This document shows positions 1-64,000 of a DNA stretch of 64,000 nt, in pieces. The translations under genes and the position numbers were made by a program. This DNA comes from a virus (lineage: Duplodnaviria; Caudoviricetes): the IMG/VR virus record IMGVR_UViG_3300034073_003276; one strand, written 5' to 3'. How positions within the stretch are numbered: the stretch's first letter is position 1; the number at the start of each line of letters is the position of its first letter. The notes under the pieces are model-generated. The model searched no databases and had not been told where the DNA came from. It saw only the letters and a list, made by a program, of their open reading frames with translations.

Positions 1-102
1 AGATTCAAAATCCTCCATCGTAAGTGCTTGAGGATTGTCATAAAATTTTATAGCAAATAACAAATAATTGTCTTCATTCAATTCATCAAATCTCATAGAC
101 TA

Positions 103-963
103 TTATGCGTATGTAATAGTTCCTACACCAGAGGTTACTGAAGTATCGCCAGAAGCAATTACAACACTGTACTCTCTACCATCATCCTTATCGCTGTCAT
201 TTGCAACGGTAAGAACAGAAGTCGTAGCACCAGAGTAGTCTCCACCATTAGAAAGTACTGTGGTATCTTCATACCATTGATAGGTGAGAGGAGAATATGT
301 TGGGAAGACAGAAGCGACTACGGTGAATGTAGCATCTCCATCAGTTGCAACTCCAACTGCATCAGCAACATCAGTTACAATCGTAATTGTTGGATCTGGG
401 AATATTGTATCATCATCAGCATCAGTTCCTGCAGTGGAATCGATACCACCAGCAACTAATACTTCAGATTTAACTCTCAGATTACCGTGAGTATCAATAT
501 AAGTAGTAACTCCAACCCATCCACTATGAGAAACTGCGTAAGCAGCTGCTTTTCCACCAACAGTAATTGTTGCTGCAGCACCAACTTCTTCTGCAGTTAC
601 ACCAAATACACCAGTGAATACTGGACTTGTTGAATATCCGACAGTCTTTGATTCTGGTGCTCTGTAGATTGAATCACCAAGAGTATAAATTGGTTCTTCT
701 GAAATATTATAAGTTGATCCTGATACTGTTGTAAGACCACTTACAAATCCAGCAGTAGAAGCAATGGATAACGTGGTTGATGTAACACCAATAATGACTG
801 CGTATCCATAAGTCGCGCCAGCACCAACAGTAATTACATCACCTTCAGAAACTGCAGAAGTGAATGTAACTACACCGACTGTACCAGTTACAGCATTGGT
901 GCCAAGATTGACATCAATAGTACCGTCTGAATAAACCGAATCTTTATTGCCCCAAAGAGACAT
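103..963 (-). CDS. Putative virion structural protein with C-terminal Ig-like domain
   Basis: T/V/G/S-rich beta protein; C-terminal FTVVA...LTYQWYED...GATTSVLTV...YSVVI pattern typical of Ig folds; TATAAATA upstream. Confidence 0.6.
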   Translation of the reverse strand: MSLWGNKDSVYSDGTIDVNLGTNAVTGTVGVVTFTSAVSEGDVITVGAGATYGYAVIIGVTSTTLSIASTAGFVSGLTTVSGSTYNISEEPIYTLGDSIYRAPESKTVGYSTSPVFTGVFGVTAEEVGAAATITVGGKAAAYAVSHSGWVGVTTYIDTHGNLRVKSEVLVAGGIDSTAGTDADDDTIFPDPTITIVTDVADAVGVATDGDATFTVVASVFPTYSPLTYQWYEDTTVLSNGGDYSGATTSVLTVANDSDKDDGREYSVVIASGDTSVTSGVGTITYA

Positions 964-994
964 GTTTCCTTACCTATGAATTCTTTTCTAGAGA

Positions 995-1002
995 TATTTA
1001 TA
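995..1002 (-). promoter_or_regulatory. T4-type late (gp55) promoter TATAAATA
   Basis: Exact TATAAATA on minus strand upstream of the 963 start. Confidence 0.75.
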
Positions 1003-1031
1003 AAAAAAGGAGACCTTATAAAAAGGTCTCC
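1002..1031 (-). terminator. Rho-independent terminator
   Basis: GGAGACCTT/AAGGTCTCC stem followed by T7 on minus strand. Confidence 0.8.
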
Positions 1032-1052
1032 TCTAAATGTTTTAACTGAAAA

Positions 1053-1238
1053 TCATCCTTCTAGTTTTTTTGCCCCTCTCTTCTTCAATTGCTCTTGCAC
1101 TTGAAGAAGAATGAAAGAAAGAATACCATTGGACTTGAATTTCGTATTAGCACCCATCAGTTCTGAAACAATCAGAAGAATGGTTGCCAATGCAGCTTCG
1201 TTAGCCATAATCCAGGCCCAAATAACTGCTACAGACAT
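1053..1238 (-). CDS. Small hydrophobic membrane protein (61 aa)
   Basis: GGAGG RBS, GATAAATA at 1269-1276, hydrophobic N-half, basic C-tail. Confidence 0.65.
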   Translation of the reverse strand: MSVAVIWAWIMANEAALATILLIVSELMGANTKFKSNGILSFILLQVQEQLKKRGAKKLEG

Positions 1239-1278
1239 AATAACCTCCGTGTGAAGAGTATCCTGTCCTATTTATCAA

Positions 1279-2886
1279 TTAGTCTCTTGGAGAATCATAT
1301 TTTGCTCTTGCTTCAGATTCACCTCTTTCCTTTTTTGTGAGTCCGTGCTTAACTGCTCTTGCAACTTGTCTGTTAGTCAAGCGTCTTTGTCTATCTTCTG
1401 GCGTTTCTTTAGCACCTCTTTCTTTCTTTGGTTGGCGAGAACCAGGATTCTCTTGCCTAAACTTAGAAAGAAGATGTGGGGTTTTTGCTCTCTTAAATTC
1501 TGCCTCCACTTTCTCATCTTTTTCCGAAATAACTTCTTCAGAGGCAACCATTACAATAGGATTCTTTGCACCCATTGCTCTTGCATAATTCTTAGCAAGA
1601 TTAATTGTAGTTGGGAGAGAGCGTGGATCCTTTTCTTCCTGCTCTTTTTTTGCCTTCTTATCTGCTTGAGCAACAGTTTCTTCTTTTACTGGTTTCTGAG
1701 GATTCTGAGGATTTTTCTTTGAACCAAATATTTGTTGAATTTTTTGTGGTAATTCATCAACTGCTTTTACAACCTTTGCAGGCATATTTGGAGCACCTCC
1801 ACCACTTTTTGGTTCTACTGCCTCTTTATGAGTTGGTAGTCCTTCATGCTTTGTCTTAGCATACTTCTTTGCTTCTTTTTTGCTCATACCTTCTGCTGCT
1901 TTTGCAACCTCAGGAGATGCAGGGGTTTCACCTTTTTTTGCAGCATAAACCATACCCATAAAGCGTTGTTGTGCTTTACTTACTGCCTTTTCAGTAATTA
2001 CAGCGGCACCCATATCATAGTGAGCAAGTTGCATACCACGACCACCATTGCTGGTGCCAGGTGCTTCAGGATTAACAGTAACTTTATTTTTACCCTTCAT
2101 TACATCAATTTTTTTATCAGAATCATCATTTTCACTCTTTACCTCACCGATGAATTCTTCAGCGACACCCTTTCTCTTTTCGATTGCTGCACCACGAACT
2201 TTACGACGATTCAGAAGATACTTATCAGTCTTATCATAGTCTCCATCATTATCAATATCCTTATCTTCTTGTCCGACTGGATCTAAACCTTTTCCCGATT
2301 TTGCTGCTGCAGTTTGCTCACCCTTTTTCTTTTCTCCTTCGTAAGGCTCACCATAACCAGTCATTTCAACTGACTCGATATTTGGATTTGCACGAAGCTC
2401 ACTAATCTTTTGACGATCTGCATATCTAACATATGAGCGACCGTCTTTTCCAGTAACTCTTACTTTATATTTCTTATGCTCTGCAGTCTCTAACTTTTCC
2501 ATATAAGTTAGACGAATTGGCTCTTGCTCTTTTTCCACACCTTCAACAAATACCTTGTAGAGAGCATTCGCTACGCTTGTAGAAGCTGCATCTTCAATAT
2601 TAAAGTCTTCTGCTTGCATACCACCGCTCTTACCGAAAAGTTTTTGTTTTACCATTGTTTTCTCCTGAGCACTCATACTACTGTTTTGCATATACTGTGA
2701 ATACGCTGAGCGAAGAGGGAGCTCCTCTCTTCTTGCTCTATAACGAATATCGTAAATAGCTTGCTTTACTCTTTTTTCTGGAGACTTCTTTTCATCTCCT
2801 CCTTTTTCTTCACCACCCTTACCAGCAGGAGCAGCAGCAGGAGCGTGCTTTCTTGCTGGAAGCTCCTCAGCGATATGTTTTTTCAT
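1279..2886 (-). CDS. Highly charged modular protein, probable internal head protein
   Basis: K/E-rich; IAEE, VAEE, ITEK, VKEE protease-type sites; DKDIDNDGD loop; DUF3008-like module KAVSKAQQRFMG...TKHEGLP (from memory). Confidence 0.55.
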   Translation of the reverse strand: MKKHIAEELPARKHAPAAAPAGKGGEEKGGDEKKSPEKRVKQAIYDIRYRARREELPLRSAYSQYMQNSSMSAQEKTMVKQKLFGKSGGMQAEDFNIEDAASTSVANALYKVFVEGVEKEQEPIRLTYMEKLETAEHKKYKVRVTGKDGRSYVRYADRQKISELRANPNIESVEMTGYGEPYEGEKKKGEQTAAAKSGKGLDPVGQEDKDIDNDGDYDKTDKYLLNRRKVRGAAIEKRKGVAEEFIGEVKSENDDSDKKIDVMKGKNKVTVNPEAPGTSNGGRGMQLAHYDMGAAVITEKAVSKAQQRFMGMVYAAKKGETPASPEVAKAAEGMSKKEAKKYAKTKHEGLPTHKEAVEPKSGGGAPNMPAKVVKAVDELPQKIQQIFGSKKNPQNPQKPVKEETVAQADKKAKKEQEEKDPRSLPTTINLAKNYARAMGAKNPIVMVASEEVISEKDEKVEAEFKRAKTPHLLSKFRQENPGSRQPKKERGAKETPEDRQRRLTNRQVARAVKHGLTKKERGESEARAKYDSPRD

Positions 2887-2895
2887 GAGAAAACT

Positions 2896-4221
2896 TTACT
2901 TTCTACTCTTTTTTCTATATTTATTTATGAAATCTCTAGCACTAAGATTATATCCACTATAAGGTTTTGCTCCATATTGAAGATTTGTTTTATCACCCTT
3001 CTCAAATCCAGGTGTCATATCCGCAACATACTTGAAATATCCACTAGTTCCAACCAATGTGTTTGGTTTTCCAGGAAGTCTCATCTTCCTATCCATCTTG
3101 ACCTCAGTATATTCTCTGAGATCTTTAATCCAAGACTTAAACATTTGCCCAGATTCTGTGACACAAATCAAATAGTTTGTTCCTCTACGAATAATACGAC
3201 CAACTAAACCAGTATTCAGATTCTCAACAATTTCACCCATTTTAAAGATAGACTCTGTGATGTAATTTTCACGAAGAGATTGAAAATCAAGTTTAGGTGC
3301 AATCTCCCAAATATCCCATCCCTCTTTGACACTCATAGAACCACGAAGAATATCAAATAATTCTTTCGCTTCTGAGCGTTTTACTTCTGGAGGAAGACCA
3401 GATCTGAAAGTTTTAAAGTCATTCTCTGCAGCAGCAAGTCTCATTCTTGAAGCAGACATTCCTTCCACACCCTTTGCATCTGGGTCCCTGTCTCCTGCAG
3501 AAACCACTTCAATATTATCAAACTGATACAACTGACCATTATAGTTGTTAGAAAGTTTTTCAAACTCCTTAACTCTGTCAGCACCGCCAATGATTCTCAC
3601 ATTGGTATATCCATCATTATGTGCCATTCTTAAGACATCAAAGATAGTTTTAGTATTAGGATCATTTACAATATTGCCAGCGTGAGAGGGATAAAACCTC
3701 TGCATATATGCAATTTTAGTATCAGGGTCTAATGGATTCTTTTTCTTATCTTGACTTCTTGATGGAAATATTAAATATTGACCATCCTCATCTTGTGATG
3801 CTGATTGTGCAGCAACATCCATCAGTTGCTGGTGTCCAATTGTAGGTGGATTAAATCTACCAAAAGCAACAGTCAATGTGCCTTTTGTTTTTTCAACAGG
3901 TGGAGGACCTACTTGTTGAGGAGGTTCTTGTGCTGCTGCTTGCTGCTCTGGTGCTGGTGCCTGTTGTTGTGCTGCTTGCTGTTTTAACTCTGGATCAGTG
4001 TATCCAGGAGAAGCAATAGTTTTTTCCTTTTCAGTCTGCTTTGGATCTTTTGCACCAACTCTTTGACGCTTGTTGTAAAACTTCAATTCTCCGCCTTCTG
4101 TTTTTGCAACAAACTCACCTTGACGATCATACCATCCACCGTGCCCATCTCCAACAAGTCCAAGACGCTTTGCTTGTTGTGAGGCAGATGCTTCTGATAT
4201 AAATTGGAAAAAACTTTTCAT
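2896..4221 (-). CDS. Cytidyltransferase-like (HxGH) nucleotidyltransferase
   Basis: VAFGRFNPPTIGH motif, GGADR, MSASRMR; typical cyanomyovirus gene. Confidence 0.85.
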   Translation of the reverse strand: MKSFFQFISEASASQQAKRLGLVGDGHGGWYDRQGEFVAKTEGGELKFYNKRQRVGAKDPKQTEKEKTIASPGYTDPELKQQAAQQQAPAPEQQAAAQEPPQQVGPPPVEKTKGTLTVAFGRFNPPTIGHQQLMDVAAQSASQDEDGQYLIFPSRSQDKKKNPLDPDTKIAYMQRFYPSHAGNIVNDPNTKTIFDVLRMAHNDGYTNVRIIGGADRVKEFEKLSNNYNGQLYQFDNIEVVSAGDRDPDAKGVEGMSASRMRLAAAENDFKTFRSGLPPEVKRSEAKELFDILRGSMSVKEGWDIWEIAPKLDFQSLRENYITESIFKMGEIVENLNTGLVGRIIRRGTNYLICVTESGQMFKSWIKDLREYTEVKMDRKMRLPGKPNTLVGTSGYFKYVADMTPGFEKGDKTNLQYGAKPYSGYNLSARDFINKYRKKSRK

Positions 4222-4268
4222 TATTTACTTTAAATTATGTATCAGATACTTCTTATAATATGTATTTA

Positions 4269-5357
4269 TTAAAAATTATAGATTGGGAGCGCAGTTTGCC
4301 TGTATCTTCTTGGATATATTGCAGTCCTAGTCTCAGGAACTACTCCATTTGGCGTTTGAGTTGGTCTTCCAGATCTATAAGTTGTTATAAGAACTGCCCT
4401 ATATCCACTATTATCATCTAAAAATTCTGATGTCTGCCCATTAAGAGATTGATGACCACTAAAAGATAATCTATAGTAAATATCACCATCATCATTAACT
4501 AGGGGATTAAAAATAAATTGCCCTTGACCAATCATATGTACATTATCTGGACCATAACTACCACCATAATCAGGTCCATAAACTGACATATTGACAAGAT
4601 TTGAATCCCTAATCAAAGAATACACTGCTCTAGTAAGTCTTCCACTAGAATTAAAAGGATTATTAGAAATTCTTGGTGATCCACCAGTGGCATCATCATA
4701 TAAAGAATATAGTTTAGTCAGATATTGTTGGACTTCCGGATGATTGTATATTTTTGCAGCATCCTGAATATTTCCAGCCACTGTAGAAACTCCGCCATAT
4801 TGTCCGAAAGCTTCTGGACCTACACCATCCTTATGTGAAATGAATAATACCCCTTTTCCCAAGGAATTTTTAAACTTAAAGTCACTTTTTGCTTCACGAC
4901 CATGAATTCTATTTGGCACTTTTTCTATACCAGTAATTCCTAAAAACATACCAATACCTGGAACTAAAATATCAATGCCAACTCTATTGCCACCACCAAT
5001 ACCAGCAACTTCTTCTAATTTTTGTATTGTAGCAACAGTAGCATCTAAAGTTCTTTGCTCAGCGTCAGCGCCACCTCTACCAGTTGGTTTTCTTATTGCA
5101 GTTATTCTAAGATATCCGGTTTTACCATTTAATCTAACATTAGCATATTTGCTTCTACCAATTTGTGTAAATTGTTTAGATACTATGTTTACTTCCTGGC
5201 CAGCATTTACATAATCTACAACTTCCTTTAAAGTTATATTTTTATAAACTGGCTCATTTACTATACCATTTTCTATTGGATACTTAATATTTACTGAGTT
5301 TGGATTATTTGTAACATATTTTGCCCAATCTGCAGGTTTTCCACCAAGAGTCGCCAT
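4269..5357 (-). CDS. Putative PD-(D/E)XK restriction-endonuclease-like protein with SH3-like N-terminus
   Basis: Start reassigned to MATLGGK (5357) because the longer ORF runs through tRNA-Leu; AEQ...KSDF-x11-SHK motif; CTAAATA upstream. Confidence 0.5.
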   Translation of the reverse strand: MATLGGKPADWAKYVTNNPNSVNIKYPIENGIVNEPVYKNITLKEVVDYVNAGQEVNIVSKQFTQIGRSKYANVRLNGKTGYLRITAIRKPTGRGGADAEQRTLDATVATIQKLEEVAGIGGGNRVGIDILVPGIGMFLGITGIEKVPNRIHGREAKSDFKFKNSLGKGVLFISHKDGVGPEAFGQYGGVSTVAGNIQDAAKIYNHPEVQQYLTKLYSLYDDATGGSPRISNNPFNSSGRLTRAVYSLIRDSNLVNMSVYGPDYGGSYGPDNVHMIGQGQFIFNPLVNDDGDIYYRLSFSGHQSLNGQTSEFLDDNSGYRAVLITTYRSGRPTQTPNGVVPETRTAIYPRRYRQTALPIYNF

Positions 5358-5375
5358 TTTTTTATTTTTATTTAG

Positions 5376-5448
5376 TGCCCGTGAGAAGATTCGAACTTCC
5401 ACTGTATGGATTCTAAGTCCACCCTCTCTACCGTTGGAGTACACGGGC
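5376..5448 (-). tRNA. tRNA-Leu(UAG), 73 nt, short variable loop, no encoded CCA
   Basis: GCCCGTG/CACGGGC acceptor, GTGGA-CTTAGAA-TCCAT anticodon arm, GGAAG-TTCGAAT-CTTCT T arm, A73. Confidence 0.85.
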
Positions 5449-5453
5449 ATAAA

Positions 5454-5526
5454 TGGAGAATAGCGGATTCGAACCGCTGACCTTCTGCGTGCAAAGCAGA
5501 CGCTCTACCAACTAAGCTAATTCCCC
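5454..5526 (-). tRNA. tRNA-Ala(UGC)
   Basis: Canonical cloverleaf GGGGAAT...ATTCTCCA with G3:U70 and TTTGCAC anticodon loop. Confidence 0.97.
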
Positions 5527-5535
5527 AATAAAACT

Positions 5536-5564
5536 ATTATATCATCTGATAGGCATCAGGTCAA
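5536..5564 (-). promoter_or_regulatory. Sigma70-type promoter for the tRNA pair
   Basis: TTGACC-17 nt-TATAAT ending 10 nt upstream of tRNA-Ala. Confidence 0.75.
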
Positions 5565-5940
5565 ATAGTTCTGGATGAAGTCTCCCATACTTTCTCATAA
5601 TTTCACCCGCCTTAGCATTTGCTTCATTTTCAGCAGGACTTCCAGGATGAGAACTAATTTGTTTACCATCCATTACTTGCTTATAATGAATGAATTCGTG
5701 AGAGACTGTTCTTAAAATGTCTATAGGATGACGATTGATTATACTAATATAAAGTGTATTTCCACTCATCATCCCAAAAGTCTTATTATTCTTTGCAAAA
5801 TCAGAGTCCTCTATCAAGACATACGGAATATCATATGTTAAACGAAGTTCTCTTTTAAGGAAGACTAAAAATCTTTTAAGAAGAGCATCAAACTGTATTC
5901 TTGTAGTGGGTCTTCCTTTTCTTTTGCCAATCAAAGACAT
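5542..5940 (-). CDS. HExxH zinc-metallopeptidase-like protein
   Basis: TVSHEFIHYKQ...ENEAN motif; CTAAATA at 5951-5957. Confidence 0.6.
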   Translation of the reverse strand: MSLIGKRKGRPTTRIQFDALLKRFLVFLKRELRLTYDIPYVLIEDSDFAKNNKTFGMMSGNTLYISIINRHPIDILRTVSHEFIHYKQVMDGKQISSHPGSPAENEANAKAGEIMRKYGRLHPELFDLMPIR

Positions 5941-5953
5941 TTTTTAAAAATAT

Positions 5954-6142
5954 TTAGTTTACATTTAAAACTGCACCAATGTTATCATCAAGATCTTGAA
6001 TGACAGTACGAATATCAGTAATACGAGGAGGCACACTTTCTTCATTATAAGTGTATCCTTTTTGTGCTTCGAAAAGAATTTGACGCACTGCTGCAGCACA
6101 TCGAGCATCCATTTTCAGAGTTACTTGTTTTTCTTTAGTCAT
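5954..6142 (-). CDS. Hypothetical protein (62 aa)
   Basis: ATGA-coupled to mazG, fills the gap. Confidence 0.7.
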   Translation of the reverse strand: MTKEKQVTLKMDARCAAAVRQILFEAQKGYTYNEESVPPRITDIRTVIQDLDDNIGAVLNVN

Positions 6143-6555
6143 CGGTCGTCAGCAGCACGGTTTTCGGAAAAATATGCATCAAAAGCACCTTCAGGATAAC
6201 GCTTCAGAAGTTTTTGAACATTACGAGCAACGACATCATCCAGAGTTACATCAAGTGCCATACATGCTTGAGCAACATACCACATAACATCTCCCAATTC
6301 AATAATCAGGTGCTCACGATTATCTTCATTATAAGGTTTTCCTTGAAAAACCATCTTCTTGACAATTTCCATAAACTCACCACCTTCAGCATTAATACCA
6401 ACGGCAGCGGTGAGAAGACGCTCAATATTCGCACCCTTCTCATCAAGAGCAACTAGGCGATCAGAAAGAGAAAGAAAGTCTTTAGATGCATCAGAAGTTA
6501 CGGCATCTACAAACTCTGCATACTTATCAAAATTAACGTGTTTCGCAGTTTCCAT
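6139..6555 (-). CDS. mazG: MazG nucleotide pyrophosphohydrolase
   Basis: GINAEGGEFMEIVKK and ELGDVMWY motifs; follows gp41. Confidence 0.93.
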   Translation of the reverse strand: METAKHVNFDKYAEFVDAVTSDASKDFLSLSDRLVALDEKGANIERLLTAAVGINAEGGEFMEIVKKMVFQGKPYNEDNREHLIIELGDVMWYVAQACMALDVTLDDVVARNVQKLLKRYPEGAFDAYFSENRAADDR

Positions 6556-7934
6556 TAAAATTTAAATCCTTCAAACGACTTTTTGGGTTTTTTGTCTTCA
6601 TTATCATTATACTCATCATCCTGCCCACTGTCAAGTATGTCATTCTGGGCAGTCTGCTCACAATCATAAAGACGCATTTTAGCACGGTCAATCCCAACAA
6701 TAAATCTCTTGTAGATTGTTGGGTCATTATAACGATTCTTCAATTGCTTTACCATAATTTGACCAAGTTGCTCCAACTCTTCCGTGCTAATCAGAGCAAA
6801 CATAAGGTCGGCAGTAGCAGGCAAACCAAAACTTTCAGAAGTATCAGTCAATTCCACATCAGAAGATCCAAAACCACTTCTTGTAGTTTGTGTCGCACTG
6901 ACAATCGGCACATTGAATTCTACTGCCAGACCACGAAGTTCTTCAGCAATTGATTTGATATAAGAATAAGAATTGATAGAACTATTTGCCTTGTGCCTAG
7001 AGGAAGCACAGATATTCAAATAATCAACAAAGATAATATCTGGTTTGAATGATTTCTTCAGAGACAATTCATTCAGAAGTGCCTTGAAGTGACCACAGTG
7101 TGCCGAAGCAGTTGGATACTCTTTGATGATTAGAGTGCCTTGTGTTTTCTTGGCAAGACTTGTGACCTTATTCTCAAACATTTGACGAGGCAAATCTGTC
7201 AATTGCTGAATTGGCACATTCAGAAGGTTTGCGTCAATTCTTTCAGCAATTCGCTCCTCCGCCATTTCAAGAGTGATGTAGAGAACGTTCCTGCCTTGCA
7301 GTAGGACGGAAGAAGCAACATGGCACATAAAGAGACTTTTTCCGACACCCGTACCAGCAAGAGCGATATTGAGAGTCTTATTAGGAAGACCACCTTTTGT
7401 AATTTTGTTAAAATAATCAAGATCGAATTCAATCTTGTCTTCTTTTCTGTGATAAAATTCATAACGCTCTTCGTAATTTTGTAAGTAATCGTGACCGATA
7501 TTATTGTCAAAACTTACAGCAAGAGCATCAGATAGAATACTTGGAATCGCATCACGATTCTTCTTTTCATTATTACCATCGGCAATATGAATCGATTCCA
7601 TAAGTGCCAAATAGATGGCACGGTCACGACACCACTTTTCAGTAGTATCAAGTAACCATTGCTTTTCTACGGGCGAATCATTCAGAGACTTATTGATTTC
7701 TCTGACTTCTTTTACTTGCTCTTCAGTTAAGTCTGTGCGATTTTCTACCTCAATATTGAGTGCTTCGATGGTGATTGCTGAACCATATTTGACAATGAAT
7801 TGAACAATCTCCTCAAAAATGACCTTCTCGGATTTGCTCTCAAAATAATCTGGTTGTATGAAAGGAATGACTTTACGGGAATAATCTTCATTGTATACTA
7901 GGTTTCTAAGGATTGTAGTTTCAATTCTTTCCAT
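6555..7934 (-). CDS. gp41: Replicative DNA helicase
   Basis: AGTGVGKS Walker A, FVDYL Walker B, QLKNRY; T4-like synteny. Confidence 0.96.
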   Translation of the reverse strand: MERIETTILRNLVYNEDYSRKVIPFIQPDYFESKSEKVIFEEIVQFIVKYGSAITIEALNIEVENRTDLTEEQVKEVREINKSLNDSPVEKQWLLDTTEKWCRDRAIYLALMESIHIADGNNEKKNRDAIPSILSDALAVSFDNNIGHDYLQNYEERYEFYHRKEDKIEFDLDYFNKITKGGLPNKTLNIALAGTGVGKSLFMCHVASSVLLQGRNVLYITLEMAEERIAERIDANLLNVPIQQLTDLPRQMFENKVTSLAKKTQGTLIIKEYPTASAHCGHFKALLNELSLKKSFKPDIIFVDYLNICASSRHKANSSINSYSYIKSIAEELRGLAVEFNVPIVSATQTTRSGFGSSDVELTDTSESFGLPATADLMFALISTEELEQLGQIMVKQLKNRYNDPTIYKRFIVGIDRAKMRLYDCEQTAQNDILDSGQDDEYNDNEDKKPKKSFEGFKF

Positions 7935-8491
7935 TACTTATAATGCAAATATGTGCTCATGATATACTTTGGACCACTTATTGTAGCATTTCCTTTATGT
8001 GGAAACATCCAAAGTGGTGGGAACACTAATAATGTTCCTTTCTTCGGTTGAATAGTCAAATCTTTAAATACGGTTTCCCCACCTGATTCTACATCATTCA
8101 AATACCACATGAAAGATAAAAATCTCCGTGCAGAAGGATAGTCTAGCACATCAACATGAGTATCAAAACGATCTTCACCACCAGGATTATACTTCTTTAT
8201 ACGAAATTGCTCAAAAGCATGGTCTGTAGGAAACACTCTTTTATCCACAAATTCATAATACTTATCACGATAAGTAAAAACATTTTTAATTACATGATTA
8301 TGAACTTGATTGACCTCAGAAGAAATTTCCTTGTTTTCAGTTAGATTAAACTGGGTAAAGTTTGGTTTTCCTTCATTCTCAAATCTTTCATGCTTATCTG
8401 TTACCTGCTCAAATAATGAACTCAAGAAATCACAGATATCAGACTCTAAAGCGTTTTCATAGATGTGAATAAAATCATTAACTTCATCCAT
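7934..8491 (-). CDS. 2OG-Fe(II) oxygenase
   Basis: HVD...WYLNDVESGGET...FPH...KY pattern. Confidence 0.9.
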   Translation of the reverse strand: MDEVNDFIHIYENALESDICDFLSSLFEQVTDKHERFENEGKPNFTQFNLTENKEISSEVNQVHNHVIKNVFTYRDKYYEFVDKRVFPTDHAFEQFRIKKYNPGGEDRFDTHVDVLDYPSARRFLSFMWYLNDVESGGETVFKDLTIQPKKGTLLVFPPLWMFPHKGNATISGPKYIMSTYLHYK

Positions 8492-8493
8492 AA

Positions 8494-9072
8494 TTAATCT
8501 TCCTCTATATAAAAAATATCTGGATAATTTCCACTTTTTGCCCTATACCTCAATTGTCTTAAGGTTAAACCTTTTGCCCCACCATTTCTAAAACATTTGG
8601 AAGAATCTTCCCATATTATACCGTAAACCGATATTTTTTTTGAGTTGTAATTACTTACAGATTTTTTTATCTCACTTATCAAAGAAGCAGTTTCTGTAGA
8701 ATTAATTTTTCCAAGTTTATTCAGTAAGATGCTCTGCTCCCTTTTCTTTTGTTTATATTCTTCAGATTGATGCGATTGTTTCCATTTTTCAGATTTCAAT
8801 CTTGCCTCCGTTAGTTTTTCACTATCCCTTTTACATCGACTAACTTGATCTTCATAAATTTTAGTTAATTCTTCATCGGATAAATTTCCACCAAGAAGTT
8901 GAAAAGCATATAAATCAGATATATTTTTATATACTAACCAACGACGATAATGGACTTCTTGGTGAAGTTTTCTTGGAAGTTTAACTAAATTACTTGAATC
9001 GTCAGTGCCCCCTTCATGTTTCGGAATAATGTGGTGTGTGTCTATAAACATATATATATGGTTAGTAACCAT
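8494..9072 (-). mobile_element. Free-standing HNH homing endonuclease (start may be ATG 9051)
   Basis: HHIIPKHEGGTDDSSNLVKL...H motif; AT-rich; between uvsX and the oxygenase; GATAAATA at 9076-9083. Confidence 0.85.
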
Positions 9073-9074
9073 AC

Positions 9075-10091
9075 TTATTTATCATTCTTTAGTCCATATG
9101 AAAATTCCTTTTTAGCAATTTCGTCAAGTTTTTTCATTACATCATCAGTAAAATATTCTTCAGGATTTCTTAGAATCTCCTTACCGTAAATTTTCTTACC
9201 ATTGATTTCATATCTACCAGCAACATTTTTCCAAAGACCACCAATTTCACCAAGTTCAAGCAGACCATAATATCTATCCAGACCTCTTTCATCATAATAA
9301 AGACGCACTTCAACATCTTTATTTTCTTTACTTAAACGGGATTTGTGAGTTTTTGCCTTTACTATATTTCCAACAATTTCAGTCCCATCCTTTTCCTTCT
9401 TCTTGCTTAGGAAAATAATTGTAGAAGCAGCATACTTTAATCCAGATCCTCCAGATTGCTCTTGAGTTGGCACATAAGCACCGACAACTTGATATACATG
9501 ATTAGTGACAATCATAGGAATATTTGCTTGCCCCAGTTTTAGCGTAAGCATACGGAAAGCACCTTTAACAAGTTGCGATTTAGTCATATCACGCACCTGC
9601 TTATCATTCAATGCATCAGTAATTTCCTTTTCAGTTGAAAGCATACCCAAAGAGTCTAGAACAAACATACAAGGTTTACGTTCCTCTACTGGTTTTTTCA
9701 TATACAGATCAACTGCCTTGAGTGCTTTGCCACGAAACTCTTCAATAGTGACAACATTTACTACAACAAGTCGTTGTGTATCAACACCACGACTTTCTAA
9801 AAGAGATTTAGTGACAGCAGCCTCAGTGTCAAAGTAGAGACAGTAACCATCGGGATTAGTATCAAGAAAATTCTTAACCACTGCGAGAGAGAAAAAAGTC
9901 TTTCCAGTAGAAGACTCTCCAGCAATAGCAGTAATCTTATTCCCAGATACACCACCAAATATACTACCTGAAACCAGTGCATTAAAAATGTATGAACCAG
10001 TATCAACATAAGTTTCTGTCTCATCAATATCGGAAGCGAGTTTGGTATACTCCCCACCAACCTCCTTTACAATTTCTTTAAGAAAATCCAT
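9075..10091 (-). CDS. uvsX: RecA-like recombinase
   Basis: GESSTGKT, FDTE, LDSLG, SGLKYAAS motifs; ATG at 10091. Confidence 0.96.
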   Translation of the reverse strand: MDFLKEIVKEVGGEYTKLASDIDETETYVDTGSYIFNALVSGSIFGGVSGNKITAIAGESSTGKTFFSLAVVKNFLDTNPDGYCLYFDTEAAVTKSLLESRGVDTQRLVVVNVVTIEEFRGKALKAVDLYMKKPVEERKPCMFVLDSLGMLSTEKEITDALNDKQVRDMTKSQLVKGAFRMLTLKLGQANIPMIVTNHVYQVVGAYVPTQEQSGGSGLKYAASTIIFLSKKKEKDGTEIVGNIVKAKTHKSRLSKENKDVEVRLYYDERGLDRYYGLLELGEIGGLWKNVAGRYEINGKKIYGKEILRNPEEYFTDDVMKKLDEIAKKEFSYGLKNDK

Positions 10092-10228
10092 CACTTTTTC
10101 TCCTGAGTTTGTTTATCTGCATAATTCATTTTAAAGGTCCAAAGTTTCTGATATAGTGCAGTATCTCCACCAAGACGCATTGCATTAATAATTGTATTCA
10201 GTTCTCGCTCATTAATAGGTAATTCCAT
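10091..10228 (-). CDS. Small hypothetical protein (45 aa, MELPINEREL...), not in ORF track
   Basis: Hand-translated; TGATG overlaps at both ends between the polymerase and uvsX. Confidence 0.75.
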   Translation of the reverse strand: MELPINERELNTIINAMRLGGDTALYQKLWTFKMNYADKQTQEKK

Positions 10229-11394
10229 CAGGTAAAAAATAATTCTAGGTTAACAGTTTTTTCTACATTCCATCCAATCGAATCGAGAATGGACTTCAAG
10301 GGTTCTACAAAACTCTTTTCAAATTGTAATTCATAATCAATGTATTTGTCAAGACCAAGTTCCTTTGGAAAATCTTGAATGAATGAAATGATATTCTCTT
10401 GAATGATATTTGGTTTTTTCAAATATATAAACTTAATTTTTTCTCCATTACCAATCAATGAATACTTATTAGTTAATTTTTTCTCTTTTATATAATGATT
10501 AAAAAGAAGTGCTCCACGAATATGGATTGGTGTTTTTTGAGCATAGATTGTGGAAGAAGAATAATACTTACGCACATCAGAAGCAGTTCTTGGAAAGGCA
10601 ATTTGCTCTGGTGGAAGTCTTTTAAATTCCTCCCGACACTTATCAATAAAATTAATCACATCTTCTTCAGTACCATTCATCATCAACTTTAGACCATCTT
10701 TAATCATTTGACGACAAGGTGCTGGAGTAGAAGATTTAACTGCTTCAATACCCATCATTTTCAGTTTAGGTTCTTCATATCGTACACCCTCACTGTCCCA
10801 TACATTGAGAATGTATCGTTTCTTAGCAGTCCAGATTCCACGCTCAGCAATATTCTCACGCTTCATCTGCATCTTCTGATCGTAAGCATTTACATACTCA
10901 GCCAATTCTTCGTAGCAACCTTCAATATACTTTTCAAGTTCCACCTTACAGACCTTATCAAGGAACGAAACAATGCTTTGAGTAGTTTTCTCTCTTCCTT
11001 TGAATATACATTCAACCAAAGGACCCATATTGAGATAGATAGAATCAGTATCTGAAGCAATAACATAATCAATATCCTCCGTTTTAAGAACTTTATTTAA
11101 ATAAGAATTCATCTTATTTTCAATCCAGCGAATAGAAACCTGTCCTGACAAAGTAATTGCTTCAGCATTCGCTAGTTTATAATAACGGAAATACTGATTA
11201 CCAATGGCACCATAGGCAGAGTTAAGTTGAATCTTCCTTGCCATTTGAATATTGTTGCAGCGTGAGATTTCTTTTTCAGCAGAATTTCTTAGTTTAATTA
11301 ACTCTTTATCTGAAAGATTTTTATATTTGTTATCAGAAGAAACAACAATTTCTTTTTGTTTCTCCTCCTTGTTACCACCAATTAAGTAACCCAT
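10228..11394 (-). CDS. gp43B: DNA polymerase B, C-terminal subunit (gp43B)
   Basis: KIQLNSAYG (motif B), SDTDS (motif C), KKRY, GIEAVKSSTP, clamp-binding tail LELFF. Confidence 0.93.
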   Translation of the reverse strand: MGYLIGGNKEEKQKEIVVSSDNKYKNLSDKELIKLRNSAEKEISRCNNIQMARKIQLNSAYGAIGNQYFRYYKLANAEAITLSGQVSIRWIENKMNSYLNKVLKTEDIDYVIASDTDSIYLNMGPLVECIFKGREKTTQSIVSFLDKVCKVELEKYIEGCYEELAEYVNAYDQKMQMKRENIAERGIWTAKKRYILNVWDSEGVRYEEPKLKMMGIEAVKSSTPAPCRQMIKDGLKLMMNGTEEDVINFIDKCREEFKRLPPEQIAFPRTASDVRKYYSSSTIYAQKTPIHIRGALLFNHYIKEKKLTNKYSLIGNGEKIKFIYLKKPNIIQENIISFIQDFPKELGLDKYIDYELQFEKSFVEPLKSILDSIGWNVEKTVNLELFFT

Positions 11395-12863
11395 TACAGA
11401 ATGCCTCTACGCTTCATTTCTTCTTCAACATCGACTAGTTGTTGTTTTGCTGCCAACATTTTTTTCTTATAAACTGTGCGATCTTTATAGATTTTTTCCA
11501 TTAACTCTGGAAGAAATCCACGCACATCTTTGCGATACATTGCACCATTAGCGCATACTGCATAGTCTTTATACATCTCAAAAGTAATTTCTTGATTAAG
11601 AATTCTATCCACTGTTGCAGTTGGATGTCTATCATCAGTGAGAGTCTCAGGACTAATGTTATACATCATCATAAGGTGTGGATATAGAGAATTCAAGTCA
11701 AAACTTACAACCCAATCATACTTTCCGGGAATTGGTTCTTTTACATAAGCACCAGCATACTTAGAATCTTTCTCAGACTTTTCTTTGGGAGGAATTACAA
11801 TATTTCTCTTCTTGAGATAATTGTAAATGATAGTGTCCCACATTCTAACCTGAGAAAATACATCAGCATAGTTTGCCTTAGCATCATATGCCATCGTAAT
11901 TGCCAACTCAATCAGTTTCATCTTGTCTTCCAGGCGGTCAACAAGTTCCACGTCAATAATGTTGTATTCCACAAACTTTTGCCAACCCTTAGTATAGAAG
12001 TCTTTAAAAGTATCAAACTCAGAGTGGTCTAGTTTTTTCTGTCCCAACTCTACACTTGCAATGTAATCAAGTCGATAAGATTCTTGTGCCTTGTAGGTGA
12101 ATTTCTTATAGAGATTAAGATAATCAAGTTGAGTAATACCACCCACATCATAAGAAATATGTTTACGACCAGCAATATATGTTTCCCTTTCAGTCACAAG
12201 ACCCCAAGGAGACATACGCTTCATCAACTTTTCACCAAGAATTCTATCAATTCTACGCACAAGATATGGAATATCATACAATTCACTATTCCATCCAGTC
12301 ACAACCTCTGGAGTATTTGTTTCGATCATCCACCAGTTAATGAAATCATCTAACAATTCACGCTCAGTTCTAAATCCCTTGTAGATGACATTATCCTGTT
12401 TGTTTGTAAATGGACCTTTACCCCAAGTGCGAATCTGTTTAGAAGAATAATCCTGAATAGTGATCAACAATACTTCTTCTGCTGCAGACTCTACATCAGG
12501 GAATCCATTTTCAGATGCCACCTCAATATCCAAAGTTGTAATCTTAACTTTGTTAGTATCGAATTTGATTTCTTCTTCTGGATAGTTTTCTGAAATATAT
12601 TGGTAGATATATCCAGTGTTTCCGTAGATTTTAAAGTTTTCTACACCCTCATATTTTTTAATAAATTCACGACAGTCTCTAACACATCCTGGTTGGACTG
12701 CTTCAACATATTCACCTTCTAGAGTTTGATATTTAGTTTTTTTATTAGAGGGAACAAAAAGAGTCGGGTCAAACTTCTCACGGGTCATAAAGTGTTTACC
12801 ATCTTCATAACCACGGACCAAGAAGTGGTCCCCGACCATTTGCACGTTTGTGTAGAATCTCAT
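11394..12863 (-). CDS. gp43A: DNA polymerase B, N-terminal subunit (gp43A: exonuclease plus motif A)
   Basis: LDIE, GWNSELYDIPY, YNIIDV exonuclease motifs and SFDLNSLYP motif A; ends in TAA overlapping the ATG of gp43B. Confidence 0.93.
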   Translation of the reverse strand: MRFYTNVQMVGDHFLVRGYEDGKHFMTREKFDPTLFVPSNKKTKYQTLEGEYVEAVQPGCVRDCREFIKKYEGVENFKIYGNTGYIYQYISENYPEEEIKFDTNKVKITTLDIEVASENGFPDVESAAEEVLLITIQDYSSKQIRTWGKGPFTNKQDNVIYKGFRTERELLDDFINWWMIETNTPEVVTGWNSELYDIPYLVRRIDRILGEKLMKRMSPWGLVTERETYIAGRKHISYDVGGITQLDYLNLYKKFTYKAQESYRLDYIASVELGQKKLDHSEFDTFKDFYTKGWQKFVEYNIIDVELVDRLEDKMKLIELAITMAYDAKANYADVFSQVRMWDTIIYNYLKKRNIVIPPKEKSEKDSKYAGAYVKEPIPGKYDWVVSFDLNSLYPHLMMMYNISPETLTDDRHPTATVDRILNQEITFEMYKDYAVCANGAMYRKDVRGFLPELMEKIYKDRTVYKKKMLAAKQQLVDVEEEMKRRGIL

Positions 12864-13117
12864 CAGGCAGTCAATTCAAGATACTTTTCAACAATTTCTT
12901 CTTTAGGGTCTACAATAGTAAGTATGCTATCAGAATGAATCATCATTTCTCGTTGGTCAGTTATATCTGGCCAAGGAGTTAAATTTCCTTCAGCATCAAT
13001 CTTAAATGGATTAATCAGTTTACAGTCTGGTTCTCCAAGTTCCGATCCAATTTCAATAATCTCAGTGACGATTACATTATCAACTTTCAGTAAGAGACAT
13101 TTGATTGTTTTGTCCAT
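12863..13117 (-). CDS. Hypothetical Sm-like-fold protein
   Basis: LLLKVDNVIVTEI...KLINPF...PWP pattern, parallels the neighbouring ORF. Confidence 0.55.
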   Translation of the reverse strand: MDKTIKCLLLKVDNVIVTEIIEIGSELGEPDCKLINPFKIDAEGNLTPWPDITDQREMMIHSDSILTIVDPKEEIVEKYLELTA

Positions 13118-13409
13118 TTACCTTTTCCTCATACATTTGTTTAAGTGATTCAATTGGGTCTACCAAAGTTACAACCCAATCCATTGTTACTAGCATTTGC
13201 TTGTCTTCGGTCAATAAGATCCAAGGAGTTAAAGATACTTGAATCTTAGCATCATATTCAGATTCTTCTGATAGTAGAATGCTTCTTTCCGTTAAGACTT
13301 TATATGGATTTTCAAAGATATATCCACAAACTTTTTCTTCTGAAACTAATTCTTTAATGTCAGAAATAACAGTCTCACCAGATTTTAATAGTGCAAGTTT
13401 GATTGACAT
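13080..13409 (-). CDS. Cyanophage Sm-like protein
   Basis: Start MSIKLALLKSGETVISDI (13409), downstream of the promoter; ENPY...LTPW pattern. Confidence 0.6.
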   Translation of the reverse strand: MSIKLALLKSGETVISDIKELVSEEKVCGYIFENPYKVLTERSILLSEESEYDAKIQVSLTPWILLTEDKQMLVTMDWVVTLVDPIESLKQMYEEKVNGQNNQMSLTES

Positions 13410-13430
13410 TTGTATTTTCTCCCTCATCCC

Positions 13431-13459
13431 ATTATAAGGCAAAAAAATGGGGAAGTCAA
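13431..13459 (-). promoter_or_regulatory. Sigma70-type promoter
   Basis: TTGACT-17 nt-TATAAT. Confidence 0.8.
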
Positions 13460-13483
13460 CCTGGATTTTGCCAGAGACTTCCC
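13441..13483 (-). terminator. Terminator hairpin after hsp20, overlapping the -35 box
   Basis: GGGAAGTC...GACTTCCC stem with inner CTGG/CCAG, followed by T-run. Confidence 0.7.
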
Positions 13484-13506
13484 GCGCCGACGATATTCTT
13501 TATTAT

Positions 13507-13947
13507 TTATAGATAATCCTTACGAGCATGGTGCTCTGGCACTACTTTCCCAAGTACGATCCGTAGAAGTCCGTCTTCGAATACAACCTCCCTGACTTCT
13601 GTGTCGTCGGATAGAGTCCACGCTCGTTTAAAACTTCTGCTAGCCACTCCCTTGTGGATAAACGTCCTATCCGATTCGGCATCTGCTTTTTGTCCTTCGA
13701 CAAAAAGTTTTCCATACTCTGTGTATACATTTACCTCTCCTTTTTTGAATCCTGCAAGTGCTAATTCGAGATGAGATTCAACATTATTTATTTGAACTAA
13801 GTTATAAGGAGGATAGTTCGTTGTAGTTTCATGAAGATTGAATAAACGATCAAAGTATTCGTCCATTCCAATACTATTGCGAGTGATTCTTTCCATCAAA
13901 GCAGGAAGATCGGACGCAGTAAACCGTGATGTTGCAAGGTTAGTCAT
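13507..13947 (-). CDS. hsp20: Small heat shock protein (Hsp20/alpha-crystallin)
   Basis: YPPYN, LALAGF, FEDGLLRI motifs; AGGAG RBS before ATG 13947. Confidence 0.95.
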   Translation of the reverse strand: MTNLATSRFTASDLPALMERITRNSIGMDEYFDRLFNLHETTTNYPPYNLVQINNVESHLELALAGFKKGEVNVYTEYGKLFVEGQKADAESDRTFIHKGVASRSFKRAWTLSDDTEVREVVFEDGLLRIVLGKVVPEHHARKDYL

Positions 13948-14023
13948 TATTGTAGCTCCTTTAAAAGCGAGTTTGTGTTTTGTGGACCCTTTCGGCATCC
14001 GTATATAATTATAATACTTTTAT

Positions 14024-14046
14024 AAAAAAAGGGGGTCGTGAGACCC
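14024..14046 (-). terminator. Rho-independent terminator
   Basis: GGGTC-TCAC-GACCC followed by CC and T7. Confidence 0.7.
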
Positions 14047-14070
14047 GTCATTTTTTTATTCGGTTTCTTC
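14027..14070. repeat. Imperfect direct repeat, copy 1 (gene end plus terminator)
   Basis: AAAAGGGGG...ATTCGGTTTCTTC shared with 15188-15228. Confidence 0.6.
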
Positions 14071-15114
14071 CACTTTTTTCACAATAGACTTCCATTTATC
14101 TTCATCGGGATGTGCAAAATCTGTATTTACTTTTGCAGCATCAACTAAAGTAACAGGTCCAAGTGTTTGTGCTCCAGGTCCAGCAATAGAAATCTCTTCA
14201 TTATACTTGTCGATGATACGATGCAGTATCCAACGAGGAGATGCAAATGAAGTAAATCCTTTAACTAAGTTTGCTTGTGTCCAAATATATGGAATTCTTT
14301 TTTGACACCACTCACGAAACTTTCTCTGCTTACCGTTACTCAGACCCTCTTCAATAAATTCTCTAAGAAAACAAATAGCACGGAATGCAGTGCCATGAAT
14401 AAACTTGGCAGGAATGATGTCGATGATACCATTATTACCAGCATATCCATAAATGCTTTTCCAAAACTCATAACCTTCAACAAGAGACAGAGTTCCATCT
14501 TCATCTACAGTATAGTCATCTTTCACACAATAATAAAAATGAGTAAAAGACTTGATAGGAAAAGCATCTGCTTTGTCAGATCCAAATGTGTCAGGTTGTG
14601 CAACAACATTCAGAGATTTCATCACATTCTCAATATGAATTGCAAGAGGGTCATTAAAACAAACTTCAGAGCGAAGGTTGTCAATGGTAGTTAGTTTCTT
14701 GCGCCAAGTGTTAAGGCGATTAAAAACAAGTGCTTCTTTTTCTAGCACGTCCTCGTATGATGAATCTTCATCATGATCTAGGATAGCAAGAGTCAAACCA
14801 CGTTCTTCTTGACTAAGAATAAACTTAGCAACTTTATTCTGACCGTCAATAACACGCTCTCCAGAAAGTTTCTCACCAAGAGATTCTGGACGACGAGATA
14901 CAACAACAGGAACAAGCAAACTATAATCTAATTGCCCATAATGTTGCAATTTGACAGGAGAAATAAGTCTTTGATAATGCCTATCTACTTGAAGAGAAAG
15001 TGCTCGCTTCCTATCGCACTCTTCAATCTTAAGTGGACTGCCAATAGATCCTGGATTTTGGGATAATTTCAATCCCAAGACGATTTCTTCCATCGTCTTA
15101 GTTTTACTAGACAT
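14056..15114 (-). CDS. ParB/DGQHR-like domain protein
   Basis: LQVDRHYQR...VVVSRR...VIDGQNK; start MSSKTK with AGAGG RBS. Confidence 0.6.
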   Translation of the reverse strand: MSSKTKTMEEIVLGLKLSQNPGSIGSPLKIEECDRKRALSLQVDRHYQRLISPVKLQHYGQLDYSLLVPVVVSRRPESLGEKLSGERVIDGQNKVAKFILSQEERGLTLAILDHDEDSSYEDVLEKEALVFNRLNTWRKKLTTIDNLRSEVCFNDPLAIHIENVMKSLNVVAQPDTFGSDKADAFPIKSFTHFYYCVKDDYTVDEDGTLSLVEGYEFWKSIYGYAGNNGIIDIIPAKFIHGTAFRAICFLREFIEEGLSNGKQRKFREWCQKRIPYIWTQANLVKGFTSFASPRWILHRIIDKYNEEISIAGPGAQTLGPVTLVDAAKVNTDFAHPDEDKWKSIVKKVEETE

Positions 15115-15174
15115 GTTACCTCTTTTGGTAATGTTAAAATTACTGCGGACTATTTGCCCATTGCAGTAACAATA

Positions 15175-15202
15175 ATTATACGGCAATAAAAAGGGGGCGT
15201 CA
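15175..15202 (-). promoter_or_regulatory. Sigma70-type promoter embedded in the regA terminator hairpin
   Basis: TTGACG-16 nt-TATAAT within GGGGGC-TTGAC-GCCCCC-TTTT. Confidence 0.7.
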
Positions 15203-15228
15203 AGCCCCCAGTTTCATTCGGTTTCTTC
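15188..15228. repeat. Imperfect direct repeat, copy 2 (regA end plus terminator)
   Basis: See copy 1; both upstream genes end in VEETE. Confidence 0.6.
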
Positions 15229-15654
15229 TACACGTTTCTTCTTGGAACCAATATTATACTTGGTTTCCAAAATCCAATCTCCCTTATCCTTATAAGCAAG
15301 GACTTTGATTTGATTCAAAGGAGCAATGTCCTGAATCTTAGTTACATCAACAATCTCAATCAGACCCCAATCAGCAAGAAGTTGGGCGATACGATTTCGA
15401 CGTTGGACATCATTCACAGTCAGGTTTGCGTGCTTACCGTCAAGAGCAAACAATTCCTTGAAATGCACAAGGAAGTAACGTCCTTGTTTGTGAAGAATAT
15501 GGCACGATTGATAGATTTTCTTTTCCTTTCTTGAAGCCACTCCGATACGGGTCAAAGTCTCACGAACCTTCAAAAAATCATCAGGTTCATTTAGAATCAC
15601 TTCAACCATTTGGTCGGGCGTCCACTTCACTTCAGGTTCTTGAACGACACTCAT
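15214..15654 (-). CDS. regA: Translational repressor RegA
   Basis: FLKVRETLTRIGVAS...CHILHKQGRYFLVHFKELFALDG. Confidence 0.97.
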   Translation of the reverse strand: MSVVQEPEVKWTPDQMVEVILNEPDDFLKVRETLTRIGVASRKEKKIYQSCHILHKQGRYFLVHFKELFALDGKHANLTVNDVQRRNRIAQLLADWGLIEIVDVTKIQDIAPLNQIKVLAYKDKGDWILETKYNIGSKKKRVEETE

Positions 15655-16031
15655 TTTGTTCCTCCAGTTTCAAATTTCGATTTAATAAAAGTAAGTTGTT
15701 CTTTAGTAAGAATCCTCAAAGCCTGTTTTGCCTTTTCATTACTATAACCATAGTATTGTTTGACATAATCAAGATCTTTGATTTTATCTTGTCGGAGCCA
15801 GGGAGAAAATCTCTTCTTTTTCCTCAGACTATTTAGCAAAAAATCATATTGCAGTTTCTTAGAAAGAAAATGATATCGATTCATTTCATTAGCATACATA
15901 ATCGAATCGATGTGTCCTGAGAAACACCGATTGATAATATAAGGAGGATATTCCTTCTCAAGTGAAGGGTCTTCGTCAATTAGATTCTGTTTCGTCTGAT
16001 TGATCGAGTTTAACCAGTCCTTCAATTCCAT
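15651..16031 (-). CDS. gp62: Clamp loader small subunit
   Basis: MELKDWLNSIN...YPPYIINRC...YYGYSNEKA; start corrected to 16031. Confidence 0.92.
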   Translation of the reverse strand: MELKDWLNSINQTKQNLIDEDPSLEKEYPPYIINRCFSGHIDSIMYANEMNRYHFLSKKLQYDFLLNSLRKKKRFSPWLRQDKIKDLDYVKQYYGYSNEKAKQALRILTKEQLTFIKSKFETGGTK

Positions 16032-16848
16032 AATTAAACAGCAATAATTCTTTTCTTTGTTTTTGCTCTCGCATATATTCACCAACTGACCTCATCGTAT
16101 ATGTAAGGTCAAACTCGGTAGCGTTCCAATTCTTGAAACGGTCTTTTACTAATTGGTTTGAATTGTAACTAATGAGTTGGTCCATATCACAAGAATCGCA
16201 ATCAGCAGCAAACTTATCGTGATCAAATCCTTTGTGCATTGATCCTTTGTTCCCATAGAGATTATCCTTAATATCATAAGGAGGATCGAGATACATAAAA
16301 GCACCTTTGTTTCCATCCATCAGATAATCATAGGAGTAATTAGTTATACGCCATTTCTCAATTAGTTTAGAATATTCGGGCAGTTTTTCAATTCCACGAA
16401 CACTAAAGTTACTATTAGATGCTTGCTCAGAAAATGAAGATGATTCGGTCAAACCCGAAAAACTACACTTATTGACAATATAAAAAGCAACGGCACGATC
16501 AAGATTTGAGAGAAGTGGTTCTCTCATAAAAACTTTTGAGTGATAAAACAATACTCTTGCTAAGTCTGGAGTGCTATTCTTAGACTTGTAATCTAGCAAC
16601 TTATCTTTCATATCATTACCAAACATCTGGAGTTGTTGCCAGAAGTTTACCAATGGTTCGTATAAGTCATTAACCCAAATATTCAAGTTAGGATACTTTT
16701 TGGTAATGTGAATTGCTACACTTCCTCCACCCAAAAAGGGTTCACGGAATTCATCATAGTTGCGAAGGTCTGGAAAGTAAGGGTCCATCTTGACGCAAGC
16801 ACGGGACTTGCCGCCAGGGTACCTCAAAGGAGTTTTAAGAGATTTCAT
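15976..16848 (-). CDS. dam: Dam-family (D12 class) N6-adenine DNA methyltransferase
   Basis: PLRYPGGKS, EPFLGGGS, YLDPPY. Confidence 0.92.
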   Translation of the reverse strand: MKSLKTPLRYPGGKSRACVKMDPYFPDLRNYDEFREPFLGGGSVAIHITKKYPNLNIWVNDLYEPLVNFWQQLQMFGNDMKDKLLDYKSKNSTPDLARVLFYHSKVFMREPLLSNLDRAVAFYIVNKCSFSGLTESSSFSEQASNSNFSVRGIEKLPEYSKLIEKWRITNYSYDYLMDGNKGAFMYLDPPYDIKDNLYGNKGSMHKGFDHDKFAADCDSCDMDQLISYNSNQLVKDRFKNWNATEFDLTYTMRSVGEYMREQKQRKELLLFNYGIEGLVKLDQSDETESN

Positions 16849-17044
16849 AATCAGGTTTGTGATACTTCAAATACTCAAAAAATGTGAGTTTCATTTCTTT
16901 CTGCGTCATACCACAATGTTTTGCAGCAGCAGGAAGAGTCATTTTAGCACGAAAGAGACCTTCATTTGCCTCTTTCACATTTTCGGGTGTTGTTTTGACT
17001 GGATGCACTATCAGTGATGCTTTGTTGATTTTATATGGGTTCAT
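16835..17044 (-). CDS. Small HTH-like protein
   Basis: MTLPAAAKHCGMTQKEM pattern; coupled between gp44 and dam. Confidence 0.55.
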   Translation of the reverse strand: MNPYKINKASLIVHPVKTTPENVKEANEGLFRAKMTLPAAAKHCGMTQKEMKLTFFEYLKYHKPDYEIS

Positions 17045-17985
17045 TGAAATTCACACTCACACATAATTTCAGTTAGGCAGGCAAGCATATTGATTTCTTG
17101 GTCTGCTACGAATGCTGACTGATACTGATACTTAGCAAGCACAAGCACAGCAGCAGGAATGCTATTGTTTTCAAGGGCATTATAAAGAGCATCGTAAATA
17201 CGACGCAACAATACAGTAACATCATTATCAAGATTAGATACCACCCACTTACGGACTTCAGAAAAATTCTTTTCTTTAAGGTTTTGGATAAGGTCATTTA
17301 CAGCAACATCAGAAAAAGCAGCAAGAATACCAGAGTCGATTCTCCCACCAACAGAATATCGTTGGCACTCATTTAGAACTCTTCGGAAATCAGGGAAATG
17401 TTTTGAAACCAATTCCGCAAGGACTTTCTCATCGCACTCCACATTCTCCTTGACAAGGATTTGTTGAAGTCGTCGAAAGAAATTTCCTGCCAGTTTTGTT
17501 TTATCTTTTCCTTTGATTCCAAACTCAACGACGGCACATCGGGAGTGGAGAGGTTCGATGATTTTGTTTTTGTAGTTACAGGTGAAGATGAATCGGCAAT
17601 TTCCAGCAAATTCCTCAATAAACGCCCGTAGGAGGAGTTGAACGTCGTTTCCTGTGTTATCTGCTTCGTCAATAATGATGACTTTGTGTTTAGCATCTGA
17701 CGAAAGCGATACGGTCGAAGCAAAGTTTTTCGCATTGTTTCGGACAGTATCGAGGAATCTACCCTCGTCGGATCCATTGATGACATATACATCTACTCCA
17801 AGTTCGTTACAAAGTGCCTTAGCAACTGTGGTCTTTCCAATACCAGGAGGACCAGCAAGAAGCATATTGGGAATTTCACCCTTATTTAGAAACTCCTGGA
17901 AAGTCTGTTTCGTACTTTCAGGAAGAATACAATCTTCAATTGTCTTTGGGGCATATTTTGCTACCCACAAAAAATCATTATTCAT
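17041..17985 (-). CDS. gp44: Clamp loader large subunit
   Basis: WVAKYAP, GPPGIGKTT, IIDEAD, SRC, FPDFRR. Confidence 0.96.
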   Translation of the reverse strand: MNNDFLWVAKYAPKTIEDCILPESTKQTFQEFLNKGEIPNMLLAGPPGIGKTTVAKALCNELGVDVYVINGSDEGRFLDTVRNNAKNFASTVSLSSDAKHKVIIIDEADNTGNDVQLLLRAFIEEFAGNCRFIFTCNYKNKIIEPLHSRCAVVEFGIKGKDKTKLAGNFFRRLQQILVKENVECDEKVLAELVSKHFPDFRRVLNECQRYSVGGRIDSGILAAFSDVAVNDLIQNLKEKNFSEVRKWVVSNLDNDVTVLLRRIYDALYNALENNSIPAAVLVLAKYQYQSAFVADQEINMLACLTEIMCECEFQ

Positions 17986-17987
17986 AA

Positions 17988-18500
17988 TCAAATCCAAGAT
18001 GGTTTTCTTTGTGGCATTCGAAGGTAATTGTCTTTCACCCAGGGTTTTGAGGCAATATACCTTTTATAAGCAGTGAATGTATCAATGCTTTCATCAAATT
18101 TCCATTCTTCAGGCATTGCCCTAGCAAATGGAGACACTTCTGTAATCTTACCCTTAGGAAACAAATAGTATGCATCCACAAGAGTTTTGTAACAGGAGTG
18201 AGTTTTATTATACCGCAGGCAGTATTCATCTGACAAATTCAATCCCCATTTGATTAACCAATAGGCATTATGGATGCTTTCCATTGCCCACTTGGTGCAG
18301 GGATGATTGCGGAATGCTCCTTTCTCGGTCTTGTAGGGAGTGCCATCCTCTTTGGGGAGAGTGCCATATCCGTGCCCCCACTTCTTTGATGCCACGATAG
18401 AGAGCATCTGACAGCACTCTAGAGGCATTTTAACAATGTGTTTGTCAGGGAGACATATGGCACTCTCAGCAGGCCAAGGAGAAGTAACGAAGATATTCAT
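17988..18500 (-). CDS. Pyrimidine-dimer DNA glycosylase (DenV-like) family protein
   Basis: MNIF...DKHIVKMPLECCQML...HPCTKW signature. Confidence 0.75.
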   Translation of the reverse strand: MNIFVTSPWPAESAICLPDKHIVKMPLECCQMLSIVASKKWGHGYGTLPKEDGTPYKTEKGAFRNHPCTKWAMESIHNAYWLIKWGLNLSDEYCLRYNKTHSCYKTLVDAYYLFPKGKITEVSPFARAMPEEWKFDESIDTFTAYKRYIASKPWVKDNYLRMPQRKPSWI

Positions 18501-18913
18501 CAGAAACAGAACTTTTTCAAATAATAATTTACTTCTTCAGGTTTGTCTTCTAAGTAGTATGCTTCCATCTCATAAATGGTATGCTGATTGCTACTAGACC
18601 TCACAGAATTTTTAACATCAATTAATTTATTTGGAGGAAGATTGATGTTTTTTATTCCTAAAGGTCCACCCTTACAAGATTGTGCAACATGAACTGCTTC
18701 GTGATACACAGTTTCATTAATATAAAAGGAGGATGGGCTTATCCTATTTTTAATGTTATTGGTGCAGATTACAAAATTTGGACTTCTAGCAAATCCAAAT
18801 AACTCCTTGTCTCTACATACTGCACCATTCTCAACGACATTAAAGTTTTTCATCATAACGCGATTGATTATTTCATTACCAATCGGTGTCAAATAAAGAA
18901 GAAAGTCCATCAA
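18500..18913 (-). CDS. Hypothetical protein with HExxH motif
   Basis: YHEAVHVAQ...EMEAY. Confidence 0.6.
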   Translation of the reverse strand: MMDFLLYLTPIGNEIINRVMMKNFNVVENGAVCRDKELFGFARSPNFVICTNNIKNRISPSSFYINETVYHEAVHVAQSCKGGPLGIKNINLPPNKLIDVKNSVRSSSNQHTIYEMEAYYLEDKPEEVNYYLKKFCF

Positions 18914-19596
18914 CCAAAAGTAGAATCAGGTTCGAGAGCAATATAATAGGTGAGATTGTATTTGGTATTGGTAAACTGTGACAGAAGTTTAGAAGACACC
19001 ACAACATCATAGGCACCAGGAATAATCTTGATGTTTTCTACCTTGAAGTTGAAAGTAAACTCTTGGTCAGTCTCACCAACCACAATAGCATATTCGTTAG
19101 AAGTATCATTCTTCTTATCACGCACCACCAGTTTCACAACACCCGCCTCACCAATAGCAGAAAGGTCAGGGAGTTGATATACTGCTGCTGCTTTCACCAG
19201 TTTCTCCAGAGAAGTGCTATCCAGTTGGAAACAAACATCCTGAGAAGGAAGTTGAATATCTTTATCGGGAGGAGAGATGATTACATTAGGGTCGGCAAAG
19301 AAATACTTGACACGACGCTTACCTTCTTTGATGCTCAGATAGGAATCTTCTTTGAAATCAAGGTCAGGATCACTGTGAAGACTCAAACCATTCAGAAACT
19401 GATTGAGATCATAAATGGCAAAGTCACGGGGAAACTCTTCAGTAATATCTGCTTCTGCAAGAATATTCTTGGCAACAGAAATCGTGCGGAGTTTATTACC
19501 CTGCTTCACAAGAATAGAGTTGTTGATGCCAGCAAAGTTCTTGAGAATAGTCAGGGTGTTGTCAGAAAGTTTCATAGTTTTGTCTTGGATTTTCAT
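18910..19596 (-). CDS. gp45: Sliding clamp
   Basis: MKLSDNTLTILKNFAGINNSIL...YYIALEPDS. Confidence 0.95.
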   Translation of the reverse strand: MKIQDKTMKLSDNTLTILKNFAGINNSILVKQGNKLRTISVAKNILAEADITEEFPRDFAIYDLNQFLNGLSLHSDPDLDFKEDSYLSIKEGKRRVKYFFADPNVIISPPDKDIQLPSQDVCFQLDSTSLEKLVKAAAVYQLPDLSAIGEAGVVKLVVRDKKNDTSNEYAIVVGETDQEFTFNFKVENIKIIPGAYDVVVSSKLLSQFTNTKYNLTYYIALEPDSTFG

Positions 19597-19598
19597 AA

Positions 19599-20012
19599 TC
19601 AGCGAGAGAATTCAGTTAGACCATTATCTTTGCGAGTATAATGCCCATCAAAGTGGAGCAGAAGCATAGCATAATGAATCACTTTCATCAAGTCACGCTT
19701 GTTACGCCCATCTTTGTCACCATAACGACTTCCATATTTCAGTATATTTGCTTGACAGAAACCAGCGGCAAGTTTCTTCGCTGCCATCAAATCAATAGTT
19801 TGGATGTCATTATAACCATCCTCATCTCCACAGTAGTGACCGTGATAGGTGCTGGTAACATAATCCTGAACGTCTTTCAGGATTTTATCTTCATTATATT
19901 TCCAAAGATGATTAGTAGATTCGTTCATAGTTACAGGTCGTTTTTCAATTTCAATCATATCGTTTGTGTTGACTGAAAACACATATTCAGTTCCGTAAGG
20001 GTACTCATCCAT
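19599..20012 (-). CDS. Conserved cyanophage hypothetical protein (DUF3310-like)
   Basis: WKYNEDKIL...YHGHY...ANILKYGSRYGDKDG; start trimmed to the ATG downstream of the promoter. Confidence 0.65.
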   Translation of the reverse strand: MDEYPYGTEYVFSVNTNDMIEIEKRPVTMNESTNHLWKYNEDKILKDVQDYVTSTYHGHYCGDEDGYNDIQTIDLMAAKKLAAGFCQANILKYGSRYGDKDGRNKRDLMKVIHYAMLLLHFDGHYTRKDNGLTEFSR

Positions 20013-20040
20013 AATAAAGTGGCATAATTTACCTATCCCA

Positions 20041-20069
20041 ATTATATCAGAAAGGAGCGGGAGATGCAA
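20041..20069 (-). promoter_or_regulatory. Sigma70-type promoter in the 3' end of cobS
   Basis: TTGCAT-17 nt-TATAAT. Confidence 0.65.
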
Positions 20070-21159
20070 CTTCCTCAGAAGATTGCTCAACAGGCATTTG
20101 GAAATCAGCATCCACTTTATCGTAGAGTTCAAGAAATGCTTGCTTGGTTTCGTCATCAAAACGATTGACACACACTTGGATTGCTTTTGCCTTGTCCTTG
20201 AAGATGCTATAAGCACGAATAATGTGAACAAGACGGCGGGTGCTGATGATTTCCTCAATACCACCATCGTAGAAGGTCTTGCGGATAATGTCTGCCCAAT
20301 CAACCAACCGCTTACAGAAGTCGCGGTCTTCCACACCCAAGTCCAGAGCAACCCCTTCTAGAATCTTCTGCTCAGTGGCAGGAGCAGGATAGGACTGCTC
20401 AAAGGTTACAGGGAAACGCTCAAGGAATGCCTCATTGAGCACATTGGTGCCGATGAAGCGTCCATCGTCAGAACCTTTACCCTTGGTGTTTGCAGTAGCA
20501 ATCACATTAAAACCAGCAGCAGGTTTCACCCAGCGACCAATCTTTTTCAGGAAGACACCTTTACCTTCTAGAATAGACTGAAGGCAGAGGATTTTGTTGG
20601 AAGCAAGGTCGATTTCATCCAGGAGAAGGATTGCTCCTCGCTCAAGTGCTTCGATGACGGGACCGTTATGCCATGCAGTGTTCCCATCAACAAGCCTAAA
20701 ACCACCGATAAGATCATCTTCATCAGTTTCAATAGTAATGTTTACACGAATCAATTCACGCTTAAGTTGAGCACACGCTTGCTCCACACTGAACGTTTTA
20801 CCATTACCCGAAAGACCCGTAATAAACGTAGGGTAAAAGAGATTGGACTGAATAATTTTCTTAATATCGTTGAAATTACCAAACTTGACGAAGGTATCAT
20901 CTTTTTCTGGAATAAGGTTTTGTTCCACAGCAGGGAGAGCAGCACGTGCCTGATAAGAACGCTCAATCTCTTCGACACGTTCTTGAGTCACTTCCAAGTT
21001 CCAACGACCACGAGCAGTCTTGTAACTGGCAAGTTTGTTGGTGACAGTCTGGTAGTTGGTGCTATTCATCGCACACCAAGCACGAATGTCTGCAGCAGTC
21101 ACAGAGTCGCCATACAGACTTTGGAGAGAAGTGCGGATGTAATCAGCAGAGAGGGACAT
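20047..21159 (-). CDS. cobS: CobS/MoxR-like AAA+ ATPase
   Basis: GLSGNGKT, LLLDEID, TANTKG, AFLERF, STRRL. Confidence 0.9.
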   Translation of the reverse strand: MSLSADYIRTSLQSLYGDSVTAADIRAWCAMNSTNYQTVTNKLASYKTARGRWNLEVTQERVEEIERSYQARAALPAVEQNLIPEKDDTFVKFGNFNDIKKIIQSNLFYPTFITGLSGNGKTFSVEQACAQLKRELIRVNITIETDEDDLIGGFRLVDGNTAWHNGPVIEALERGAILLLDEIDLASNKILCLQSILEGKGVFLKKIGRWVKPAAGFNVIATANTKGKGSDDGRFIGTNVLNEAFLERFPVTFEQSYPAPATEQKILEGVALDLGVEDRDFCKRLVDWADIIRKTFYDGGIEEIISTRRLVHIIRAYSIFKDKAKAIQVCVNRFDDETKQAFLELYDKVDADFQMPVEQSSEEVASPAPF

Positions 21160-21240
21160 AATGAAGTTGGAGGTCGTTTCGTTTCAACAAAGTAATTATA
21201 CAAGAAAAAAGGGGGCAACCAAGTGCCTCCTGTGACAGTT

Positions 21241-21432
21241 TTAAGACTGGACATGCTGATTTCGCAACTCATTCAAATAATCCTCACTCGCAATATGAGG
21301 AGTGTATCCAGGATAAAATTGCTTAACAATAGAACTAATACCCATCGCAGTAATCGCACTATCACACTTTACCCAGACTTCTTTAGTATCGTATTTAACG
21401 ACGTGTTCAAATGGAAATTTAGTCTTCTTCAT
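21241..21432 (-). CDS. Hypothetical protein (63 aa)
   Basis: MKKTKFPFEHVV...; start is uncertain. Confidence 0.55.
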   Translation of the reverse strand: MKKTKFPFEHVVKYDTKEVWVKCDSAITAMGISSIVKQFYPGYTPHIASEDYLNELRNQHVQS

Positions 21433-21976
21433 AAGTAAATGTTTTGTTTTTGACTTTTGTATCAAACTCACCAGTTCTTCCTGGTTTCATTTTACCAACT
21501 CCAACATTCTTTCCTTTACCAGGCCAAGATGTTTTTGAAGTTCCTTTAAGTGTAGCAGACCCTTTTGGTTTACGTTGAATCAATACAGAATCTTGGTCGT
21601 CTTTGGATGAACCCTTTACATTACGCTTGTGCTTTAATCCACCTTCGGTTCCAAGTTTCTCTACTGTCTTCTTAAACTTCCTCTTACCCATTTTACCAGA
21701 AGAAACTACGTGAGATTTTTCACCCACTTTTTTCTCTTCTGGAGTTCCTGGGTTTTCAGTGTAACGTCCAGATACTTTAGTAGGTCCTGGAAGACCAGCA
21801 CCTCTAATTCTTCTTTCGGTTCTTGCAGACCTTTCCTTGTTTTCTTTTTTAGATTTGTCCCCCCTTTGACCTGAAAGAATCGCTATTCCACCCTTTTCAG
21901 ACTTTCTCATTACACGAGTAAGAGAAGTCTCTTGGATAGAATAACATTCTATCATAAATTCTTGAAAAGTCTTCAT
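21419..21976 (-). CDS. Basic protein with capsid-targeting-like N-terminus
   Basis: MKTFQEFMIE start; CTAAATA at 21997-22003. Confidence 0.6.
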   Translation of the reverse strand: MKTFQEFMIECYSIQETSLTRVMRKSEKGGIAILSGQRGDKSKKENKERSARTERRIRGAGLPGPTKVSGRYTENPGTPEEKKVGEKSHVVSSGKMGKRKFKKTVEKLGTEGGLKHKRNVKGSSKDDQDSVLIQRKPKGSATLKGTSKTSWPGKGKNVGVGKMKPGRTGEFDTKVKNKTFTYEED

Positions 21977-22003
21977 TTTTACAGACACTTTTTGAATATT
22001 TAG

Positions 22004-24160
22004 TTATGCAACCAACTCCACAAACTCACCAAGAATCTTTTTATTCATCTTCTTAGTTTTGAGACTTTTCACAAAAGCAGATTTGATTTGTGCCTTTGTG
22101 GCATCATCCGCAACCTCAAATTCAGATTCCTGAGAAAGAGTTGCTGAAGAAAGACCAAAGTAAGAATGATATCCAGAAGACTTGATAGTAAATGCCTTTT
22201 CTTTCTTCCAGGAATTCATTACCTTATCATACTCAGTGCCATAATATCCGCAGTATTGACGAATAAAAGCACCAGCATCACGGGATTGGAGCACACGAAT
22301 ACCAATAAAATTAATGTCGGTAAACCTGTCCCTCAGATTGCGAAGAAGAATATTGGTGAAATCATGATACTCACAATCGCAAGAATAGGTCATTCCAGTC
22401 TTACGGTCACGGATAAAAGCATTCGGTCCAATATGTGCCGTTCCCAGATAAGGTTCTTCCTCCCACCGACGTTGGACTTCACGATGATACTTGAGAAGGC
22501 ATCCTTCACCATCGGTCAAAATTACACACTGGACTTTCTGGAGTTTGTTTTCTTTCTGGAATTTAGGAAGAATTTGATGTAGAGCAATCAGAGACTCATT
22601 CAAAGGCGTGCCAGAAAGACTCATACCTACAGGAGCAGCATAATAACAGTGAGAGTTGTAACGGAAAGAAGCAGCAAGACGGAAGATATTCCTCATCTGC
22701 TCATCCAGAGTCTTACCATTCACTTTGCTGGTAAGAAGATTCATCAGAGAAAACCATTCACCAACTTGTACAAGACCATTCTTCTTTTTGTAAGCAAGTT
22801 CACGATAACTTGCCTTGCCTTGCTCATCATACCTCACCAAAGGATAATCAGTCGTGAAAGCATAAACCTCAAAGGGAATATTGACTTTCTTACAAAACCA
22901 GACAAGGTTGAAGAGTTGCTTGACAGTATCCAACATCACATCAGACATTGACCCAGACCAGTCAAGAATAAACACCAGACCGTGATTCTTACCATCGGCA
23001 AGGGTGGTTACCTTCTTGAAAATATCTTCATTGTATTTGTAGGTATGAAGTTTGGAGCAATCCAATACACCAGTGCGGGAAGTTGTGGCACGAGCATAGG
23101 AATCTGCTGCCTTGCGACACTCAAACTCTTTCACAAGATAGTTGACTTCCTTTTGTGCCGACCGTTTGAATTCTACAAACTCCTTATCAACTTGACCAAA
23201 GATATTTTCGTAAGAATATTCCCTCTCCTCAAGAAAACTATCCCAAGAATTCTTACAATTATCGTGAATTTCTTGGTTAGGGACAATGACTTTATCCAAT
23301 TCAAGTTTAGGCAATTCAAGATAGACATTCTCATATCCATCATTATTGACAAGTTCTTTCAGTGCCTCTTCCAGAGACTCCATTGTCTTGACTTCAGGTT
23401 CTTCATCTTTTTCACCACCCCCATTTGAGGGTTGCTGTTGAGGTTTCTGCTGAGGATTTTCCTCAGAAGAGGGAGCACCTTCAGACCCTTCAGATTCAGG
23501 TTGGTCGTTTTCACCTTCCTGCTGGTCGATAAAATCAGAGGCAGGTTGCTGACTCGCACCACTGTCCTGCGACTCCAGATTATCCAGAGAAATCTTGGTT
23601 TCTTCCTGCTGCTTTTGCTTACAATACTTATACAGTGCTTCTGCTGCCACCAGCACATCAGCAAAGGTCTCAGTATCAGCAATCAGATTGATGATTTCAG
23701 TCTCTTCACCACGCTCAATGGGAATATCAATATAGTTTCCAATCTTGAACCAGAGGTTAGCACGGTCGGCAAGATTATAGGTTTCGATTTTGTCATCTTT
23801 GATTTGAAAGAAGTCATCATCAGCAAGTTCTTTATATCCATTGAAGAAAGTCTTTGCCAGACCAGCATAACGACGTTTCATCAGTTTCTCAATGCGAGCA
23901 TCCTCAACCACATTCACAAACTGTGGAGGAATCTTGTGCTCCTTCAACCAATCCTCATCGGGCGTTTCCAATGCGTGTCCGCACTCGTGGGCGACAAGAA
24001 GGTCATACACAGTGTTGCTTGCCTTTTCCCACATTGGAAGAGTCAGCACACGAGTGTGGACATTGAAGCAAGCAGTCTCTACTTTCTTATGCTCTACCAC
24101 CAAATCCTCAGTGGCAAGCAGTTTAGCAAGTTGAGATTTGATTTCGTGGCGGACGGTCAT
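22004..24160 (-). CDS. Peptidase/VWA (CobT-like) protein
   Basis: N-terminal VAHECGH...EDARIE, acidic linker, VWA LDWSGSM...SGTP...ILTDGE. Confidence 0.85.
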   Translation of the reverse strand: MTVRHEIKSQLAKLLATEDLVVEHKKVETACFNVHTRVLTLPMWEKASNTVYDLLVAHECGHALETPDEDWLKEHKIPPQFVNVVEDARIEKLMKRRYAGLAKTFFNGYKELADDDFFQIKDDKIETYNLADRANLWFKIGNYIDIPIERGEETEIINLIADTETFADVLVAAEALYKYCKQKQQEETKISLDNLESQDSGASQQPASDFIDQQEGENDQPESEGSEGAPSSEENPQQKPQQQPSNGGGEKDEEPEVKTMESLEEALKELVNNDGYENVYLELPKLELDKVIVPNQEIHDNCKNSWDSFLEEREYSYENIFGQVDKEFVEFKRSAQKEVNYLVKEFECRKAADSYARATTSRTGVLDCSKLHTYKYNEDIFKKVTTLADGKNHGLVFILDWSGSMSDVMLDTVKQLFNLVWFCKKVNIPFEVYAFTTDYPLVRYDEQGKASYRELAYKKKNGLVQVGEWFSLMNLLTSKVNGKTLDEQMRNIFRLAASFRYNSHCYYAAPVGMSLSGTPLNESLIALHQILPKFQKENKLQKVQCVILTDGEGCLLKYHREVQRRWEEEPYLGTAHIGPNAFIRDRKTGMTYSCDCEYHDFTNILLRNLRDRFTDINFIGIRVLQSRDAGAFIRQYCGYYGTEYDKVMNSWKKEKAFTIKSSGYHSYFGLSSATLSQESEFEVADDATKAQIKSAFVKSLKTKKMNKKILGEFVELVA

Positions 24161-24237
24161 AGATTTGTTTCAGATGCCCTTATTATACAAAAAAAGGAGG
24201 TCTTGCGACCTCCCAGTGGACAGTTTGGAAAGTGGAC

Positions 24238-25011
24238 TCAGGCACCTTTTACCTGAGAAGATGCTCCAGATCCACCTTTCTTTTCTTGCTCAATTTTTTC
24301 TCTTTCTTGCTGACGGACTTTTTCAGTCTGTCTTCTTTGAAGTTCTGCACCAGCCATATTAGCACCGAAAGAACCATATGCTTCAACAATATTCTGCTTC
24401 CACTCTTCACTCATATTTGCCATAATAGCAAGTGCTGCTTGATTGGTGTCAGCATAACCTTCGGCAACTAGGTGCTCTAGAATAACATCAAAAATATCAA
24501 CTTCTTCCTTGCGAAGTTTTGCTAATACTGCACCAGCAACTTTCTTACCACGCTCCTCTGACCCATAACGCTCACCTGCTTCTTTAGCAATTTTGGAAAA
24601 CATCTTTCCAGGTTTTCCAATGTCCTCACCTGCTCTTGCTTTCTTAGCAGAGTAAGAAACTTCTTCTTTCATTTTCTTTTCTTCTGGACTAGAACCAAAA
24701 GTGCTATGGACCAGTTTATCTAACTTTGTATGAAACTTTTCTTCTTTCTTTTTAGGAACTCCACCATTCTTTGCTTCTTCAGCAAGTTTTAACTCATTTG
24801 GAGCATACTTAACTTTCTTACCGTCTTCACGCTTCACAGTATAATACTTCTCATCTTCCTTACCATCAGGTTTGTCAAGTTTAACAACCTCACCTTCCAT
24901 TCCACTCTTCTTACAAACAACTTCATCACCAACTTTAAAGTGTGATTCGGAAAGATTAGCATAAATGGAAGAATATGCTTCCATTAATCCTACAATTTCT
25001 TGATTTCTCAT
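24238..25011 (-). CDS. Charged late protein, probable internal head protein
   Basis: TATAAATA at 25032-25039; LMEA, LSES, LAEE, MKEE, IVEA sites; KOW/SH3-like segment. Confidence 0.55.
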   Translation of the reverse strand: MRNQEIVGLMEAYSSIYANLSESHFKVGDEVVCKKSGMEGEVVKLDKPDGKEDEKYYTVKREDGKKVKYAPNELKLAEEAKNGGVPKKKEEKFHTKLDKLVHSTFGSSPEEKKMKEEVSYSAKKARAGEDIGKPGKMFSKIAKEAGERYGSEERGKKVAGAVLAKLRKEEVDIFDVILEHLVAEGYADTNQAALAIMANMSEEWKQNIVEAYGSFGANMAGAELQRRQTEKVRQQEREKIEQEKKGGSGASSQVKGA

Positions 25012-25034
25012 TTTTTATAAGACTTTTTAGGTAT

Positions 25035-25172
25035 TTATAAAAAAGAAGCGTCCCCGCTTTGGAGACGCTTCTTGAGTGCTTGGCGGCGTGCCTTTGCTTG
25101 TCGGAGTGCTTGCGGTTTCAATTTCCGCTTCTGCTCCTTCTTAGAGTGGTGCTGCCAGTTTGGAAGTTTCAT
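25035..25172 (-). CDS. Small basic protein (45 aa, MKLPNWQHHSKK...), not in ORF track
   Basis: Hand-translated; TAATG-coupled to gp46. Confidence 0.75.
   Translation of the reverse strand: MKLPNWQHHSKKEQKRKLKPQALRQAKARRQALKKRLQSGDASFL
25037..25073 (-). terminator. Rho-independent terminator
   Basis: AAGAAGCGTC/GACGCTTCTT stem plus T-run. Confidence 0.7.
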
Positions 25173-26899
25173 TAGTCTTGTGCTTGTGAGGACATCATAC
25201 GGGAAAAACCCTTGACTTTCTCAAAACGGAGGACACTTTCAAATTTGTCATGTAGCTCTGCCTTATGAGAGATGACGAATATATTAGCATCCTTAATGAC
25301 ATAACGAATAATCTTCAAAAACTCATCGGTGCCGAAACCATCAAGTGAGGAATCAAATACCTCATCCATAATCAGCAGATTAGTATTCACAGAGTTTTTG
25401 ACTCTTGCTACTTCTCTCCAGGTAAAGAGTAGTGCTAGGTCGATTCTCATTTTCTCACCTTCACTGAAGGAACTATACGAAAAGTCTTCGTGAATGGGAG
25501 ATTTCACCGTTTCATTAAACTCTTCATCAAGATGGAAATTAATATAAAAATCCATCATCTGAAGATAACGATTGACCTGCTGATTTATGAAGGGAAGATA
25601 CTTTTTAATAATCTTCGTTTTTACACCATCATCCTTGAGTAAGGAATAGGCGAAATCGTAATAAACGATTTCTTCTTTTTTCTTTGAGAGGTCTTCGAAT
25701 GTTTTTTGGAGATTTTCTTTAAATTCTTCTAGTTTCTCATGTTCAGTATTTCTGTTTTTAAGTTGCTCGGTAATTGTTTGAATTTCAGTTTCAAGATCTC
25801 GGATTTGTCGCTGGTTAAGTGATATCCGAGTATTGTTTTGAGAAATCTCATGGTTGAGTTTTGTAATCTCCTTAGATAGAGCAATAAATTGACGCTCTCG
25901 TTCTTGTTCTATCTTTATGGTCTCTTCCAGGTCTTCATAACCCTTCTTGAGTTCCTTTGCTTTATTTTGAGCGTCTGTAATTCTATTTAACCGAAATTCT
26001 TCCTCAATAGTCTGAGTACAAGTGGGGCATACCGTATTCTCAGTGAAAAACTTATGCTCTTTCGTAATGACAGATACTTTCTGGGAAATTTTACCTCTTA
26101 GATTGTTTAGTTTTACTAACTTTTCACCAGCACCAACAACTTCTTCCTGCTCCTTTGTATATTGAATAATGCCTTCCTCGGTCTTAGCATTTTCAATCAT
26201 ATAAATGCCAACTTCTTTGTCTAGATTGGCAATCTTTTCTTTATTGGCATTTATATTGGCATTTCCACGATTCTCAAGTTCTTCGATGAAGTTTTGCTGC
26301 ATCTTCATCTTCTCTTTCAAATTCTCTTTACGCAACTCAAGAGATTTCACTTGATCTTTCTGTGTGCGAATTCTATCCTTGATGAGATTATTCATCGCAG
26401 AGAAAATACGAATATCAAGCAAATCTTCAATTACCTCACGACGATGTGCCGTTGGGAGTTGCATAAAGGGCACAAAGGTGCTACTACCCAAAATTACAAT
26501 CTGAGTAAAAGACTTATAATTTACTTTGAGAATATTTTCTTCCAGAATTTTTTGATTTGCGCGGTCATCTGCTTCCTTATGGAGTGATTGACCATTTACT
26601 TCAATGTCAAAAACATTTGGTTTAATTCCACGGCGGACAAGATAATCTCTACTATTCGTCGAGAATTCAATTTCAACTAAACAATCTTTTTCATTTGCAG
26701 TATTGACTAGTTGTGGTTTATTGATTTTACGAAATGGTTTGTTGAAAAGAACAAAAGTAAGTGCATCTAGGATAGTAGATTTACCTGCACCATTCGTCCC
26801 AATAATCAGATTTGTATTGTGCTTCTCAAAATCAACCTCAGTCCACTGATTACCAGTAGAGAGGAAGTTTTTCCATTTAATCTTGTGAAATACTAGCAT
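25172..26899 (-). CDS. gp46: Recombination endonuclease, SbcC/Rad50-like ATPase subunit
   Basis: GTNGAGKST, CPTC hook, FSEGEK, IMDEVFD. Confidence 0.96.
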   Translation of the reverse strand: MLVFHKIKWKNFLSTGNQWTEVDFEKHNTNLIIGTNGAGKSTILDALTFVLFNKPFRKINKPQLVNTANEKDCLVEIEFSTNSRDYLVRRGIKPNVFDIEVNGQSLHKEADDRANQKILEENILKVNYKSFTQIVILGSSTFVPFMQLPTAHRREVIEDLLDIRIFSAMNNLIKDRIRTQKDQVKSLELRKENLKEKMKMQQNFIEELENRGNANINANKEKIANLDKEVGIYMIENAKTEEGIIQYTKEQEEVVGAGEKLVKLNNLRGKISQKVSVITKEHKFFTENTVCPTCTQTIEEEFRLNRITDAQNKAKELKKGYEDLEETIKIEQERERQFIALSKEITKLNHEISQNNTRISLNQRQIRDLETEIQTITEQLKNRNTEHEKLEEFKENLQKTFEDLSKKKEEIVYYDFAYSLLKDDGVKTKIIKKYLPFINQQVNRYLQMMDFYINFHLDEEFNETVKSPIHEDFSYSSFSEGEKMRIDLALLFTWREVARVKNSVNTNLLIMDEVFDSSLDGFGTDEFLKIIRYVIKDANIFVISHKAELHDKFESVLRFEKVKGFSRMMSSQAQD

Positions 26900-27152
26900 T
26901 TTTAGGAGGAATTACAATATCGTCAGGAGTGATCACAGCATACTTGTAATTATAGAGCTTACAAGTCTTTATGGCAAGGTCGTCGTCAACTTCAACAACA
27001 TCCATTTCTTGGTCTTCTTGGTCTTCAAGCATCAAAGCATATCGAGTAGCATCATCTTCTTCTTCAAAGAGAAATAAAACTTTATGTCCGTATTGGTCTT
27101 GGACGGCATAAGCACCATCGTCTTTTCTATCTTTGAGAGTGAGAAGAAACAT
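26877..27152 (-). CDS. Conserved hypothetical protein between gp47 and gp46
   Basis: Coupled ORF in the usual cyanophage position. Confidence 0.75.
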   Translation of the reverse strand: MFLLTLKDRKDDGAYAVQDQYGHKVLFLFEEEDDATRYALMLEDQEDQEMDVVEVDDDLAIKTCKLYNYKYAVITPDDIVIPPKNASISQD

Positions 27153-28193
27153 TTACTCTACCTCGCAAGCTTGTCGATAAAGATCTTGAAAAATACCTTT
27201 GATAATGTTTTTATCAAATTCAAACTCTGCTTCGTCAATATAACGATTTAGAATTGACATTGTATTTTCTTCTTCATCAATCTCAAAATCTTCGTTTTCC
27301 TGAATATCAAAGTTTTCTACAATCTTGAGATCTTGGATTCCTGCCGTGTAAAGTTTGTCGATAAACTTCTCAAAATCTTTTTGTTTAGATTTTTTACGAA
27401 CAATTACTTTGACAATCTTGTTTTCATATTCGGTAGTGTCGAATAGTTGGTAAGGAGTATCCTCATAATAAATGTTATAGAATAATTTATAAGGATTGTT
27501 GATTGGAGTGTGCTCTAATGTTTCCGTATCAAAAATATGGAAACCACGAGTATCATTCACATCAGTCCAATACATCTCATAAGGATTGCCTAGGTAGAAG
27601 ACTTTTCCGTTATTCGATCGAGTGTGATAGTGTCCCGAGTAGACCCTATCGAACTTCTCAAATAGTTTGCTCTCCAAACCGTGCTCCATGATGAGTTGTC
27701 GATTAACTCTAAATCCTTGGAGCTCAAGATGCCCCATCGCACATTTGCTAGTCGTCTTTTCAATAATTTTAAGAGTTTTTGCTTCATTTTCTTGATTAAT
27801 CCACGGTAAAAATAAAATCTTCAATCCACCAATATTAACTTCAGTCGGGTCACTATAAGTCTTTATATTAGAATACGTCTGAAGGAGAAGTCCTGGAGAA
27901 TTTACACTATTGGTATTCTTAAAATATACATCATGGTTTCCTGTCACCAAATGTATAGTTATTCCCATCTCAGCAGCAGGGTCAAACACAACCCTTTTAG
28001 ACCACTCTAATGCTTTAAAATCTATAGATTTTCTATTATCAAAACAATCTCCCATATGAATAATTGTTTTGATATTCTTTTCCTTTAAAGTTGGAAAGAA
28101 TACATTTTTATAAAATAATTCAAAATAATCGTGAAGATGTTGAGAAGTCTTTTTTGCACCGTAATGTGTATCACAAATTAAACCCACCTTCAC
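27153..28193 (-). CDS. gp47: Recombination endonuclease, Mre11/SbcD-like subunit
   Basis: DTH, GD, GNHD, GHYH phosphoesterase motifs. Confidence 0.95.
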   Translation of the reverse strand: MKVGLICDTHYGAKKTSQHLHDYFELFYKNVFFPTLKEKNIKTIIHMGDCFDNRKSIDFKALEWSKRVVFDPAAEMGITIHLVTGNHDVYFKNTNSVNSPGLLLQTYSNIKTYSDPTEVNIGGLKILFLPWINQENEAKTLKIIEKTTSKCAMGHLELQGFRVNRQLIMEHGLESKLFEKFDRVYSGHYHTRSNNGKVFYLGNPYEMYWTDVNDTRGFHIFDTETLEHTPINNPYKLFYNIYYEDTPYQLFDTTEYENKIVKVIVRKKSKQKDFEKFIDKLYTAGIQDLKIVENFDIQENEDFEIDEEENTMSILNRYIDEAEFEFDKNIIKGIFQDLYRQACEVE

Positions 28194-28825
28194 TTTTGTT
28201 GTCTCCTACTATTTTCTTTTGCGGTTTTCATAAGATGCTCTTCGCGTGTAATAATTTGAAGATTGTTGGGATGATGCAACCCACCCTCAAATAAGGGAAT
28301 AATGTGATCTACATCATACTGCATACCAGTAGTAAAAGTCAAGTGTTGTGCTTGCTGATATATGTCCTGAATTTGACGAAGTTCTTCTTCAGTAATTTCT
28401 ATCGGTATTCCTTGTTTTAATCTAGCAAATCTTCTTCTTTGTTTTTCATAATTTACTGCTTTTCCTCTTTCACTTTTAGAATATTTTCTTTTAATTGAAT
28501 TTACTAACTCTCTATTATCCTCATAATATTTTTGTTTCTTTTCTTTTGTTCTATAAGAAGACATCAACTCTTTATTGTTAAGTTTTTCCAATCCCTTTGA
28601 TATAGCACAAGGGACACAGTTATAACTACTCACATATTTTTCATAACTACCACAATGTTTACAAGCAGTAGAACCGATATAAGTTTTTTTACCTTCCTCA
28701 ATTGCTTTCTCCCGAGCAGCACTTTTTTGAGTATACCCTTTTAATTTTGCCCTTTCTTTATTTTTCAATAGATTTTCCGCCATTATTTTTTTTCGTTCTT
28801 CTGGCGTGTATTTTGGTTTAGTCAT
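28190..28825 (-). mobile_element. Free-standing HNH homing endonuclease
   Basis: CKHC/CVPC zinc motif; C-terminal VDHIIPL...GGLHHPNNLQII...H; AT-rich; between gp55 and gp47. Confidence 0.88.
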
Positions 28826-28830
28826 ATCTA

Positions 28831-28879
28831 TTTCTAACTCCAAAGTATAAAATTATTTATAACATTTAGGAGTTAGAAA
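28831..28879 (-). promoter_or_regulatory. RBS-sequestering hairpin with late promoter in its loop
   Basis: 11-bp perfect IR TTTCTAACTCC/GGAGTTAGAAA with TATAAATA (28854-28861) in the loop. Confidence 0.8.
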
Positions 28880-28882
28880 AGG

Positions 28883-29398
28883 TCACTTATTTCTATATTG
28901 AATAGCATCTTTAATACTGTTGTATTCACTACTATGCCCAGAAAGCAAGCTGTCGTCAACCATCATAACCTCATCAAACCCTGTGCGTTCGATAATCTTG
29001 GTCTTGATATCGAGTTGCTTCTTTTCCTTTTGAATTCTTCTCAAGAATGCGTAGTGAATAATTTGAGTAAAATATGCGAAAGGATTCTTTGACTTTTCAG
29101 GGTCAAAGTTATGAATATATTGAACGCAGTTTTCAATGCCATCAGAAATCATATCCTCACGAAACATATAATTCACAAAGTTTGGTTTATATGAAAGGTG
29201 AGTAGCAATCTTCAGAAAACATTCTCCAAGATAATTCGGAATGGGTGGTTTACCTTCCCAATGCTTGCCTCTATCTTCTTTAGTGGGGTTTCTATCGAAC
29301 TTCTCATTGAATGACTTTTCGACCTTGGATCGATACACAATCATTGCTTCTAGAAGTTCTTTGTTGTTTACATAGTGTTCTGTCTTTTTCTTAGGCAT
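28883..29398 (-). CDS. gp55: Late-transcription sigma factor
   Basis: HYVNNKEL...YLGECFLKIA...NPFAYFTQI. Confidence 0.95.
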   Translation of the reverse strand: MPKKKTEHYVNNKELLEAMIVYRSKVEKSFNEKFDRNPTKEDRGKHWEGKPPIPNYLGECFLKIATHLSYKPNFVNYMFREDMISDGIENCVQYIHNFDPEKSKNPFAYFTQIIHYAFLRRIQKEKKQLDIKTKIIERTGFDEVMMVDDSLLSGHSSEYNSIKDAIQYRNK

Positions 29399-29430
29399 AG
29401 CATTGGACTTATATAATATAGGTTATGCTT

Positions 29431-29481
29431 ATTATACCATAACCTATGGGGCTTGACAAGTTATAATATTGTGTGTAGACT
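29431..29481. promoter_or_regulatory. Overlapping divergent sigma70-type promoters
   Basis: Minus: TTGTCA-17-TATAAT toward gp55; plus: TTGACA-17-TAGACT. Confidence 0.6.
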
Positions 29482-29508
29482 ACCTTTGTCCCGGTTGAAG
29501 ATAAGGAT

Positions 29509-29916
29509 CTAGACTTCTTTAATACCTTTAAAGATTCTTTCAAGGCTCTTGCGAGCATCTTCAACTGAGGATAGATATCCCATCTTAGGAGAGGGTTTTA
29601 CTTGACCTGAAGGACTATAAACATCAATAGTATCATCATCTTGAATATAGTTGTTGTAAATATCAATTATTTTATTATCTTTAGTCTCAGTCATTGTAAT
29701 AATCTTATCAAGTTTTACAATAAAGAAATCATCATCAGACAATTCCATCCAAGGTTTAACTTTTAAATATGTTCCTTGTTGATTATTAAAAGACTTCATT
29801 GTCACTGGATTTTGAAGCACTAAGACAGGATCTCCATCATTATCATCAATTAAGACTAACGATAGAATCTCTTCACCTGATACTAATTTTATAATTGCGT
29901 AAAACTCTTCTCCCAT
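29509..29916 (-). CDS. Hypothetical Sm-like-fold protein
   Basis: IIKLVSGEEILS...LQNPV...KPWM. Confidence 0.55.
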   Translation of the reverse strand: MGEEFYAIIKLVSGEEILSLVLIDDNDGDPVLVLQNPVTMKSFNNQQGTYLKVKPWMELSDDDFFIVKLDKIITMTETKDNKIIDIYNNYIQDDDTIDVYSPSGQVKPSPKMGYLSSVEDARKSLERIFKGIKEV

Positions 29917-31379
29917 TAGTTTTTAAAAGGTATGTTTACAATATCATAATTGAAGTTTTCTTCATTGTAGACTTTGATTCTTTCGATTAAGTGATTGAGT
30001 GTATAATTCTTTCTTGACTTATAACTGATATCATCGGCAATGTCATATAGAGTTGCCTTTGTCTTATTATTTCCTTTTCTTAAGACTCGTCCGATTGATT
30101 GGAGGTTTCTGATTCTTGATTTACTAGGGGAAGCAAAGATAACATTATGTAAATTTCTGATGTTAACACCAGTAGAAAAAGTACCGTAAGAAGCAACGAT
30201 GATTGCATTATTTTCTTTTTCAGTGATTTCTCTTACTTTTTCACGATTTTCGGTATCAACACCACCATGGACAAAGAAGACATGACGATCTTCATTGATA
30301 CTCTTATTTATTAAATCATATAAGGGTTGACCGTGACCTTCAACACGGGCAAAGAGAATCAAAGTGTTTCCTTTCAAATCAAGAGCAAGATTCTTAATAA
30401 ACTTATTTCTTTTCTCATGATTGATAATATACTGAACTTCATCTTCAAAAGTCTCAAAACGATTCGGTGGGTGTTTCAATAGAAGAATGTTGATGTCTAA
30501 TGTAGCAACATGACCTTTCTTCATTAACTCATCAGTTTTAATAATCTTATAAGAAGGACCGAATAATCCTTCTAAAACCCACTTATGAGTCTGACTTCCA
30601 TCCAGTGTTCCTGTAAATCCGAAACGATATTTACAATCAGAAAGTTTTGTCATTATAGATACTAATGACTTTGATTTAAACTGGTGTGCTTCATCTCCTA
30701 CGACCACATTAAATCTTGAAAAATATTGACGGGGGAGTTTGTAGATGGACTGCCAGGTAGTGATAATCACCTGAGAATCCGTTTCTCTTTCTTTCCCAGC
30801 GTAAATTTTGTGGCAGTATGAACCCACATCAAACCCATAATCTTCAAAATCTTTATACATCTGCTCTACAAGGGATGTCGTTGGGACAACTACGAGAATA
30901 TTTTGTCCTTTCTCAACGTAATATCTCACAATTGAGTATATCATCAATGACTTTCCAGAAGCAGTTGGAGATATCAACAACTTTCTATTATGTCTTAATG
31001 CGTCGTATACTCCCTCAACTTGGTAGTCGCGGGGAGCGTACTTGCAGATAGAATTCATATAATCTTTTACACCTTCCTTTGAGATGTGCTCATTTACCTC
31101 AAAAGGAAGACCATAATACTTATTGTTTCGAAACTCATAAGTGTATTCATGTTGCTCACAGAATCTTATGAGTTTATCTAATAGACCGACGTATATTTCT
31201 CTTGTATTAACGTTAAACAAATAAATGTAACCATCCCACCACTTATTCTTGTAGGCAGGTGCGAATTTAGCATTTGGAACTTCAAATTGAAATGCGTCTC
31301 TTAATTCATAATAGACGTGTGGTTCTGCCTCAACTTGAAGAAATACCTCATTCTTTTTTGAAATAATCAAATGTGACAT
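29916..31379 (-). CDS. uvsW: RNA-DNA/DNA helicase
   Basis: PTASGKS, DEAH, QSIGRVLR. Confidence 0.95.
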   Translation of the reverse strand: MSHLIISKKNEVFLQVEAEPHVYYELRDAFQFEVPNAKFAPAYKNKWWDGYIYLFNVNTREIYVGLLDKLIRFCEQHEYTYEFRNNKYYGLPFEVNEHISKEGVKDYMNSICKYAPRDYQVEGVYDALRHNRKLLISPTASGKSLMIYSIVRYYVEKGQNILVVVPTTSLVEQMYKDFEDYGFDVGSYCHKIYAGKERETDSQVIITTWQSIYKLPRQYFSRFNVVVGDEAHQFKSKSLVSIMTKLSDCKYRFGFTGTLDGSQTHKWVLEGLFGPSYKIIKTDELMKKGHVATLDINILLLKHPPNRFETFEDEVQYIINHEKRNKFIKNLALDLKGNTLILFARVEGHGQPLYDLINKSINEDRHVFFVHGGVDTENREKVREITEKENNAIIVASYGTFSTGVNIRNLHNVIFASPSKSRIRNLQSIGRVLRKGNNKTKATLYDIADDISYKSRKNYTLNHLIERIKVYNEENFNYDIVNIPFKN

Positions 31380-31412
31380 TCATAACGTATCAGTTATGAT
31401 TATTTATTTCTG

Positions 31413-31844
31413 TTAGTTAAACCCTGCTTGGAAACGGTTCCATTCAATTGCGTTCTTGATTTGGAATGTTCTATTGGAGACTGTTTTAATAATCTCCTCA
31501 AGAAACTTCAGCATGATATCATAGTATCTGATTTTGAGATCTATTTTATTCAGTCTCTCATCGGCGTCCATATGCCTCTGTAACGCCTCTTTGTCTCTAA
31601 CTTTATAAGGAAATGGTTCTTCAACATAAACCTCTGCTGGCGCCTTTCCTGTGTAGTAGTTGTATCTTTCTAATTTGACCCTACTATAAGTTTCTCTCGC
31701 CTTCTCTCTCAGAAGAGTGATTGTATTGTATATGGTATAATATTTGGAATGAAGTTGTGGAATTTTTAAAGATTCATCGTGTAAATTATCAGGGTCTATG
31801 ACAGAATCTCTCTGCCACATCTCCTGGATTTCATCAAGATTCAT
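31413..31844 (-). CDS. uvsY: Recombination mediator
   Basis: IPQLHSKYY...RTFQIKNAIEW; synteny. Confidence 0.9.
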   Translation of the reverse strand: MNLDEIQEMWQRDSVIDPDNLHDESLKIPQLHSKYYTIYNTITLLREKARETYSRVKLERYNYYTGKAPAEVYVEEPFPYKVRDKEALQRHMDADERLNKIDLKIRYYDIMLKFLEEIIKTVSNRTFQIKNAIEWNRFQAGFN

Positions 31845-32383
31845 AGACCTGTGGTAATGTTATAAACAGTATACTTGAAAGATACCTCTGCTGTAAAGTA
31901 TTGGATATCAGTTTGCGTCGAATCAAATTCAAGAGAACTTAATGAAATAGGAAATAAGTCTTTGAATTTAACAATAGCATTTGTATTATAGTTACTATCT
32001 AAAATATAAAGACTACCATCACTAAATGCTCTTTTTGGATCCAATGGTTGAGTTAAATCATCATCATTAGTCAATAAATCTCTATAGTCTTGAGTGGTTT
32101 CTGGAAATCCCAATCCAGTTAACCAGTTATGAATTGCCATATAATTGACAATATCTTCATCAACTAAAAATCTTAAGTTTAAATCACCATACTGAAGTTT
32201 TCCTCCGGGAATATCAAGGTCCTTGAGATATGTTGGTTGTTGCAATACTGATAGTGTAATCTCAGGAATTCTTGCAGAATTGCAGAAAAAGTTTACCTTT
32301 GGTTCTTTTGCTAAGGTAAACTTAAAACCAACTGGTGAAAGAAAATTTCTATTTTGTATCTGATTTGCAAAAGCAGATGCCAT
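31841..32383 (-). CDS. gp3: Tail completion / sheath stabiliser
   Basis: NFLSPVGFKF...LRFLVDED...FPISL; follows gp23. Confidence 0.85.
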   Translation of the reverse strand: MASAFANQIQNRNFLSPVGFKFTLAKEPKVNFFCNSARIPEITLSVLQQPTYLKDLDIPGGKLQYGDLNLRFLVDEDIVNYMAIHNWLTGLGFPETTQDYRDLLTNDDDLTQPLDPKRAFSDGSLYILDSNYNTNAIVKFKDLFPISLSSLEFDSTQTDIQYFTAEVSFKYTVYNITTGL

Positions 32384-32405
32384 AATGTTTTATTTGTATT
32401 TAGAT

Positions 32406-32432
32406 AAAAAAAGAGGGTCCCGAAGGACCCTC
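32406..32432 (-). terminator. Terminator after major capsid gene
   Basis: GAGGGTCC-TTCG-GGACCCTC-T7. Confidence 0.92.
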
Positions 32433-32453
32433 CCGAAAGAGTTGTGAATTAAA

Positions 32454-33845
32454 TCACATGAGGTTAGCAACCTTAACTCTTCTGTAGTAGTTGTTTGCGT
32501 TGGTGGTCAGAGCACCTGCGCCTGCGTCGATACCCTGTGCGAATGGGTTTGCAACCATTCCGTAACGGGTCTTAAAGCCGATCTTAGGCTGGAAGGTGTT
32601 CTCTCCAACTGCACGAACCATCTGCAGAGGAACGTATGGGCAGTAGAAGATACCTGCGTCATAAGGTGAAGAACCCTTATAACCAACAACGTAAAACTGG
32701 TTAGCAGATACGTTTGCTGAATATGGGTCGATATAGACGCGATACTTGCCTTGAAGGACTCCAGCAAAGGTGTTGCCAGTGTCATCGACATTCAGGTTAG
32801 CGTTAAGTGCAGGGGTGTAATCAAGGACACCAGCCATTGCAAGTGCTGAAGCAACGTCAGCAGAGCAAAGGATAGTGTTACCCTTTCCTCTACGAGTTTG
32901 CTGAGCAATCGCGTTAGCGTCGCGCTCGATTTGGAAAATAAGACCCTTGAACTTCTCAACCGACCAACGACCGTTGGAGTCAACGTCGAGGTCAAAAGTA
33001 CCAGCAGAAGCGGTGTTGACTTGAGCACCAGGCTTAGCAACCTTATAGATTGTTCTGATGACTTCGCGGTTGATTTCAGCAAGAATTTCGCTAGACAGAA
33101 TATTAGCGAGTTCTGCTTCTGCATTCAGACCGTGAATTGCCTTCAGGTCCTGAGCAAGCTCAAGGCTGTATTCTGCTTTCAGAGCGCGGCTCTTAGCAGT
33201 AACGGTGACCTTCTCGATTGAGAATGCCATCTCGTTGAATTGTGCTCCACCAGACTCGCCAAGTGACTCAGCGTTGTCGGTTCTCATGCCCTGACCAACG
33301 TTATATGCTTGCTGGTTGGCGTTGGTAGCATCGAGGATTGAGGGGTTGCTTCCTGCCTGAGCAGTAGTACCCATACCAACGGTGCCGTTAGTCCAACCTT
33401 CGGTCTGAGTAAAGGTTGATCCCTGACCAGAGTATGCAGAATCTACTTCATTGTAGAATGTCTCGTCTCCAGCCTGGTTGGTGTAACGAGAGCGCATTGC
33501 GAAGATAAGTCCAGTAGGACCATTCATTGGTTGAACGCCACAAAGATCGTAAGCGATCAGGTTAGGCATCGAGCGTCTGATTAATGAAATCAGTACTGGG
33601 TCGAAACCTTGAAGTGCTCCAGTGCTGCTACCACTGAGACCTGTGCCGGTACCAGTTGAAGTGCTAGTGAAGTTGGTTGGTGCTTCGGATAGAAAATCAC
33701 GCTCTTCGCGGATTTCTCTTTCTTGGTTTTCTAGCAGGATTGCAGTTACCGCTCTACGATGTGAATCTTTGATTCCATCCATTCCTTGATAGTCAAGGAT
33801 AGGAGCCCACTTCTCCTGCAGATACTCGGTGTTGTACATCTGCAT
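32454..33845 (-). CDS. gp23: Major capsid protein
   Basis: EKWAPIL, GVQPMNGPTGLIFAMR, KSRALKAEY, FQPKIGFKTRYG. Confidence 0.98.
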   Translation of the reverse strand: MQMYNTEYLQEKWAPILDYQGMDGIKDSHRRAVTAILLENQEREIREERDFLSEAPTNFTSTSTGTGTGLSGSSTGALQGFDPVLISLIRRSMPNLIAYDLCGVQPMNGPTGLIFAMRSRYTNQAGDETFYNEVDSAYSGQGSTFTQTEGWTNGTVGMGTTAQAGSNPSILDATNANQQAYNVGQGMRTDNAESLGESGGAQFNEMAFSIEKVTVTAKSRALKAEYSLELAQDLKAIHGLNAEAELANILSSEILAEINREVIRTIYKVAKPGAQVNTASAGTFDLDVDSNGRWSVEKFKGLIFQIERDANAIAQQTRRGKGNTILCSADVASALAMAGVLDYTPALNANLNVDDTGNTFAGVLQGKYRVYIDPYSANVSANQFYVVGYKGSSPYDAGIFYCPYVPLQMVRAVGENTFQPKIGFKTRYGMVANPFAQGIDAGAGALTTNANNYYRRVKVANLM

Positions 33846-33894
33846 TTGATTTTTTACCTCTTTAAAAAGTTTTGTTTGATTTATTATTTAAAAA

Positions 33895-35049
33895 TCACTT
33901 TTTAGCGACTCTACTGAGAGTTTGAAGATATGCTTCCATAATTGGTGAAACTGAAGTATTTGCAGTTTCAATAGAAGTTTCTTCTGATAAATTCTCAGTT
34001 ACATCTCTCTGAGTACCAGCATTAGATGGGAAATATGATTCCCTCAGAGTTACTAGTTTCTCACGATAGCTCTCTTCACTATCAAACCCAACATTTTCGG
34101 CAAGAGAAGCGAGTTTGTCCTTCTGAGAAAGTGCAAGACCCTCAGCGACATCTGCAAAAATTACATCAGCAACTGACTCTGCTAATCTTCTATTCAGAGC
34201 AACATTTCTTTCGATTTGCTCGTTGAGTTTTTCTTCCATTTCATCAAGTTTATCTACCATGCTCTCGATGACATCATATCTATCTTCAGGGATTGTTACA
34301 TAATGATCTTCAAAAAGACTCTTCATTCCTTGTAGGAATGATTCGGTCATTTCAGTCTTAAGACCGTGCTCAACTGCGAGTGCATTCTCTTGAATCCACT
34401 CATCAGCAACATACTCAAGGTATGCATCGACTCTATCAGAAAGGCTCTCTTTGATAGCCTCAATTTCTTCTACGAGTGTCTGCTCATATGCCTCTTGAAG
34501 TTGCTCTTTGATTTCAGCAACTTTAGTCTTGATAGCAGCTTCGAAAATGGTGCGTGCCTTCTCTTGGAATTCTTCGGAGAGTTCTTCGCCTTCGAGAAGA
34601 GCATTGACATCTTCTTCGATGTTAAACTCTTCTTCGACTTCCTCTTCCTCGTCTTCCTCTTCACCATGCTTCTTCATTTTGGACTTAGACTTAGGAGTCT
34701 CCTCCTCGCCTTCCTCCTCTTCTTCAGCAGCTTCAGAAACTACTTCATCATCAATTTCTTCGAGGATTTCTTCCTCTTCATCAGTTTCTTCCTTAACACC
34801 TTGCATAGGCATAGCAGCTGCAGCTTTCGCATTCACTACATCTTTAACCTGAGCAAGAGTTGCTCCTGGAGTTTTTAGAGTTGCCGAATCATCATCGGTC
34901 TTGTAATTTTCTGGAGTAGGACCTCCGAGATCTTCCCAACCACCAGTTTGACCAGGAGTTTCCCCAGTCAGTTTGTGCATTGGTTCGGCAGGTGCAGCCC
35001 CTTTGGTTACTACGTTTTCCATTTCTTGTAAATTGCTACCAACGGACAT
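33895..35049 (-). CDS. gp22: Prohead core scaffolding protein
   Basis: Acidic; LSEEFQEKARTIFEAA; position before gp23; TATAAATA at 35081-35088. Confidence 0.93.
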   Translation of the reverse strand: MSVGSNLQEMENVVTKGAAPAEPMHKLTGETPGQTGGWEDLGGPTPENYKTDDDSATLKTPGATLAQVKDVVNAKAAAAMPMQGVKEETDEEEEILEEIDDEVVSEAAEEEEEGEEETPKSKSKMKKHGEEEDEEEEVEEEFNIEEDVNALLEGEELSEEFQEKARTIFEAAIKTKVAEIKEQLQEAYEQTLVEEIEAIKESLSDRVDAYLEYVADEWIQENALAVEHGLKTEMTESFLQGMKSLFEDHYVTIPEDRYDVIESMVDKLDEMEEKLNEQIERNVALNRRLAESVADVIFADVAEGLALSQKDKLASLAENVGFDSEESYREKLVTLRESYFPSNAGTQRDVTENLSEETSIETANTSVSPIMEAYLQTLSRVAKK

Positions 35050-35090
35050 TTGATTAGATATTTGTGTATTAATCTATATTTATTTATAAT

Positions 35091-35741
35091 TTATAGATTT
35101 GAGAGAAATTCTTGGAAAAGACCAAGTTTATGCTCTTCAAGTCTTTTTTGGTCTACTAAGGTATTAATTCTTCTCTGTGTTTGCTCTGCAAACTTTTCAC
35201 GAAGAATTCCACCTTCCCAAACCCACTCCTTACCTTCCATAATTCCTTGCACAAAAGCATCAGGAGCAGAAGGGTCGGCAACGATATCGGCTGCAGTTGC
35301 GAGCATGAAATCTTCACCAACAATCTTATGACCCTCATTGGTCATCTTAAGTGAACCTACACCACGAGAAGAAACACCAAGACAAACTCCTTCACCAATG
35401 AGTGATTTTGCAATCTTACCCATTGGAGTTTCAAGAAGTTGTGCTTTTCCTCTAAAATTGTTTCCTTCTTTAGTGAGAGAAACAATTTTGTGAGAAACGC
35501 GGTCAAGATTTACAGTTGGACCATCTGGATGACCAAGTTCTCCAAGAGCACGACCCTTATCAATAAAAGATTCGGTGTATCTTTGAACTTCACGAGAAAG
35601 AGTATCCATAGGATACATTCTACCATTGCGGTTGCAAATGTTTCCTTGAAGGAAAACTCCTTCAATATACATTTTTTTATTTGCACCCTTTCCTTCAGTA
35701 ATAAATTCTACTTTTTGGATTTCTTCTGTGATGAGTTTCAT
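35091..35741 (-). CDS. gp21: Prohead protease
   Basis: NRNGRMYP, GELGHP, GVSSRG, DPSAPDA. Confidence 0.96.
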   Translation of the reverse strand: MKLITEEIQKVEFITEGKGANKKMYIEGVFLQGNICNRNGRMYPMDTLSREVQRYTESFIDKGRALGELGHPDGPTVNLDRVSHKIVSLTKEGNNFRGKAQLLETPMGKIAKSLIGEGVCLGVSSRGVGSLKMTNEGHKIVGEDFMLATAADIVADPSAPDAFVQGIMEGKEWVWEGGILREKFAEQTQRRINTLVDQKRLEEHKLGLFQEFLSNL

Positions 35742-35743
35742 TT

Positions 35744-36271
35744 TTATTCGGAAACTAATTGTACTATTTCTGTGATACTAATGTTTGTAGATCCCCCATC
35801 AGCAAGGGCAGATACCTTTACACTTCTAGATAAAGTTGCTCCTGTAGCAGTGATTACACCAACAATTGCTGAAGTGTTTGCTGCAATTGTTACTGAAGAA
35901 TCACTAGTTGCGGTTACTAATTGATGTACTGTATTGATTCCTGCTGGTTGAGCATTTTCAATAGATACATAATCGCCAACTAAGAAAGGATTCCCAGCAT
36001 TGACATCAAAGGTAATAACAGTTGAAGTGCCAGTAGTAATTCCGACAATTTGTTGCTTGGCAAGTCTTTCTTTCAAAACCTCATTTTGATATGGGGGAAT
36101 ATAAAATGAATTAGTTGTTGCAACAGGATCTCCACCAGTTTCAACAAAAGCTGCTGTTAATCCCACAGCTACTCTAATATATCCACTCTTCAGTGCGATT
36201 GGATTACTAGTAGCTGCTACAGAGACAGTTGGTGAAATTCTGTCTACATTTTGTACTATTTTTACTGCCAT
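35744..36271 (-). CDS. Conserved cyanophage hypothetical (structural) protein
   Basis: Beta-rich ORF in the head cluster. Confidence 0.7.
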   Translation of the reverse strand: MAVKIVQNVDRISPTVSVAATSNPIALKSGYIRVAVGLTAAFVETGGDPVATTNSFYIPPYQNEVLKERLAKQQIVGITTGTSTVITFDVNAGNPFLVGDYVSIENAQPAGINTVHQLVTATSDSSVTIAANTSAIVGVITATGATLSRSVKVSALADGGSTNISITEIVQLVSE

Positions 36272-36438
36272 TATTCGTTGTCTCCAGTAGAATCATTATC
36301 ACCAAACATAGTTGCAGCAACTACTGGTCGAGCTAAATCTACTCTATCAGCGGCTTTTGTATATAGTAATTCTTTAATTTTGTCGGAGATATCCGAAGGA
36401 GCTCCGTCAGTTGCAATCAAATCGATAAGTTCTTCCAT
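36271..36438 (-). CDS. Small prohead core-like protein (55 aa, MEELIDLIATDGAPS...), not in ORF track
   Basis: Hand-translated; gp67-like position after the portal; TATAAATA at 36464-36471. Confidence 0.7.
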   Translation of the reverse strand: MEELIDLIATDGAPSDISDKIKELLYTKAADRVDLARPVVAATMFGDNDSTGDNE

Positions 36439-36466
36439 AAAAATTGATTTATTATTATAAGACTAT

Positions 36467-38167
36467 TTATATTTTGCCACCTTTGGGTTCTGGTATTTCT
36501 ACTTGTGTCTCATCTACGGTAGGTTCTATAGGAACTTCACCTCCAGCACCTTGCTCTATTGCTTGACCTGCACCTTCTTCACCACCTGGAGGCAATGGAT
36601 TTCCCATTTCATCCACAGGTGCATTTGGATCTGGAATAATTCCTTTTTCAATTTCATCATCAATCTGAATATCAATATCAATAATCTCAGAATCTGTTTG
36701 GCGAAGAATCTTCTTACGAACGTATTCTGTAGAATAATACTTTCCAATATATGGCTCAACAGTAGTCAAGAGAGTTAGACGATTTGTGAGAAGCTCCGCT
36801 TCTTTGAGCTCTGAGAAATGATTATCATAAAGAAAATCATATTGAATATGATCTTCCATTTTTTCCCAATCATCTACAGAAACAATGTTTTTCAATAAAA
36901 GTTGAGTACGAAGCATGTCATTAAACATCAACGCAAATCTTTTTCTCAGTCTTCCAACAAACTTGGAAAATTTTAATTCGTCTCTAAGAATTTCTGAAGA
37001 CCTTCCTAGATTAAATCCATCTCCACCTCCAGCAATTCTTGACTCTGGAACACTTAGTGCTCTATAAAGTTTTTTCTGGAAGTATTCAATGTCGGACAAT
37101 TCTCCAAGATTTTGACCGCCTGGAAGAGTTGTGATTTCAGTTCCTCTACCACCTTCTCTTCTTGGAAGCCAGAAGTCTTCCAACATTGACATATATTTTC
37201 TATCATCACGAACTTCGCCAGTGTTTGCATCATAAACTAACTTATTTCTATAGCGAGACATAACCTCTTTAAGGTATTGCTCTGCTTTTACTTTAGGAAG
37301 ATTTCCAACATCAATATAGAAAATTCTTCTCTCAGGTGCTCTAGATAATCTGTAAATTACAAGAGAATCCTCAATCATGCGAAGTTGATTGAGTGCTTTG
37401 ATTGCTTTATGAAGATATGAAAGAACTGTTCCCTTGTTTCTATCAACTAAACCTGAAGTGCAATATGTAATAGAGTCTTTTGCAATCTTAATAGACCCTT
37501 TGGATCCTCCGGTAATATTGCCCATTGGATAGTTGGGTGTTGGAGAATAGATAAAGTATTCCTCCATTTCGGAATACATTGTATCTAAGTTGTTTGCAAG
37601 ATTTCCATTGTAAGAAATTCTATTTGCAATTTCTACTCCATTTTTTCCTTGAGTTTTCTTTTCTTGACGCACATGCTTCATCTTCATGGGGTCAATATAT
37701 CTTAATTCTTGTATACCAGCCTCTGGTTTCTTTGTATCAATTACTTTAAGATAATATAACCTACCATCAACATACCAATTTCTAAAAATTTCGTGGGACT
37801 TTCTATCAAAGTCCATCATCTCTTTAAGAGACTTGAATTCTTTTCTAATAATTTGCTTAAGTTTATCACTGGCATTTAGATTAGATAGTTCAATCTCTAC
37901 TGGAGAATCATAAAGATCACTTACAATCGCTTCGTTCACTACATCTTCAATCGCAGAATCACACTCAGGATGAAGTGCCATTTCACGATATCTACGCAGT
38001 AAATCAAATTCAGTTCTGTAAACACCTTCGATATCTACATACTGACCATAAAAACCCGATTGAATATAATAATCAACCCCGTCCTCATCTGTCTGAGGTA
38101 CGGGGGAAACTATAGATTTGGATTTTTGCTCCTTTTCATCAATCGAAAAACCAAAGAGTTTCGCCAT
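36467..38167 (-). CDS. gp20: Portal vertex protein
   Basis: YRLSRAPERRIFYIDVGNLPK, EDFWLPRREGGRGTEI. Confidence 0.97.
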   Translation of the reverse strand: MAKLFGFSIDEKEQKSKSIVSPVPQTDEDGVDYYIQSGFYGQYVDIEGVYRTEFDLLRRYREMALHPECDSAIEDVVNEAIVSDLYDSPVEIELSNLNASDKLKQIIRKEFKSLKEMMDFDRKSHEIFRNWYVDGRLYYLKVIDTKKPEAGIQELRYIDPMKMKHVRQEKKTQGKNGVEIANRISYNGNLANNLDTMYSEMEEYFIYSPTPNYPMGNITGGSKGSIKIAKDSITYCTSGLVDRNKGTVLSYLHKAIKALNQLRMIEDSLVIYRLSRAPERRIFYIDVGNLPKVKAEQYLKEVMSRYRNKLVYDANTGEVRDDRKYMSMLEDFWLPRREGGRGTEITTLPGGQNLGELSDIEYFQKKLYRALSVPESRIAGGGDGFNLGRSSEILRDELKFSKFVGRLRKRFALMFNDMLRTQLLLKNIVSVDDWEKMEDHIQYDFLYDNHFSELKEAELLTNRLTLLTTVEPYIGKYYSTEYVRKKILRQTDSEIIDIDIQIDDEIEKGIIPDPNAPVDEMGNPLPPGGEEGAGQAIEQGAGGEVPIEPTVDETQVEIPEPKGGKI

Positions 38168-38197
38168 TTTATAAACTTAATTTGCTTTATACTCTAT

Positions 38198-38788
38198 TTA
38201 GTTGATATCTTCACCACCAGCTGCTGGTGAAGATCCCTTGATTGCTTCCCACCAGTGGACTTGCATTTCAACAGTAAACTCTTGAATTGCTTCAGTTTCA
38301 TATGCCAAGTTAATGGCACTGATGCTGGTTGGGAAAATATCATAGAAATGATATGCTCTCAAGATGGATCCGTCACGATTGAGTTGATAAACGAATGCAT
38401 CTGCTTGATAGAGAGCTGGGTCAGTAGTTCCAGTCGAATCAGAAAGACGATTCATATAGTTGCTCCACTTTTCAAATGCAGAGCGAATTGCGAAGTCGGT
38501 GTCGTTAATGACTGTAATTGTCCAGCTTTCGAAAGTGCGGTCTCCAGCAAGTCTTAGAGTTCTTCCTCTGAATGCTACTTCTACTGGAGTAACATTTGAT
38601 GCAGGAAGATTTGCTGCCTTAACAAGAAATCTACTCTTGTCAAGAGTATTTGAATCCACTCCGATTGCTGCTGGAAAAGCAAGCTCAACTTCAAAGAGGT
38701 TACTTCTGGTGCCACCACCCGACAGTTTGCTCTTGAAGTCTGTAATCTTTCTGAGTGGAATATTATTAAGTTGGGTTCTGGTTGCCAT
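38198..38788 (-). CDS. gp19: Tail tube protein
   Basis: GGTRSNLFEV, FRGR, DRTFESWTITVINDTDF. Confidence 0.93.
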   Translation of the reverse strand: MATRTQLNNIPLRKITDFKSKLSGGGTRSNLFEVELAFPAAIGVDSNTLDKSRFLVKAANLPASNVTPVEVAFRGRTLRLAGDRTFESWTITVINDTDFAIRSAFEKWSNYMNRLSDSTGTTDPALYQADAFVYQLNRDGSILRAYHFYDIFPTSISAINLAYETEAIQEFTVEMQVHWWEAIKGSSPAAGGEDIN

Positions 38789-38807
38789 AGTTGTTTAAAC
38801 CTCTAAA

Positions 38808-41234
38808 TTAAAAGTTTCCGATTACTTCTTCAAAATCAACACCAGTCTTGGTGGCAATAAAGTTAAGACCAATGAAGTTAATTGATCTTGCGGGTTTAAT
38901 GTAAATGTCTGCAACAAATTCATTATTATCTATCACAGCAGCAGTGTTATTTGTTTCATCGCAGATAACGACATAATCAAAGATTCCTCTCTTCGCTTGG
39001 ACATCGCGTAAGAATGGCTCAATGGTGTTTACAAAGTTTGTTCTCGTAATCTCATCATTGAATTCAAAGAGAGCATCTTTTGCTGCTTGAGAAATAGCAT
39101 CCTCAAGATAGATAAACAGACGACGGACATTGATTCTGTCGAATGCGGAGGACTTACCAAATCCAGTCTTATCACCAAATAGGATAATACCTGCTCCTGG
39201 TGAGAAGATTACTGGATTGATTCTATTTGAATAGAGAACGTCTCTTTGAGTTTTTGATGGATTGTATGCAAGTTTAACCGCATTCAGAATCGCACCTCTA
39301 GAGGTTCCTGCAGGTGAATACCAGGCAAAGTTGTTGATGTCATTGCGGGCACAAAGTCCAGCAATATCTCCATTCAGTGGCACATATCTGAAGGTATTTG
39401 CAAATCTATCATACATGTACTTATAACCACTATCAAATATTGCATAAGTTGATGAGGTTACAGGTGCATAGAATTCAATTACCTTATTAGTGATATCAGC
39501 AGCAGACCTTACAGTTACTGCAGTCTGAGATGGGGTGTCAGAAAGTGCTGCTCCTCTGTATGGTGAAATGAATGCAATTGCATCTTTTCTCAATTCTGCA
39601 ACAGAAATCAGTTTATTTGCAAGTGCTTGTGCATCGTTAATATTATACGCTGCAGATCCCATCAGAAGGAAATCTACCTTGAAGTTTTCAGTATTCTCAA
39701 ATAAATCGTAACCATCAGAAAGTTCTGCAAGAGTTGCAGTTAAAGCGCCTGTGGATGCAATACCTATCTTTCCACCATAATCTGCACCTTCGGTGAGAGT
39801 ATTTGTGGATGCACCAGCAGCAGCAAATGTAATTCCGTTTGCTTCCTGATTCCAAGCAACATCAGACTCAAGATCGAATCCTGTGCTATATCCAGTGGTT
39901 ACAATACCAGTTGGTGAATTGAGACCGAAGATATACTCGGAGTTGTTTGCAAGATACTTTCTCCAGAAAGATGGATTACCTACTGAGAATTCTGCATCAG
40001 ATGCCTTAGATAGTGCTAAGTGCTTCTCAAGAATTGTGCCAGCATTTCCAGTTACTGTTCCGAGAGCATCAATAACAACAACATGGACTTCATCGAATCT
40101 TGAGTTTCTTGCTGCAGCATATGCAGAAGTGCCAGGTCTTGGAGCAATGTTATTCCAAGAAATGGATGATGTACTTGTTAAACCTAATGTTTGCTGATCA
40201 AACCAGTCAAGTCTTGAAGTGTATGCAGCACTTCCATATGATGTGTCTTGACCATTTGTATGAAGTCCAACAGATCCTGAAGATGAAAACGCCCAAACAC
40301 CATTTGGTTGATAATCATACTCAGTCTCAGTTCCTGCGTCAGAAACATGACTTAGTACTTTTACATCAATTGAAGAGTTACCAATTCCAGTAATAATTCC
40401 TTTTAAATATCCATCTAATACTGTTGTAGTTCCTATTCCTGCAGATACTCTACCTGCAACAGATTGAGTTACTCCATATCCAACTTGAAGTGCTGCAGAT
40501 GTTGTAGTCGTAGTATAACTTCCAAAAGAAATCTCTACATTATCCAATGCAACTGTATTTAAAGATGCTGGATTGATAGTAACTGTATCAGTTCCAATAC
40601 CAGTAACAGTTACACCAGAACCAATGATTCCTGATAGTTCTTTTAAAGTTTGTCCAGCAATAACTCCAGTTGTTGTGACTCCAGTAATTATTGTGGTAGT
40701 GATACCAACATCACCATCCGATGCAGTGGCAACACCAACAAATGTTGTGTTTGTAACAGCACTAGTGCTAATCCCTGTTAATGTTTGGTCTGCTTTAGAG
40801 TCAATAATACCAACCTTAAGACCATTTGACCATGATCCTGGGTTTCTTGCAGCAACTACAACATCGGTAAGGGTATTTTCATCATATCCTAAAGCATTAT
40901 AATGATCTAAACTATCAATTTTAACACTAGCAGCAGTTCCTACAAATCCATTTCTTAAAAGAGTGTCATTTGCTCTTACAACTCTTAGTGCTCCACCATA
41001 TGCCAAATATGAAGAGGCAGTCAACCAATGCTCATAATGCTTATCTGTTGAGTATGGTTCTCCAAAATTGATAAGTAAATCATTCTCATTTTCTACTAAG
41101 GTTGGCGAATCTACAGGTCCCTTAGCAAAAGGTGCTACTATTGCACCAATCTTATCAGATGAAGGAGTAGCTCTTCCTATTGTTAAGTCAATTTCTCTTA
41201 CTACAATTCCAGGAGATGCTAAATTAAGCGGCAT
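38808..41234 (-). CDS. gp18: Tail sheath protein
   Basis: SPGIVVREID, WYSPAG, AFDRINVRRLF, IKPARSINFI. Confidence 0.96.
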   Translation of the reverse strand: MPLNLASPGIVVREIDLTIGRATPSSDKIGAIVAPFAKGPVDSPTLVENENDLLINFGEPYSTDKHYEHWLTASSYLAYGGALRVVRANDTLLRNGFVGTAASVKIDSLDHYNALGYDENTLTDVVVAARNPGSWSNGLKVGIIDSKADQTLTGISTSAVTNTTFVGVATASDGDVGITTTIITGVTTTGVIAGQTLKELSGIIGSGVTVTGIGTDTVTINPASLNTVALDNVEISFGSYTTTTTSAALQVGYGVTQSVAGRVSAGIGTTTVLDGYLKGIITGIGNSSIDVKVLSHVSDAGTETEYDYQPNGVWAFSSSGSVGLHTNGQDTSYGSAAYTSRLDWFDQQTLGLTSTSSISWNNIAPRPGTSAYAAARNSRFDEVHVVVIDALGTVTGNAGTILEKHLALSKASDAEFSVGNPSFWRKYLANNSEYIFGLNSPTGIVTTGYSTGFDLESDVAWNQEANGITFAAAGASTNTLTEGADYGGKIGIASTGALTATLAELSDGYDLFENTENFKVDFLLMGSAAYNINDAQALANKLISVAELRKDAIAFISPYRGAALSDTPSQTAVTVRSAADITNKVIEFYAPVTSSTYAIFDSGYKYMYDRFANTFRYVPLNGDIAGLCARNDINNFAWYSPAGTSRGAILNAVKLAYNPSKTQRDVLYSNRINPVIFSPGAGIILFGDKTGFGKSSAFDRINVRRLFIYLEDAISQAAKDALFEFNDEITRTNFVNTIEPFLRDVQAKRGIFDYVVICDETNNTAAVIDNNEFVADIYIKPARSINFIGLNFIATKTGVDFEEVIGNF

Positions 41235-41295
41235 CTTTATTCTCCTACAAGTCCAGAATTAATCTAAAAGTATTTATAATTTCCTACTTCTTTGT

Positions 41296-43002
41296 CTATC
41301 TATAATCCCACATATAGGATCTATCTCCATATTCATCCAAATTCCAAACTTCCAGTGATTCTAGTGAATTATTTTTGTCATGTGAAGATGCTGACATCCA
41401 TCTATCTCCCGTTTCTTTTTCCACAAATACTTCCATATCTTCTAGCCCATCAGAAATAAATCCAAAGGGTGCCATATCCTGCTCTATTTGATTTTTCTGC
41501 TCTTCATAGATTCTTTTACGGACATCATTATCTGTCATCTCTTTGAAATAGTCCTGTGCCACCAACCAAGAGAAGATTACAAGGCACATTGCCAAATCAT
41601 CATTACAACCCTCTTCTGCCTCAAAAGAATTATGTCTCTGAGCGAATGTGGTTAACTCTGAGATAATTTCATAATCTACAGTAAGTAGTTTATCATCTTC
41701 TAATAAAGTTTTTAAGTTGGAACATCCTAACTTCTTCACTGCAGCAGTCATTCTCACACCCAATTGTGATTTTTTACCACTAAATCCAGATCCAACAATC
41801 TGACCTGCACGACCTCTCATTGCACACATAAGCACATTGTCATATTCCAAATCAAAGTGTAAAATGTTTGCTACTTGGTCTCCAATATCATTAACTTCAA
41901 TCAGCAACCAAGCATCATTATATCCTTTTGCTACTTCGTGAATAATACTTGGAAATAGCATCGGTTTAATTTCATTATTCCTATACTTTGCTACTACTTT
42001 ATATGGAAACTGTGTAATATCAAAAACAATAAACGCAGAGTAATCATTTCCAAGACCCCTAGCAACATCGACGGTTATTAAGTAATTATTTTCTGGTTTT
42101 GGATGCTCATAAACATCTAAACCAGCGTTTCTTTTAATTGGATCATCATATGCAAGATTTCTAAGTTTTGCTGGATTAATAAGAGTGTTGACAGAACCTA
42201 AGAATTCGCATTCAAACTCAACTTTAAACTGTTGCTCTGAAGTGTTAGCAATTGTCTGTTCTTTCCAAGCATCATCTCTACCTGGAACTTCAGACCAATG
42301 AACATCGGTCGGCACATATTCATTTTTATTTCTTTCAGCATCGTGCCACATACGGTAGAAATGATTCATACCGCGTGGAGTTGAAACTATAATAACTTTC
42401 GTGCTTTGTCCGGAAGAAATGGTTGGATATACTGATGCAAAGAAGTCATCGGCAATGTGATTTGGAATAAACGCAAATTCGTCCAAGAAAATCACATTGT
42501 ATGATCCACCTCGAACTGCAGATGATGATGTAGAGTTGGATGAAATTTTAGACCCATTCTCTAATTCTAAACTACCTTTATTCCAAGACACAATACCCTG
42601 CTGCATCCACTTTGGTAGATTTTCATAAGCAAGTTGCAATCTTCCAAGAAGGTCTCTGGCAGTTGATGCTTTGTTTGCAAGAATTGCAATGTTTACATTG
42701 TCATTGAATACTGCATAATGTAAAAGATATGAAACAACAGTTGTAGATTTACCCGTCTGACGGGGCATCTTACAAATATTGAAACGATTGTCGTGGAAGT
42801 TTTGAATTAACCTTTCTTGGAAAGGATACATTTTAAAAGGTACAAGACCATGATCAAGAGAAACAATCTTGATGTAGTTTCTGGCAAAATAAACAGGATC
42901 TTCCTTACACCTTAAAAACTCAATAATTTGCTCTTCAGTAAATTGAATTTGGGTATTCGCCTTTTTCAGGTTTGGATTTCCCAAATAGACATTATCAGAC
43001 AT
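41296..43002 (-). CDS. gp17: Terminase large subunit
   Basis: PRQTGKST, FLDEFAF, DVARG, NDDLAM. Confidence 0.97.
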   Translation of the reverse strand: MSDNVYLGNPNLKKANTQIQFTEEQIIEFLRCKEDPVYFARNYIKIVSLDHGLVPFKMYPFQERLIQNFHDNRFNICKMPRQTGKSTTVVSYLLHYAVFNDNVNIAILANKASTARDLLGRLQLAYENLPKWMQQGIVSWNKGSLELENGSKISSNSTSSSAVRGGSYNVIFLDEFAFIPNHIADDFFASVYPTISSGQSTKVIIVSTPRGMNHFYRMWHDAERNKNEYVPTDVHWSEVPGRDDAWKEQTIANTSEQQFKVEFECEFLGSVNTLINPAKLRNLAYDDPIKRNAGLDVYEHPKPENNYLITVDVARGLGNDYSAFIVFDITQFPYKVVAKYRNNEIKPMLFPSIIHEVAKGYNDAWLLIEVNDIGDQVANILHFDLEYDNVLMCAMRGRAGQIVGSGFSGKKSQLGVRMTAAVKKLGCSNLKTLLEDDKLLTVDYEIISELTTFAQRHNSFEAEEGCNDDLAMCLVIFSWLVAQDYFKEMTDNDVRKRIYEEQKNQIEQDMAPFGFISDGLEDMEVFVEKETGDRWMSASSHDKNNSLESLEVWNLDEYGDRSYMWDYR

Positions 43003-43013
43003 AGTATATCTCC

Positions 43014-44318
43014 TTATGTTAAATCATAAAAACCCAAAGAACCAACAATATCTCCAGTTCCACTAATTGTTCTTGCAGCAACTGTATAAATATCACTCAC
43101 ACCTGCTTGTGTTGTTCCTAATTGAAGTGCCCAGTTATATTCTTGTTTTTGTGTTAAAGCACCAGAAGATTGGTTTGCTCCAAATGTATAAGTAGTATCT
43201 ACTATTTTTCCACCAGTCATTGCAGTTGCAGAAACATCATACTCAACATTATCTGTGATGGAATCTGGAATATCTGTAAATCCTGCACCAGTTAAAGTTG
43301 CGTTTCTAATAAGTGCAACTTCATAACCAACATTATTGGAAAGTGGGAGAGAAACAAATTGACTTGGAATTACAACCGCAAATTCTCTTCCTGCTTTGAG
43401 ACGAATGGAAACTAAAGGTTTAAAAGTTGTAGTAGCACTTATTGTAGATACTCTTCTTGCAATAGTTTCGGGTTTCTTTCTCTCATACCCACCATTTGAC
43501 ATTACAGTAGCACAAATTTGCTTCATCGTAGAGGATGAAGTTGTGATTCCAGTATTCAATATTTCATAACGAATTGGAAGAGTTGCGGTTCTCATATACA
43601 CACTATCAATCAAATTTGCGTGATTGAATTGATGTGCTGTAATAAACTTCCCATCAATCGCAAATCCAACTCTGACGGAACCAACACCCAACCATTCATA
43701 CTCAGAGAAAATAATTTGTGCCTTAGTTAAATCTAATTGAATTCCACTTGGATTACTTGTGCTAAATCCAGTTCCATCCAAAGTATCAGTATTCCACTCT
43801 GATTGTGGAATTGTAATTGTCGTTCCTACACCAGATGAAGTAGTTCTTTTGATAATATTAATTTGAGAACCAACTTGTTCTAAAAATATTCCATTTTGTG
43901 AAGAACCATATCCAACTCTTTGAGTTAGACTATCTTTAGGTGGTTCAAGGACAAATGTTTGTAATACCTGTAAAGACTTTCCTGGTTGATATGAAAATGC
44001 TCTTTTACTTTGACGAACTAATCTACATCCTGCAGTTGTTCCAATACCAAGAGTTGCAGAACTTTGTGCTGTGATGAATCCAACAGTAGAACCAGTTCCT
44101 ACAACTACATCATCAAAATCACCATCTTGATAATAGATATGAGAAGAATCAAAAAGAGTGAGTGGATTAGAAACCTTTAATCTACCAAAAAGGTCTCCAC
44201 TGAATCCCTGTCCCAAGTCATCATAGATGTTTCCATACCTATCGGCACGCATATAAACTTCAAAAAGTGTTCTTTCTTGATTTAGAAAGTCTTGTTCATT
44301 CTTATTCCACTGTGCCAT
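43014..44318 (-). CDS. Putative structural beta-rich protein
   Basis: MAQWNK...; DLFGRLKVSNP; beta-sandwich-like composition. Confidence 0.55.
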   Translation of the reverse strand: MAQWNKNEQDFLNQERTLFEVYMRADRYGNIYDDLGQGFSGDLFGRLKVSNPLTLFDSSHIYYQDGDFDDVVVGTGSTVGFITAQSSATLGIGTTAGCRLVRQSKRAFSYQPGKSLQVLQTFVLEPPKDSLTQRVGYGSSQNGIFLEQVGSQINIIKRTTSSGVGTTITIPQSEWNTDTLDGTGFSTSNPSGIQLDLTKAQIIFSEYEWLGVGSVRVGFAIDGKFITAHQFNHANLIDSVYMRTATLPIRYEILNTGITTSSSTMKQICATVMSNGGYERKKPETIARRVSTISATTTFKPLVSIRLKAGREFAVVIPSQFVSLPLSNNVGYEVALIRNATLTGAGFTDIPDSITDNVEYDVSATAMTGGKIVDTTYTFGANQSSGALTQKQEYNWALQLGTTQAGVSDIYTVAARTISGTGDIVGSLGFYDLT

Positions 44319-44321
44319 TAA

Positions 44322-44630
44322 TCAATCACTCCACGATAGTCTTTCTGGTCTGTATCTTTGTGCGTTTTTAACTGTTACTGAATTTGATGCCATTGGGTAT
44401 ACATTATGCACAATTGCTCCAGGATATTCTCCCTGAAGTTGCTCTGCAAGAGCATTCTTATCCATAATATTACCTTCGACTTCAAGGCGATATAATTTAC
44501 CTTCCCAAACAACATCTGCAAAAAATGATTCAGTTGCTTGCTCTGGTTGAGAAGAACCTACATTTAAGGTTCCATTGAAGTCACCGTTGATAGTGATACT
44601 TTCTGAAATAAATTGCTTAAAACTTTTCAT
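44322..44630 (-). CDS. Hypothetical protein with capsid-targeting-like start
   Basis: MKSFKQFISES. Confidence 0.6.
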   Translation of the reverse strand: MKSFKQFISESITINGDFNGTLNVGSSQPEQATESFFADVVWEGKLYRLEVEGNIMDKNALAEQLQGEYPGAIVHNVYPMASNSVTVKNAQRYRPERLSWSD

Positions 44631-44635
44631 TTTCT

Positions 44636-46000
44636 TTACCACTTAACTTTGTTTGCCCAATATGCAGCAGACATTTTACCTTTTGCAATGTTCTTTGCAT
44701 GTCTGGTTTTAAATCTATGACGACGACTTGCATATGCTTTAGATTCCCCTTTCTTTTTAGGAGAACCTTTTACACCAAGTTGTCCGAAACGAATAATTTT
44801 TTCTTTTCCACCTTCGCAAGCTTTTACAATATGAGACTTTCCAGTCTCACCAGATCCGTGTGCTTGTGCTTTAGGTTTATTGCACTTCATTTTAGATTTG
44901 TCAACCGCTTCAATCATAAACTCTGAGAATGTTTTTTGTTCTGCCCTCATCTCTCCACTATCAACATAATCGGCAGCAGAATCTAAGTAATCTGATGCTT
45001 TGGTAATCTTTGATTGAACCCACGCCTCAACATTACCTTCACCCTTCATTTTCTTACGAAGTCTCTTCGCTGCAGAAACAATGGTAGAAAGTTGAGACCT
45101 CACCATTGAGTGCTCGTGATCGTAAGACTCTGGGAAATTGCCGGGATGAACTGTTGCAATATTATACTTCTTCTGATTTGGTGCTAGTGGTTCTGGAATA
45201 GAAAACATATCCCAATATTTGGGACCATATCTACATTCATCCCTAGTTTCAGACTTTTCACACTTAGGGCAATATCTTTTCATTTCCATTTCCTCCTTTA
45301 CTTTTACACAATTATTGTATGTTTTACCAAACATCTTTTTATTTCCTTTCTTCTCATAACCAGGCCAACACTTCTTTGCTTCATCAACCATAGTTTCTTC
45401 GGACTTTGTGCCCCAATTATCAGCGCCAACTTTACGACACTTTACAAGTGCTCCAGAGGCATATGCACTTGGCCAGACATCATATCTAGATTTTACTTTA
45501 TGGTAGCAAGCATCTTTTTTACCACTACCTTTACCCTTGATGTCTCTTTGTGCTTCGTTAATTTGCATTTCTTCTTTGAGTCCTGGTTCTGGTTTAATGT
45601 AATTTGGATCTTTTTTACCTTTAGAAAAAGTTTTTACCAAAGTTGGTTTTGCTCCGCCACTTTTTGCCTGCTGACCTGGGTCTTTTTCACGCTTACGACG
45701 AACTGCCGCTTTGATAATTGCCTCTCCTTTTTTACCCTTTCTCTTAAGTGAAGCAAGTCTTGCACTACTAAAACATTTTGGCGTTTTAGTTTCTCCAGGT
45801 TCGTTGGCACAAGGTGATCCATCTGCTTGCACCCATCCAGGTTTACCTTCTTTAGATTTAGAACCTTTAAACCAATGGTGTAAAGATCCACCCCTTTCCT
45901 CATTCATTTTTTTCTTGCGCCCCTGACAATGAGCTCTTTGAGAAAATCCTTTTGGATTGTCGCAATCAATAGATTTTTTATATTTGTCCGACCAACCCAT
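44636..46000 (-). CDS. Modular basic protein, probable internal head (poly)protein
   Basis: K/C-rich modules separated by xxE sites; CTAAATA upstream. Confidence 0.55.
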   Translation of the reverse strand: MGWSDKYKKSIDCDNPKGFSQRAHCQGRKKKMNEERGGSLHHWFKGSKSKEGKPGWVQADGSPCANEPGETKTPKCFSSARLASLKRKGKKGEAIIKAAVRRKREKDPGQQAKSGGAKPTLVKTFSKGKKDPNYIKPEPGLKEEMQINEAQRDIKGKGSGKKDACYHKVKSRYDVWPSAYASGALVKCRKVGADNWGTKSEETMVDEAKKCWPGYEKKGNKKMFGKTYNNCVKVKEEMEMKRYCPKCEKSETRDECRYGPKYWDMFSIPEPLAPNQKKYNIATVHPGNFPESYDHEHSMVRSQLSTIVSAAKRLRKKMKGEGNVEAWVQSKITKASDYLDSAADYVDSGEMRAEQKTFSEFMIEAVDKSKMKCNKPKAQAHGSGETGKSHIVKACEGGKEKIIRFGQLGVKGSPKKKGESKAYASRRHRFKTRHAKNIAKGKMSAAYWANKVKW

Positions 46001-46013
46001 TAGAATAGTAAAA

Positions 46014-46436
46014 TTACTCTTTATTATTTAGAAAACCTTGCTTGAGTAATTTAGATAATTCTGTAGTAGACCCCACAAAAACCGCATTGTTAGTTACATT
46101 GTTAGTTGTTTTAACCGTCTCATCTTCAACATCCTTCAATTTCTTCTGTAGATCAATGAGTTTATCTGTCACATCACCAACACTTTTAATCAGTTGTCCT
46201 GCAACTTCATATGCTCTGGGACTTCCACCTTCTCCAGCAAGCTCCATTATTCCATTGATTGCCTCTTGACCCTTCTCAATCAATGAATATAAGTTTGCTC
46301 TTGTGTATTCATAGTCCTTCTGAATATCCTCATTTTTTAAAGGTTGAATATTTAAATATTCTTTTGATTTTTCCACCTCAACAATATCACTTTCAATATT
46401 GAGAGCAGAATCTAAACCGTCATAATTATTTGTCAT
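46014..46436 (-). CDS. gp16: Terminase small subunit
   Basis: DYEYTRANLY...PRAYEV...FVGSTTEL. Confidence 0.9.
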   Translation of the reverse strand: MTNNYDGLDSALNIESDIVEVEKSKEYLNIQPLKNEDIQKDYEYTRANLYSLIEKGQEAINGIMELAGEGGSPRAYEVAGQLIKSVGDVTDKLIDLQKKLKDVEDETVKTTNNVTNNAVFVGSTTELSKLLKQGFLNNKE

Positions 46437-46442
46437 AATTTA

Positions 46443-47240
46443 TCAAATATCTTTTTGTTGAGTTGGACTGTATGATCTGGAGTCGTCAAAAGATTCCCAA
46501 ACCTCACTAAATCCAAAGTCATCATCTGGAGCAGCATCAATAGGATCGGGAGTCACTGTATATCTCATTTCTCTCTTTGCGGTCGTAGTGTCTGTTGAAT
46601 TGTAATAATCAACTTGAACCTTACGAATAAGACCGTCTGTAGAATCTGCAATTGGACCAAACAGATAAGTTTTTGCCGTAAAGTTTAAAGTATAAATTAA
46701 AACTCTCCTTGTAGAATAATCTCCTTCATAGTCATCTGTAAAGGAAACATTGTCCAACACAATAGGAATATCTCTTTTTTCCCCTATAGAATCTATTAAG
46801 TCAACTGTTAGATTGAATGATGGTTGAAAATATGGAAGTATTTGTTCTACTATCTGTAAAGAATCATCCTGCAACTTTGTCATTATACTCAATTGGAATC
46901 CAATATTATATGGAACAGGCATGAAAACTTTTTTCAAATTTCCACCTTCAGATGCTTTAAAAGTTTGAGTAATATTTGCTTTTCTAGTAGAATCATATTG
47001 AATCGATGTCATCTCAAATGACATTCTAGGCAAAGTAATCGCTATTGGTTTATTTAATTCTGGTTGTTGTTCGAGGCGAGCAAGAAACTTTTGAATTGGA
47101 CCATATGCCAAAGGCACCTTTATTTCACTTATACTATCGTTTGAAGAATTTTTATGCCTGATATAAATTTCATTAAAAACTGTGCCAAAAGCAATGACAG
47201 TTTTTCTAATAATTTCGTGATAGTAGTAAGTTCCTAACAT
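46443..47240 (-). CDS. gp15: Tail sheath stabiliser / completion protein
   Basis: YYYHEIIRK, VPLAYGP, LPRMSFE, EQILPYFQP. Confidence 0.93.
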   Translation of the reverse strand: MLGTYYYHEIIRKTVIAFGTVFNEIYIRHKNSSNDSISEIKVPLAYGPIQKFLARLEQQPELNKPIAITLPRMSFEMTSIQYDSTRKANITQTFKASEGGNLKKVFMPVPYNIGFQLSIMTKLQDDSLQIVEQILPYFQPSFNLTVDLIDSIGEKRDIPIVLDNVSFTDDYEGDYSTRRVLIYTLNFTAKTYLFGPIADSTDGLIRKVQVDYYNSTDTTTAKREMRYTVTPDPIDAAPDDDFGFSEVWESFDDSRSYSPTQQKDI

Positions 47241-48634
47241 TAAAATACTCCAAATGGATTTGATTCTGAAAAATCTATAATATTGTCTGCTTCTGTTTCA
47301 ATTTGTACATTTTCACTATATTTATCATATTCATTCCAATTATTGTAATTACTAACTGCATATGTGGCACTAGATGCAGATCCAACAATAATTTCTCCAG
47401 GATAAAATCCTTTACTAGAAACATCATCTACATAAGATATCTTAAGAATGTTAGTGTCTTTATCCCATGATTTAACTCTTGCTTGTGTACCTGAAATAGA
47501 TCCAGTAACAATTTCATTAAATTTATAAGTACCTATACCAGTTAAAATTGAAGGTTGTGAAATTAATACTGTCGGTGCTTCCGTGTATCCAACACCAGGA
47601 TTAATAATTCGAATAGAATTAATAGAATTACCAGTTCCAACAATTGCTTTTGCAACTGCACTAGTTCCTACCCCAACATTTCCAACAATAGATACAGTTG
47701 GAATAGTTTTATAACCTTGTCCACTGTCTGTAACAGTAAAGGATGTAATTCCACTGTAAGTGGTTTCAATACTGCAAGTTGCAGACGCTCCTACACCCCC
47801 ACCTCCAGATATAGTTATTGTAGGTGCAACAGTGTAACCTGCTCCAGAATTGACAAGTTCTATTGCTAATACAGATTTTGCATCAGATTTTGTAGTTGTA
47901 ATTGCAACTGCCTGAGCACTGATACCTCCAGATGGTGCAGTTGAAATTGAAACTATTGGCGCGGATGTATATCCATAACCATCATTATTTAAATAAATTC
48001 TATCAATATATCCAGAATTTATACTGACTGTCGCGGTAGCTGTAGAACCTATAGAAATAAGATTTAATGTTGTAATATATCCTTCTTCTTGAACTTGCTC
48101 ATCAATTTCATCAATTGTGGTATCAATAACTTCATCTTCATATTCAAATAATTCACACTTGAGTTCATAAACATAAAGTTTCCCTAATTGATAAAATGGT
48201 TGCTCATGTTCAACAAACTTTACTTCAAATAGTCTTTGCCCTAAAGGAAAATATACAATATCACCTTCTCTTGGACGGGTAGACAACTCCAGCTCACCAT
48301 TTAGTTCAGATTCAAGCATAAATGGTGATATAAAATCTTCAAATCTTTCTTTTGAAATAATTAAACTTAATTCATCTTTTAAATTCATTCCAAATTTTGA
48401 AAGAATATCACCTTGACCAGAGTATCCATCATAATTATTTAAATATGCCTCAATTGAAAAGTTGTCATCAAATAGAGAAGATTGTATTTCTTTAATAATC
48501 GTTTGTTTTCTTACAAATTTTCTAGGAATATAGATAACTTCAACGCCATATATTTTTAATTGCTCATTAATTAATTGTTGAATGAGACTTTGTTCGTTAG
48601 GTGATCCTTGTAAGAAAAATGGATTAAGTGCCAT
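47240..48634 (-). CDS. gp14: Neck protein with inserted GxGYT repeat region
   Basis: MALNPFF, PREGDIVYFP, ELFEY. Confidence 0.9.
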   Translation of the reverse strand: MALNPFFLQGSPNEQSLIQQLINEQLKIYGVEVIYIPRKFVRKQTIIKEIQSSLFDDNFSIEAYLNNYDGYSGQGDILSKFGMNLKDELSLIISKERFEDFISPFMLESELNGELELSTRPREGDIVYFPLGQRLFEVKFVEHEQPFYQLGKLYVYELKCELFEYEDEVIDTTIDEIDEQVQEEGYITTLNLISIGSTATATVSINSGYIDRIYLNNDGYGYTSAPIVSISTAPSGGISAQAVAITTTKSDAKSVLAIELVNSGAGYTVAPTITISGGGGVGASATCSIETTYSGITSFTVTDSGQGYKTIPTVSIVGNVGVGTSAVAKAIVGTGNSINSIRIINPGVGYTEAPTVLISQPSILTGIGTYKFNEIVTGSISGTQARVKSWDKDTNILKISYVDDVSSKGFYPGEIIVGSASSATYAVSNYNNWNEYDKYSENVQIETEADNIIDFSESNPFGVF

Positions 48635-48638
48635 ATGA

Positions 48639-49481
48639 TCATCCTATAAAATCGTAAGGTGGAAGTTCATAATCCATAGACATTCTTTGTTTTATTTCTG
48701 CAATCTCCTTCTCAGCATCTTCATAAAGTTCTCTTCCATTTAATTCTATTCCACCGGGAAGTCTAACACCTCTAAATTTAATTAAATTCTGTCCCCATTG
48801 ACGCTTCATCAATGCCGTTAAATATTTCTTTAAAAAACTATCATTATAAACTTTTGTAAAATCATTTGGATCTAAAATTCTGTAGCAATCAATTACAATA
48901 AATGTATCCTTTGACTGTGCTCCCCAATCAATATCTAAGTATAATCTATTTTGTCTTTTATTAAATCTTATTTGTTTATCTGTTGTCAAAAGAAAATCAA
49001 TATCTTCAAGGTAAGTTTTTACCATAGCATATTGCAAAAGTTCAACAGAATTAAAATAGTATAAATCATTCAAAAATAATTGATATTTAATACTAAACAT
49101 TCCGCCAGATATAGAACTTGTATCAAATTTAAATATTTTTTCAATTCCAATAACACTATCAGGAACTTGTACGAAATTTGAATTTTCATAAAAGTTAAAT
49201 GATGTTGTACCTATTCCAGAAATTGTTGATGTGCCTGTTGTAGTTACAATTCCAACACCATTAGTTCCTTTTGCAGATCCTCTGCTTATATCTTCTTCAG
49301 TAATCTTATATTTTAAATACATTCGTTCGACACCATCAAAGTGTCTTTCTTGAAAATACTGTAGAGCATCATCTACCAAATCATCTATTTGTTCATCTGC
49401 TAAATTAATTTCTAATATAGGAGCACCTAATCTTCTTAAACAATAATCTATTAATTCTTGTCTTGTTGTCGGTTTTGCCAT
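48639..49481 (-). CDS. gp13: Neck protein
   Basis: LIDYCLRRLGAP, KRQWGQNLIKF, LPGG. Confidence 0.92.
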   Translation of the reverse strand: MAKPTTRQELIDYCLRRLGAPILEINLADEQIDDLVDDALQYFQERHFDGVERMYLKYKITEEDISRGSAKGTNGVGIVTTTGTSTISGIGTTSFNFYENSNFVQVPDSVIGIEKIFKFDTSSISGGMFSIKYQLFLNDLYYFNSVELLQYAMVKTYLEDIDFLLTTDKQIRFNKRQNRLYLDIDWGAQSKDTFIVIDCYRILDPNDFTKVYNDSFLKKYLTALMKRQWGQNLIKFRGVRLPGGIELNGRELYEDAEKEIAEIKQRMSMDYELPPYDFIG

Positions 49482-49930
49482 TAGTAAGATCCTCCATCTA
49501 TAACACTGGACCAGATTGGAACTCCAGAATCGTCTGTTGTAAGAACATAGTTACTTTCTGTTATCGCATAACTTGTTGTTCCTGTAGATGCTAATCGGTC
49601 ATTTGGATCAAAATATGCAATACCATATGGTTCACCTGGAGGATAATAGAAAGACTGCCCTACGGTAAGAATACCTGAAATATTTCCATTTCTTGCAGTA
49701 AATTCGTCAAAATTTAAGTCATCGCCAATATATAAATCACCATCAATGTAAACATCATTATTAAAAGTTGCAACTCCAACAAATGTTGATACGCCACTTA
49801 CATTTAATTGAGTTACTGAAGCAATTCCGCCAATTACATTTTCTGCTATTGCCGCAACAGTAGATCCAGAAATACTAGAGACAACTTTTACTGCATTTTG
49901 TTGTCCTACTCTAACTCTTATATCGGGCAT
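49481..49930 (-). CDS. Hypothetical structural protein
   Basis: Coupled ORF; SGVSTFVGVATF repeat typical of cyanophage fibres. Confidence 0.6.
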   Translation of the reverse strand: MPDIRVRVGQQNAVKVVSSISGSTVAAIAENVIGGIASVTQLNVSGVSTFVGVATFNNDVYIDGDLYIGDDLNFDEFTARNGNISGILTVGQSFYYPPGEPYGIAYFDPNDRLASTGTTSYAITESNYVLTTDDSGVPIWSSVIDGGSY

Positions 49931-50271
49931 TATCTAGTTACTCCTTCTCGCACTAATGCCATACCCTCGATAACTTTACTTTTTTGTCCTCCAGTATCTG
50001 TAATAACTACATCATATACATATCTTCCAGGTTTTAATAAAGACGTTTGCTCATTTGTGAGAGAAATATTTATTTTCCCTTCAAGAGGAATTTCTATGGC
50101 AGCATCAAAATTGATTGCCGTAGAACTTCCTGCCCATTTTCGCAATTGAGAAGAAACCGCATATAAGGACAAATCATAAAACGAATTGGTGGTAGGATCT
50201 TCCAATGTGAATGTTTGACTAAAATCTGACCCAGAATTAATGACTAAATTGTTTACATATACTGATGCCAT
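49930..50271 (-). CDS. BppU-N-like adaptor protein
   Basis: GSDFSQTF...ISLTNEQT...GRYVYDV...EG pattern; TATAAATA at 50295-50302. Confidence 0.6.
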   Translation of the reverse strand: MASVYVNNLVINSGSDFSQTFTLEDPTTNSFYDLSLYAVSSQLRKWAGSSTAINFDAAIEIPLEGKINISLTNEQTSLLKPGRYVYDVVITDTGGQKSKVIEGMALVREGVTR

Positions 50272-50302
50272 GTAATTAGTCTACCTCTACAATTTATTTA
50301 TA

Positions 50303-50470
50303 CTATAGATTCATAGTAGAAATTACTTCTTGTTGTTGCAAATATAGTTTACAATATAGTTTTGCAAAATTTTTTAGTTGCTCTTCATCCAATTCATCAA
50401 TTATTCGAGCATGTTTTTCATACTCAAATAGTTTATTTATTGAATTTAGAGTGATTTCACTTGGATCCAT
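50303..50470 (-). CDS. NblA-like phycobilisome degradation adaptor (55 aa), not in ORF track
   Basis: Hand-translated MDPSEITLNSINKLFEYEKHARIIDELDEEQLKNFAKLYCKLYLQQQEVISTMNL; spacing of L..F..L..Q.K.F..LY matches NblA from memory. Confidence 0.6.
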   Translation of the reverse strand: MDPSEITLNSINKLFEYEKHARIIDELDEEQLKNFAKLYCKLYLQQQEVISTMNL

Positions 50471-50660
50471 TTAAAAACTCCTTTAGTAAAGATTTAATCT
50501 CCTCAATATCCTTTTTCATTTCATCCAACTCTCTTTTTTGAGACTTTCTATTGTTAAGACTATTAACATACTGATTATAAGATGTATTGTCGCAATTGAC
50601 AATTGCCCCAGATTCTTCATCCCTATACAAGTTTGGGTGACCTTTTACTGGTATCATCAT
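50457..50660 (-). CDS. Conserved hypothetical protein (67 aa)
   Basis: VKGHPNLYRDEESGAIVN plus coiled-coil tail. Confidence 0.75.
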   Translation of the reverse strand: MMIPVKGHPNLYRDEESGAIVNCDNTSYNQYVNSLNNRKSQKRELDEMKKDIEEIKSLLKEFLNGSK

Positions 50661-53600
50661 CTGATTGCAATGCTCCTTAAATCTTTAAATCTTGGAGGAT
50701 ATGCTTGATTAGTTGAAGACATAACTATTTTAATTATATATCCAGTAAATTCGCCAAGATTATTAGCAGAAAACTCATATTCTAAGAATTCATTCTCCCT
50801 ACTACTTCTTACAAGAGTATCTGGCAGTCCACTATTATTTGCTGGATTTACTACATCCAGATATCCATCATTATTGTTATCTACGGTTAGATTATCATAT
50901 CCTGGGAATAATTCGAATGCTTGAGCAATTTCACTAGAATCAGGTCTAATTAGACTATAAAGAACTCTAAAGTCAGCAGAAGAATGTCTATAAGCAGATA
51001 GTATAACTTTTAGGGAAGTTGCAGACTGTGATAGTCTAACTGTATTGGAAACATAAACAGAAGAATGTGGGTCTTCGATGAATGAATTAACTCTATTGTC
51101 TGTAGAGTAATTTGATATAGGTGAATTAATTCTATTACTATGGAAATCTGTAAAAGAGTTATCTAAGAATATTTGTGGTGAAAGGTACTTATTAGTTGTT
51201 TGTAAAGTAATTGCTGTAGTGAAAGATTTATTTCTGGGAAGTGCAGTTAAGTATGTATCCTCATTGACTTTCGAGCAAACAATTCTTGTCGAAGACAATT
51301 GATTTAAAGAATTAAGTTGTATATCCTCATAACCTAAGTCATTGAATGATACCTCACTTCCAGAAATACTTGTTCCACTTACACTTCTAATCTTTGCAGA
51401 TACAGAAGTTGCATCAGTTGGAGATATAATTCTGTAAAATGGAATAATGGAGTCATACTGAATATTTTCTGTAGCAAACACATTATTTCCACCAGAATTT
51501 AATTCAGTTTCAAATGAGAGTTGAGGATATCCTGTAGGAGTGTTATCTGCGCTCCTATCTTCACCATTAGAAGTCCTATCAATTTCAATATAGTAACTAT
51601 CAATATCTAAACCAACATCACTAATGTCATGAGTTGTATTAATTCTTCTTAAAGAGACTCCATTAAATTCATACTTATAGACTTGTGCATTAGTGTCGTG
51701 AGGAACTGCAATTGTTGATGATTGTGCTCTTGTTATTGTTTCTAATGTACCAGTTCCAACATCTTCATACTTAATAATCTCATTTTCAATAATTACATAT
51801 CCAGGATTACCTCCACCAACTCCTTTACCCTCAAAGGTCCCAAAGTTTTCAGTACTTGCAACAGAAATAGATGTAGAAGATGCTGTTATAGGCTGGGATA
51901 ATGTAGTTGGGACAACATTTGGTAAAACACCAGATATTGAAACTTTATTATTCTCCGCATACATTCCATGATTAAAGTGATTTACCTTAAGGAAGTTTCC
52001 AGCATATAAAGATCCTGTAGGAGTTGAACTTCTAATATAGGTGGAACCCATAGTCACTGAATTATTAGAATCATCATAATAGACTAAGTTTGCAGTTCCA
52101 TCTATAGTGAAAGAGTTACCCTGGACATTACTCAGATATAAAGTATCAATTCCGTCATTATTTCCAGTGATTGTTATCGTTGCATTTCTTCCACTATTAC
52201 TTGAAACTGAGGAAGTTACAATACCAACAACGTCTCCAATTGCATATCCTGTGCCAGGATTTACTACAGTAGCAACACCAATCACACCACCTGAAGCAGT
52301 AATATCTAAAGTAAGACCAGATCCGTTGCCAATAATATTGAATGTAGATACATCAGAATCGGTAACATAATTAGATCCACCAGTGGTTACCCCAACAGAA
52401 GACACTGAGCATCCTGTGCCAACAATATATCCATAATTATAAGTCTTCACACTTTCACTTACTTTTCTTCCAGTGGTTAAAATTCCAATAGCGTTTGCAT
52501 CGGTAGTTGTTGTAATACCGACACTTAGCAATCTAGGAAGTGCTGTTAATGGATTACTTTGAAGATTTTTAATATAACCATTACTCTCATCTAACGTTGG
52601 ATTATAGAAGTATGCTGTAGAAGGAGTATTTGTTACAAAGTTTGCACGATATAGTGTAAACTTCATATCTTGATATTGATTTGCTGTCCATATAGATCCA
52701 TTTTGGGATTTAAATAGACTGCCTAGAGCAAATTGTTGACTGTAGACAACAGCATTAGCATCAGGTAGATTTGCAGACTGAATAGTCTTTTTGCCCATTT
52801 CTGCAATGAAAACCTCATACTCTACGCTTTCTGGAGCAAGGAGGACAATTGCATATTCTAGTCCAGGAGCAAGATAAATTGGATAATCAAATGTAACTTT
52901 AGTTACTGCAGATGCATCATCTGAAATATTAATTTGATTTGGTCGTAATGTAACTGGATTTCCAATAACTGTTCTTGTTGGAGTACCAAGTTCTACAGTT
53001 CTTACTTGAACTGTTAGAGGATTATTATTAGTGTCCTTTTTATAGAAGAATAAATCTACACTTGTTAAATAAGCACCATTCTCCTCGTCATTTGCAGTTT
53101 CACTTCCACCAACACTAAACGACTGTGCTAAAGGATCATAAAATTCAGTCGTAACATTTGCTATAGTTGTAGTTGTTGTCCTAGTTGTAGTTACTGTAGT
53201 AGTATTTGTAATGGTGGTTTCATATAACTCTAAAGTTCCTTCAGAAACATAGTTTGATGTAGCACTAGAAATGGAAGTGCTTCCAGGTGCTGCAGTTTCG
53301 TTTGTAGGACTTGATGTGACTTTATAAGTTTTATTTCCCGTATTAATTCTAACGTCAGGTGCAGGTGAAGTATTTGGATTTCTGATAAAGAAAGATCCTA
53401 TTAAATCGCCAAAGTTATCAGATACTAGTCTGAGATCTTTTACATATGCTATGGCACCACTTGTTTGTCCAACAAGTTTTGCACCTTTAACTAAATATCC
53501 AGAATATAAACCCTGTGCTTCTTCTGATAATGAATAAGTATCTACATTCAATACTTTTGAAGAAGCACTATATGCGGTTGGTAGAGACTCTGTTTTAATA

Positions 53601-56600
53601 TAAGGATTTATATTAAAAGATGTAGTTGGAGAATCATATGTTCCAAACTTATGATCAGGTCTTGCAACCCTAAAGGAAATAACCTTATTATTGTTTGAGT
53701 CATAACCAAAGACAGTTTCTCCAACTGTGAATGCAGATGATGCTCCAGGATTTTGTAAGGAAGAACTATCCGATATTTCAATAAGTTTCGGAATAAAATC
53801 TACAGATCCATTTCCATCTAGGAATTGATAATATCTTGTAGATGGTTTTAGGTTGGAAATAGAAAACTCAGTATTTCTAGATCTCATATATTCTTCAGGT
53901 CTAGATTCTACTAATCTAGTGACACTTGAAGATGATGTAGTCACATTTGAAGATGCAGTAACACTTTGAGACGCTTCAATAGTTCTTTCAATTTGACCTC
54001 TTCTATCCCAATTTGCTACTCTTATATTTCTAGATCCAACTTCAACTCTAGATCTTTCGACTAAAACATAATCAGTAACAGAAACTGTTTTATTTGGTAA
54101 TTGTACAGTTCTAACCCAGTTATCTCTTTCTGGAGATAATTTTATTGTTCCACTATAAGATACTACATGGAATGGGTTTACATTTTCAACCTGAGTTGCT
54201 AATGGTTGTGATATCCACTTTTCAGAACTATATTTGAGTGAAACTGTTGGACCAGTTTTTTGAGTGTTTGAATCTAAGAGACTATAATTTGTTGATAGAT
54301 CTACAGATTCATTTGTTATATTTTGTGCAGGTGCAAGATAATTTTTTAAACTATTTCTAGATATAATTGGTCCCATCTCTTGCGAATCAGAATCAATTTC
54401 AATTGATGAGAATAAATTGTTTATTCTTGAAGAATCTTTAAAGTCATCTACAAAAAATCCAGTCTTAAATCTATTAAATCCTTCAGAATCTTGTATTTGG
54501 AGTGTTTGTGTACTTAATTCTAACAGAGATAGTGAAGTAACCCTTTCAAGATTTTTTACTCTATTCTCAATTAATCCAATATCTCTCATAGTATATCTTC
54601 TATTATCAACGAGAGATAATATGGCATTCTTAACATTATAAAGATATGGTGGTAAAGTAACAGTTCCCAATTCCATCAAATCATCAGTCTTTAACGGAGA
54701 CTTTGGATTTATAGATGATAATCCTTCCAGGTAAATAAACTCACCATTTTTATTCAAATAAATTTTATCAACTCTTCCAAGATAATAGTCATAACCAACA
54801 ATAGTGCTTTCATTTGGTGTCAAGTTTAACTTGATAGAAGAACTAAAGTCTCTATTAGAAAAATCAAAGGGTGAAGAAGTATTTGAGCTAAAAACAGATA
54901 CTCTTGGTCTAAAATCTAAAGTATCTGTTGCTCTAATATCATTGTTTCCAATTGAAGGAACATCTGTTGCAAACTGCTCTTTATTATAACTTGCTACAGT
55001 AAATACATCACCGTTGTCGGTTGAGGGTATTGTATAATGGTCAAATACAACTAATAATCTCTTTGAAGGTTCAGTTTCTCCTTCGTTACGAACAAGTCTT
55101 GAATAGTCATAATATTGTTCTTTTTGACCCTTATCTAAAGTAAATCTATTAGTAATATCATTATAATTTCCTGGCGTTAGAAAATCAATTTCACCAACAA
55201 TATTTGATTCCTGGAAAGTTACAGATTCATTATTATTAAAGCGATTTGAGTTTAGGTAGATAATCCCAACACTATTAGTAGATCTGGATACTACTCTAGC
55301 GATACATCCACTTTCTGATCCTAAAATATTTTCGCCTACAATTACATTATCTCCAATATTTAAAACCGTGCTGAATGATAAAGTGTCTACAGATGGATTT
55401 GATGTATCTAAAGACTCATAAACTGCTAAGACTTTTGATACATCTGGGTAGTTAATAGAAATCTCTTCATCCTGCACTCTAAGTCCATAGTATTGATTGT
55501 ATTCCAATCCATCATTGATTGAAGTACTAACTCCCGTACCAGACTCTGGATACTTAGAATATACTACATTTATAGACTTACTACGATTAAACTGCTTTTG
55601 CTTACTTTGCACTCCATTCTTAATGAAAGTAGCATTGATTGATGAAGTTATTTTTCCATTAGTAAGGTTTGATATTACTACTTGATTACTAGATAAAGAA
55701 AATTGATCTGATGTTAAAGATTGAGTAGTGCCATCATCATAATGAACAGAATAACGCTCCTCGTCAAAAGGTGCAAATAACGCAGTCGATAATCCAGAAG
55801 GTAATGAAAAATCCGAAACTGTTAAGGTTATTTGATTAGAAGAAACTGTTTTTGCGCTTGTAGATTGTGCGCTAAAAGTTAAGATAGAATCGTTTAAATC
55901 TACCTGCGATACATTTGTGTTTGGCAGTTCTGCATATAAGTATCCTTTATCAGAATTTCTAATCTTAGGTATTCCTAAACTAAATGATAAATTTGTCGCA
56001 ACTCCTACTCCACCATCACAAACACCCGTAACTGTAGCAATTCCTGCAACAACCATAGATGTTCCAGTAGAATTTACACTGGAGACAACATTAAAAGTTT
56101 CAGTTGTTTTATCTGGTGCCTGGAATCTTACTATAGAACCAGGTTTGATAGTGTTAAAAAACTTTCCTGGAGAAGTTACTACACCACCTGCAGTGATATT
56201 GATAGTATCTGAAGCATTAAAACCGATAGGAAGTTGTCTATCTAATACAGAGTCTCCAATAAATGATGTGGTAAATCCAGAAACAGATATTGGTTGGTAA
56301 ATTTGCTTAATATCTGTAGTATCATATACAGTTATTTCAAAAATTGATCTTGGATATAACTCCAATCCATTAATAACTAATTGCTCACCTCTTACAAAAG
56401 TACCAGATGTTTGCCTTAACTTAATTGTTGTAGTTCCATCACCAGCAATAGCAGCATATCCAGATGCTCCACTACTTTTACCTTTTACATAAGATGATAC
56501 TGGCAATTGTGTTGAAGAAAGACCTTGATTCAATACTAAGGTAGTATATGTTTGTACATCATAAAGATACAAATCCCAATTAGTAGATGCTCCGGAATAC

Positions 56601-57940
56601 GCAGCATCAGTTAATCTAAAATTATAAACTTTAGCGTCTCCAATTCGTGTACTTGAATCTGGATCTCCCGAATCACTTCTTCTAACAGAGTGAATTTCTA
56701 CGGATTCATTTTGCTTTGGAGATCCTGTGATATTATTAATCCTCAGTAAATTTCCCATTTCAAAGGGAATATTTACACTCTCTACATTCTGGGTTTCTCT
56801 TGGTTTGTTTACATCAAGGATAGTAGTAGTAACTTTTTCTATATCATATCCTTTAACATATGCTTTTCCTGGAGATAACTTTACACACATTAAGTCATCT
56901 GATGGATTATTTCCAGATTCTGTTTTCTGGCTATCAAAAAATAATCCATTATTACCAAGTCTATCATTAAGAGAATTGTGTAAAGAAATTTTAAAAGGTT
57001 CTACTGAATAATTTCCAGACTCATCAAAAGTTCTTTGCGCCAGATAATCTCTTATTACTGAGTATTGTGTCTTAGTATTAACCTTTTTAATCTCACCATT
57101 TTCAATTCTAAGAATTTCAATAAAATCAGTGTCTGTATCAACACTATCTAAAGTCTTTTTAGTTAAAGATAGATTTATTTTAAATCTATCTGCTCCTGGT
57201 GCTGCAAAATTTGTAAATCCTTTTGCATTATCATATAAAGAAGAATCTTCTTTAGATGTTACAATTTCTTCTGATACTTTTAATCCTACTCTATATGAAG
57301 GAGTATTAGAATAATAATCAAGAATAATAGTTTGCTTGGTTACATTTGCAAAAGTGCCTCTTACAAAATAAATTCCATCATCAATCGAAGCTGCAGATCC
57401 TGTAGAAGTAGCATCAGTAGATATTAAAGATGCAAAAGGAGTTCCAGATGTAATTGTAGTGTTACCATAAACTACACTTTCATTAGAAACTAATGATTCT
57501 CCATCTTGAAATGGAGTAAAATTAAAATCGTTATCAGAATCTATGTATTTTACATATAAAGTAACATAGTCTAATCCATTAGATGAATTTGGAATTTCAA
57601 CTTTTTGTACTGATGCAGTAACACCAGAAATTTGACCTTCTATTAACTTTCCAACATACTGATTAATATACGCTGATATGTTAACGCCAAAAGATGTTGA
57701 ATTTAGCTTAACTGAATAAAAGTTAGAATCATAAGTAGTATTTCCTGGAATTACTACAGACCCTTCTTTAAATATGTGACTTCCAAAAGATTCAATTTGA
57801 TTTTGTAATATTGATTGAATATTATTTAATTCTCTTGCCTGTACTGGTCTTCCTGGAGTGAAAAGAACTTTGTAAAAATCCTTTTGAGCATCAAAGTCAT
57901 CAAAATAAGGACTTACATTTAGGTTTGTCTTTTGTGCCAT
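50657..57940 (-). CDS. Very large baseplate/fibre structural protein (VrlC/DUF4815-like)
   Basis: MAQKTNLNVSPYFDDFD...GRPVQARELN; follows gp8. Confidence 0.8.
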   Translation of the reverse strand: MAQKTNLNVSPYFDDFDAQKDFYKVLFTPGRPVQARELNNIQSILQNQIESFGSHIFKEGSVVIPGNTTYDSNFYSVKLNSTSFGVNISAYINQYVGKLIEGQISGVTASVQKVEIPNSSNGLDYVTLYVKYIDSDNDFNFTPFQDGESLVSNESVVYGNTTITSGTPFASLISTDATSTGSAASIDDGIYFVRGTFANVTKQTIILDYYSNTPSYRVGLKVSEEIVTSKEDSSLYDNAKGFTNFAAPGADRFKINLSLTKKTLDSVDTDTDFIEILRIENGEIKKVNTKTQYSVIRDYLAQRTFDESGNYSVEPFKISLHNSLNDRLGNNGLFFDSQKTESGNNPSDDLMCVKLSPGKAYVKGYDIEKVTTTILDVNKPRETQNVESVNIPFEMGNLLRINNITGSPKQNESVEIHSVRRSDSGDPDSSTRIGDAKVYNFRLTDAAYSGASTNWDLYLYDVQTYTTLVLNQGLSSTQLPVSSYVKGKSSGASGYAAIAGDGTTTIKLRQTSGTFVRGEQLVINGLELYPRSIFEITVYDTTDIKQIYQPISVSGFTTSFIGDSVLDRQLPIGFNASDTINITAGGVVTSPGKFFNTIKPGSIVRFQAPDKTTETFNVVSSVNSTGTSMVVAGIATVTGVCDGGVGVATNLSFSLGIPKIRNSDKGYLYAELPNTNVSQVDLNDSILTFSAQSTSAKTVSSNQITLTVSDFSLPSGLSTALFAPFDEERYSVHYDDGTTQSLTSDQFSLSSNQVVISNLTNGKITSSINATFIKNGVQSKQKQFNRSKSINVVYSKYPESGTGVSTSINDGLEYNQYYGLRVQDEEISINYPDVSKVLAVYESLDTSNPSVDTLSFSTVLNIGDNVIVGENILGSESGCIARVVSRSTNSVGIIYLNSNRFNNNESVTFQESNIVGEIDFLTPGNYNDITNRFTLDKGQKEQYYDYSRLVRNEGETEPSKRLLVVFDHYTIPSTDNGDVFTVASYNKEQFATDVPSIGNNDIRATDTLDFRPRVSVFSSNTSSPFDFSNRDFSSSIKLNLTPNESTIVGYDYYLGRVDKIYLNKNGEFIYLEGLSSINPKSPLKTDDLMELGTVTLPPYLYNVKNAILSLVDNRRYTMRDIGLIENRVKNLERVTSLSLLELSTQTLQIQDSEGFNRFKTGFFVDDFKDSSRINNLFSSIEIDSDSQEMGPIISRNSLKNYLAPAQNITNESVDLSTNYSLLDSNTQKTGPTVSLKYSSEKWISQPLATQVENVNPFHVVSYSGTIKLSPERDNWVRTVQLPNKTVSVTDYVLVERSRVEVGSRNIRVANWDRRGQIERTIEASQSVTASSNVTTSSSSVTRLVESRPEEYMRSRNTEFSISNLKPSTRYYQFLDGNGSVDFIPKLIEISDSSSLQNPGASSAFTVGETVFGYDSNNNKVISFRVARPDHKFGTYDSPTTSFNINPYIKTESLPTAYSASSKVLNVDTYSLSEEAQGLYSGYLVKGAKLVGQTSGAIAYVKDLRLVSDNFGDLIGSFFIRNPNTSPAPDVRINTGNKTYKVTSSPTNETAAPGSTSISSATSNYVSEGTLELYETTITNTTTVTTTRTTTTTIANVTTEFYDPLAQSFSVGGSETANDEENGAYLTSVDLFFYKKDTNNNPLTVQVRTVELGTPTRTVIGNPVTLRPNQINISDDASAVTKVTFDYPIYLAPGLEYAIVLLAPESVEYEVFIAEMGKKTIQSANLPDANAVVYSQQFALGSLFKSQNGSIWTANQYQDMKFTLYRANFVTNTPSTAYFYNPTLDESNGYIKNLQSNPLTALPRLLSVGITTTTDANAIGILTTGRKVSESVKTYNYGYIVGTGCSVSSVGVTTGGSNYVTDSDVSTFNIIGNGSGLTLDITASGGVIGVATVVNPGTGYAIGDVVGIVTSSVSSNSGRNATITITGNNDGIDTLYLSNVQGNSFTIDGTANLVYYDDSNNSVTMGSTYIRSSTPTGSLYAGNFLKVNHFNHGMYAENNKVSISGVLPNVVPTTLSQPITASSTSISVASTENFGTFEGKGVGGGNPGYVIIENEIIKYEDVGTGTLETITRAQSSTIAVPHDTNAQVYKYEFNGVSLRRINTTHDISDVGLDIDSYYIEIDRTSNGEDRSADNTPTGYPQLSFETELNSGGNNVFATENIQYDSIIPFYRIISPTDATSVSAKIRSVSGTSISGSEVSFNDLGYEDIQLNSLNQLSSTRIVCSKVNEDTYLTALPRNKSFTTAITLQTTNKYLSPQIFLDNSFTDFHSNRINSPISNYSTDNRVNSFIEDPHSSVYVSNTVRLSQSATSLKVILSAYRHSSADFRVLYSLIRPDSSEIAQAFELFPGYDNLTVDNNNDGYLDVVNPANNSGLPDTLVRSSRENEFLEYEFSANNLGEFTGYIIKIVMSSTNQAYPPRFKDLRSIAIR

Positions 57941-57943
57941 TTC

Positions 57944-59518
57944 TTAAAATTCCAGGATAATTTTAATGTCTTCTTTTTGCCTAATATTGCGTGAAACGAG
58001 AGGTCTATTATCAATATAAATTATATCTCCCGTCTTTTTATTTATCTCAGGATTTGCAAGACCATCTTCAAATGTAACTCCTAAATTTATAATGGAGTTA
58101 TTCACTGTTGTAGTTATTCCACTAAAGGATGAAATTTGTCCTGTAAATCCACTAGTTTCACCAACTATATTTCCCCCAGTGTTACTAAAATTCACATTAG
58201 CATTTCCATCAGTAGAAACACCAACATAATCTGTTTGATCATATGACGGTGCAGGTGCATAATATAGTGATCTATCTCTAAAATATTTTAACACTTTAGT
58301 GTCAGAATCATATGATGCAACATATCCTACTGCTCCAGTACTCGATTGAGTAATCTTTTCACCAACAATTGGAAGAATATCATTTACTGAAGAGAAATTG
58401 ATTGAATATAATCCAGAAAATTGAGCATCTGTAAAGGTATCTGTTGATATAAATTTAGTAGGATTTTTTAATATGCCAATCTGACAAAACTTAGTATTGG
58501 TTGGAAAATCCCTAGAAGAATCATCAAATCTACTGTAAATCATCACTCGGTCTGCACCAAGTTCTTTATATAAATCGTATCCATGACCTCTAGATGGTGG
58601 AATTATTGGAATTAGTTTTGCAGGATTTGCAATATTTCCACCTGGTTGTATAGGTCCCAAATCAACTATTCCATAAGTATATCCTTTACCACCAAAAGTA
58701 ACAGTGGTATTAATTATTTCTCCACTTGAATTAGTTTCAATACTAACTTTACCACCAGTCCCATCTCCCAAAATGTCAACTTCTACTGCCTCTGGTAAAA
58801 CTTGATAATTACTTCCAGGATTATCGATATAAACCGTTTTTATTTGATTATCATTTACTTCAGAATCGCCATTTTCTCTTACAGAAACAATCTGAGAGTC
58901 TGTAGAATTGCTCCAGTTATTGGGTAATGTAATATACTCTGTAGAGTCAAACTTTATAATGTCGCTAGGAGAAACTGTGAATAGATACTTCCAGTAATAT
59001 CCATCACCACCTGAACCTGCTATAGTTGGTTCTAAATCAGTGTGCGTTGGTTCGTATAATGACTGATTTCCAGTTGTATTAATACCACTGGAACCGTTTT
59101 GGGTACAGATATAAACTTTATAGTCGCTATTGATTACATAATATTCTGAATCATACAATCTTGCCCTTTTTGCTATTGGACTAAGATTAGTGATACTATA
59201 ATCATGCCTATACATATCATATTTTTTTCCTCTCACCCAATCAACTCTTTTTACAACTCTTCTTATATTTGATGATGTTACTTTTTTTCCAAAAAGAAGA
59301 GTATCTTCATATTGGGTGAGGTAATCTAAATTATCTATAGGATTTGGAACAACACCATTTGTTACTCCAGTTCCACCATCCCAGTTTGCATTTCTACCAA
59401 ATCCAGATATATTAGGGTTTGACAGTCCAACCCAAACATAATATGAATCATTATCTACTGATTCTATAAAATTAGTAGCATTAAGAATTCTAAATTGATC
59501 TGTTACAAGTGCAGACAT
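57944..59518 (-). CDS. gp8: Baseplate wedge subunit
   Basis: DQFRILNA...YDMYRHDY...DGYYWKYLF...EDIKIILEF; TATAAATA at 59539-59546. Confidence 0.9.
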   Translation of the reverse strand: MSALVTDQFRILNATNFIESVDNDSYYVWVGLSNPNISGFGRNANWDGGTGVTNGVVPNPIDNLDYLTQYEDTLLFGKKVTSSNIRRVVKRVDWVRGKKYDMYRHDYSITNLSPIAKRARLYDSEYYVINSDYKVYICTQNGSSGINTTGNQSLYEPTHTDLEPTIAGSGGDGYYWKYLFTVSPSDIIKFDSTEYITLPNNWSNSTDSQIVSVRENGDSEVNDNQIKTVYIDNPGSNYQVLPEAVEVDILGDGTGGKVSIETNSSGEIINTTVTFGGKGYTYGIVDLGPIQPGGNIANPAKLIPIIPPSRGHGYDLYKELGADRVMIYSRFDDSSRDFPTNTKFCQIGILKNPTKFISTDTFTDAQFSGLYSINFSSVNDILPIVGEKITQSSTGAVGYVASYDSDTKVLKYFRDRSLYYAPAPSYDQTDYVGVSTDGNANVNFSNTGGNIVGETSGFTGQISSFSGITTTVNNSIINLGVTFEDGLANPEINKKTGDIIYIDNRPLVSRNIRQKEDIKIILEF

Positions 59519-59551
59519 TTATATTGATGTTTTTTTTATATTTATATGAGG

Positions 59552-62500
59552 TTATGTCAACTTATCTTTAACCAATGATCCAGTGCTTCTCAATCCAAAC
59601 CCTCTTCTCTGAATAATTGGGTAAGTGGATAATCCTGCACTATAACTTTCGCTACTTATACCAACACTTGATACATATCCAGTAACTGCAATTGAAATTG
59701 GTGCTGAAGATCTAGTAAATCCAGATAATCTACCCCATGTCATTCCACCTACTGGATATTTGATAGTTCCTGTAGTGGCAATTCCAACAGTTGATGTATC
59801 TGACGCAACATTACAAGTCATAATTCCTGTTACTGCATCAAAAGCATGAATCTTATACACATTATTTAAGTTTGATGTGCTGATAGCAACAATATCAGCA
59901 TCAGAAGTGTCAACTGAGGTCACTCCACTTCCTACAGTAGTATTTGAGATATAAACAGGATATCCAACTTGCAAATTTGAAAAATCCAATGAATTTGAAG
60001 GATTTGAAATATTTCTTATTGTGAATTCTACTGCTAAAGGATGACCAATTCCAGTAGTAGTTGCAATTCCTACAACCGAAGCATTAAATCCGTCTACAGC
60101 AGATATTCCAGAGATAATTTCAAATTGTGTGGAGAAATCTGTAGTTGCTATTCCAACATTTGTGTTAGTAAAGGCAATGGCACTAAAATTAATTGGAGAC
60201 TCATTTTCATAATTAAATAGTGAGAAATCATCGACAAATATTTCAGTATCAGTGGAAGTTAAATCTCCTATAATATTTGCAGTTGGATAAACTTGAGGTT
60301 CTATGGAATCTCTTGATTTAGAAACAATCTCACCATTAATTGTCAAATCAACTTTTTGCTTAGTCCAATAAAGAGGTTTCTCATTCTCTGTATCAATACC
60401 TTGTGCATTGTATAAATTCGTTTCCACCTTATCAGATCCTGCAATATCATATACAGTTCTCTTATTTTGAGTAATTGTATTTGGAATATTATTATTACTG
60501 AATAATTGTATAGTGTCACCGACTTTAATCGTTTCTGTAACCTCTTCAAGTGTGCTATCTTCTCCTCTAGTTCCTCTATAGAAGAATATTGATATATCAT
60601 CAACTTCTTTTGGTGGAACTGTAAATGTAAATGATGTTCCTCCACTAAACTGATAAGAACTTCCAGGTTCTTGTAATATTCCATTTACAAATATTACTAG
60701 GACTGAATCTAAATCTATCAACTGAGAATCACTTATTCCTTCATCAATTTCAAAACTTAACAGTTCTGAATTATAAAATAGTGGGAATCTAGTTCTTGTA
60801 CCATTTTGATAATTTTTAATTGAATCAATATAATCTAATTCTCCAAATTGCCAAGCAGCGAATGAATCGCTAAAGGTGTCAAGGACTGTTAATTCAAACT
60901 CACTGATCGGAGACACTAATCTTGCATCAGTTACTAATCCTACAGGTTTGAATACATCACCTCTTCTAAATCCATAACCATTTCTTGTAATTGTGAAATT
61001 AGTTACTTCAAAGTATGTTGACCCTATTCCTGTGGTAGAACTTGCACCAACTTCAACATTTAATAATAATCCAACACCTGTTTCTGTAGTTGCTCCTATA
61101 TCAAGACGAGAAACTCCAATGACTGGTAGATTTTCATAAGAAGGTGAGGAGACATTGACTGTAGGACTAGAATATCCGCTTCCTCCATCAACAACTGTGA
61201 ATGATAAAGTTCCTCCAACACCAACGGAAGCTGTGACATTTGCTGCAGACCCTGTATGTCCAGACTCTGTAATCGCTACAGAAACGCTTCCTCTATACCC
61301 AGATCCAAGTATATCTAAAGTACCTAATCCAACTGAGACAATAGACCCTCCACCGTCCACTACTGCAGTTACAGAAGCACCTACGAGAGGAGCATATCCA
61401 AGACCTGAGGTAGATCCCAAGGAAACAATAATACCTCCACGAGGTAATTGATTCATATTAATATCATAATCTGAAGTATAGATTCCACTATCCGATCTAA
61501 TTCCAGTAAATGTTATACTGGATATTCCAGATACAGAATCTTCCTCAATTACATAATTATTTCCAGAATTATTTAAAGTAGATGGAGATTGGAAAATACT
61601 GTTAATAAAGACAATTCCATTTCCTCCACTAGTTCCTAAACCAACTGTATTAATTCCCTGTGTAGTTAGTGTAAAAGTCTGCCCAATTCCAGTAAATTGT
61701 TCCGATATATCATCATATAATTGATTGGAAGTGTAATCTTGCCTTAAGAAAACTTTACCACTGAATGTTGCCCGTTCTCTTGGAAGAGCATTTTCATCTG
61801 GACCAATTAAATCGAGTTGATTTCCTCTTGGTGGTTGAGTAAAGTAAATTTTATTACCAGAAATATTGTATGATCCTCTATGAACCCTAGCAATTGAAGT
61901 ATCTGTATGTACTCCAGCAGTAGATCCTACAAACCCTCTAGTAACTTCAACTAGTGGAACACTCCCAGTAAATGATATTGGACCGCTGCTTGTAGTACCT
62001 AATCCAACATTTTCAACTCTAACAAACTCATTATCAATTTTTAACAAATCTGTGGGTCTAATGGAACTAATTCCACTCAAGGCAAAAATTGTAGATGCGG
62101 TGCCAATTTGCCCACCATTATCAGATAATGTATGAGTTACATAAGAATATGAAATTGGATATTGTACTAGATTATTAATTGTGATTAAAGATTTTTCATT
62201 CTTTTTAAACATTTCTATTTCATGAGCATTGCCAAGACCTAAAGAGGTAAAAGTTACCCCAATTCCTTGCTCAGCGTACTCCTTTTTAGTTGCCAATCTC
62301 AATGTATTAGGAGTTTCTTTAATTGCATAGACAACTTCTGGAAGTATAGTGGTAACTACTCCAACATAATTTTCTGTTGCACCTATGCCTAAAGCGGAAG
62401 TGCCAATGCCAATGAAAGTAGATTTTGGTCTATAAATTAACTCTTCTCCAGTATTAAAGAAGTGATTTGGTATTGTGCATATACCAGTTACTGCATCAAT

Positions 62501-64000
62501 TGAATTTGAAGGATCGAAAGTCTTCATAAATATTGGATTTTCTTCATAATTTGCTTCAAAGTCAAGTTTATCAGATGATGGTGAATTAATACCAAAGTAT
62601 TTGGAAATTCTTACAGATTGTCTCACTGTAGAATAATCTAAATCTGGAGGAATATTTACAACATCCAAATCTGTATAAAAACATTCATTGAACGAAATTA
62701 TTTCAATATCTCCAGTAACAGAGGGATCTGGATAAAAACTAAGAATAATATTTGTTGAATCAATACTTGCTCCAAAAGTACCTATTCCACCCGTACTTCC
62801 AATAGACAAGAATGGATACTGTAGGGTAGAAACATTTGATCCATCATAAACAGTCATTACTTGATGTAAAGCACTAGTTTCTCCCAACCCAACACGAACT
62901 ACAGATTTTATTGAGGTAAACAGTGATTTGTCTAATGTAATTACACTTGTAGACCCTGAAGAAACATTATTATAATTTGATTCAAAAACAACTGTTCTCT
63001 CATTTCCATCTATTTGTCCTGGAAGTTTAAACCTATAGAAATCTCCACCCAATGCCGTGGTTCCAAACCCAACATTTTTAGATCTTACAGATATACTTTC
63101 AGACTCTGTATTTGTATAATTTAAAGATAAAATTCCACCACTTAATGAAGCGCCAAATGAACCTATAAATCCATAACTATCACCTCCCTCACCATCAAAA
63201 TAATATTCAGTAATATAAGTGTCAGAACCATCATGTGACAGATAAATTTCGACATAGTTCATCTTAGAACTATCATTATTCATTACATGAATATTTGAAT
63301 AAACAGAGGAGTATTTTGTTGAATCTAATTCAATAATTGTTGTTGTTATTCCACTAGTAACTACTTTATTTTGAGATATTAAATCTATACAATTTAAACT
63401 CTGCGTAGATCCAATGCCAGAAATAAATGTATCTTGTAATATCTTAATGTCAAAATCAGAGTTAAATGGATCTTCTGGTTCAAATCTCAAATAAAATACG
63501 CCTTCTTCATCAACATATCCACTAATATTTGCCAATAACAAATCAGGGTCAAATACGGTAGATCCGTATCCAGTGGTTCCTGTAGTAAGGTCCCCCTTGT
63601 ATAAATTAAAAATATTTTCAGAATCATTAATTGCAACTATTTCACTAAACTGTGCTTCATTATTTGATGTATTCTTTACTTGAACTAAAAATTTGTTATA
63701 TCCATTGGAAGAATTAATTGCAAGTATATTGGATACGTCTTCTCTCTCATCATCACTACTGGAAAATTGAGAACTAATATCATCAATTTTCAAAACTCTA
63801 TTAGTTCTAAGTAAAATATATTTCGAAAGACGTGTATTTTCAAATTTTACAAATCTCGATCTATCTCCCGAAGTATCTACATCAAAGGCAAAATCAAAAT
63901 TATTAATAGTGTCAACTCGATTGTCTTCAACAATCATATTAATAATCGACAATGTAGATTCTGTATTTCCTACACCAGATTGTGCGCTTTGAGATAATTG
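59552..64000 (-). CDS. Baseplate wedge initiator (gp7-like), 5' end outside the window
   Basis: Frame is open to the window edge; G/T/S-rich repeats; directly upstream of gp8. Confidence 0.75.
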   Translation of the reverse strand, partial: QLSQSAQSGVGNTESTLSIINMIVEDNRVDTINNFDFAFDVDTSGDRSRFVKFENTRLSKYILLRTNRVLKIDDISSQFSSSDDEREDVSNILAINSSNGYNKFLVQVKNTSNNEAQFSEIVAINDSENIFNLYKGDLTTGTTGYGSTVFDPDLLLANISGYVDEEGVFYLRFEPEDPFNSDFDIKILQDTFISGIGSTQSLNCIDLISQNKVVTSGITTTIIELDSTKYSSVYSNIHVMNNDSSKMNYVEIYLSHDGSDTYITEYYFDGEGGDSYGFIGSFGASLSGGILSLNYTNTESESISVRSKNVGFGTTALGGDFYRFKLPGQIDGNERTVVFESNYNNVSSGSTSVITLDKSLFTSIKSVVRVGLGETSALHQVMTVYDGSNVSTLQYPFLSIGSTGGIGTFGASIDSTNIILSFYPDPSVTGDIEIISFNECFYTDLDVVNIPPDLDYSTVRQSVRISKYFGINSPSSDKLDFEANYEENPIFMKTFDPSNSIDAVTGICTIPNHFFNTGEELIYRPKSTFIGIGTSALGIGATENYVGVVTTILPEVVYAIKETPNTLRLATKKEYAEQGIGVTFTSLGLGNAHEIEMFKKNEKSLITINNLVQYPISYSYVTHTLSDNGGQIGTASTIFALSGISSIRPTDLLKIDNEFVRVENVGLGTTSSGPISFTGSVPLVEVTRGFVGSTAGVHTDTSIARVHRGSYNISGNKIYFTQPPRGNQLDLIGPDENALPRERATFSGKVFLRQDYTSNQLYDDISEQFTGIGQTFTLTTQGINTVGLGTSGGNGIVFINSIFQSPSTLNNSGNNYVIEEDSVSGISSITFTGIRSDSGIYTSDYDINMNQLPRGGIIVSLGSTSGLGYAPLVGASVTAVVDGGGSIVSVGLGTLDILGSGYRGSVSVAITESGHTGSAANVTASVGVGGTLSFTVVDGGSGYSSPTVNVSSPSYENLPVIGVSRLDIGATTETGVGLLLNVEVGASSTTGIGSTYFEVTNFTITRNGYGFRRGDVFKPVGLVTDARLVSPISEFELTVLDTFSDSFAAWQFGELDYIDSIKNYQNGTRTRFPLFYNSELLSFEIDEGISDSQLIDLDSVLVIFVNGILQEPGSSYQFSGGTSFTFTVPPKEVDDISIFFYRGTRGEDSTLEEVTETIKVGDTIQLFSNNNIPNTITQNKRTVYDIAGSDKVETNLYNAQGIDTENEKPLYWTKQKVDLTINGEIVSKSRDSIEPQVYPTANIIGDLTSTDTEIFVDDFSLFNYENESPINFSAIAFTNTNVGIATTDFSTQFEIISGISAVDGFNASVVGIATTTGIGHPLAVEFTIRNISNPSNSLDFSNLQVGYPVYISNTTVGSGVTSVDTSDADIVAISTSNLNNVYKIHAFDAVTGIMTCNVASDTSTVGIATTGTIKYPVGGMTWGRLSGFTRSSAPISIAVTGYVSSVGISSESYSAGLSTYPIIQRRGFGLRSTGSLVKDKLT

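Follow-up and report, generated by a model that had tools for sequence, protein, structure and literature searches.

A nucleotidyltransferase of T4-like cyanophages carries a T4-type capsid-targeting leader and is probably loaded into the phage head

In the 64-kb window (the whole stretch of DNA that was analyzed, 64,000 nucleotides), we identified an open reading frame for an enzyme that is probably head cargo: a 441-amino acid nucleotidyltransferase, encoded from an ATG at positions 2896-4221 of the minus strand, whose first residues resemble the sequence that targets T4 internal proteins to the capsid. Our overall reading, which we consider probable, is that the protein is made late as a precursor, is directed into the head by its leader, is cleaved by a gp21-type protease, and is likely ejected for early action in the next host. 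Packaging into the head is strongly supported, with virion presence being taken from the literature on orthologues. Ejection together with the DNA would follow by analogy with T4's internal proteins and with Alt. The ORF corresponds to the cyanomyovirus "cytitidyltransferase" (T4-GC190), a HIGH-motif nucleotidyltransferase, and it matched phrog_395, 'cytidyltransferase', with an E-value of 1.5e-104. Coordinates of the relevant features are given in Table 1.

Table 1. Features of the window that bear on packaging of the nucleotidyltransferase.
Feature	Coordinates	Strand	Basis
Basic C-terminal tail, residues 373-441, and stop codon	2896..3105	-	low pLDDT
Small beta-barrel domain (SH3/Tudor/KOW-like), residues 301-372	3106..3321	-	fold search, Z 6-7
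HIGH-motif nucleotidyltransferase core, residues 111-300	3322..3891	-	Pfam PF01467; pLDDT above 95
Gln/Ala/Pro-rich disordered linker, residues 51-110	3892..4071	-	low pLDDT
N-module, residues 11-50: helix and three-stranded beta-meander	4072..4191	-	pLDDT about 90
Residues 1-10 (MKSFFQFISE), the leader: putative propeptide for capsid targeting, with cleavage predicted after E10	4192..4221	-	T4 likeness and conservation
Late-promoter-like element AATAAATA, with its start 48 nt upstream of the ATG	4263..4270	-	motif scan, start at position 4269
Basic protein of 535 aa encoded downstream (DUF3008), same gene run as the enzyme	1279..2886	-	Pfam/phrog searches
Second leader-bearing ORF, 185 aa, MKTFQEFMIE then C, SAM-lyase-like, very basic	21419..21976	-	Pfam S-AdoMet_lyase
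gp23 major capsid protein	32454..33845	-	alignment with T4 gp23
gp22-type scaffolding protein	33895..35049	-	phrog_237, E 1.3e-110
gp21-type prohead protease	35091..35741	-	phrog_207, E 2.4e-80
Third leader-bearing ORF, 102 aa, MKSFKQFISE then S, between g16 and g17	44322..44630	-	phrog_1742
Internal leader copy KTFSEFMIE then A, inside ORF 44636-46000	44909..44935	-	motif scan

The capsid-targeting sequence of T4 IPI, IPII, and IPIII was described by Mullaney and Black in 1996 (as reviewed in PMC9026906 and PMC3012670). Its ten residues alone are enough for targeting in T4, with residues 4 and 7 serving targeting and residues 8 and 10 serving processing (PMC9026906). A sequence-only reading of this DNA had pointed to the N-terminus MKSFFQFISEA and to its likeness to the MKTYQEFIAE leader of IPII and IPIII. 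The translation of ORF 2896-4221 gave the former, and NC_000866, in which IPII and IPIII both begin with MKTYQEFIAE followed by A, confirmed the latter. The leader of the enzyme, also followed by A, agreed with IPII and IPIII at all four critical positions (4, 7, 8, and 10): F4 and F7 correspond to Y4 and F7 in the T4 proteins, and the processing motif (I/L)-x-E is present, at the sequence level, as I8-S9-E10 before A11. When the window was translated in six frames, the pattern K.[FY].[EQ]F[ILVM].E occurred four times, compared with a mean of 0.01 and a maximum of 1 in 300 shuffles, and three of the four copies directly follow an initiator Met. The likeness to the T4 sequence exceeds chance. 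Our literature search found no paper connecting the T4 leader with cyanophages, and a search on the misspelt database name "cytitidyltransferase" found nothing.

Conservation of the leader was assessed in 79 orthologous IMG/VR loci with 45-88% identity. M1, K2, F4, F7, [LIFV]8, and E10 were kept in 78 or 79 of these loci (F4 and E10 in 78, F7 and [LIFV]8 in all 79), and leader positions 3, 5, 6, and 9 as well as the linker varied. In distant orthologues the leader stays at the extreme N-terminus, with the catalytic domain starting from approximately residue 15 or after a linker of ~100 amino acids, and two homologues from jumbo phages, EcMJ_156 and Paride_0106, possess the catalytic core and lack the leader. 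Given this fixed N-terminal place despite a variable linker, together with the existence of leaderless homologues, the leader is an add-on rather than part of the fold. In longer homologues the enzyme is joined to a peptidoglycan glucosaminidase, PAP2, and a Pol-beta nucleotidyltransferase, and such multidomain fusions are as expected for ejected cargo.

Leader-bearing ORFs were counted over the 64-kb window, and beyond the leader the other proteins that carry it show no similarity to the enzyme. The SAM-lyase-like ORF scored 29.5 bits against a cutoff of 28 for Pfam S-AdoMet_lyase, is preceded by CTAAATA beginning 27 nt upstream, and has as its homologue S-CREM2 gp6, a virion protein. The 454-amino acid ORF 44636-46000, which contains the internal leader copy, has an S-SCSM1 homologue that is also a virion protein; the residues that follow this copy match a separate 96-amino acid family, and phrog_7595 covers residues 365-454.

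Orthologues of the enzyme have been reported in the published virion proteomes of five cyanophages: S-SCSM1, S-CBWM1, S-SZBM1, S-CREM2, and S-SM1. The virion association of the family is thus already published and is not new. The enzyme showed 46% identity with S-SCSM1 ORF91, its core showed 37-39% identity with S-SZBM1_140 and S-CREM2 gp154, and the leader was present in all three of these sequences. When the whole S-CREM2 genome was scanned with a strict leader regex, the matches were exactly gp6, gp13, and gp154, all of which belong to the 52-protein virion proteome of this 221-ORF phage (hypergeometric P = 0.012); the S-CREM2 virion proteins gp12, gp14, and gp136 start with looser leaders. 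The leader does not always predict detection, because the small strict-leader ORFs _191 and _192 of S-SZBM1 are not among the 30 virion proteins detected for that phage, and the 106-amino acid S-SCSM1 homologue _30, one of two strict matches, is not flagged as a virion protein. Small protein size and shallow proteomes may account for these cases. The strict regex also missed the S-SZBM1 enzyme, the leader of which is one residue shorter. Packaging, which the sequence-only reading had inferred, is supported by the T4-critical residues of the leader, its sharing among proteins, its conservation, the leaderless homologues, the late-promoter-like element, and the presence of orthologues in virions of five cyanophages.

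The window also encodes the head-assembly proteins on which such a leader would depend in T4-type loading. The gp21-type protease shares 77 identical positions with T4 gp21 over a 235-column alignment, and gp23 of the window contains FLSE/A aligned to the T4 gp23 cleavage site FLTE65/A. Removal of the leader of the enzyme after E10 is accordingly a prediction from these motifs, and would be carried out by the gp21-type protease. Genes neighboring the enzyme correspond to S-SCSM1 virion proteins, with the 535-amino acid protein being homologous to virion proteins _92 and _93 of that phage; the upstream ORF 4269-5450 has no counterpart in S-SCSM1_90.

With regard to expression, two TAAATA-type late promoter elements had been proposed, at 4263-4270 and 4222-4227. 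Both elements exist. The former is late-promoter-like; a promoter role for this gene was rejected for the latter, in which GTAAATA directly abuts the start codon and leaves no room for a leader RNA. The TATAAATA motif was found in nine copies on the coding strand, eight of them within 90 nt upstream of a start, and in one copy on the other strand. Among the orthologous loci, [ACT]TAAATA was present within 90 nt upstream in 68 of 79. As judged from these motifs, the enzyme gene sits behind a putative late promoter. For expression timing, the P-HM2 paper does not mention the enzyme gene. The periodically expressed genes of a field study include, of relevance, only a 'glycerol-3-phosphate cytidylyltransferase'.

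In the predicted structure, the N-module, which matches the N-terminus of phrog_3561, is separated from the catalytic core by the linker, for which pLDDT was about 45-60 over residues 51-100. The Q/A/P linker noted previously was recovered as a Gln/Ala/Pro-rich stretch at residues ~79-107 that is predicted to be disordered, and both its length and its sequence differ between orthologues. The C-terminal beta-barrel also matches phrog_4808 and phrog_22379; a fold search with this domain returned a generic barrel and no functional lead, and an atlas feature search returned only unnamed viral clusters with scores of 0.80-0.81.

The catalytic domain was described previously as an HxGH nucleotidyltransferase, and this description holds, with the signature being the TxGH variant TIGH (T127-H130; 3832-3843) and with matches to both phrog_395 and Pfam CTP_transf_like (PF01467), the latter covering residues 119-221 with a score above cutoff (E 5.9e-6). 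The second catalytic motif is SASRMR (S256-R261; 3439-3456), and P125, P126, H130, and R261 were invariant among 57 diverse homologues. From these motifs the enzyme is assigned to the HIGH-motif nucleotidyltransferase superfamily and is predicted to be catalytically intact. A Foldseek search with the core returned PPAT (CoaD), NadD, NMNAT, NadM, and citrate-lyase ligase, all with E-values of about 1e-6 and with TM-scores normalized to the hit of 0.6-0.72; NadM, NadD, and NMNAT were thus among the top fold matches, tied with PPAT and citrate-lyase ligase. The enzyme shares with these proteins a Rossmann-type fold and the (T/H)xGH and SxxxxR motifs, whereas it differs from them in having extra N- and C-terminal domains and shows only 13-19% identity.

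Every match in an NCBIfam search of the enzyme fell far below its cutoff. The whole protein scored 16.3 bits for TIGR00482 (cutoff of 112) and 16.0 bits for TIGR01526 (cutoff of 341), and the core alone (residues 105-305) scored 18.7 and 17.7 bits, respectively. The enzyme thus failed the curated NMNAT, NadD, and NadR models (16-19 bits versus cutoffs of 112-341) and is not a demonstrable NMNAT. A sequence search of solved structures yielded nothing significant; the best match, MJ0951 (E 0.19), has both motifs aligned and serves as a lead only. The usual database label, glycerol-3-phosphate cytidylyltransferase (TagD), derives from the Pfam family name only, and TagD/GCT was absent from the 50 best PDB and 30 best Swiss-Prot fold matches of the core.

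We propose that the gene gives rise to a late-expressed precursor of about 50 kDa that would consist of five parts: the T4-type leader, the N-module, the Gln/Ala/Pro linker, the TxGH ... SxSxxR nucleotidyltransferase, and the beta-barrel with its basic tail. During prohead assembly, the leader would bring the precursor into the scaffolding core. Cleavage after Glu10 by the gp21-type prohead protease would then remove the leader, and a mature enzyme of about 48 kDa would remain in the DNA-filled head. The enzyme would most likely exit with the DNA and act in the next host ahead of all phage gene expression. The sequence-only reading had suggested that the injected enzyme might modify a host target or counteract NAD- or nucleotide-based defense. 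The reaction may be transfer of AMP, or less likely CMP, from a nucleoside triphosphate, and the acceptor would be a small phosphorylated molecule, for example NMN/NaMN or a related precursor of a cofactor. In a bolder version of this proposal, which we regard as a doubtful possibility, T4-like cyanophages would load a whole set of enzymes by means of one portable cassette, made up of the leader and, in many cases, the 40-residue N-module. On this view the nucleotidyltransferase, as a core enzyme of the lineage, would be an obligatory first-strike enzyme, injected with the DNA, that makes or rebuilds an adenylylated cofactor such as NAD+ before phage genes are read. Candidate cargo for such a cassette includes the nucleotidyltransferase and a SAM lyase, as well as a kinase-like protein and large fusions of several enzymes.

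All of the evidence for packaging counts equally for an enzyme that is loaded by its leader and is not an ejected effector, but that acts in the prohead or head, for instance on packaged components, or is carried along as inert cargo or as a minor protein, either structural or scaffold-associated. Ejection itself is argued from analogy, and the beta-barrel and the basic tail (which has a pI of 10.05 and conserved VGT..Y and FINKYR patches) could simply bind packaged DNA. We nevertheless consider such retention unlikely, given that T4 proteins with a leader of this kind leave with the DNA, that the catalytic residues are strongly constrained even though nucleotide substrates should be scarce in a filled head, and that the other leader cargo includes a SAM-lyase-like enzyme, which could sensibly act only in the host cytoplasm. 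Slightly less likely still, in our estimation, is that the protein is an ordinary late cytoplasmic auxiliary metabolic enzyme for NAD, CoA, or CDP-alcohol synthesis, with the leader likeness reflecting a shared translation-start or folding feature and with detection in virions reflecting carry-over. The gene belongs to the cyanomyovirus core and routinely receives a metabolic annotation; core status is compatible with a general metabolic role and equally with a delivered effector. Carry-over of abundant late proteins is allowed for by those who published the proteomes, and peptide counts for the enzyme were low (three for S-CREM2 and two for S-SZBM1). Carry-over is, however, hard to square with five independent proteomes. 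The conserved positions are also exactly those needed for targeting and cleavage in T4. The leader remains at the very N-terminus while the linker varies, is lacking in some homologues, and is common to unrelated proteins that are likewise found in virions.

The predicted model contains a single helix (residues 4-19) that spans the predicted cut site, and the same leader and N-module together head the S-CREM2 virion proteins gp12 and gp14. Both observations would suit a leader that is mainly a zymogen-type propeptide, one that blocks enzyme activity in the producing cell up to the point of cleavage, with targeting provided by the N-module (residues 11-50) or other parts; control of activity has been raised for the T4 Alt propeptides by review authors. 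Many family members and the other leader-bearing ORFs of the window have the leader without the N-module, however, and the sufficiency of the ten residues in T4 also argues against this explanation, which we regard as very improbable and which overlaps with packaging and ejection of the enzyme rather than excluding them.

Loading of the enzyme as we propose it resembles that of the T4 internal proteins in several respects. In both systems a ten-residue N-terminal leader, MK-x-aromatic-x-x-F-(I/L)-x-E followed by Ala or Ser, is found on proteins of a single phage that are otherwise unrelated, the phage encodes a protease of the gp21 type and a scaffold of the gp22 type, and the gene lies behind a late promoter, which is putative here. 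The cargo differs: instead of a small basic protein it is a 48-kDa multidomain enzyme, and its gene is core to the lineage, not a hypervariable accessory gene; cleavage and ejection are only predicted for the enzyme. T4 Alt, a packaged and ejected ADP-ribosyltransferase, is likewise an enzyme carried in the head. Processing by gp21 at an (I/L)xE site and action on the next host are features of Alt that are predicted for the enzyme. Alt has an unrelated catalytic fold and chemistry, a propeptide of six residues (ITE-6) that is not of the internal-protein type, and additional C-terminal trimming, for which no comparable site is evident in the enzyme.

The cyanophage virion 'NMNAT' or 'cytidylyltransferase' proteins (T4-GC190) are orthologues of the enzyme, with the name NMNAT reflecting weak similarity only, and the proteome papers reported their presence and gave no loading mechanism. 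A T4-type leader acting as a head-loading tag would provide a simple explanation for why relatives of the enzyme, described as NMNAT-like, are found in purified cyanophage particles, an observation that those papers left unexplained. The rule M-K-x-F-x-x-F-(L/I)-x-E followed by A or S points to likely virion cargo in T4-like cyanophages, which are very abundant, and in the window it also picks out the SAM-lyase-like protein. The leader could serve as a tool for packing foreign proteins into the heads of cyanophages, a use already realized in T4. If the cargo is ejected, these enzymes would be at work within the first minutes after cyanobacteria of global importance are infected.

The 441-aa nucleotidyltransferase begins with a putative capsid-targeting leader, MKSFFQFISE/A (the slash marks the predicted cut site), that matches the T4 head internal proteins IPII and IPIII at all four key positions (F4, F7, I8, and E10). 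These T4 proteins start MKTYQEFIAE/A, and IPI starts MKTFKEFTS...ITE/A (NC_000866). According to a review (PMC9026906), residues 4 and 7 are the main determinants of capsid targeting in T4, and residues 8 and 10 are those of processing; T4 cleavage sites have the form (I/L)xE, such as ITE-6 and LTE-619 in the head-packaged ADP-ribosyltransferase Alt (PMC9026906 and the SPN3US paper). The searchable literature yielded no link between the cyanophage leader and the T4 sequence. Among 79 orthologous IMG/VR loci (45-88% identity), M1, F7, and a residue of [LIFV] at position 8 were kept in all, K2, F4, and E10 in 78 each, and A or S at position 11 in 74; positions 3, 5, 6, and 9 vary freely, as does the linker that follows. 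In the wider family the leader lies at the extreme NH2-terminus, followed by the catalytic domain from about residue 15 or beyond a linker of ~100 residues; it is absent from the jumbo-phage homologues EcMJ_156 (Escherichia phage vB_Ec-M-J) and Paride_0106 (Pseudomonas phage), which are catalytic cores alone of 177 and 190 aa. The leader is a signal appended to the enzyme, outside the enzyme fold.

Virion association of this enzyme family is already published. Orthologues have been reported in virions of the cyanophages S-SM1 ("Y", 25 counts; Table S8, PMC3037559), S-SZBM1 (_140), S-CREM2 (gp154), and S-SCSM1 (ORF91, named NMNAT), as well as S-CBWM1, as cited by the S-SCSM1 proteome paper. Three of these five orthologues start MRFRQFIIE/A, MKNFSSFLTE/A, and MKSFLQFLKE/A.

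The six-frame translation of the window contains four copies of the pattern K.[FY].[EQ]F[ILVM].E, compared with 0.01 expected from shuffles (Table), and beyond the leader the other proteins that carry it showed no relatedness to the enzyme. The 185-aa ORF, which has CTAAATA starting 27 nt upstream, narrowly exceeds the cutoff for Pfam S-AdoMet_lyase (29.5 versus 28 bits, profile positions 2-70 of 133), and gp6 of S-CREM2, its homologue, has been reported in virions; we consider the 185-aa protein a candidate SAM lyase delivered from the head. The 454-aa ORF, situated between g16 and g17, has a virion-protein homologue in S-SCSM1, and the part after its internal leader matches a separate 96-aa family (phrog_7595); the ORF looks like either two fused cargo genes or a polyprotein cleaved by the head protease.

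The window also encodes a gp22-type scaffold, gp23, and a gp21-type prohead protease with 77 identical positions to T4 gp21 in a 235-column alignment. The T4 gp23 maturation site, FLTE65/A, aligns with FLSE/A of the window gp23, nearly the same tetrapeptide as FISE/A of the enzyme. Two (I/L)xE motifs lie near the NH2-terminus of the protease itself, and such a motif (LIE-9) has been noted in T4 gp21.

To scan the complete S-CREM2 genome, we took ATG-initiated ORFs of at least 50 aa in six frames that start M[KR].[FYL]..[FLYM][ILVMT].E. Exactly three matched (gp6, gp13, and gp154), and all three were detected in the published virion proteome, which covers 52 of the 221 ORFs (hypergeometric P, 0.012). 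Looser leaders, sought post hoc, were present on three more nonstructural virion proteins (gp14, gp12, and gp136). The two strict hits of S-SZBM1 (_191 and _192) are missing from its 30-protein virion list, which is shallower than that of S-CREM2, and one of two in S-SCSM1 is not flagged as a virion protein; the missed families in both are small proteins. The leader rule is a useful predictor of virion cargo that did not repeat cleanly in S-SZBM1 and S-SCSM1 and may not be sufficient by itself.

Enzyme residues 11-50 (the N-module; pattern like A..A..GL...G.G.W.D..G..VA....GEL) align with the post-leader regions of the virion proteins gp12 and gp14 and with the NH2-terminus of phrog_3561, which the gp12 body matches. 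Annotated as Cas9-like, gp12 had no Pfam match in the present analysis; gp14 had a weak match to Pkinase. Leader and N-module are common to these three proteins and thus cassette-like on different virion enzymes, and this similarity suggests that the leader and 40-residue N-module may form a portable loading cassette.

Table. Features of the window, the enzyme, and S-CREM2
Feature	Position	Description
Leader copy 1	2896-4221 (-)	Enzyme NH2-terminus, MKSFFQFISE/A
Leader copy 2	44322-44630 (-)	102-aa ORF between g16 and g17, MKSFKQFISE/S
Leader copy 3	21419-21976 (-)	185-aa very basic ORF (pI 10.2), MKTFQEFMIE/C
Leader copy 4, internal	44909-44935 (-)	~Residue 356 of 454-aa basic ORF 44636-46000, KTFSEFMIE/A
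Late-promoter-like element AATAAATA	4263-4270 (-)	Starts 48 nt upstream of enzyme ATG
535-aa basic protein	1279-2886 (-)	Downstream of enzyme
393-aa ORF as listed	4269-5450 (-)	Overlaps tRNA-Leu
tRNA-Leu	5375-5448	Upstream of enzyme gene
tRNA-Ala	5453-5527	Upstream of enzyme gene
Family B DNA polymerase	10228-11394 and 11394-12863 (-)	Split over adjoining ORFs, 489 and 388 aa
Prohead protease	35091-35741 (-)	Starts MKLITEE...VEFITEG
Enzyme helix and three-stranded beta-meander	Residues 4-19 and 29-48	pLDDT ~90
Enzyme Gln/Ala/Pro-rich linker	Residues 51-110	Disordered
Enzyme Rossmann-type core	Residues 113-300	Very confident
Enzyme core motifs	Residues 127-130 and 256-261	TIGH and SASRMR
Enzyme small beta-barrel	Residues 331-370	
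Enzyme basic COOH-terminal tail	After barrel	Poorly predicted
S-CREM2 gp12	7704-10313	LRFASFMAE/A, 16 residues precede
S-CREM2 gp14	10579-12846	VKRFDAFLTE/E, GTG start
S-CREM2 gp136		MQTFSMFFSE/D

The window derives from a T4-like cyanomyovirus, and every gene lies on the minus strand, including those for a DnaB-type helicase, UvsX, DNA polymerase, MazG, gp13-gp23 head and tail proteins, and terminase. The DNA polymerase of S-CREM2 is split likewise, annotated as subunits A and B. The enzyme, also present on a ~208-kb contig, is encoded by a gene long labelled "cytitidyltransferase" (T4-GC190). A tblastn search matched 566 phage records, most of them from myoviruses of Synechococcus and Prochlorococcus (closest, S-SRM01 at 65% and S-SKS1 at 60%), and 4331 clusters matched at E < 0.001 among 1.84 billion representative proteins. 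The AlphaFold model (mean pLDDT, 81.8) has five regions. The start, Q/A/P linker, and nucleotidyltransferase domain described in the sequence-only reading were confirmed. Across 57 diverse homologues, P125, P126, H130, and R261 never vary, and the fold matches PPAT, NadD, NMNAT, NadM, and citrate-lyase ligase (13-19% identity, E ~1e-6 each). Scores against curated NMNAT, NadD, and NadR models fell far under the cutoffs, a negative outcome for membership in the NMNAT families, and a sequence search of solved structures detected none. The barrel is a generic SH3/Tudor/KOW-like fold (Z, 6-7). The enzyme is therefore probably an active HIGH-motif nucleotidyltransferase, and the database labels cytidylyltransferase and NMNAT are both nominal. 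That it adenylylates NMN is a reasonable guess, if a rather unlikely one.

On the coding strand TATAAATA has nine copies, versus one on the other, and for eight of the nine a start follows within 90 nt, although such upstream sequence makes up only 7.7% of the window. The spacing for the enzyme gene is similar to that for gp23 (46 nt) and gp18 (43 nt), and the heptamer lies within 90 nt upstream in 68 of 79 orthologous loci. Of two TAAATA-type late elements proposed earlier, the one at 4263-4270 is late-promoter-like; that at 4222-4227 abuts the ATG and was rejected as a promoter for this gene. The enzyme gene lies in a run with those for the 535-aa basic protein and a 286-aa protein, whose S-SCSM1 counterparts (_92, _93, and _95) are virion proteins. 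In S-SCSM1 the 535-aa protein is represented by a pair of separate virion proteins, _92 and _93 (the latter DUF3008), and is therefore a gene fusion in the window phage. The true start of the 393-aa ORF, whose product matches phrog_13937 and had no Pfam match, is probably Met32 (position 5357).

Long metagenomic homologues of 770-1000 aa (P0156, P0161, P0175, P0182, P0205, and P0251) fuse the nucleotidyltransferase to PAP2 phosphatase, DUF5824, peptidoglycan glucosaminidase, or a Pol-beta-type nucleotidyltransferase, and most retain a leader-like NH2-terminus; these architectures are in the style of multidomain ejected proteins. Packaging of the enzyme in the head, as the sequence-only reading had proposed, is well supported by the match, conservation, and sharing of the leader and by orthologues in five virion proteomes. 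By analogy with T4, the enzyme would be ejected with the DNA, and we file it as T4-type capsid-targeted cargo, a known kind.

Follow-up and report, generated by a model that had tools for sequence, protein, structure and literature searches.

The uvsX-endonuclease locus

The window analysed here, a stretch of 64,000 nucleotides (64 kb), comes from a T4-like cyanophage whose nearest relative is S-SRM01; in S-SRM01, too, uvsX is followed by the endonuclease gene described below. In the window, uvsX (9075–10094; encodes a RecA-like recombinase; Pfam RecA, 4.6e-19) lies upstream of a gene for a free-standing Mob-type HNH homing endonuclease (8494–9051; 185 aa from a conserved start codon). Both genes are on the minus strand, as are all other features described below. 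Nucleotide identity of this uvsX to cyanophage uvsX/recombinase genes was ~75–84%. In 36 homologous endonuclease loci (18 from IMG/VR and 18 from metagenomes, some entries of the two sets being the same contigs) and in loci L028 and L029, the endonuclease gene was always downstream of uvsX. In all endonuclease-bearing loci, the gene was flanked by uvsX and 2OG/gp41 and ran in the direction of these neighbours. Among the best 80 uvsX loci, it was missing from all but the endonuclease-bearing contigs L063 and L113. The cassette is flanked by a short direct repeat, TATGGA: the upstream copy (9093–9098) is formed by Y-G codons of uvsX, and the downstream copy (8487–8492) holds the ATG (8491) of a 2OG-Fe(II) oxygenase gene. 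Locus L097, which is free of the endonuclease gene, has one TTATGGATGA that links the uvsX stop codon with the beginning of the 2OG oxygenase gene; in the window, one copy of the repeat lies on either side of the inserted cassette.

Judged by its sequence, the gene product is a Mob-type free-standing HNH homing endonuclease of T4-like phages. HNH membership is defined by the beta-beta-alpha-metal motif (HH...N...H) together with a score above the Pfam gathering cut-off; the motif was present, and 10 of 10 members matched Pfam HNH (PF01844) with 22.9–24.4 bits (cut-off 21.4). The HNH motif of the endonuclease (residues 1–41; 9051–8929) aligned with the HNH domains of a group II intron maturase and McrA. 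By tblastn, T-even MobE and annotated homing endonucleases were recovered at 29–34% identity (E 2e-5 to 7e-4). In the structural model, the HNH residues are followed by a helical linker and then by a helix-turn-helix domain of I-TevI/I-HmuI type (residues 133–183; 8655–8503). The top Foldseek match of this domain was 1i3j (I-TevI; E 0.078, probability 0.99), and VIA-align superposed it on 1i3j over 45 residues with Z 6.2, rmsd 2.4 Å, and 36% identity; a Z of 6.2 is only middling. I-HmuI gave a fold match with Z 4.9. Pfam I-TevI_DNA-bd (PF20987) matched 8 of 10 members weakly (best E 2.3e-4; 16.8 bits, below the cut-off of 27). I-TevI was not among the matches of a sequence-profile search of solved structures, and fold comparison alone retrieved it. 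The modelled C-terminus appears to resemble the DNA-binding domain of I-TevI.

The preliminary description had placed the start of the endonuclease at ATG 9072. Comparison of 26 distinct homologous leaders did not bear this out: the upstream codon was not conserved, being out of frame in 6 of 26 leader types, interrupted by a stop codon in 4 of 26, and GTG in 3. The start MF[I/V]D was common to 26/26 and corresponds to ATG 9051 of the window; the RefSeq annotation of the S-SRM01 endonuclease begins at the same Met. A peptide VTNHIY, which had been described as mirroring VTNHVY of UvsX, therefore lies outside the protein. Translation from ATG 9072 with such a mirrored N-terminal peptide would require the upstream ATG/GTG to be used; it is in frame and open in the window and in 15 other leader types, and many gene callers use it (lengths 189–193 aa). 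This is very improbable: besides the frame shifts and stops, the residues vary (VSNH, VNNH, VCYH) as non-coding sequence would, and both the MobE-type relatives, including those of T-even phages, and the HNH domain of the group II intron maturase align from the second Met.

Predicted late promoter and palindrome in the leader

A T4-type late promoter box, GATAAATA, was located at 9076–9083, overlapping the uvsX stop codon TAA at 9077–9075. The consensus of cyanophage late promoters is NATAAATA (PMC2984593). ATAAAT was unchanged in 26/26 distinct leaders, and the box was TATAAATA in 15 of them. ATAAATA was not enriched in the window (24 found, 25 expected; 22 of the 24 on the coding strand), so that the promoter is called from its conservation among the leaders. 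Because the T4 late box spans −13 to −6 (PMC2988020), the late start is predicted at about G9070; both promoter and start are predictions by T4 rules. Public RNA runs, available as contigs in which 5′ ends are not visible, contained only 5–7% of the sampled words.

The predicted start falls inside a conserved 19-nt palindrome (9056–9074), GTATGGTTA-C-TAACCATAT, whose consensus is GTATGGTTANTAACCATAC and whose central base is free. The palindrome spans −4 to +15 relative to G9070 and is separated from the start codon by a variable spacer (9052–9055; 3–7 nt in relatives). ATGGTTA-C-TAACCAT, noted in the leader earlier, was confirmed as a perfect palindrome; the inverted repeat is real but longer than had been claimed, with arms of 9–10 bp, or a stem of 8–10 bp with a 3-nt loop. 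Mean majority frequency was 0.94 in the palindrome vs 0.76 at fourfold sites of the endonuclease gene, and the palindrome is very probably a selected cis element. A co-occurrence check found it in IMG/VR only at uvsX-endonuclease junctions; pattern matches in L023 and L039 were non-palindromic chance matches in unrelated contexts and were rejected. An intrinsic-terminator scan gave no site at the uvsX end and a single terminator-like site inside the endonuclease gene (8611–8599), and the idea that the palindrome is an intrinsic terminator was rejected for lack of such a site at the uvsX end.

The palindrome is perfect (9+1+9), free at its centre, conserved in sequence, and placed across the predicted transcription start, a layout that is classic for dimeric repressor sites. 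It could accordingly be an operator for another dimeric DNA- or RNA-binding regulator of phage or host, unrelated to endonuclease specificity. We consider this improbable. A general regulator should have more sites, but the motif occurred once in the 64-kb window and in IMG/VR at these junctions only, and the leaders of two other Mob-like genes of S-SRM01 had TATAAATA upstream and no such palindrome. The likeness to uvsX described below would also be left unexplained.

Probable target site and linked tract in uvsX

The comparison set comprised, besides the 26 distinct leaders, 85 distinct uvsX alleles (15 endonuclease-bearing, 70 endonuclease-free). In the whole UvsX alignment, only two columns had disjoint residue sets in the two groups: T vs V/I/L and D vs Q/S/E, both immediately past TNH (TNH-x-Y-x; 9497–9489 in the window). 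V (9497–9495) and Q (9491–9489) in UvsX of the window are the endonuclease-linked replacements of T and D. All 38 of 38 endonuclease-bearing loci were of this resistant type and none was of the susceptible type; among endonuclease-free loci, 77 were susceptible-type and one (L097) was resistant-type. Nucleotide column 602 (9496 in the window) was T in 15/15 endonuclease-bearing and C in 70/70 endonuclease-free alleles. It was also the first strongly differentiated column: all 12 of 12 such columns were at 602 or beyond, and none came before.

This boundary coincided with a change in the history of the gene. An Fst-like measure was 0.02–0.10 in 5′ uvsX, 0.21–0.32 just past the site, and 0.11–0.32 to the 3′ end. 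The tree of 5′ uvsX had 9 changes of endonuclease label, and a single endonuclease-bearing clade was rejected (AU p = 4e-13). The tree of 3′ uvsX had 2 label changes, and one clade of endonuclease-bearing alleles plus L097 was not rejected (AU p = 0.53). Pairwise breakpoints fell at columns 540–594 in 10 of 15 cases, and S-SRM01 had 95% identity to one endonuclease-free phage in 5′ uvsX and 79% in 3′ uvsX. Population structure, with the endonuclease phages as a deep clade, was rejected because the 5′ 600 nt were undifferentiated and the one-clade grouping failed. The 5′/3′ discordance is the pattern that would be expected from a resistant allele plus a co-conversion tract. That uvsX from the target site to the endonuclease gene (9075–9497) moves together with this gene, as a co-conversion or linkage tract, is well supported by these comparisons. 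The 3′ haplotype of the endonuclease-bearing alleles arose once, and the link between endonuclease and allele therefore represents one historical event with maintained linkage rather than independent replicates.

The preliminary description had proposed that the endonuclease targets the TNH codons of uvsX. The two disjoint columns, the onset of differentiation, and the discordant 5′ and 3′ trees all argue for this proposal. We consider it highly probable that the target is uvsX at the I-V-T-N-H-T-Y-D site of endonuclease-free phages; in the window, the corresponding recognition/resistance site would be 9489–9512 (codons I V T N H V Y Q). The T to V/I/L and D to Q/S/E replacements most likely shield the DNA of the endonuclease-bearing phages themselves. 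The comparative result by itself would thus pin the action of an uncharacterised endonuclease to a few uvsX codons, point to two naturally occurring substitutions that confer resistance within a recombinase motif conserved universally, and indicate ongoing horizontal spread of the gene plus a 3′ uvsX tract among diverse cyanophage backgrounds.

Putative control of the endonuclease gene

The resemblance between leader and uvsX first reported, 17/21 identities between leader 9072–9052 (ATGGTTACTAACCATATATAT) and uvsX 9512–9492 (ATTGTCACTAATCATGTATAT), was reproduced. In the 64-kb window, the uvsX site was the only match of at least 16/21 to the leader, besides the leader's own reverse complement. 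In first-order Markov shuffles, one or more matches of at least 17/21 arose in ~5% of 64-kb sequences and in ~0.1% of uvsX-sized sequences, both figures being before correction for the free choice of the 21-nt segment in the preliminary description. The value of 17/21 proved to be an outlier: in 14 other endonuclease-bearing phages, the leader matched its own uvsX site at 10–14/21. The last 6 nt of the match (ATATAT) were not conserved among homologous leaders.

A more general relationship was found with the alleles of endonuclease-free phages. For the consensus leader (NATAAATA followed by GTATGGTTANTAACCATAC), the best uvsX match on either strand was the inferred target (shuffle p 0.0002–0.004). 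The conserved leader scored 13.3/17 on average against susceptible alleles (VTNHT), reaching 16/17 for four of them, vs a mean of 11.6/17 for resistant alleles. The idea of a target mimic therefore held in an altered form: the leader resembles the susceptible allele best, whereas the phage's own resistant allele is matched less well and 17/21 is not general. The leader keeps the pattern of the putative binding part, ATnGTnACnAAyCAyAC, without the adjacent TAyGAy of the target. In the leaders of the window, L004, and L005, a T stands opposite the discriminating C of the susceptible target. Opposite the central base of the palindrome, which is C, G or A, the target has an unvarying base, the C of the Thr codon ACN, and the leader positions facing wobble positions of the target are nearly invariant. 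This free centre and these invariant positions fit a constraint of symmetry or hairpin formation better than pure mimicry. The natural target ATyGTTACTAACCAT, arising from the I-V-T-N-H codons, is itself a near-palindrome.

Chance resemblance of a functionless AT-rich leader that happens to be palindromic is hardly credible. The genome is AT-rich, the match was picked after reading 64 kb, and a 12/15 match alone would lack significance; against this stand conservation above synonymous sites across 26 leader types, the significant match to the susceptible allele, and the position of the match at the differentiation boundary.

The palindrome could also act in RNA. A hairpin was predicted in 26/26 leaders (ΔG −4.4 to −10.6 kcal/mol, mean −8.0), and the predicted late leaders gave about −2.5 kcal/mol; ATAAATA ends 6 nt before G9070, which lies within the 5′ arm of the hairpin. 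The leader might then be a T4-type translational switch and nothing else: the hairpin would block ribosomes on early/middle read-through transcripts, late transcripts alone would be translated, the likeness to uvsX would be a coincidence or a relic of the origin of the cassette, and the endonuclease would not bind the leader. The same design is found in I-TevI, I-TevII, I-TevIII, segB, and Aeh1 mobE (PMC2988022), and is reported for 15 of 16 endonuclease leaders of cyanophage-like metagenomic loci, TATAAATA being present in 10 (PMC2677866). A free central loop base, a G-C to G-U change in three leaders, one compensatory A-U to G-C change, and a swap of the outer pairs AA..TT to TT..AA in L060 also speak for this explanation. 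In the covariation analysis, 87.8% of cells were paired and 3 pairs had double changes; however, covariation was not above controls (33–71 of 500 shuffles reached the observed value) and the five inner pairs never varied. The covariation result neither proves nor excludes RNA structure. Four leader types have an uncompensated A.C mismatch, the stem sequence itself is conserved far above synonymous sites, and the hairpin includes neither Shine-Dalgarno sequence nor start codon, ending 3–7 nt upstream of AUG. A stem ending upstream of AUG could still hinder 30S binding, and the hairpin resembles the unresolved case of seg43(25) (PMC2988022). Coincidence would moreover have to cover both a match with p ~0.0002–0.004 and its location on a site marked independently by fixed differences. 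We regard a translational switch alone as possible, if doubtful.

The explanation that we propose combines a uvsX-targeting endonuclease, a leader that is both target copy and operator, and a hairpin layer; taken as a whole, we judge it evenly balanced between right and wrong. The region 9083–9049 would be the control region of the HNH endonuclease gene inserted straight after uvsX, consisting of the late promoter NATAAATA and then, over the predicted start of transcription, the 19-nt palindrome. This palindrome would copy the binding part of the susceptible target and omit the TAyGAy part. The I-TevI-like C-terminal helix-turn-helix could, by analogy, bind this copy with no cutting, and binding there may limit late transcription of the endonuclease's own gene. 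In read-through transcripts from uvsX, the palindrome is predicted to fold into an 8–10 bp hairpin shortly before the AUG; predicted late transcripts would begin inside the 5′ arm and form no hairpin. A second, translational layer of T4 type is likely, because the hairpin would form in read-through transcripts but not in the predicted late ones. Taken singly, the hairpin switch is mildly favored, and binding of the palindrome by the endonuclease as an operator, an assignment made by analogy, comes at or just under an even chance. Operator and hairpin switch are not mutually exclusive. A stronger version, in which one palindrome has two roles, as a DNA decoy of the homing site at the late start and as an RNA hairpin that silences read-through, is rather unlikely; the palindrome would then perhaps be bound by two endonuclease molecules or in either orientation. 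Modular enzymes of I-TevI type act as monomers on asymmetric sites, and a perfect palindrome is therefore not needed for an operator.

In the known I-TevI system, the operator is 15/20 identical to the homing site and overlaps the enzyme's own late promoter (Edgell et al. 2004, reviewed in PMC2988022). The upstream sequence here likewise resembles the probable homing site (13–16/17), is predicted to overlap the late promoter region without the cleavage-associated part of the target, and precedes a gene whose product has a C-terminal helix-turn-helix that appears similar (Z 6.2, 36% identity). The pairing of operator and late-promoter hairpin proposed here exists in I-TevI too. Unlike the present enzyme, I-TevI is an intron-encoded GIY-YIG endonuclease with a non-palindromic operator; the present one is a free-standing HNH endonuclease, and its putative operator is a perfect palindrome identical with the hairpin. 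For I-TevI, both binding and repression have been proven; here they are putative.

The hairpin switches of T-even phages and of cyanophage-like "fractured genes" (PMC2988022, PMC2677866) share with the present leader a late box directly upstream and a stem-loop that, here by prediction, is present only on longer transcripts, and their endonuclease genes likewise sit in a cluster of co-oriented early/middle replication genes. The present hairpin is weaker (mean −8 kcal/mol) and encloses neither ribosome-binding site nor AUG; its sequence as well as its pairing is conserved and matches the endonuclease's probable target. T4 MobE (PMC2790892; ~30% identity) is similar in having an N-terminal HNH and a distinct C-terminal DNA-binding part, a target in a neighbouring conserved gene, and co-converted flanking sequence. 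According to a proposal for MobE, the enzyme attaches to a block of conserved codons and nicks a polymorphic stretch beside it, and polymorphisms of the host genome there prevent self-nicking (PMC2790892). In contrast to the present gene, mobE lacks its own promoter and is held in check by an internal terminator; its target is nrdB, and no operator is described. A uvsX-linked endonuclease that cuts uvsX is already known: T4 SegA is free-standing, encoded directly downstream of uvsX, and targets uvsX (PMC2988022, Table 1). Unlike the HNH endonuclease, SegA is a GIY-YIG enzyme, and the two have no sequence relationship.

To our knowledge, autorepression of a homing endonuclease via a target copy is proven only for I-TevI and has been proposed for only two other T4 enzymes, both intron-encoded. 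If the stronger version with two roles is true, the present enzyme would be the first free-standing homing endonuclease with autoregulation, and the codon symmetry of a conserved protein motif would be exploited as a regulatory element. Autorepression of this kind by a free-standing HNH enzyme in environmentally abundant cyanophages would make self-restraint a general solution of selfish nucleases rather than a peculiarity of one intron. The cultured phage S-SRM01 carries the same element, which makes it testable at the bench.

The HNH gene downstream of uvsX and its leader

The window is from a T4-like cyanophage, whose closest relative, the freshwater Synechococcus phage S-SRM01, has ~84% nucleotide identity over the uvsX/HNH region. 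All genes of the region are on the minus strand, in the order DNA polymerase (two ORFs, 12863-11394 and 11394-10228), a small ORF between polymerase and uvsX, uvsX (10094-9075; Pfam RecA, 4.6e-19), the HNH gene (to 8494; Pfam HNH, above cut-off), a 2OG-Fe(II) oxygenase gene (8491-7934) and gp41 helicase (7934-6555). S-SRM01 carries the same HNH gene after its recombinase gene, annotated 'homing endonuclease' and not discussed in the S-SRM01 paper; the gene is absent from the marine phage S-SM2 compared. On either side of the cassette is a copy of a short direct repeat, TATGGA (minus strand, 9093-9098 and 8487-8492); one copy is the uvsX Y-G codons, and the other contains the 2OG gene start. 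TATGGA is single-copy in an endonuclease-free homologous locus (L097); thus, the insertion kept the uvsX end and the downstream start both intact.

HNH genes were taken from 18 IMG/VR loci, 18 metagenome loci (some of them the same contigs), S-SRM01 and two further pattern hits. They yielded 26 distinct leaders, all 26 directly downstream of uvsX. In the window, the leader reads ...AATGATAAATAAGT ATGGTTACTAACCAT ATATAT ATG TTT ATA GAC... on the minus strand. The 26 leaders have NATAAATA in common, with ATAAAT invariant, and 15 of them, including that of S-SRM01, contain a TATAAATA box. The box is followed by A-GTATGGTTA-N-TAACCATAC, a variable spacer of 3-7 nt and ATG TTT ATA GAT; the final ATATAT is shared only by the window and one homologous locus (L004). 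ATAAATA is not above chance in the window (24 occurrences vs 25 expected); 22 of these lie on the minus (coding) strand. The S-SRM01 record contains two further Mob-like HNH genes, L043 (~207.8 kb) and L044 (~122.5 kb), with 46% and 37% identity over the HNH part. Each has a perfect TATAAATA a few bases upstream, and neither leader contains a palindrome like that of the uvsX-linked gene.

The preliminary description took ATG 9072 as the start codon, which would place the peptide VTNHIY in the protein. This was not borne out. The upstream ATG was out of frame in 6 leader types, interrupted by a stop in 4 and replaced by GTG in 3, and the second Met is the annotated start in S-SRM01 and also where the T-even MobE relatives begin. 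These comparisons identify ATG 9051 as the true start; 'VTNHIY' is not protein.

Probable target site and resistance allele in uvsX

We fetched the 80 uvsX loci closest to that of the window (83-96% protein identity) and divided all loci into those with and those without the HNH gene. All endonuclease-bearing loci had TNH-[V/I/L]-Y-[Q/S/E] (resistant type); all endonuclease-free loci had TNH-T-Y-D (susceptible type), with L097 as the sole exception. A full-length UvsX protein alignment of 15 distinct endonuclease-bearing and 70 distinct endonuclease-free alleles revealed disjoint residue sets at only two columns in the whole protein: T vs V/I/L and D vs Q/S/E. Strongly differentiated nucleotide columns numbered 12, all at column 602 or beyond and none before it. 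Column 602 (window 9496), the second base of the Thr/Val codon, was T in 15/15 endonuclease-bearing and C in 70/70 endonuclease-free alleles. The resistance codons in the window are GTA (9497-9495) and CAA (9491-9489). The earlier proposal that the enzyme aims at the TNH codons of uvsX is thus supported, since the only two disjoint columns are directly after TNH and differentiation starts there.

A windowed Fst-like measure was 0.02-0.10 over the first 600 nt of uvsX, jumped to 0.21-0.32 at the site and was still raised to the 3' end. The tree of columns 1-597 showed 9 changes of endonuclease label, of which well-supported branches force at least 6; forcing the endonuclease-bearing alleles and L097 into one group cost 328 log-likelihood units (p-AU 4e-13). 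In the tree of columns 598-1020 there were 2 changes, and a single clade was not rejected (p 0.53). Pairwise maximum-chi-square analysis against the nearest endonuclease-free allele placed breakpoints at columns 540-594 in 10/15 cases. When S-SRM01 was compared with an endonuclease-free phage, the 5' part of uvsX was 95% identical and the 3' part 79%. This pattern of allele and tract is what a homing endonuclease would be expected to leave. A carrier with a susceptible site would be cut by its own enzyme, which would keep the resistant allele linked to the endonuclease gene, and the DNA between target and gene would be co-converted while the element spreads into different backgrounds. L097 (IMGVR_UViG_3300022752_001165; uvsX 1501-2502) has the allele HVYQ (HVYQV) without the endonuclease gene. 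Its uvsX/2OG junction is clean, the uvsX stop overlapping the 2OG oxygenase start, and in the 3' tree it clusters with the endonuclease-bearing alleles. The locus probably represents a viable recombinant in which the resistant site was retained but the gene was not, or else a precise loss.

The endonuclease has two modules, an HNH motif at the extreme N-terminus and, after a helical linker, a C-terminal domain. Residues 133-183 form a small helix-turn-helix domain in the structural model, which matched the DNA-binding domains of I-TevI (Z 6.2, rmsd 2.4 A, 36% identity over 45 residues) and I-HmuI (Z 4.9). Pfam I-TevI_DNA-bd gave weak matches, below cut-off, in 8/10 members. In the model that Wilson and Edgell proposed for T4 MobE, a relative with 30% identity, the DNA-binding part occupies a run of conserved codons and the HNH part nicks the polymorphic stretch beside it, so that the host genome is spared (PMC2790892). 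As in that proposal, our enzyme would bind the I-V-T-N-H codons and act at T-Y-D.

The leader palindrome as candidate operator and hairpin

We confirmed the previously noted 17/21 identity between the 21-mer from 9072 and uvsX 9512-9492; besides the leader's own reverse complement, this site is the sole other match of at least 16/21 in the window. Markov shuffles reached 17/21 in ~5% of 64-kb sequences and ~0.1% of uvsX-sized sequences, and a match picked after reading 64 kb is suggestive, not decisive. In the 14 other phages with both sequences comparable, own leader and own site agreed at only 10-14/21. By the preliminary description's own criterion, conservation among homologues, the match in its literal form fails; what stands is the fit of the consensus leader to the susceptible allele. 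Scanned against the uvsX profile on both strands, the consensus leader matched best exactly at the target (column 585/586, window 9512; p 0.0002-0.004 with plain and palindrome-preserving shuffles). The match ends at the independently found differentiation boundary; by our own estimate, this coincidence contributes a further factor of a few percent. With susceptible alleles, the consensus 17-mer ATGGTTACTAACCATAC had a mean of 13.3 and a maximum of 16 of 17 identities, vs 11.6 and 13 with resistant alleles. V-[T/S/N/C]-N-H-T is 'spelled' in 22/26 leaders, with the AC of the Thr codon that resistant alleles lost, and the leader stops short of the TAyGAy part of the target. Majority frequency was 0.94 in the palindrome vs 0.76 at synonymous sites of the endonuclease gene, where only 3% of fourfold sites are invariant.

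In I-TevI, the late promoter is overlapped by a sequence that shares 15/20 positions with the homing site and represses transcription; the enzyme binds the two equally well but, as this sequence lacks the cleavage motif, cuts it ~100 times less efficiently (PMC2988022). In T4, the late box is at -13 to -6 (PMC2988020), which predicts a start here at ~G9070. The palindrome (9074-9056) would cover -4 to +15, and a protein bound there would block polymerase. An endonuclease-bound operator at the palindrome, limiting the enzyme's own late transcription, is a candidate whose chances we put at just under even.

We lean slightly towards the palindrome acting as a late-promoter hairpin switch, with the hairpin only on longer transcripts. 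Late promoters with hairpins are common among T-even I-TevI, I-TevII, I-TevIII and segB and Aeh1 mobE (PMC2988022) and among endonucleases of cyanophage-like metagenomic loci (PMC2677866), and the hairpin forms on longer transcripts only (PMC2988022, PMC2677866). Folding gave -4.4 to -10.6 kcal/mol in 26/26 leaders and ~-2.5 in predicted late leaders; the central base is free, and the stem has a few G-U and compensatory changes. Four observations speak against a hairpin alone: covariation is no higher than in controls, four leader types have A.C mismatches (silent CAT-to-CAC changes in 'target' terms), the stem contains no ribosome-binding site or AUG, and its sequence itself is conserved. Three speak against a pure target mimic: the free centre falls on an invariant target base, leader positions facing target wobble positions are nearly invariant, and a monomeric enzyme does not need a palindrome. 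Operator and hairpin switch are not exclusive; I-TevI has both layers, and each is likely here too.

Related systems and neighbouring features

The uvsX-linked element belongs to the Mob-type HNH homing endonucleases. In locus and target gene it is like SegA, in target logic like MobE and, probably, in self-control like I-TevI. Literature searches yielded T4 reviews only and no description of the following three features. By sequence comparison, the specific, comparatively mapped target and the resistance allele are new for cyanophage uvsX. Candidate novelties are an operator for a free-standing HNH enzyme and the merging of operator and hairpin in one palindrome, built on the near-palindromic I-V-T-N-H codon string.

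The two ORFs of gp43 (10228-12863, minus strand) overlap at TAATG (~11394), the first stop with the second start, and there are additional residues on either side of the break. In S-SRM01 the polymerase is one uninterrupted 834-aa gene, to which the two pieces align with 89% and 85% identity. At 28235-28324 (minus strand), a second, weak hit to this endonuclease's HNH motif (tblastn E 0.013; 30 residues, 43% identical) could represent a further HNH gene or what is left of one. Public DNA runs with part (28-41%) of 8494-10094 were freshwater, estuary and marine metagenomes. Those with 94-97% came from a single study and were labelled soil/subsurface metagenomes, an unexpected label for a genome of cyanophage type.

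Follow-up and report, generated by a model that had tools for sequence, protein, structure and literature searches.

Split gp43 has so far been regarded as a peculiarity of a small number of Aeromonas and Acinetobacter phages. Among genes of nucleotide metabolism, the nrdA gene of phage Aeh1 is split by mobE, and its halves must reassemble. In the Aeromonas phages 44RR2.8t, 31 and 25, studied by Petrov, Karam and co-workers, the family-B polymerase is divided at the tip of the fingers domain, motif A falling on one chain and motif B on the other, and the split products 43A and 43B of phage 25 co-purify and show DNA polymerase activity (reviewed in PMC2988022). In the fractured-gene systems with split inteins and free-standing homing endonucleases, an essential gene is halved at a site that in relatives is occupied by a homing endonuclease gene (Dassa et al. 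2009, PMC2677866). In a 2024 paper, split polymerases are reported from cyanopodoviruses only, whose enzyme belongs to family A, and our literature search for split gp43 in cyanophages, including Synechococcus phage ACG-2014f, found nothing specific.

Here we describe a gp43 locus on a stretch of 64,000 nucleotides (IMG/VR record IMGVR_UViG_3300034073_003276), which we call the window. We consider it very probable that its two overlapping genes, gp43A and gp43B, encode a genuine replicative DNA polymerase of family B that consists of two subunits and belongs to a T4-like cyanophage (Kyanoviridae-like).

Organization of the split gene

The features of the locus are given in Table 1. In Pfam searches, gp43A matched DNA_pol_B_exo1 and the first third of DNA_pol_B, and gp43B matched the rest of DNA_pol_B. 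The exonuclease motifs and motif A are thus found on one cistron and motifs B and C with the thumb on the next, as in a bicistronic gp43. With motif A in gp43A and motif C in gp43B, the catalytic aspartates are on separate chains, which is what the first-pass annotation of this DNA had claimed. The surroundings match the T4-like replication module, for which regA, gp43, uvsX and gp41 are the reference genes, with uvsX on one side of the pair and hsp20 on the other, and the gene order around gp43 is the same as in locus L089 and in S-SRM01, the nearest cultured phage (83.7% at the nucleotide level), which has an intact gp43 of 833 aa.

Table 1. Features of the split gp43 locus in the window
Feature	Position	Strand	Description
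gp43A	11394..12863	(-)	489 aa; N-terminal domain, 3'-5' exonuclease Exo I-III, palm part with motif A, first fingers helix, 14-aa tail
gp43A motifs			Exo I LDIEV aa 111-115; Exo II aa 190-200; Exo III aa 300-308; motif A FDLNSLYP aa 388-395
A tail LVDVEEEMKRRGIL	11397..11438	(-)	gp43A aa 476-489; not in intact cyanophage gp43; predicted extension of the first fingers helix contacting gp43B 22-44
GAGG, Shine-Dalgarno-like site	11404..11407	(-)	9 nt before the gp43B ATG; inside the A-tail codons of the conserved RRG; read from the sequence
TAATG overlap	11392..11396	(-)	gp43A TAA 11394-11396 over gp43B ATG 11392-11394
gp43B	10228..11394	(-)	388 aa; 21-aa head, second fingers helix with motif B, palm with motif C, thumb, C-terminal tail
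gp43B motifs			motif B KIQLNSAYG aa 54-62; motif C ASDTDS aa 113-118 (DTDS)
B head MGYLIGGNKEEKQKEIVVSSD	11332..11394	(-)	gp43B aa 1-21; not in intact cyanophage gp43; GYLIGG invariant within this cassette type
Start of second fingers helix NKYKNLSDKELIKLRNSAEKEISRCNN	11251..11331	(-)	gp43B aa 22-48; homologue of the short connector in intact gp43, with 7 aa inserted
7-aa insert IKLRNSA	11278-11298	(-)	inside gp43B aa 22-48
uvsX	9075-10094		replication-module neighbour
hsp20	13507-13998		replication-module neighbour
HNH gene	8494-9072		same PHROG as the L065 gap endonuclease

At the break, the two chains together have about 44 residues more than the intact gp43 of S-SRM01, made up of the A tail, the B head and the 7-aa insert; this comparison bears out the earlier remark that the locus carries extra residues where intact cyanophage gp43 has a short connector. 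In an alignment with RB69 gp43, residue 476 of gp43A corresponds to RB69 residue 496 and residue 22 of gp43B to RB69 residue 528, so that the break falls at about RB69 residues 497-527. By the RB69 domain limits, this is the fingers tip, where the break had first been placed. Judged by alignment, the extra residues give the fingers about their T4/RB69 length and are no new appendage. The additions in the A tail and B head are under purifying selection. In them dS is saturated, dN is 0.03-0.43, dN/dS is 0.01-0.25 where computable, and GYLIGG is preserved across relatives via synonymous changes.

Comparison with other split polymerases

The gene pairs of the Aeromonas 44RR-type phages and of Acinetobacter phage 133 confirm that gp43 is split in both, as the first-pass annotation had stated, and alignments show that the break in the window is homologous to theirs. 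The chains of 44RR and of the window are of nearly equal size (498/391 aa vs 489/388 aa), their A tails stop at matching alignment positions and close on a basic R-G/K end, their second helices begin LS..EL and neither has an intein. Phage 133 shares the break site, its A chain ending in ...ILARRKK and its B chain beginning MELNYG...TDEELKRIL. By these sequence comparisons, the split in the window is the cyanophage counterpart of the one already described for Aeromonas and Acinetobacter phages.

The systems differ in other respects. An untranslated spacer of 49 nt separates the two genes in 44RR, and in phage 133 the distance is about 2.9 kb and includes eight ORFs, whereas the genes overlap in the window. 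The B head reads MELELF... in 44RR and MGYLIGG... in the window, overall identity between the 44RR and window gp43 is only about 37-40%, and the Aeromonas phages belong to the Straboviridae, whereas the phage of the window belongs to the cyanophage group. The 43B gene of phage 25 contains a group I intron, and an Rfam search found none in the window. A free-standing homing endonuclease gene lies between 43A and 43B in phage 25, and likewise in two relatives of the window, L032 and L065, but the window has none, since its genes overlap. These relatives resemble the fractured genes of Dassa et al. (2009, PMC2677866) in this respect; the window differs from those systems in having neither a gap endonuclease gene nor, at its break, the N- and C-terminal intein halves.

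Distribution among cyanophages

The first-pass annotation had proposed an independent or transferred split in a cyanophage lineage, but the split is not a single event in one lineage. A fingers-tip split is present in 8 of the 80 IMG/VR loci retrieved. Five loci (L009, L027, L028, L029 and L030) have the A tail, the B head and the TAATG overlap of the window at about 80% amino acid identity, and all of these but L028 also have purine-rich counterparts of the GAGG site. L032 and L065 are broken at the position of the window and have ORFs in the gap between A and B. Furthermore, the gp43B N-terminus of the window recurs in at least 41 clusters of metagenomic proteins, which are 386-388 aa long. 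One cluster with this head comes from a 92.9-kb contig on which an A chain of 489 aa and a B chain of 388 aa are adjacent, with the synteny of the window. Among the top 150 representatives at 50% identity, about 12 are gp43B proteins of 360-381 aa that begin at the break site of the window. Eight Rhizobium phages also gave a tblastn match to the B head (E ~0.8), but the protein concerned is hypothetical and unrelated, and we rejected the match as due to chance.

The same cassette, with LVD[IV]E.EMK.RG in the A tail and GYLIGG in the B head, is present in many metagenomic phages and in the 45 genome records of Synechococcus phage ACG-2014f (Atlauavirus) in the phage collection. The three ACG-2014f records that we inspected have two genes annotated as gp43, in the order 43A, two small ORFs, 43B. 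As in the window, the A chain (491 aa) ends in ...LVDIEAEMK(K/R)RGVL and the B head reads IGYLIGG...; unlike the window, ORFs of 52 and 71 aa separate the two genes, gp43B apparently starts at ATT or ATC, and identity in the gp43B head is only 49-58%. ACG-2014f cyanophages are cultured, and the split enzyme therefore supports growth.

Predicted assembly of the two chains

In the predicted complex of gp43A and gp43B, ipSAE was 0.85, compared with 0.00 for the best of three controls; the mark applied to this score is reached by 51 of 78 solved complexes and by 2 of 108 mismatched pairs. At least 93% of the contacts agree between runs, and the partner pLDDT is at least 85. The predicted contacts join gp43A 475-488 to gp43B 22-44, and gp43A 379-405 to gp43B 111-124 and 167-192. 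The model supports binding of the two chains, with a score that may reflect likeness to the solved, contiguous gp43 of T4 and RB69. The proposal that the added helices form a dimer interface is upheld in part: the A tail is predicted to pack against gp43B 22-44, but residues 1-19 of gp43B have no confident structure in an AlphaFold2 model of gp43B alone.

These predictions fit the following scheme. Since no terminator lies between them, 43A and 43B would be transcribed together as one transcript; a scan for promoters and terminators between the two genes gave nothing else that was informative. Ribosomes ending gp43A at its TAA would restart on the overlapping ATG of gp43B, aided by the GAGG upstream, and such coupled translation would favour matched amounts of the two proteins. 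The chains would then fold into the ordinary PolB fold with a common palm sheet, to which gp43A gives the motif A aspartate and gp43B the motif C aspartates, and the two long antiparallel fingers helices would pack together through the A tail. By analogy with phage 25 (PMC2988022), the two chains of the window can be expected to assemble and to have polymerase activity.

Origin of the split

Two relatives have endonuclease genes at the break itself. The gap ORF of L032 is an HNH endonuclease (phrog_374, E 9e-60) and that of L065 a homing endonuclease (phrog_655, E 4e-26); the gap ORFs of ACG-2014f, and the two in the P0087-type contig (131 and 123 aa), had no match among families of known function. 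The HNH gene of the window (Table 1) has only the HNH motif in common with the L065 endonuclease (E 4e-4), and we take it to be unlinked to the split because S-SRM01, whose gp43 is intact, has a gene 84% identical to it.

On a tree of the rest of the gene, the split rows do not form one clade, and at least 4-5 changes of state are needed. The AU test gave p-AU values of 5e-6 for all split rows as one clade and 0.006 for the GYLIGG type only, on an unrooted tree and with groups named after the tree had been seen; the tree is further weakened by the mosaic structure of gp43. As the split state is incongruent with this tree, it appears to have been exchanged with intact alleles by recombination. 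A sliding identity profile around the cassette revealed no co-conversion tract: the flanks of the cassette resemble other split alleles no more than they resemble intact ones, hence no recent homing tract is visible.

We lean slightly towards the explanation that the fingers tip is a permissive site, occupied by homing endonuclease genes or small ORFs in relatives, and that the window has the empty form of an old cyanophage cassette, which homologous recombination has exchanged with intact alleles of the short-fingered kind. That its own gap has no endonuclease gene speaks against an origin at a homing site.

The empty gap would sit more easily with an ancestral, vertically inherited split form with long fingers, replaced several times by intact short-fingered alleles and with no role for an endonuclease in the lineage. 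Such a history is possible but less probable. The fingers of the split form have the length of those of T4 and RB69, and the cassettes of the window and L009 have diverged (~75% nt) to a similar degree as the rest of the gene, with no co-conversion tract. On the other hand, the endonuclease genes of relatives lie exactly in the gap, the co-occurrence of split and intact alleles in one sample (X6) offers an opportunity for exchange either way, and the direction of change is unreadable from an unrooted, mosaic tree.

It is rather unlikely that the split arose separately in cyanophages, converging on the permissive loop of 44RR and phage 133, with no cassette inherited or transferred. The fingers tip is a break-tolerant surface loop, the overall identity to 44RR gp43 is low, as given above, and the B heads vary by group, from MGYLIGG... 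in the window to MEL... in 44RR, phage 133 and L065 and MDL..LS..EL in others. However, the A tails end at the same aligned position with similar basic ends (RRGIL, SRGVKLDH, ARRKK, KRKIDLNTL), the LS..EL start of the second helix is common to them, and the GYLIGG cassette of cyanophages is clearly a single homologous element on incongruent backbones.

One chain or two, and the state of the junction

We then considered whether a single polypeptide could still be produced, by programmed frameshifting or bypassing, by trans-splicing through a split intein or by RNA splicing. The overlap of the two genes, with gp43B in the -1 frame relative to gp43A, is compatible with the first of these, and marine metagenomes are known to contain phage genes fractured in two and joined through split inteins (PMC2677866). 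The B frame, however, is closed by a TAG five codons upstream, which leaves only 4 open codons before the ATG, and the 15-nt stretch concerned contains no slippery heptamer (X XXY YYZ) of the kind that programmed -1 frameshifting requires within an open overlap. This agrees with the earlier opinion that a frameshift fusion was unlikely. In ACG-2014f, L032, L065 and the P0087 contig, moreover, A and B are 350-800 nt apart with intervening ORFs. The 14- and 21-aa additions are far below the size of intein halves, and neither an intein domain (Pfam) nor an intron (Rfam) that could rejoin the gp43 halves was found in the window. A review of the Aeromonas work also describes 43A and 43B as distinct polypeptides that have to reassemble (PMC2988022). 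Production of one polypeptide is thus highly improbable. In RNA runs, only about 4% of the sampled words were present.

The gp43A/gp43B arrangement is conserved and, as the first-pass annotation had maintained, genuine, and not a sequencing or assembly error. The junction was checked on assembled Logan contigs of public runs: contigs of runs X4, X5, X6 and X8, from four studies, span it with 0 differences and no indel that would restore one ORF. Hence, although most cyanophages, S-SRM01 included, have one gp43 ORF of 830-840 aa and one related contig (L081) does appear frameshifted, there is next to no chance that an error or a recent mutation has disrupted a single gp43 ORF here, as what sets the locus apart is no indel but a structured insert, about 130 nt long and carrying a stop and a start codon of its own, the four studies agree over it, the arrangement is kept at about 80% identity and in cultured ACG-2014f, and both halves and the extra residues are under purifying selection.

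Implications

The same fingers-tip break is common and long-lived in cyanophages, cultured ones included, and is found in the same waters as intact, short-fingered alleles. It offers a natural system for studying how replicative polymerases cope with a break in the fingers, which close on the incoming nucleotide, and how homing endonucleases and cargo genes exploit the fingers-tip site.

It is conceivable, but quite unlikely in our estimate, that the fingers tip of T4-type polymerases is a conserved landing site, that its split cassette (A tail and GYLIGG head) moves by recombination between cyanophage gp43 backbones, and that the cyanophage-specific head and tail serve as a docking module for hybrid polymerases in co-infection or for tuning the dynamics and fidelity of the fingers. 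This idea draws on the incongruence of cassette and backbone, on the presence of split and intact alleles in one sample and on the invariant GYLIGG. Any effects on fidelity and on subunit exchange in co-infection are speculation.

The gp43 gene (g43) is a marker for cyanomyoviruses, and split alleles will be missed by g43 primers and length filters, or will appear truncated. The annotation of 43B, for its part, is inconsistent from one ACG-2014f record to another.

Organization of the split gene

The two ORFs share the polymerase motifs between them (see the table). In Pfam, gp43A matches DNA_pol_B_exo1 and positions 18-144 of the DNA_pol_B profile, and gp43B matches the latter from positions 137-268 onward. 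The junction reads ...AAG CGT AGA GGC ATT CTG TAA TGG..., with a GAGG 9 nt before the gp43B ATG, within the RRG codons of gp43A. All elements described in the first-pass annotation are present: the two-ORF split, the motif placement, the overlap of TAA and ATG, a TAG five codons upstream that closes the gp43B frame, and the lack of a slippery run in the junction sequence. The 45-aa ORF that follows gp43B overlaps its neighbours at both ends and belongs to a family of unknown function; S-SRM01 and P-SSM2 carry small ORFs at this position.

Features of the window and of the gp43 junction in related loci (L numbers) and in phage ACG-2014f
Feature	Position	Strand	Details
gp43A ORF	11394-12863	minus	489 aa
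Exo I	gp43A aa 111-115		LDIEV
Exo II	gp43A aa 190-200		
Exo III	gp43A aa 300-308		
Motif A	gp43A aa 388-395		FDLNSLYP
gp43A tail in insertion			14 aa, LVDVEEEMKRRGIL
TAATG	11392-11396	minus	gp43A TAA overlaps gp43B ATG
gp43B ORF	10228-11394	minus	388 aa; follows gp43A
gp43B head in insertion			21 aa, MGYLIGGNKEEKQKEIVVSSD
Additional residues in insertion			7 aa, IKLRNSA
Motif B	gp43B aa 54-62		KIQLNSAYG
Motif C	gp43B aa 113-118		ASDTDS
45-aa ORF	10091-10228	minus	between gp43B and uvsX; phrog_38428
Free-standing HNH homing endonuclease gene	8494-9072	minus	directly downstream of uvsX; phrog_655, E 3e-12
L009, L029			A end ...LVDIEEEMKRRGIL; TAATG; B start MGYLIGGNKEE...
L027, L028, L030			A end ...LVDIEAEMK(K/R)RGL(S/K); TAATG; B start MGYLIGGNKEE...
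L032			same tail and head; gap ~520 nt with 151-aa HNH endonuclease (phrog_374, E 9e-60)
L065			same break position; different head MELDYSKISTDEL...; gap ~660 nt with 224-aa homing endonuclease (phrog_655, E 4e-26)
L062			B part only
ACG-2014f			two ORFs of unknown function in gap

The split is natural

That an error or a pseudogene broke a single gp43 ORF is contradicted by several lines of evidence. The closest cultured phage, Synechococcus phage S-SRM01 (83.7% nt), encodes gp43 as one ORF of 833 aa, and relative to it and to P-SSM2 the window carries a structured insertion, placed after KQQ, that consists of the A tail, the stop/start overlap, the B head and IKLRNSA, in this order. Public data from 11 studies (20 runs) contain the stretch. 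For four runs, each of a different study (X4, X5, X6 and X8), Logan contigs span the junction with 0 differences, and no insertion or deletion is listed; this support comes from assembled contigs and not from raw reads, and X4 shares its study with the possible source sample.

The same split was also found in other phages. An IMG/VR scan with gp43B returned 80 loci, whose reading frames were then read. The first 60 residues of gp43B, used as a query, retrieved proteins of 386-388 aa that carry the B head; they fall into at least 41 clusters (90% identity) and come from JGI, ENA, Logan and NCBI. One member lies on a 92.9-kb contig (A 489 aa, B 388 aa) that also carries regA, hsp20, two DUF6561, A, B, uvsX, 2OG-Fe(II) oxygenase, gp41 and mazG. 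A comparison of the B head with the phage collection gave matches in 45 genome records of the cultured Synechococcus phage ACG-2014f, genus Atlauavirus. The three records opened contain two CDS named gp43 DNA polymerase in GenBank with 52- and 71-aa ORFs between them. The propagation of ACG-2014f in culture with a split gp43 indicates that the split enzyme works.

Finally, the extra residues are under selection. In the A tail and B head of eight split alleles, dS is saturated in most pairs, dN is 0.03-0.43 and dN/dS, where dS is computable, is 0.01-0.25; GYLIGG is unchanged despite synonymous codon differences. The extra residues are therefore translated and constrained. With junction contigs identical in four runs and the split conserved in relatives, this bears out the proposal that the split is natural.

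A frameshift that fuses the halves into a single polypeptide, which had been considered unlikely at the outset, is excluded because the gp43B frame is closed at the junction and the halves are hundreds of bases apart in relatives. An intein or intron that rejoins them is likewise excluded by the size of the extras, Pfam and Rfam.

A side observation concerns the gp43B start in the ACG-2014f records (L083-L085, ~2474-2520) and in L032 (~2328-2380). In these loci, where ORFs separate 43A from 43B, the codon before GYLIGG is ATT or ATC, with GAGG/GGAGG 5 nt ahead of it. The stretch back to the preceding in-frame stop contains no ATG, GTG or TTG, and gp43B probably has a non-canonical ATT/ATC start. 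GenBank places the start further downstream in ACG-2014f, in two different places depending on the record, and omits the conserved head.

Break position and fingers length

gp43A could be aligned with RB69 gp43 through residue 496 (A476), and the gp43B alignment starts at RB69 528 (B22) and at T4 513 (B12). The break lies at the tip of the fingers, which in RB69 span ~469-572. The unaligned 13 + 21 residues of the split form stand opposite 31 RB69 residues, which gives the split form fingers of T4/RB69 length, whereas intact cyanophage gp43 is ~45 residues shorter at the fingertip.

In a multiple alignment, the breaks of Aeromonas phage 44RR (A ends ...KKMMLAAIRNQEAIKKILASRGVKLDH, B begins MELELFRDFNEEELTYLNTLSTDELQQMIARC) and Acinetobacter phage 133 (A ends ...KKKMITAEQNAEVIKSILARRKK, B begins MELNYGIKFNEDEIAYLETCTDEELKRIL) are in the same place, although in phage 133 eight ORFs separate the two genes, which overlap in the window. 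Among the 150 best matches of an exhaustive HMMER search against 1.84 billion representatives were about 12 proteins of 360-381 aa that start at the window's break with M(D/N)L..LS..EL; the contig of one of them encodes A (492 aa), two ORFs, B (364 aa), uvsX and gp41. A contiguous relative, P0169, has ...NVKMELENLSNEELL... at this position. Taken with 44RR and 133, these matches indicate that the fingers-tip break is widespread in T4-like phages. The window's gp43 is the cyanophage form of this split, with a longer, distinctive B head.

Predicted A-B assembly

The predicted A-B complex scored an ipSAE of 0.85 in three runs, and the highest-scoring of three controls 0.00; among reference cases, 51 of 78 solved complexes reached this mark, as did 2 of 108 mismatched pairs. 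At least 93% of contacts were shared between runs, with a partner pLDDT of at least 85. Palm-strand contacts were predicted between A 379-405 and B 111-124 and 167-192, and fingers-helix contacts between A 451-488 and B 22-64. Binding of gp43A to gp43B is thus predicted, but as T4 and RB69 gp43 were solved as single chains, the pass may reflect likeness and is no proof of binding. AlphaFold2 modelled gp43B alone with a helix spanning residues 29-65 and left residues 1-19 without a confident structure.

Place among known systems and history of the split

The window's gp43 belongs to the known bicistronic gp43 class (Petrov, Karam and co-workers; PMC2988022). The two gp43 genes of ACG-2014f are already annotated in GenBank; our literature search found no paper describing a split gp43 in cyanomyoviruses. 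Beyond the textbook split gp43 are the TAATG-coupled form with an empty gap, the conserved A tail and GYLIGG head, the T4-length fingers of split alleles versus the short fingers of intact ones, and the presence of both alleles in one sample. The latter is the freshwater run X6, in which a second contig (window 11277-11457) has 45 other letters in place of 179 nt of the junction and represents an intact short-connector allele, similar to the split allele in the rest of gp43. Contig depth was 8.4 for the split and 29.2 for the intact allele.

No ORF lies between A and B in the window, L009, L029, L027, L028 or L030. These empty gaps and the endonuclease-occupied ones mirror the Aeromonas pair, as 44RR has just a short spacer between 43A and 43B and phage 25 a seg-type endonuclease gene (PMC2988022). 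A tie between the split and the window's own HNH gene was rejected: S-SRM01 carries a gene 84% identical to it in the same place, and its gp43 is intact.

On a quick gp43 tree (69-70 rows, junction columns removed), the split state needs 4-5 changes, forced by well-supported branches. Constraining all split rows together cost 508 log-likelihood units (p-AU 5e-6), and the GYLIGG-type rows alone 171 units (p-AU 0.006), for groups named after the tree was seen. A further caveat to the tree is that the gene is visibly mosaic: at gene positions 1801-1950 the window is 57% identical (nt) to L009 and 89% to L027. In identity comparisons, the flanks beside the cassette (A tail, overlap and B head) are no nearer to other split alleles, the cassette is about as divergent as the gene, and no recent homing event was seen. 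Our reading is that the cassette is probably old and has been exchanged with intact alleles via recombination.

Other disrupted gp43 loci

Two loci, L019 and L046, have a second, different split site in a cyanophage-like gp43, just past motif A (...DLNSLYPHLIMQYAISPETLITQDELNRRIAELESML*; in L019, 844-2121, 2166-2693 and 2650 onward). Here the gap is occupied by a 175-aa ORF that weakly matches GIY-YIG and HTH, and the half that follows starts with a new N-terminal extension. In L055 (1-1600), the contig opens with the decayed tail of an L065-type 43A and with pieces of the L065-type endonuclease. Behind them comes another incomplete copy of gp43, which runs from motif A on and is frameshifted ahead of motif B. 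Either the locus is decaying, or split and intact alleles were joined in a chimeric assembly. In L081 (~2100-2270), gp43 has the short connector, but its frame changes a little ahead of motif B, which probably reflects a sequencing error or a broken gene.

Follow-up and report, generated by a model that had tools for sequence, protein, structure and literature searches.

Cyanobacterial NblA, the adaptor by which the light-harvesting antenna is tagged for degradation, works as a dimer held together largely by its second helix and is marked by a conserved N-terminal L-S-L-E-Q-x-F motif and by conserved C-terminal Leu/Lys. Among viral counterparts, the NblA of the T7-like phage S-TIP37, encoded in a DNA replication and metabolism gene cluster, drives phycobilisome degradation, shortens the latent period and also led to the cleavage of non-antenna host proteins (Nature 2025, PMC12695635), and the same 2025 study reports that antenna dismantling by T7-like phages measurably lowers oceanic cyanobacterial photosynthesis (PMC12695635). 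An NblA from an uncultured marine cyanophage has likewise been shown to be active, in a study in which marine phage NblAs gave poor PF04485 scores, several of them lay in unannotated ORFs, and one of the two viral NblAs tested failed to complement, a host partner being proposed (Nadel et al., bioRxiv 10.1101/494369). In cyanomyoviruses, the designation has come from profile comparison: ORF237 of S-SCSM1 was called NblA by HHpred, and seven cyanomyovirus homologs, including QPX48163.1 of S-SRM01 (96.9%, E 2.5e-2), were listed with 96-97% HHpred probability to the NblA of T. vulcanus (PMC9602691, Table S4). The S-SCSM2R copy is annotated as nblA, and no experimental test of any member of this clade was found in the literature. 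The ORF described here is, by its sequence, a further member of this group already published as NblA-like, with a predicted function; QPX48163.1 (accession checked) is its syntenic S-SRM01 ortholog and is 74% identical to it.

The window, a 64,000-nucleotide stretch of tailed-phage DNA (IMG/VR record IMGVR_UViG_3300034073_003276), carries all of its large ORFs on the minus strand. A sequence-only reading of this DNA had pointed to a 55-aa ORF overlapping the upstream stop, and the ORF is indeed present on the minus strand at 50303..50470, with 55 codons and an ATG start that overlaps the end of a 67-aa gene by 14 nt (50457..50470; frames ...NGSK-stop and MDPS...). A Shine-Dalgarno sequence, AAGGAG (50478..50483, minus), lies 7 nt before the ATG, within the 3' end of the 67-aa gene. 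The two peptides that the reading had singled out are also found where it placed them, ITLNSINKLF being residues 6-15, followed by 11 residues and then by LDEEQLKNFAKLY, residues 27-39. The ORF product matches phrog_27081, a family of unassigned function, with an E-value of 1.2e-18 (residues 1-53 aligned to positions 1-54 of the 59-position profile); a search of 5.8 billion proteins returned 260 homologs, 121 cluster representatives were retrieved at E<=1e-3 among 1.84 billion proteins, and at least 364 relatives occur in IMG/VR. An alignment of 45 close homologs holds 16 invariant columns, including F15-E-Y-E-K-H20, R22 and K37-L-Y-C40; dN/dS against the S-SRM01 ortholog is about 0.13, at a dS near saturation; and all three variants within the ORF, from one natural DNA contig spanning it and with codon positions assigned by hand, are synonymous. 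Given the family match, the many homologs, the invariant columns, the low dN/dS and the synonymous variants, 50303-50470 is a real, conserved gene and not a chance ORF. Its GenBank orthologs are annotated, mostly as "hypothetical protein". DNA near-identical to 49900-51400 turns up in metagenome runs from 12 studies, whose labels are subsurface, soil, marine sediment, marine and freshwater; the giant gene within that interval shows many strain variants among the metagenome runs, unlike the small ORF with its synonymous-only variants (one contig).

The neighbourhood of the gene is that of a virion module. The run that ends with it has as its first large gene one for a 2427-aa giant structural protein (50657..57940, minus), named VrlC/VriC in relatives, whose 3' end is overlapped by the 67-aa gene (50457..50660, minus; phrog_473, "virion structural protein", T4-like gene cluster 112) that lies directly upstream of the NblA-like ORF; downstream of the ORF follows a 113-aa gene for an LtfC-like beta-sandwich (49930..50271, minus; phrog_3304). 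The nearest isolate, the freshwater Synechococcus phage S-SRM01 (Kyanoviridae; 74% nucleotide identity over the stretch), has the same order of giant VriC/VrlC gene, 67-aa virion protein gene, small ORF, LtfC-like 113-aa gene, baseplate-wedge-like gene and gp13, and S-SM2 shares the S-SRM01 order. Such an address invites the alternative that the product serves the baseplate or tail-fibre module, as a small helical factor in morphogenesis or as a minor virion component, its likeness to NblA being a convergent two-helix hairpin. The phrog_473 gene is immediately upstream of and overlapping the ORF in 80 of the 80 closest IMG/VR loci, the LtfC-like gene comes next after it in 63 of them, and the entire surrounding run is structural, as judged from PHROG matches and from the annotation of relatives. 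Distribution speaks the other way. The family is carried by only about 25 of some 460 cyanomyovirus records (about 5%) and by none of the non-cyanophage T4-like phages that share gp13; in the Prochlorococcus phage P-SSM2, the giant gene and its 67-aa neighbour are both present, yet the ORF is missing, and with it the NGSK-stop/MDP overlap that S-SRM01 and S-SM2 retain; and the S-SCSM1 homolog is placed elsewhere, between a virion protein gene and a helicase gene. On the strength of this limited carriage, of the absence from P-SSM2 and from non-cyanophage T4-like phages, and of the different position in S-SCSM1, the NblA-like gene is a sporadic, cyanophage-restricted accessory gene rather than a core structural one, and a role in morphogenesis is judged unlikely.

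The gene that follows the phrog_473 homolog in P-SSM2, PSSM2_117, was considered as a hidden NblA-like homolog and rejected, as it matches the 149-aa gene of the window (49481-49930, minus). The N-terminus of that gene (MPDIRVRVGQQNAVKV...) matches the entire 75-aa PSSM2_117 (P-SSM2 L006:1223-1450) and, in addition, N-terminal parts of very large baseplate-wedge PHROGs; this likeness in sequence suggests a shared attachment module.

A pattern scan covering 185,579 species genomes yielded no cellular relatives of the family; two genome scans taken together gave neither such a relative nor usable NblA loci from cyanobacteria. The isolates with the gene are all Synechococcus phages (23-25 phage records). 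An attempt to infer the host from the balance of Synechococcus and Prochlorococcus isolates was set aside as uninformative, about 95% of cyanomyovirus records being Synechococcus phages in any case; occurrence in viruses of phycobilisome-bearing organisms fits an antenna-directed role, but weakly, given this base rate. The family domain also appears in other arrangements: it is tandemly duplicated within one 134-aa protein (P0128), and in two further proteins (P0180 and P0181) it is joined to a phrog_3426 domain (about 70 aa), the order of the two domains varying. In S-SKS1 (HQ633071.1, 163938-164345), 22 nt separate the NblA-like gene from a phrog_3426 gene upstream of it, and the phrog_3426 domain, too, is confined to Synechococcus phages.

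Direct sequence searches did not connect the family with NblA. The sequence-only reading had proposed the Pfam HMM PF04485 as a check of its NblA assignment, and on this point it fails: the profile (gathering score 25 bits) gave no match at E<=10 to the ORF or to any of 61 relatives (0 of 62 diverse family members), nor was it matched anywhere in the S-SRM01 genome. In HMMER searches, family profiles did not retrieve the NblA chains among PDB sequences; phmmer with a distant family member returned noise only; home-built NblA HMMs ranked the ORF no better than noise among the 694 ORFs of the window; and a protein-language-model Atlas search retrieved only unnamed clusters of the family itself. 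This lack of an NblA signal by HMMER is a further point in favour of a morphogenesis factor. Comparison of profile with profile gave a different result, and counts against such a factor. True NblAs for comparison were assembled from Ma-LMM01-type phage copies and from Nostocales, Acaryochloris and Chroococcidiopsis copies (plasmid records and protein database), and a set of T7-like cyanophage NblAs was seeded with the validated S-TIP37 gene; the home-built HMMs were also made from these sequences. With hhalign, the 62-member family alignment scored 19.9-20.7 (P 0.0016-0.0019) against 18 cyanobacterial and Ma-LMM01-type NblAs, which is more than any of 120 column shuffles (mean 9.8, sd 2.2, maximum 18.9) and more than the reversed profile (11.6); the probability without secondary structure was 14%, against 89% (P 2e-6) for the T7-like phage NblAs that served as positive control with the same profile. 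The merged alignment is full-length, with 51 columns in register over both helices. No similarity was seen between the family and the T7-like phage NblAs (P 0.55), and a narrow alignment of Ma-LMM01-type NblAs, too shallow for the purpose, gave P 0.01 and a probability of 4%. Of the L-S-L-E-Q-x-F motif, the family retains the Leu and Phe positions in the hhalign alignment but not the Glu-Gln pair; K-x-F-E-Y-E-K stands in place of the motif, a K-L-Y-x-K-L-Y-L-x-Q-Q-E stretch is conserved in helix 2, and the chain ends in a short C-terminal tail that varies within the family. The profile-profile likeness to NblA, taken by itself, appears weak, if higher than in every shuffle.

The best match of the family profile among PDB sequences was to the anti-CRISPR AcrIIA15, over 21 residues with a near-identical L-x-L-N-S-x-x-K-L-F-E-Y (E 0.1-0.4; window 50427-50455, ORF residues 6-15), from which an anti-defence or DNA-binding helical protein might be imagined. 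The E-value is not significant, however, only one helix is covered, AcrIIA15 is absent from both fold searches described below, and the gene context holds nothing related to defence; as no fold match accompanies it, the sequence match is probably due to chance, and a function of this kind is highly improbable.

Structure prediction supplies much of the case for NblA. AlphaFold2 with the family alignment yielded a confident model (pLDDT 93) in which helix 11-25 and helix 29-53 are joined by a three-residue loop. In a VIA exhaustive alignment of this model with 48,161 PDB representatives, NblA entries took ranks 1, 2 and 6, namely 1ojh_A of Nostoc PCC 7120 (Z 6.8, rmsd 1.0 Å, 49 of 52 residues), 2q8v_A of T. 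vulcanus (Z 6.0) and 3cs5_A of S. elongatus (Z 5.0, rmsd 1.1 Å over 45 residues); a second model, built for a relative with 36% identity to the window protein (pLDDT 90.8), placed NblA at ranks 1, 2 and 5 among the same number of chains. Values of Z between 6 and 7 are middling for helical models and the two-helix hairpin is a common shape, as proponents of a convergent morphogenesis factor would stress; against that reading, NblA tops two independent searches of the whole PDB, and the fold evidence has weight because all three NblA representatives stand near the head of both lists with nearly the whole chain covered. Foldseek searches with the model, in the PDB and in AFDB clusters, returned nothing meaningful; among the fold searches, NblA came up in the VIA alignment and in the Atlas shape search only. 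A shape search of the ESM Atlas returned the family's own clusters, then a 137-aa T4 Y07B cluster and then the NblA/ycf18 PF04485 cluster (TM 0.76). The Y07B cluster, which is viral and carries the label "Bacteriophage T4 protein Y07B domain" (PF27001), matches over all 55 residues with a TM of 0.86, higher than the NblA cluster, and may represent a fused form of the family.

The product is also predicted to form a homodimer. The dimer score was 0.44 against 0.00 for the best control, with runs agreeing in at least 98% of contacts and a partner pLDDT of at least 76; of the proteins solved as one-chain pairs, 20 of 30 attain this mark, as against 1 of 23 among those solved as single chains. The pass may in part reflect the predictor's memory of, or likeness to, solved NblA dimers. 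The predicted interface comprises residues 32-48 of helix 2 together with helix-1 positions, and the conserved E18, K19 and R22 lie outside the residues listed for it. Such residues would suit a partner site, not necessarily the canonical one, and they lend some substance to the alternative that the NblA fold serves another client, either as a Clp adaptor or host-takeover protein for non-phycobilisome targets or as a modulator of host NblA through mixed dimers. The extreme divergence of the protein from all tested NblAs, motif positions included, agrees with this alternative, as do the precedents of non-antenna cleavage by a tested viral NblA (PMC12695635) and of the failed complementation for which a host partner was proposed (10.1101/494369). 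Positive evidence for another client is lacking, however, and carriage confined to phages isolated on phycobilisome-bearing hosts fits the canonical target, weakly so in view of the base rate; a different client is therefore regarded as unlikely.

Taken together, the fold, the weak profile-profile similarity, the predicted dimerisation, the distribution and the prior HHpred work argue that the ORF product is probably a highly divergent NblA-like protein, acting as a predicted adaptor for phycobilisome-directed proteolysis. The NblA likeness claimed by the sequence-only reading is thereby upheld as regards fold, weak profile-profile similarity, predicted dimer, cyanophage-only distribution and the published HHpred result for the ortholog, and is not borne out by the PF04485 HMM. 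By analogy with cyanobacterial and tested viral NblAs, the helix-loop-helix product would pair via helix 2, and the dimer would link phycobiliproteins of the host to ClpC, a chaperone, allowing host Clp protease to take the antenna apart during infection; loss of the antenna would free amino acids and cut light capture.

The timing of such an attack can be approached from the position of the gene and from its promoters. Being translationally coupled to a gene for a virion protein, at the close of a long run of structural genes, the ORF would probably yield a mainly late product, and late expression is plausible from the operon position. Perfect matches to the T4-type late promoter motif TATAAATA number 10 in the window, not above shuffles (6.2 expected), so that the signal lies in strand bias: 9 of the 10 are on the coding (minus) strand (e.g., 50295-50302, 59539-59546 and 41271-41278), and they lie between genes, apparently just upstream of them as read from coordinates. 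The copy at 50295..50302 (minus) comes directly after the stop of the NblA-like ORF and would serve the 49930..50271 gene rather than the ORF itself. Upstream of the ORF, the nearest perfect motif (59539-59546) is about 9 kb off, and late transcription of the ORF would consequently have to read through a unit of about 9 kb. Inside the 67-aa gene there is also a sigma-70-like site, TTGTCA-17-TATAAT (11 of 12; 50574..50602, minus), with a -10 that ends 103 nt before the ATG of the ORF. The best sigma-70-like match occupies this position in 60 of 79 relatives, 26 of which score at least 10 of 12, and in P-SSM2, which is without the ORF, this match is missing as well. Because the -10 coincides with the conserved Tyr-Asn codons of the 67-aa gene, promoter function and coding constraint are inseparable here; the site is a possible internal promoter, and it may allow earlier expression of the ORF from some 100 nt upstream. 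Metatranscriptome reads matching the stretch came from one run and cover 51213-51400 only, inside the giant gene.

A more specific scenario would have the late structural operon acquire an NblA-fold adaptor, in translational coupling with a virion protein, with degradation of the antenna or of other host proteins occurring late or through delivery in the virion, and thus differing in timing, and perhaps in client, from that by T7-like NblA. The text on the S-SCSM1 virion proteome makes no statement on an NblA-like protein in the particle, and this scenario is put forward as a long shot. The preferred reading, a divergent NblA-like adaptor directed at the phycobilisome, would imply, if the protein is active, that antenna dismantling extends to T4-like cyanophages of freshwater type. 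Counts of viral NblA carriage in metagenomes are probably too low, since the clade is too divergent for Pfam-based annotation, and at least 364 IMG/VR loci belong to the sub-branch of this ORF alone. The fixed place of the gene at the end of a structural run likewise raises the question of when in infection the antenna is attacked.

Among described systems, the closest is the cyanomyovirus NblA-like group itself (phrog_27081), which comprises S-SRM01 QPX48163.1, S-SM2 YP_004322257.1 (gp101), and the copies of Bellamy, SynMITS9220M01, S-SKS1, S-B43/S-B05, S-SCSM1 (ORF237), S-SCSM2R (ORF118) and S-TIM5. These belong to the same family and have the same length as the window ORF, with tblastn identities to it of 74% for S-SRM01 and of 39-53% for S-SM2, Bellamy, S-TIM5, S-SCSM1 and S-SCSM2R; in S-SRM01, S-SM2 and Bellamy the gene is placed after the phrog_473 gene, as in the window. 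S-SRM01 nonetheless represents a separate phage genome, at about 74% nucleotide identity over the stretch. The cyanobacterial NblAs (PF04485; 1OJH, 2Q8V, 3CS5) resemble the window protein in their size of about 55-65 aa, in their helix-loop-helix, on which it superposes at 1.0-1.5 Å, and in its predicted helix-2 homodimer, and differ from it in that the window ORF falls below any HMMER threshold for PF04485, has L-S-L-E-Q-x-F replaced and has no cellular homolog found. With the NblA gene of the marine Synechococcus phage S-TIP37, the window ORF shares the character of a small viral gene overlapping its neighbours, and the same role is proposed for it; the S-TIP37 protein, however, aligns with cyanobacterial NblA (hhalign P 2e-6), whereas the window family shows P 0.55 against the T7-like NblAs, and the S-TIP37 gene resides in a replication and metabolism cluster whereas that of the window resides in a structural run. 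Finally, the NblAs of the freshwater phages Ma-LMM01, MaMV-DC and PaV-LD are recent host-derived copies that pass PF04485 and lie beside nucleotide-metabolism genes, in which respects they differ from the window ORF; they are nevertheless, like it, phage-borne and found in a freshwater-type cyanophage lineage.
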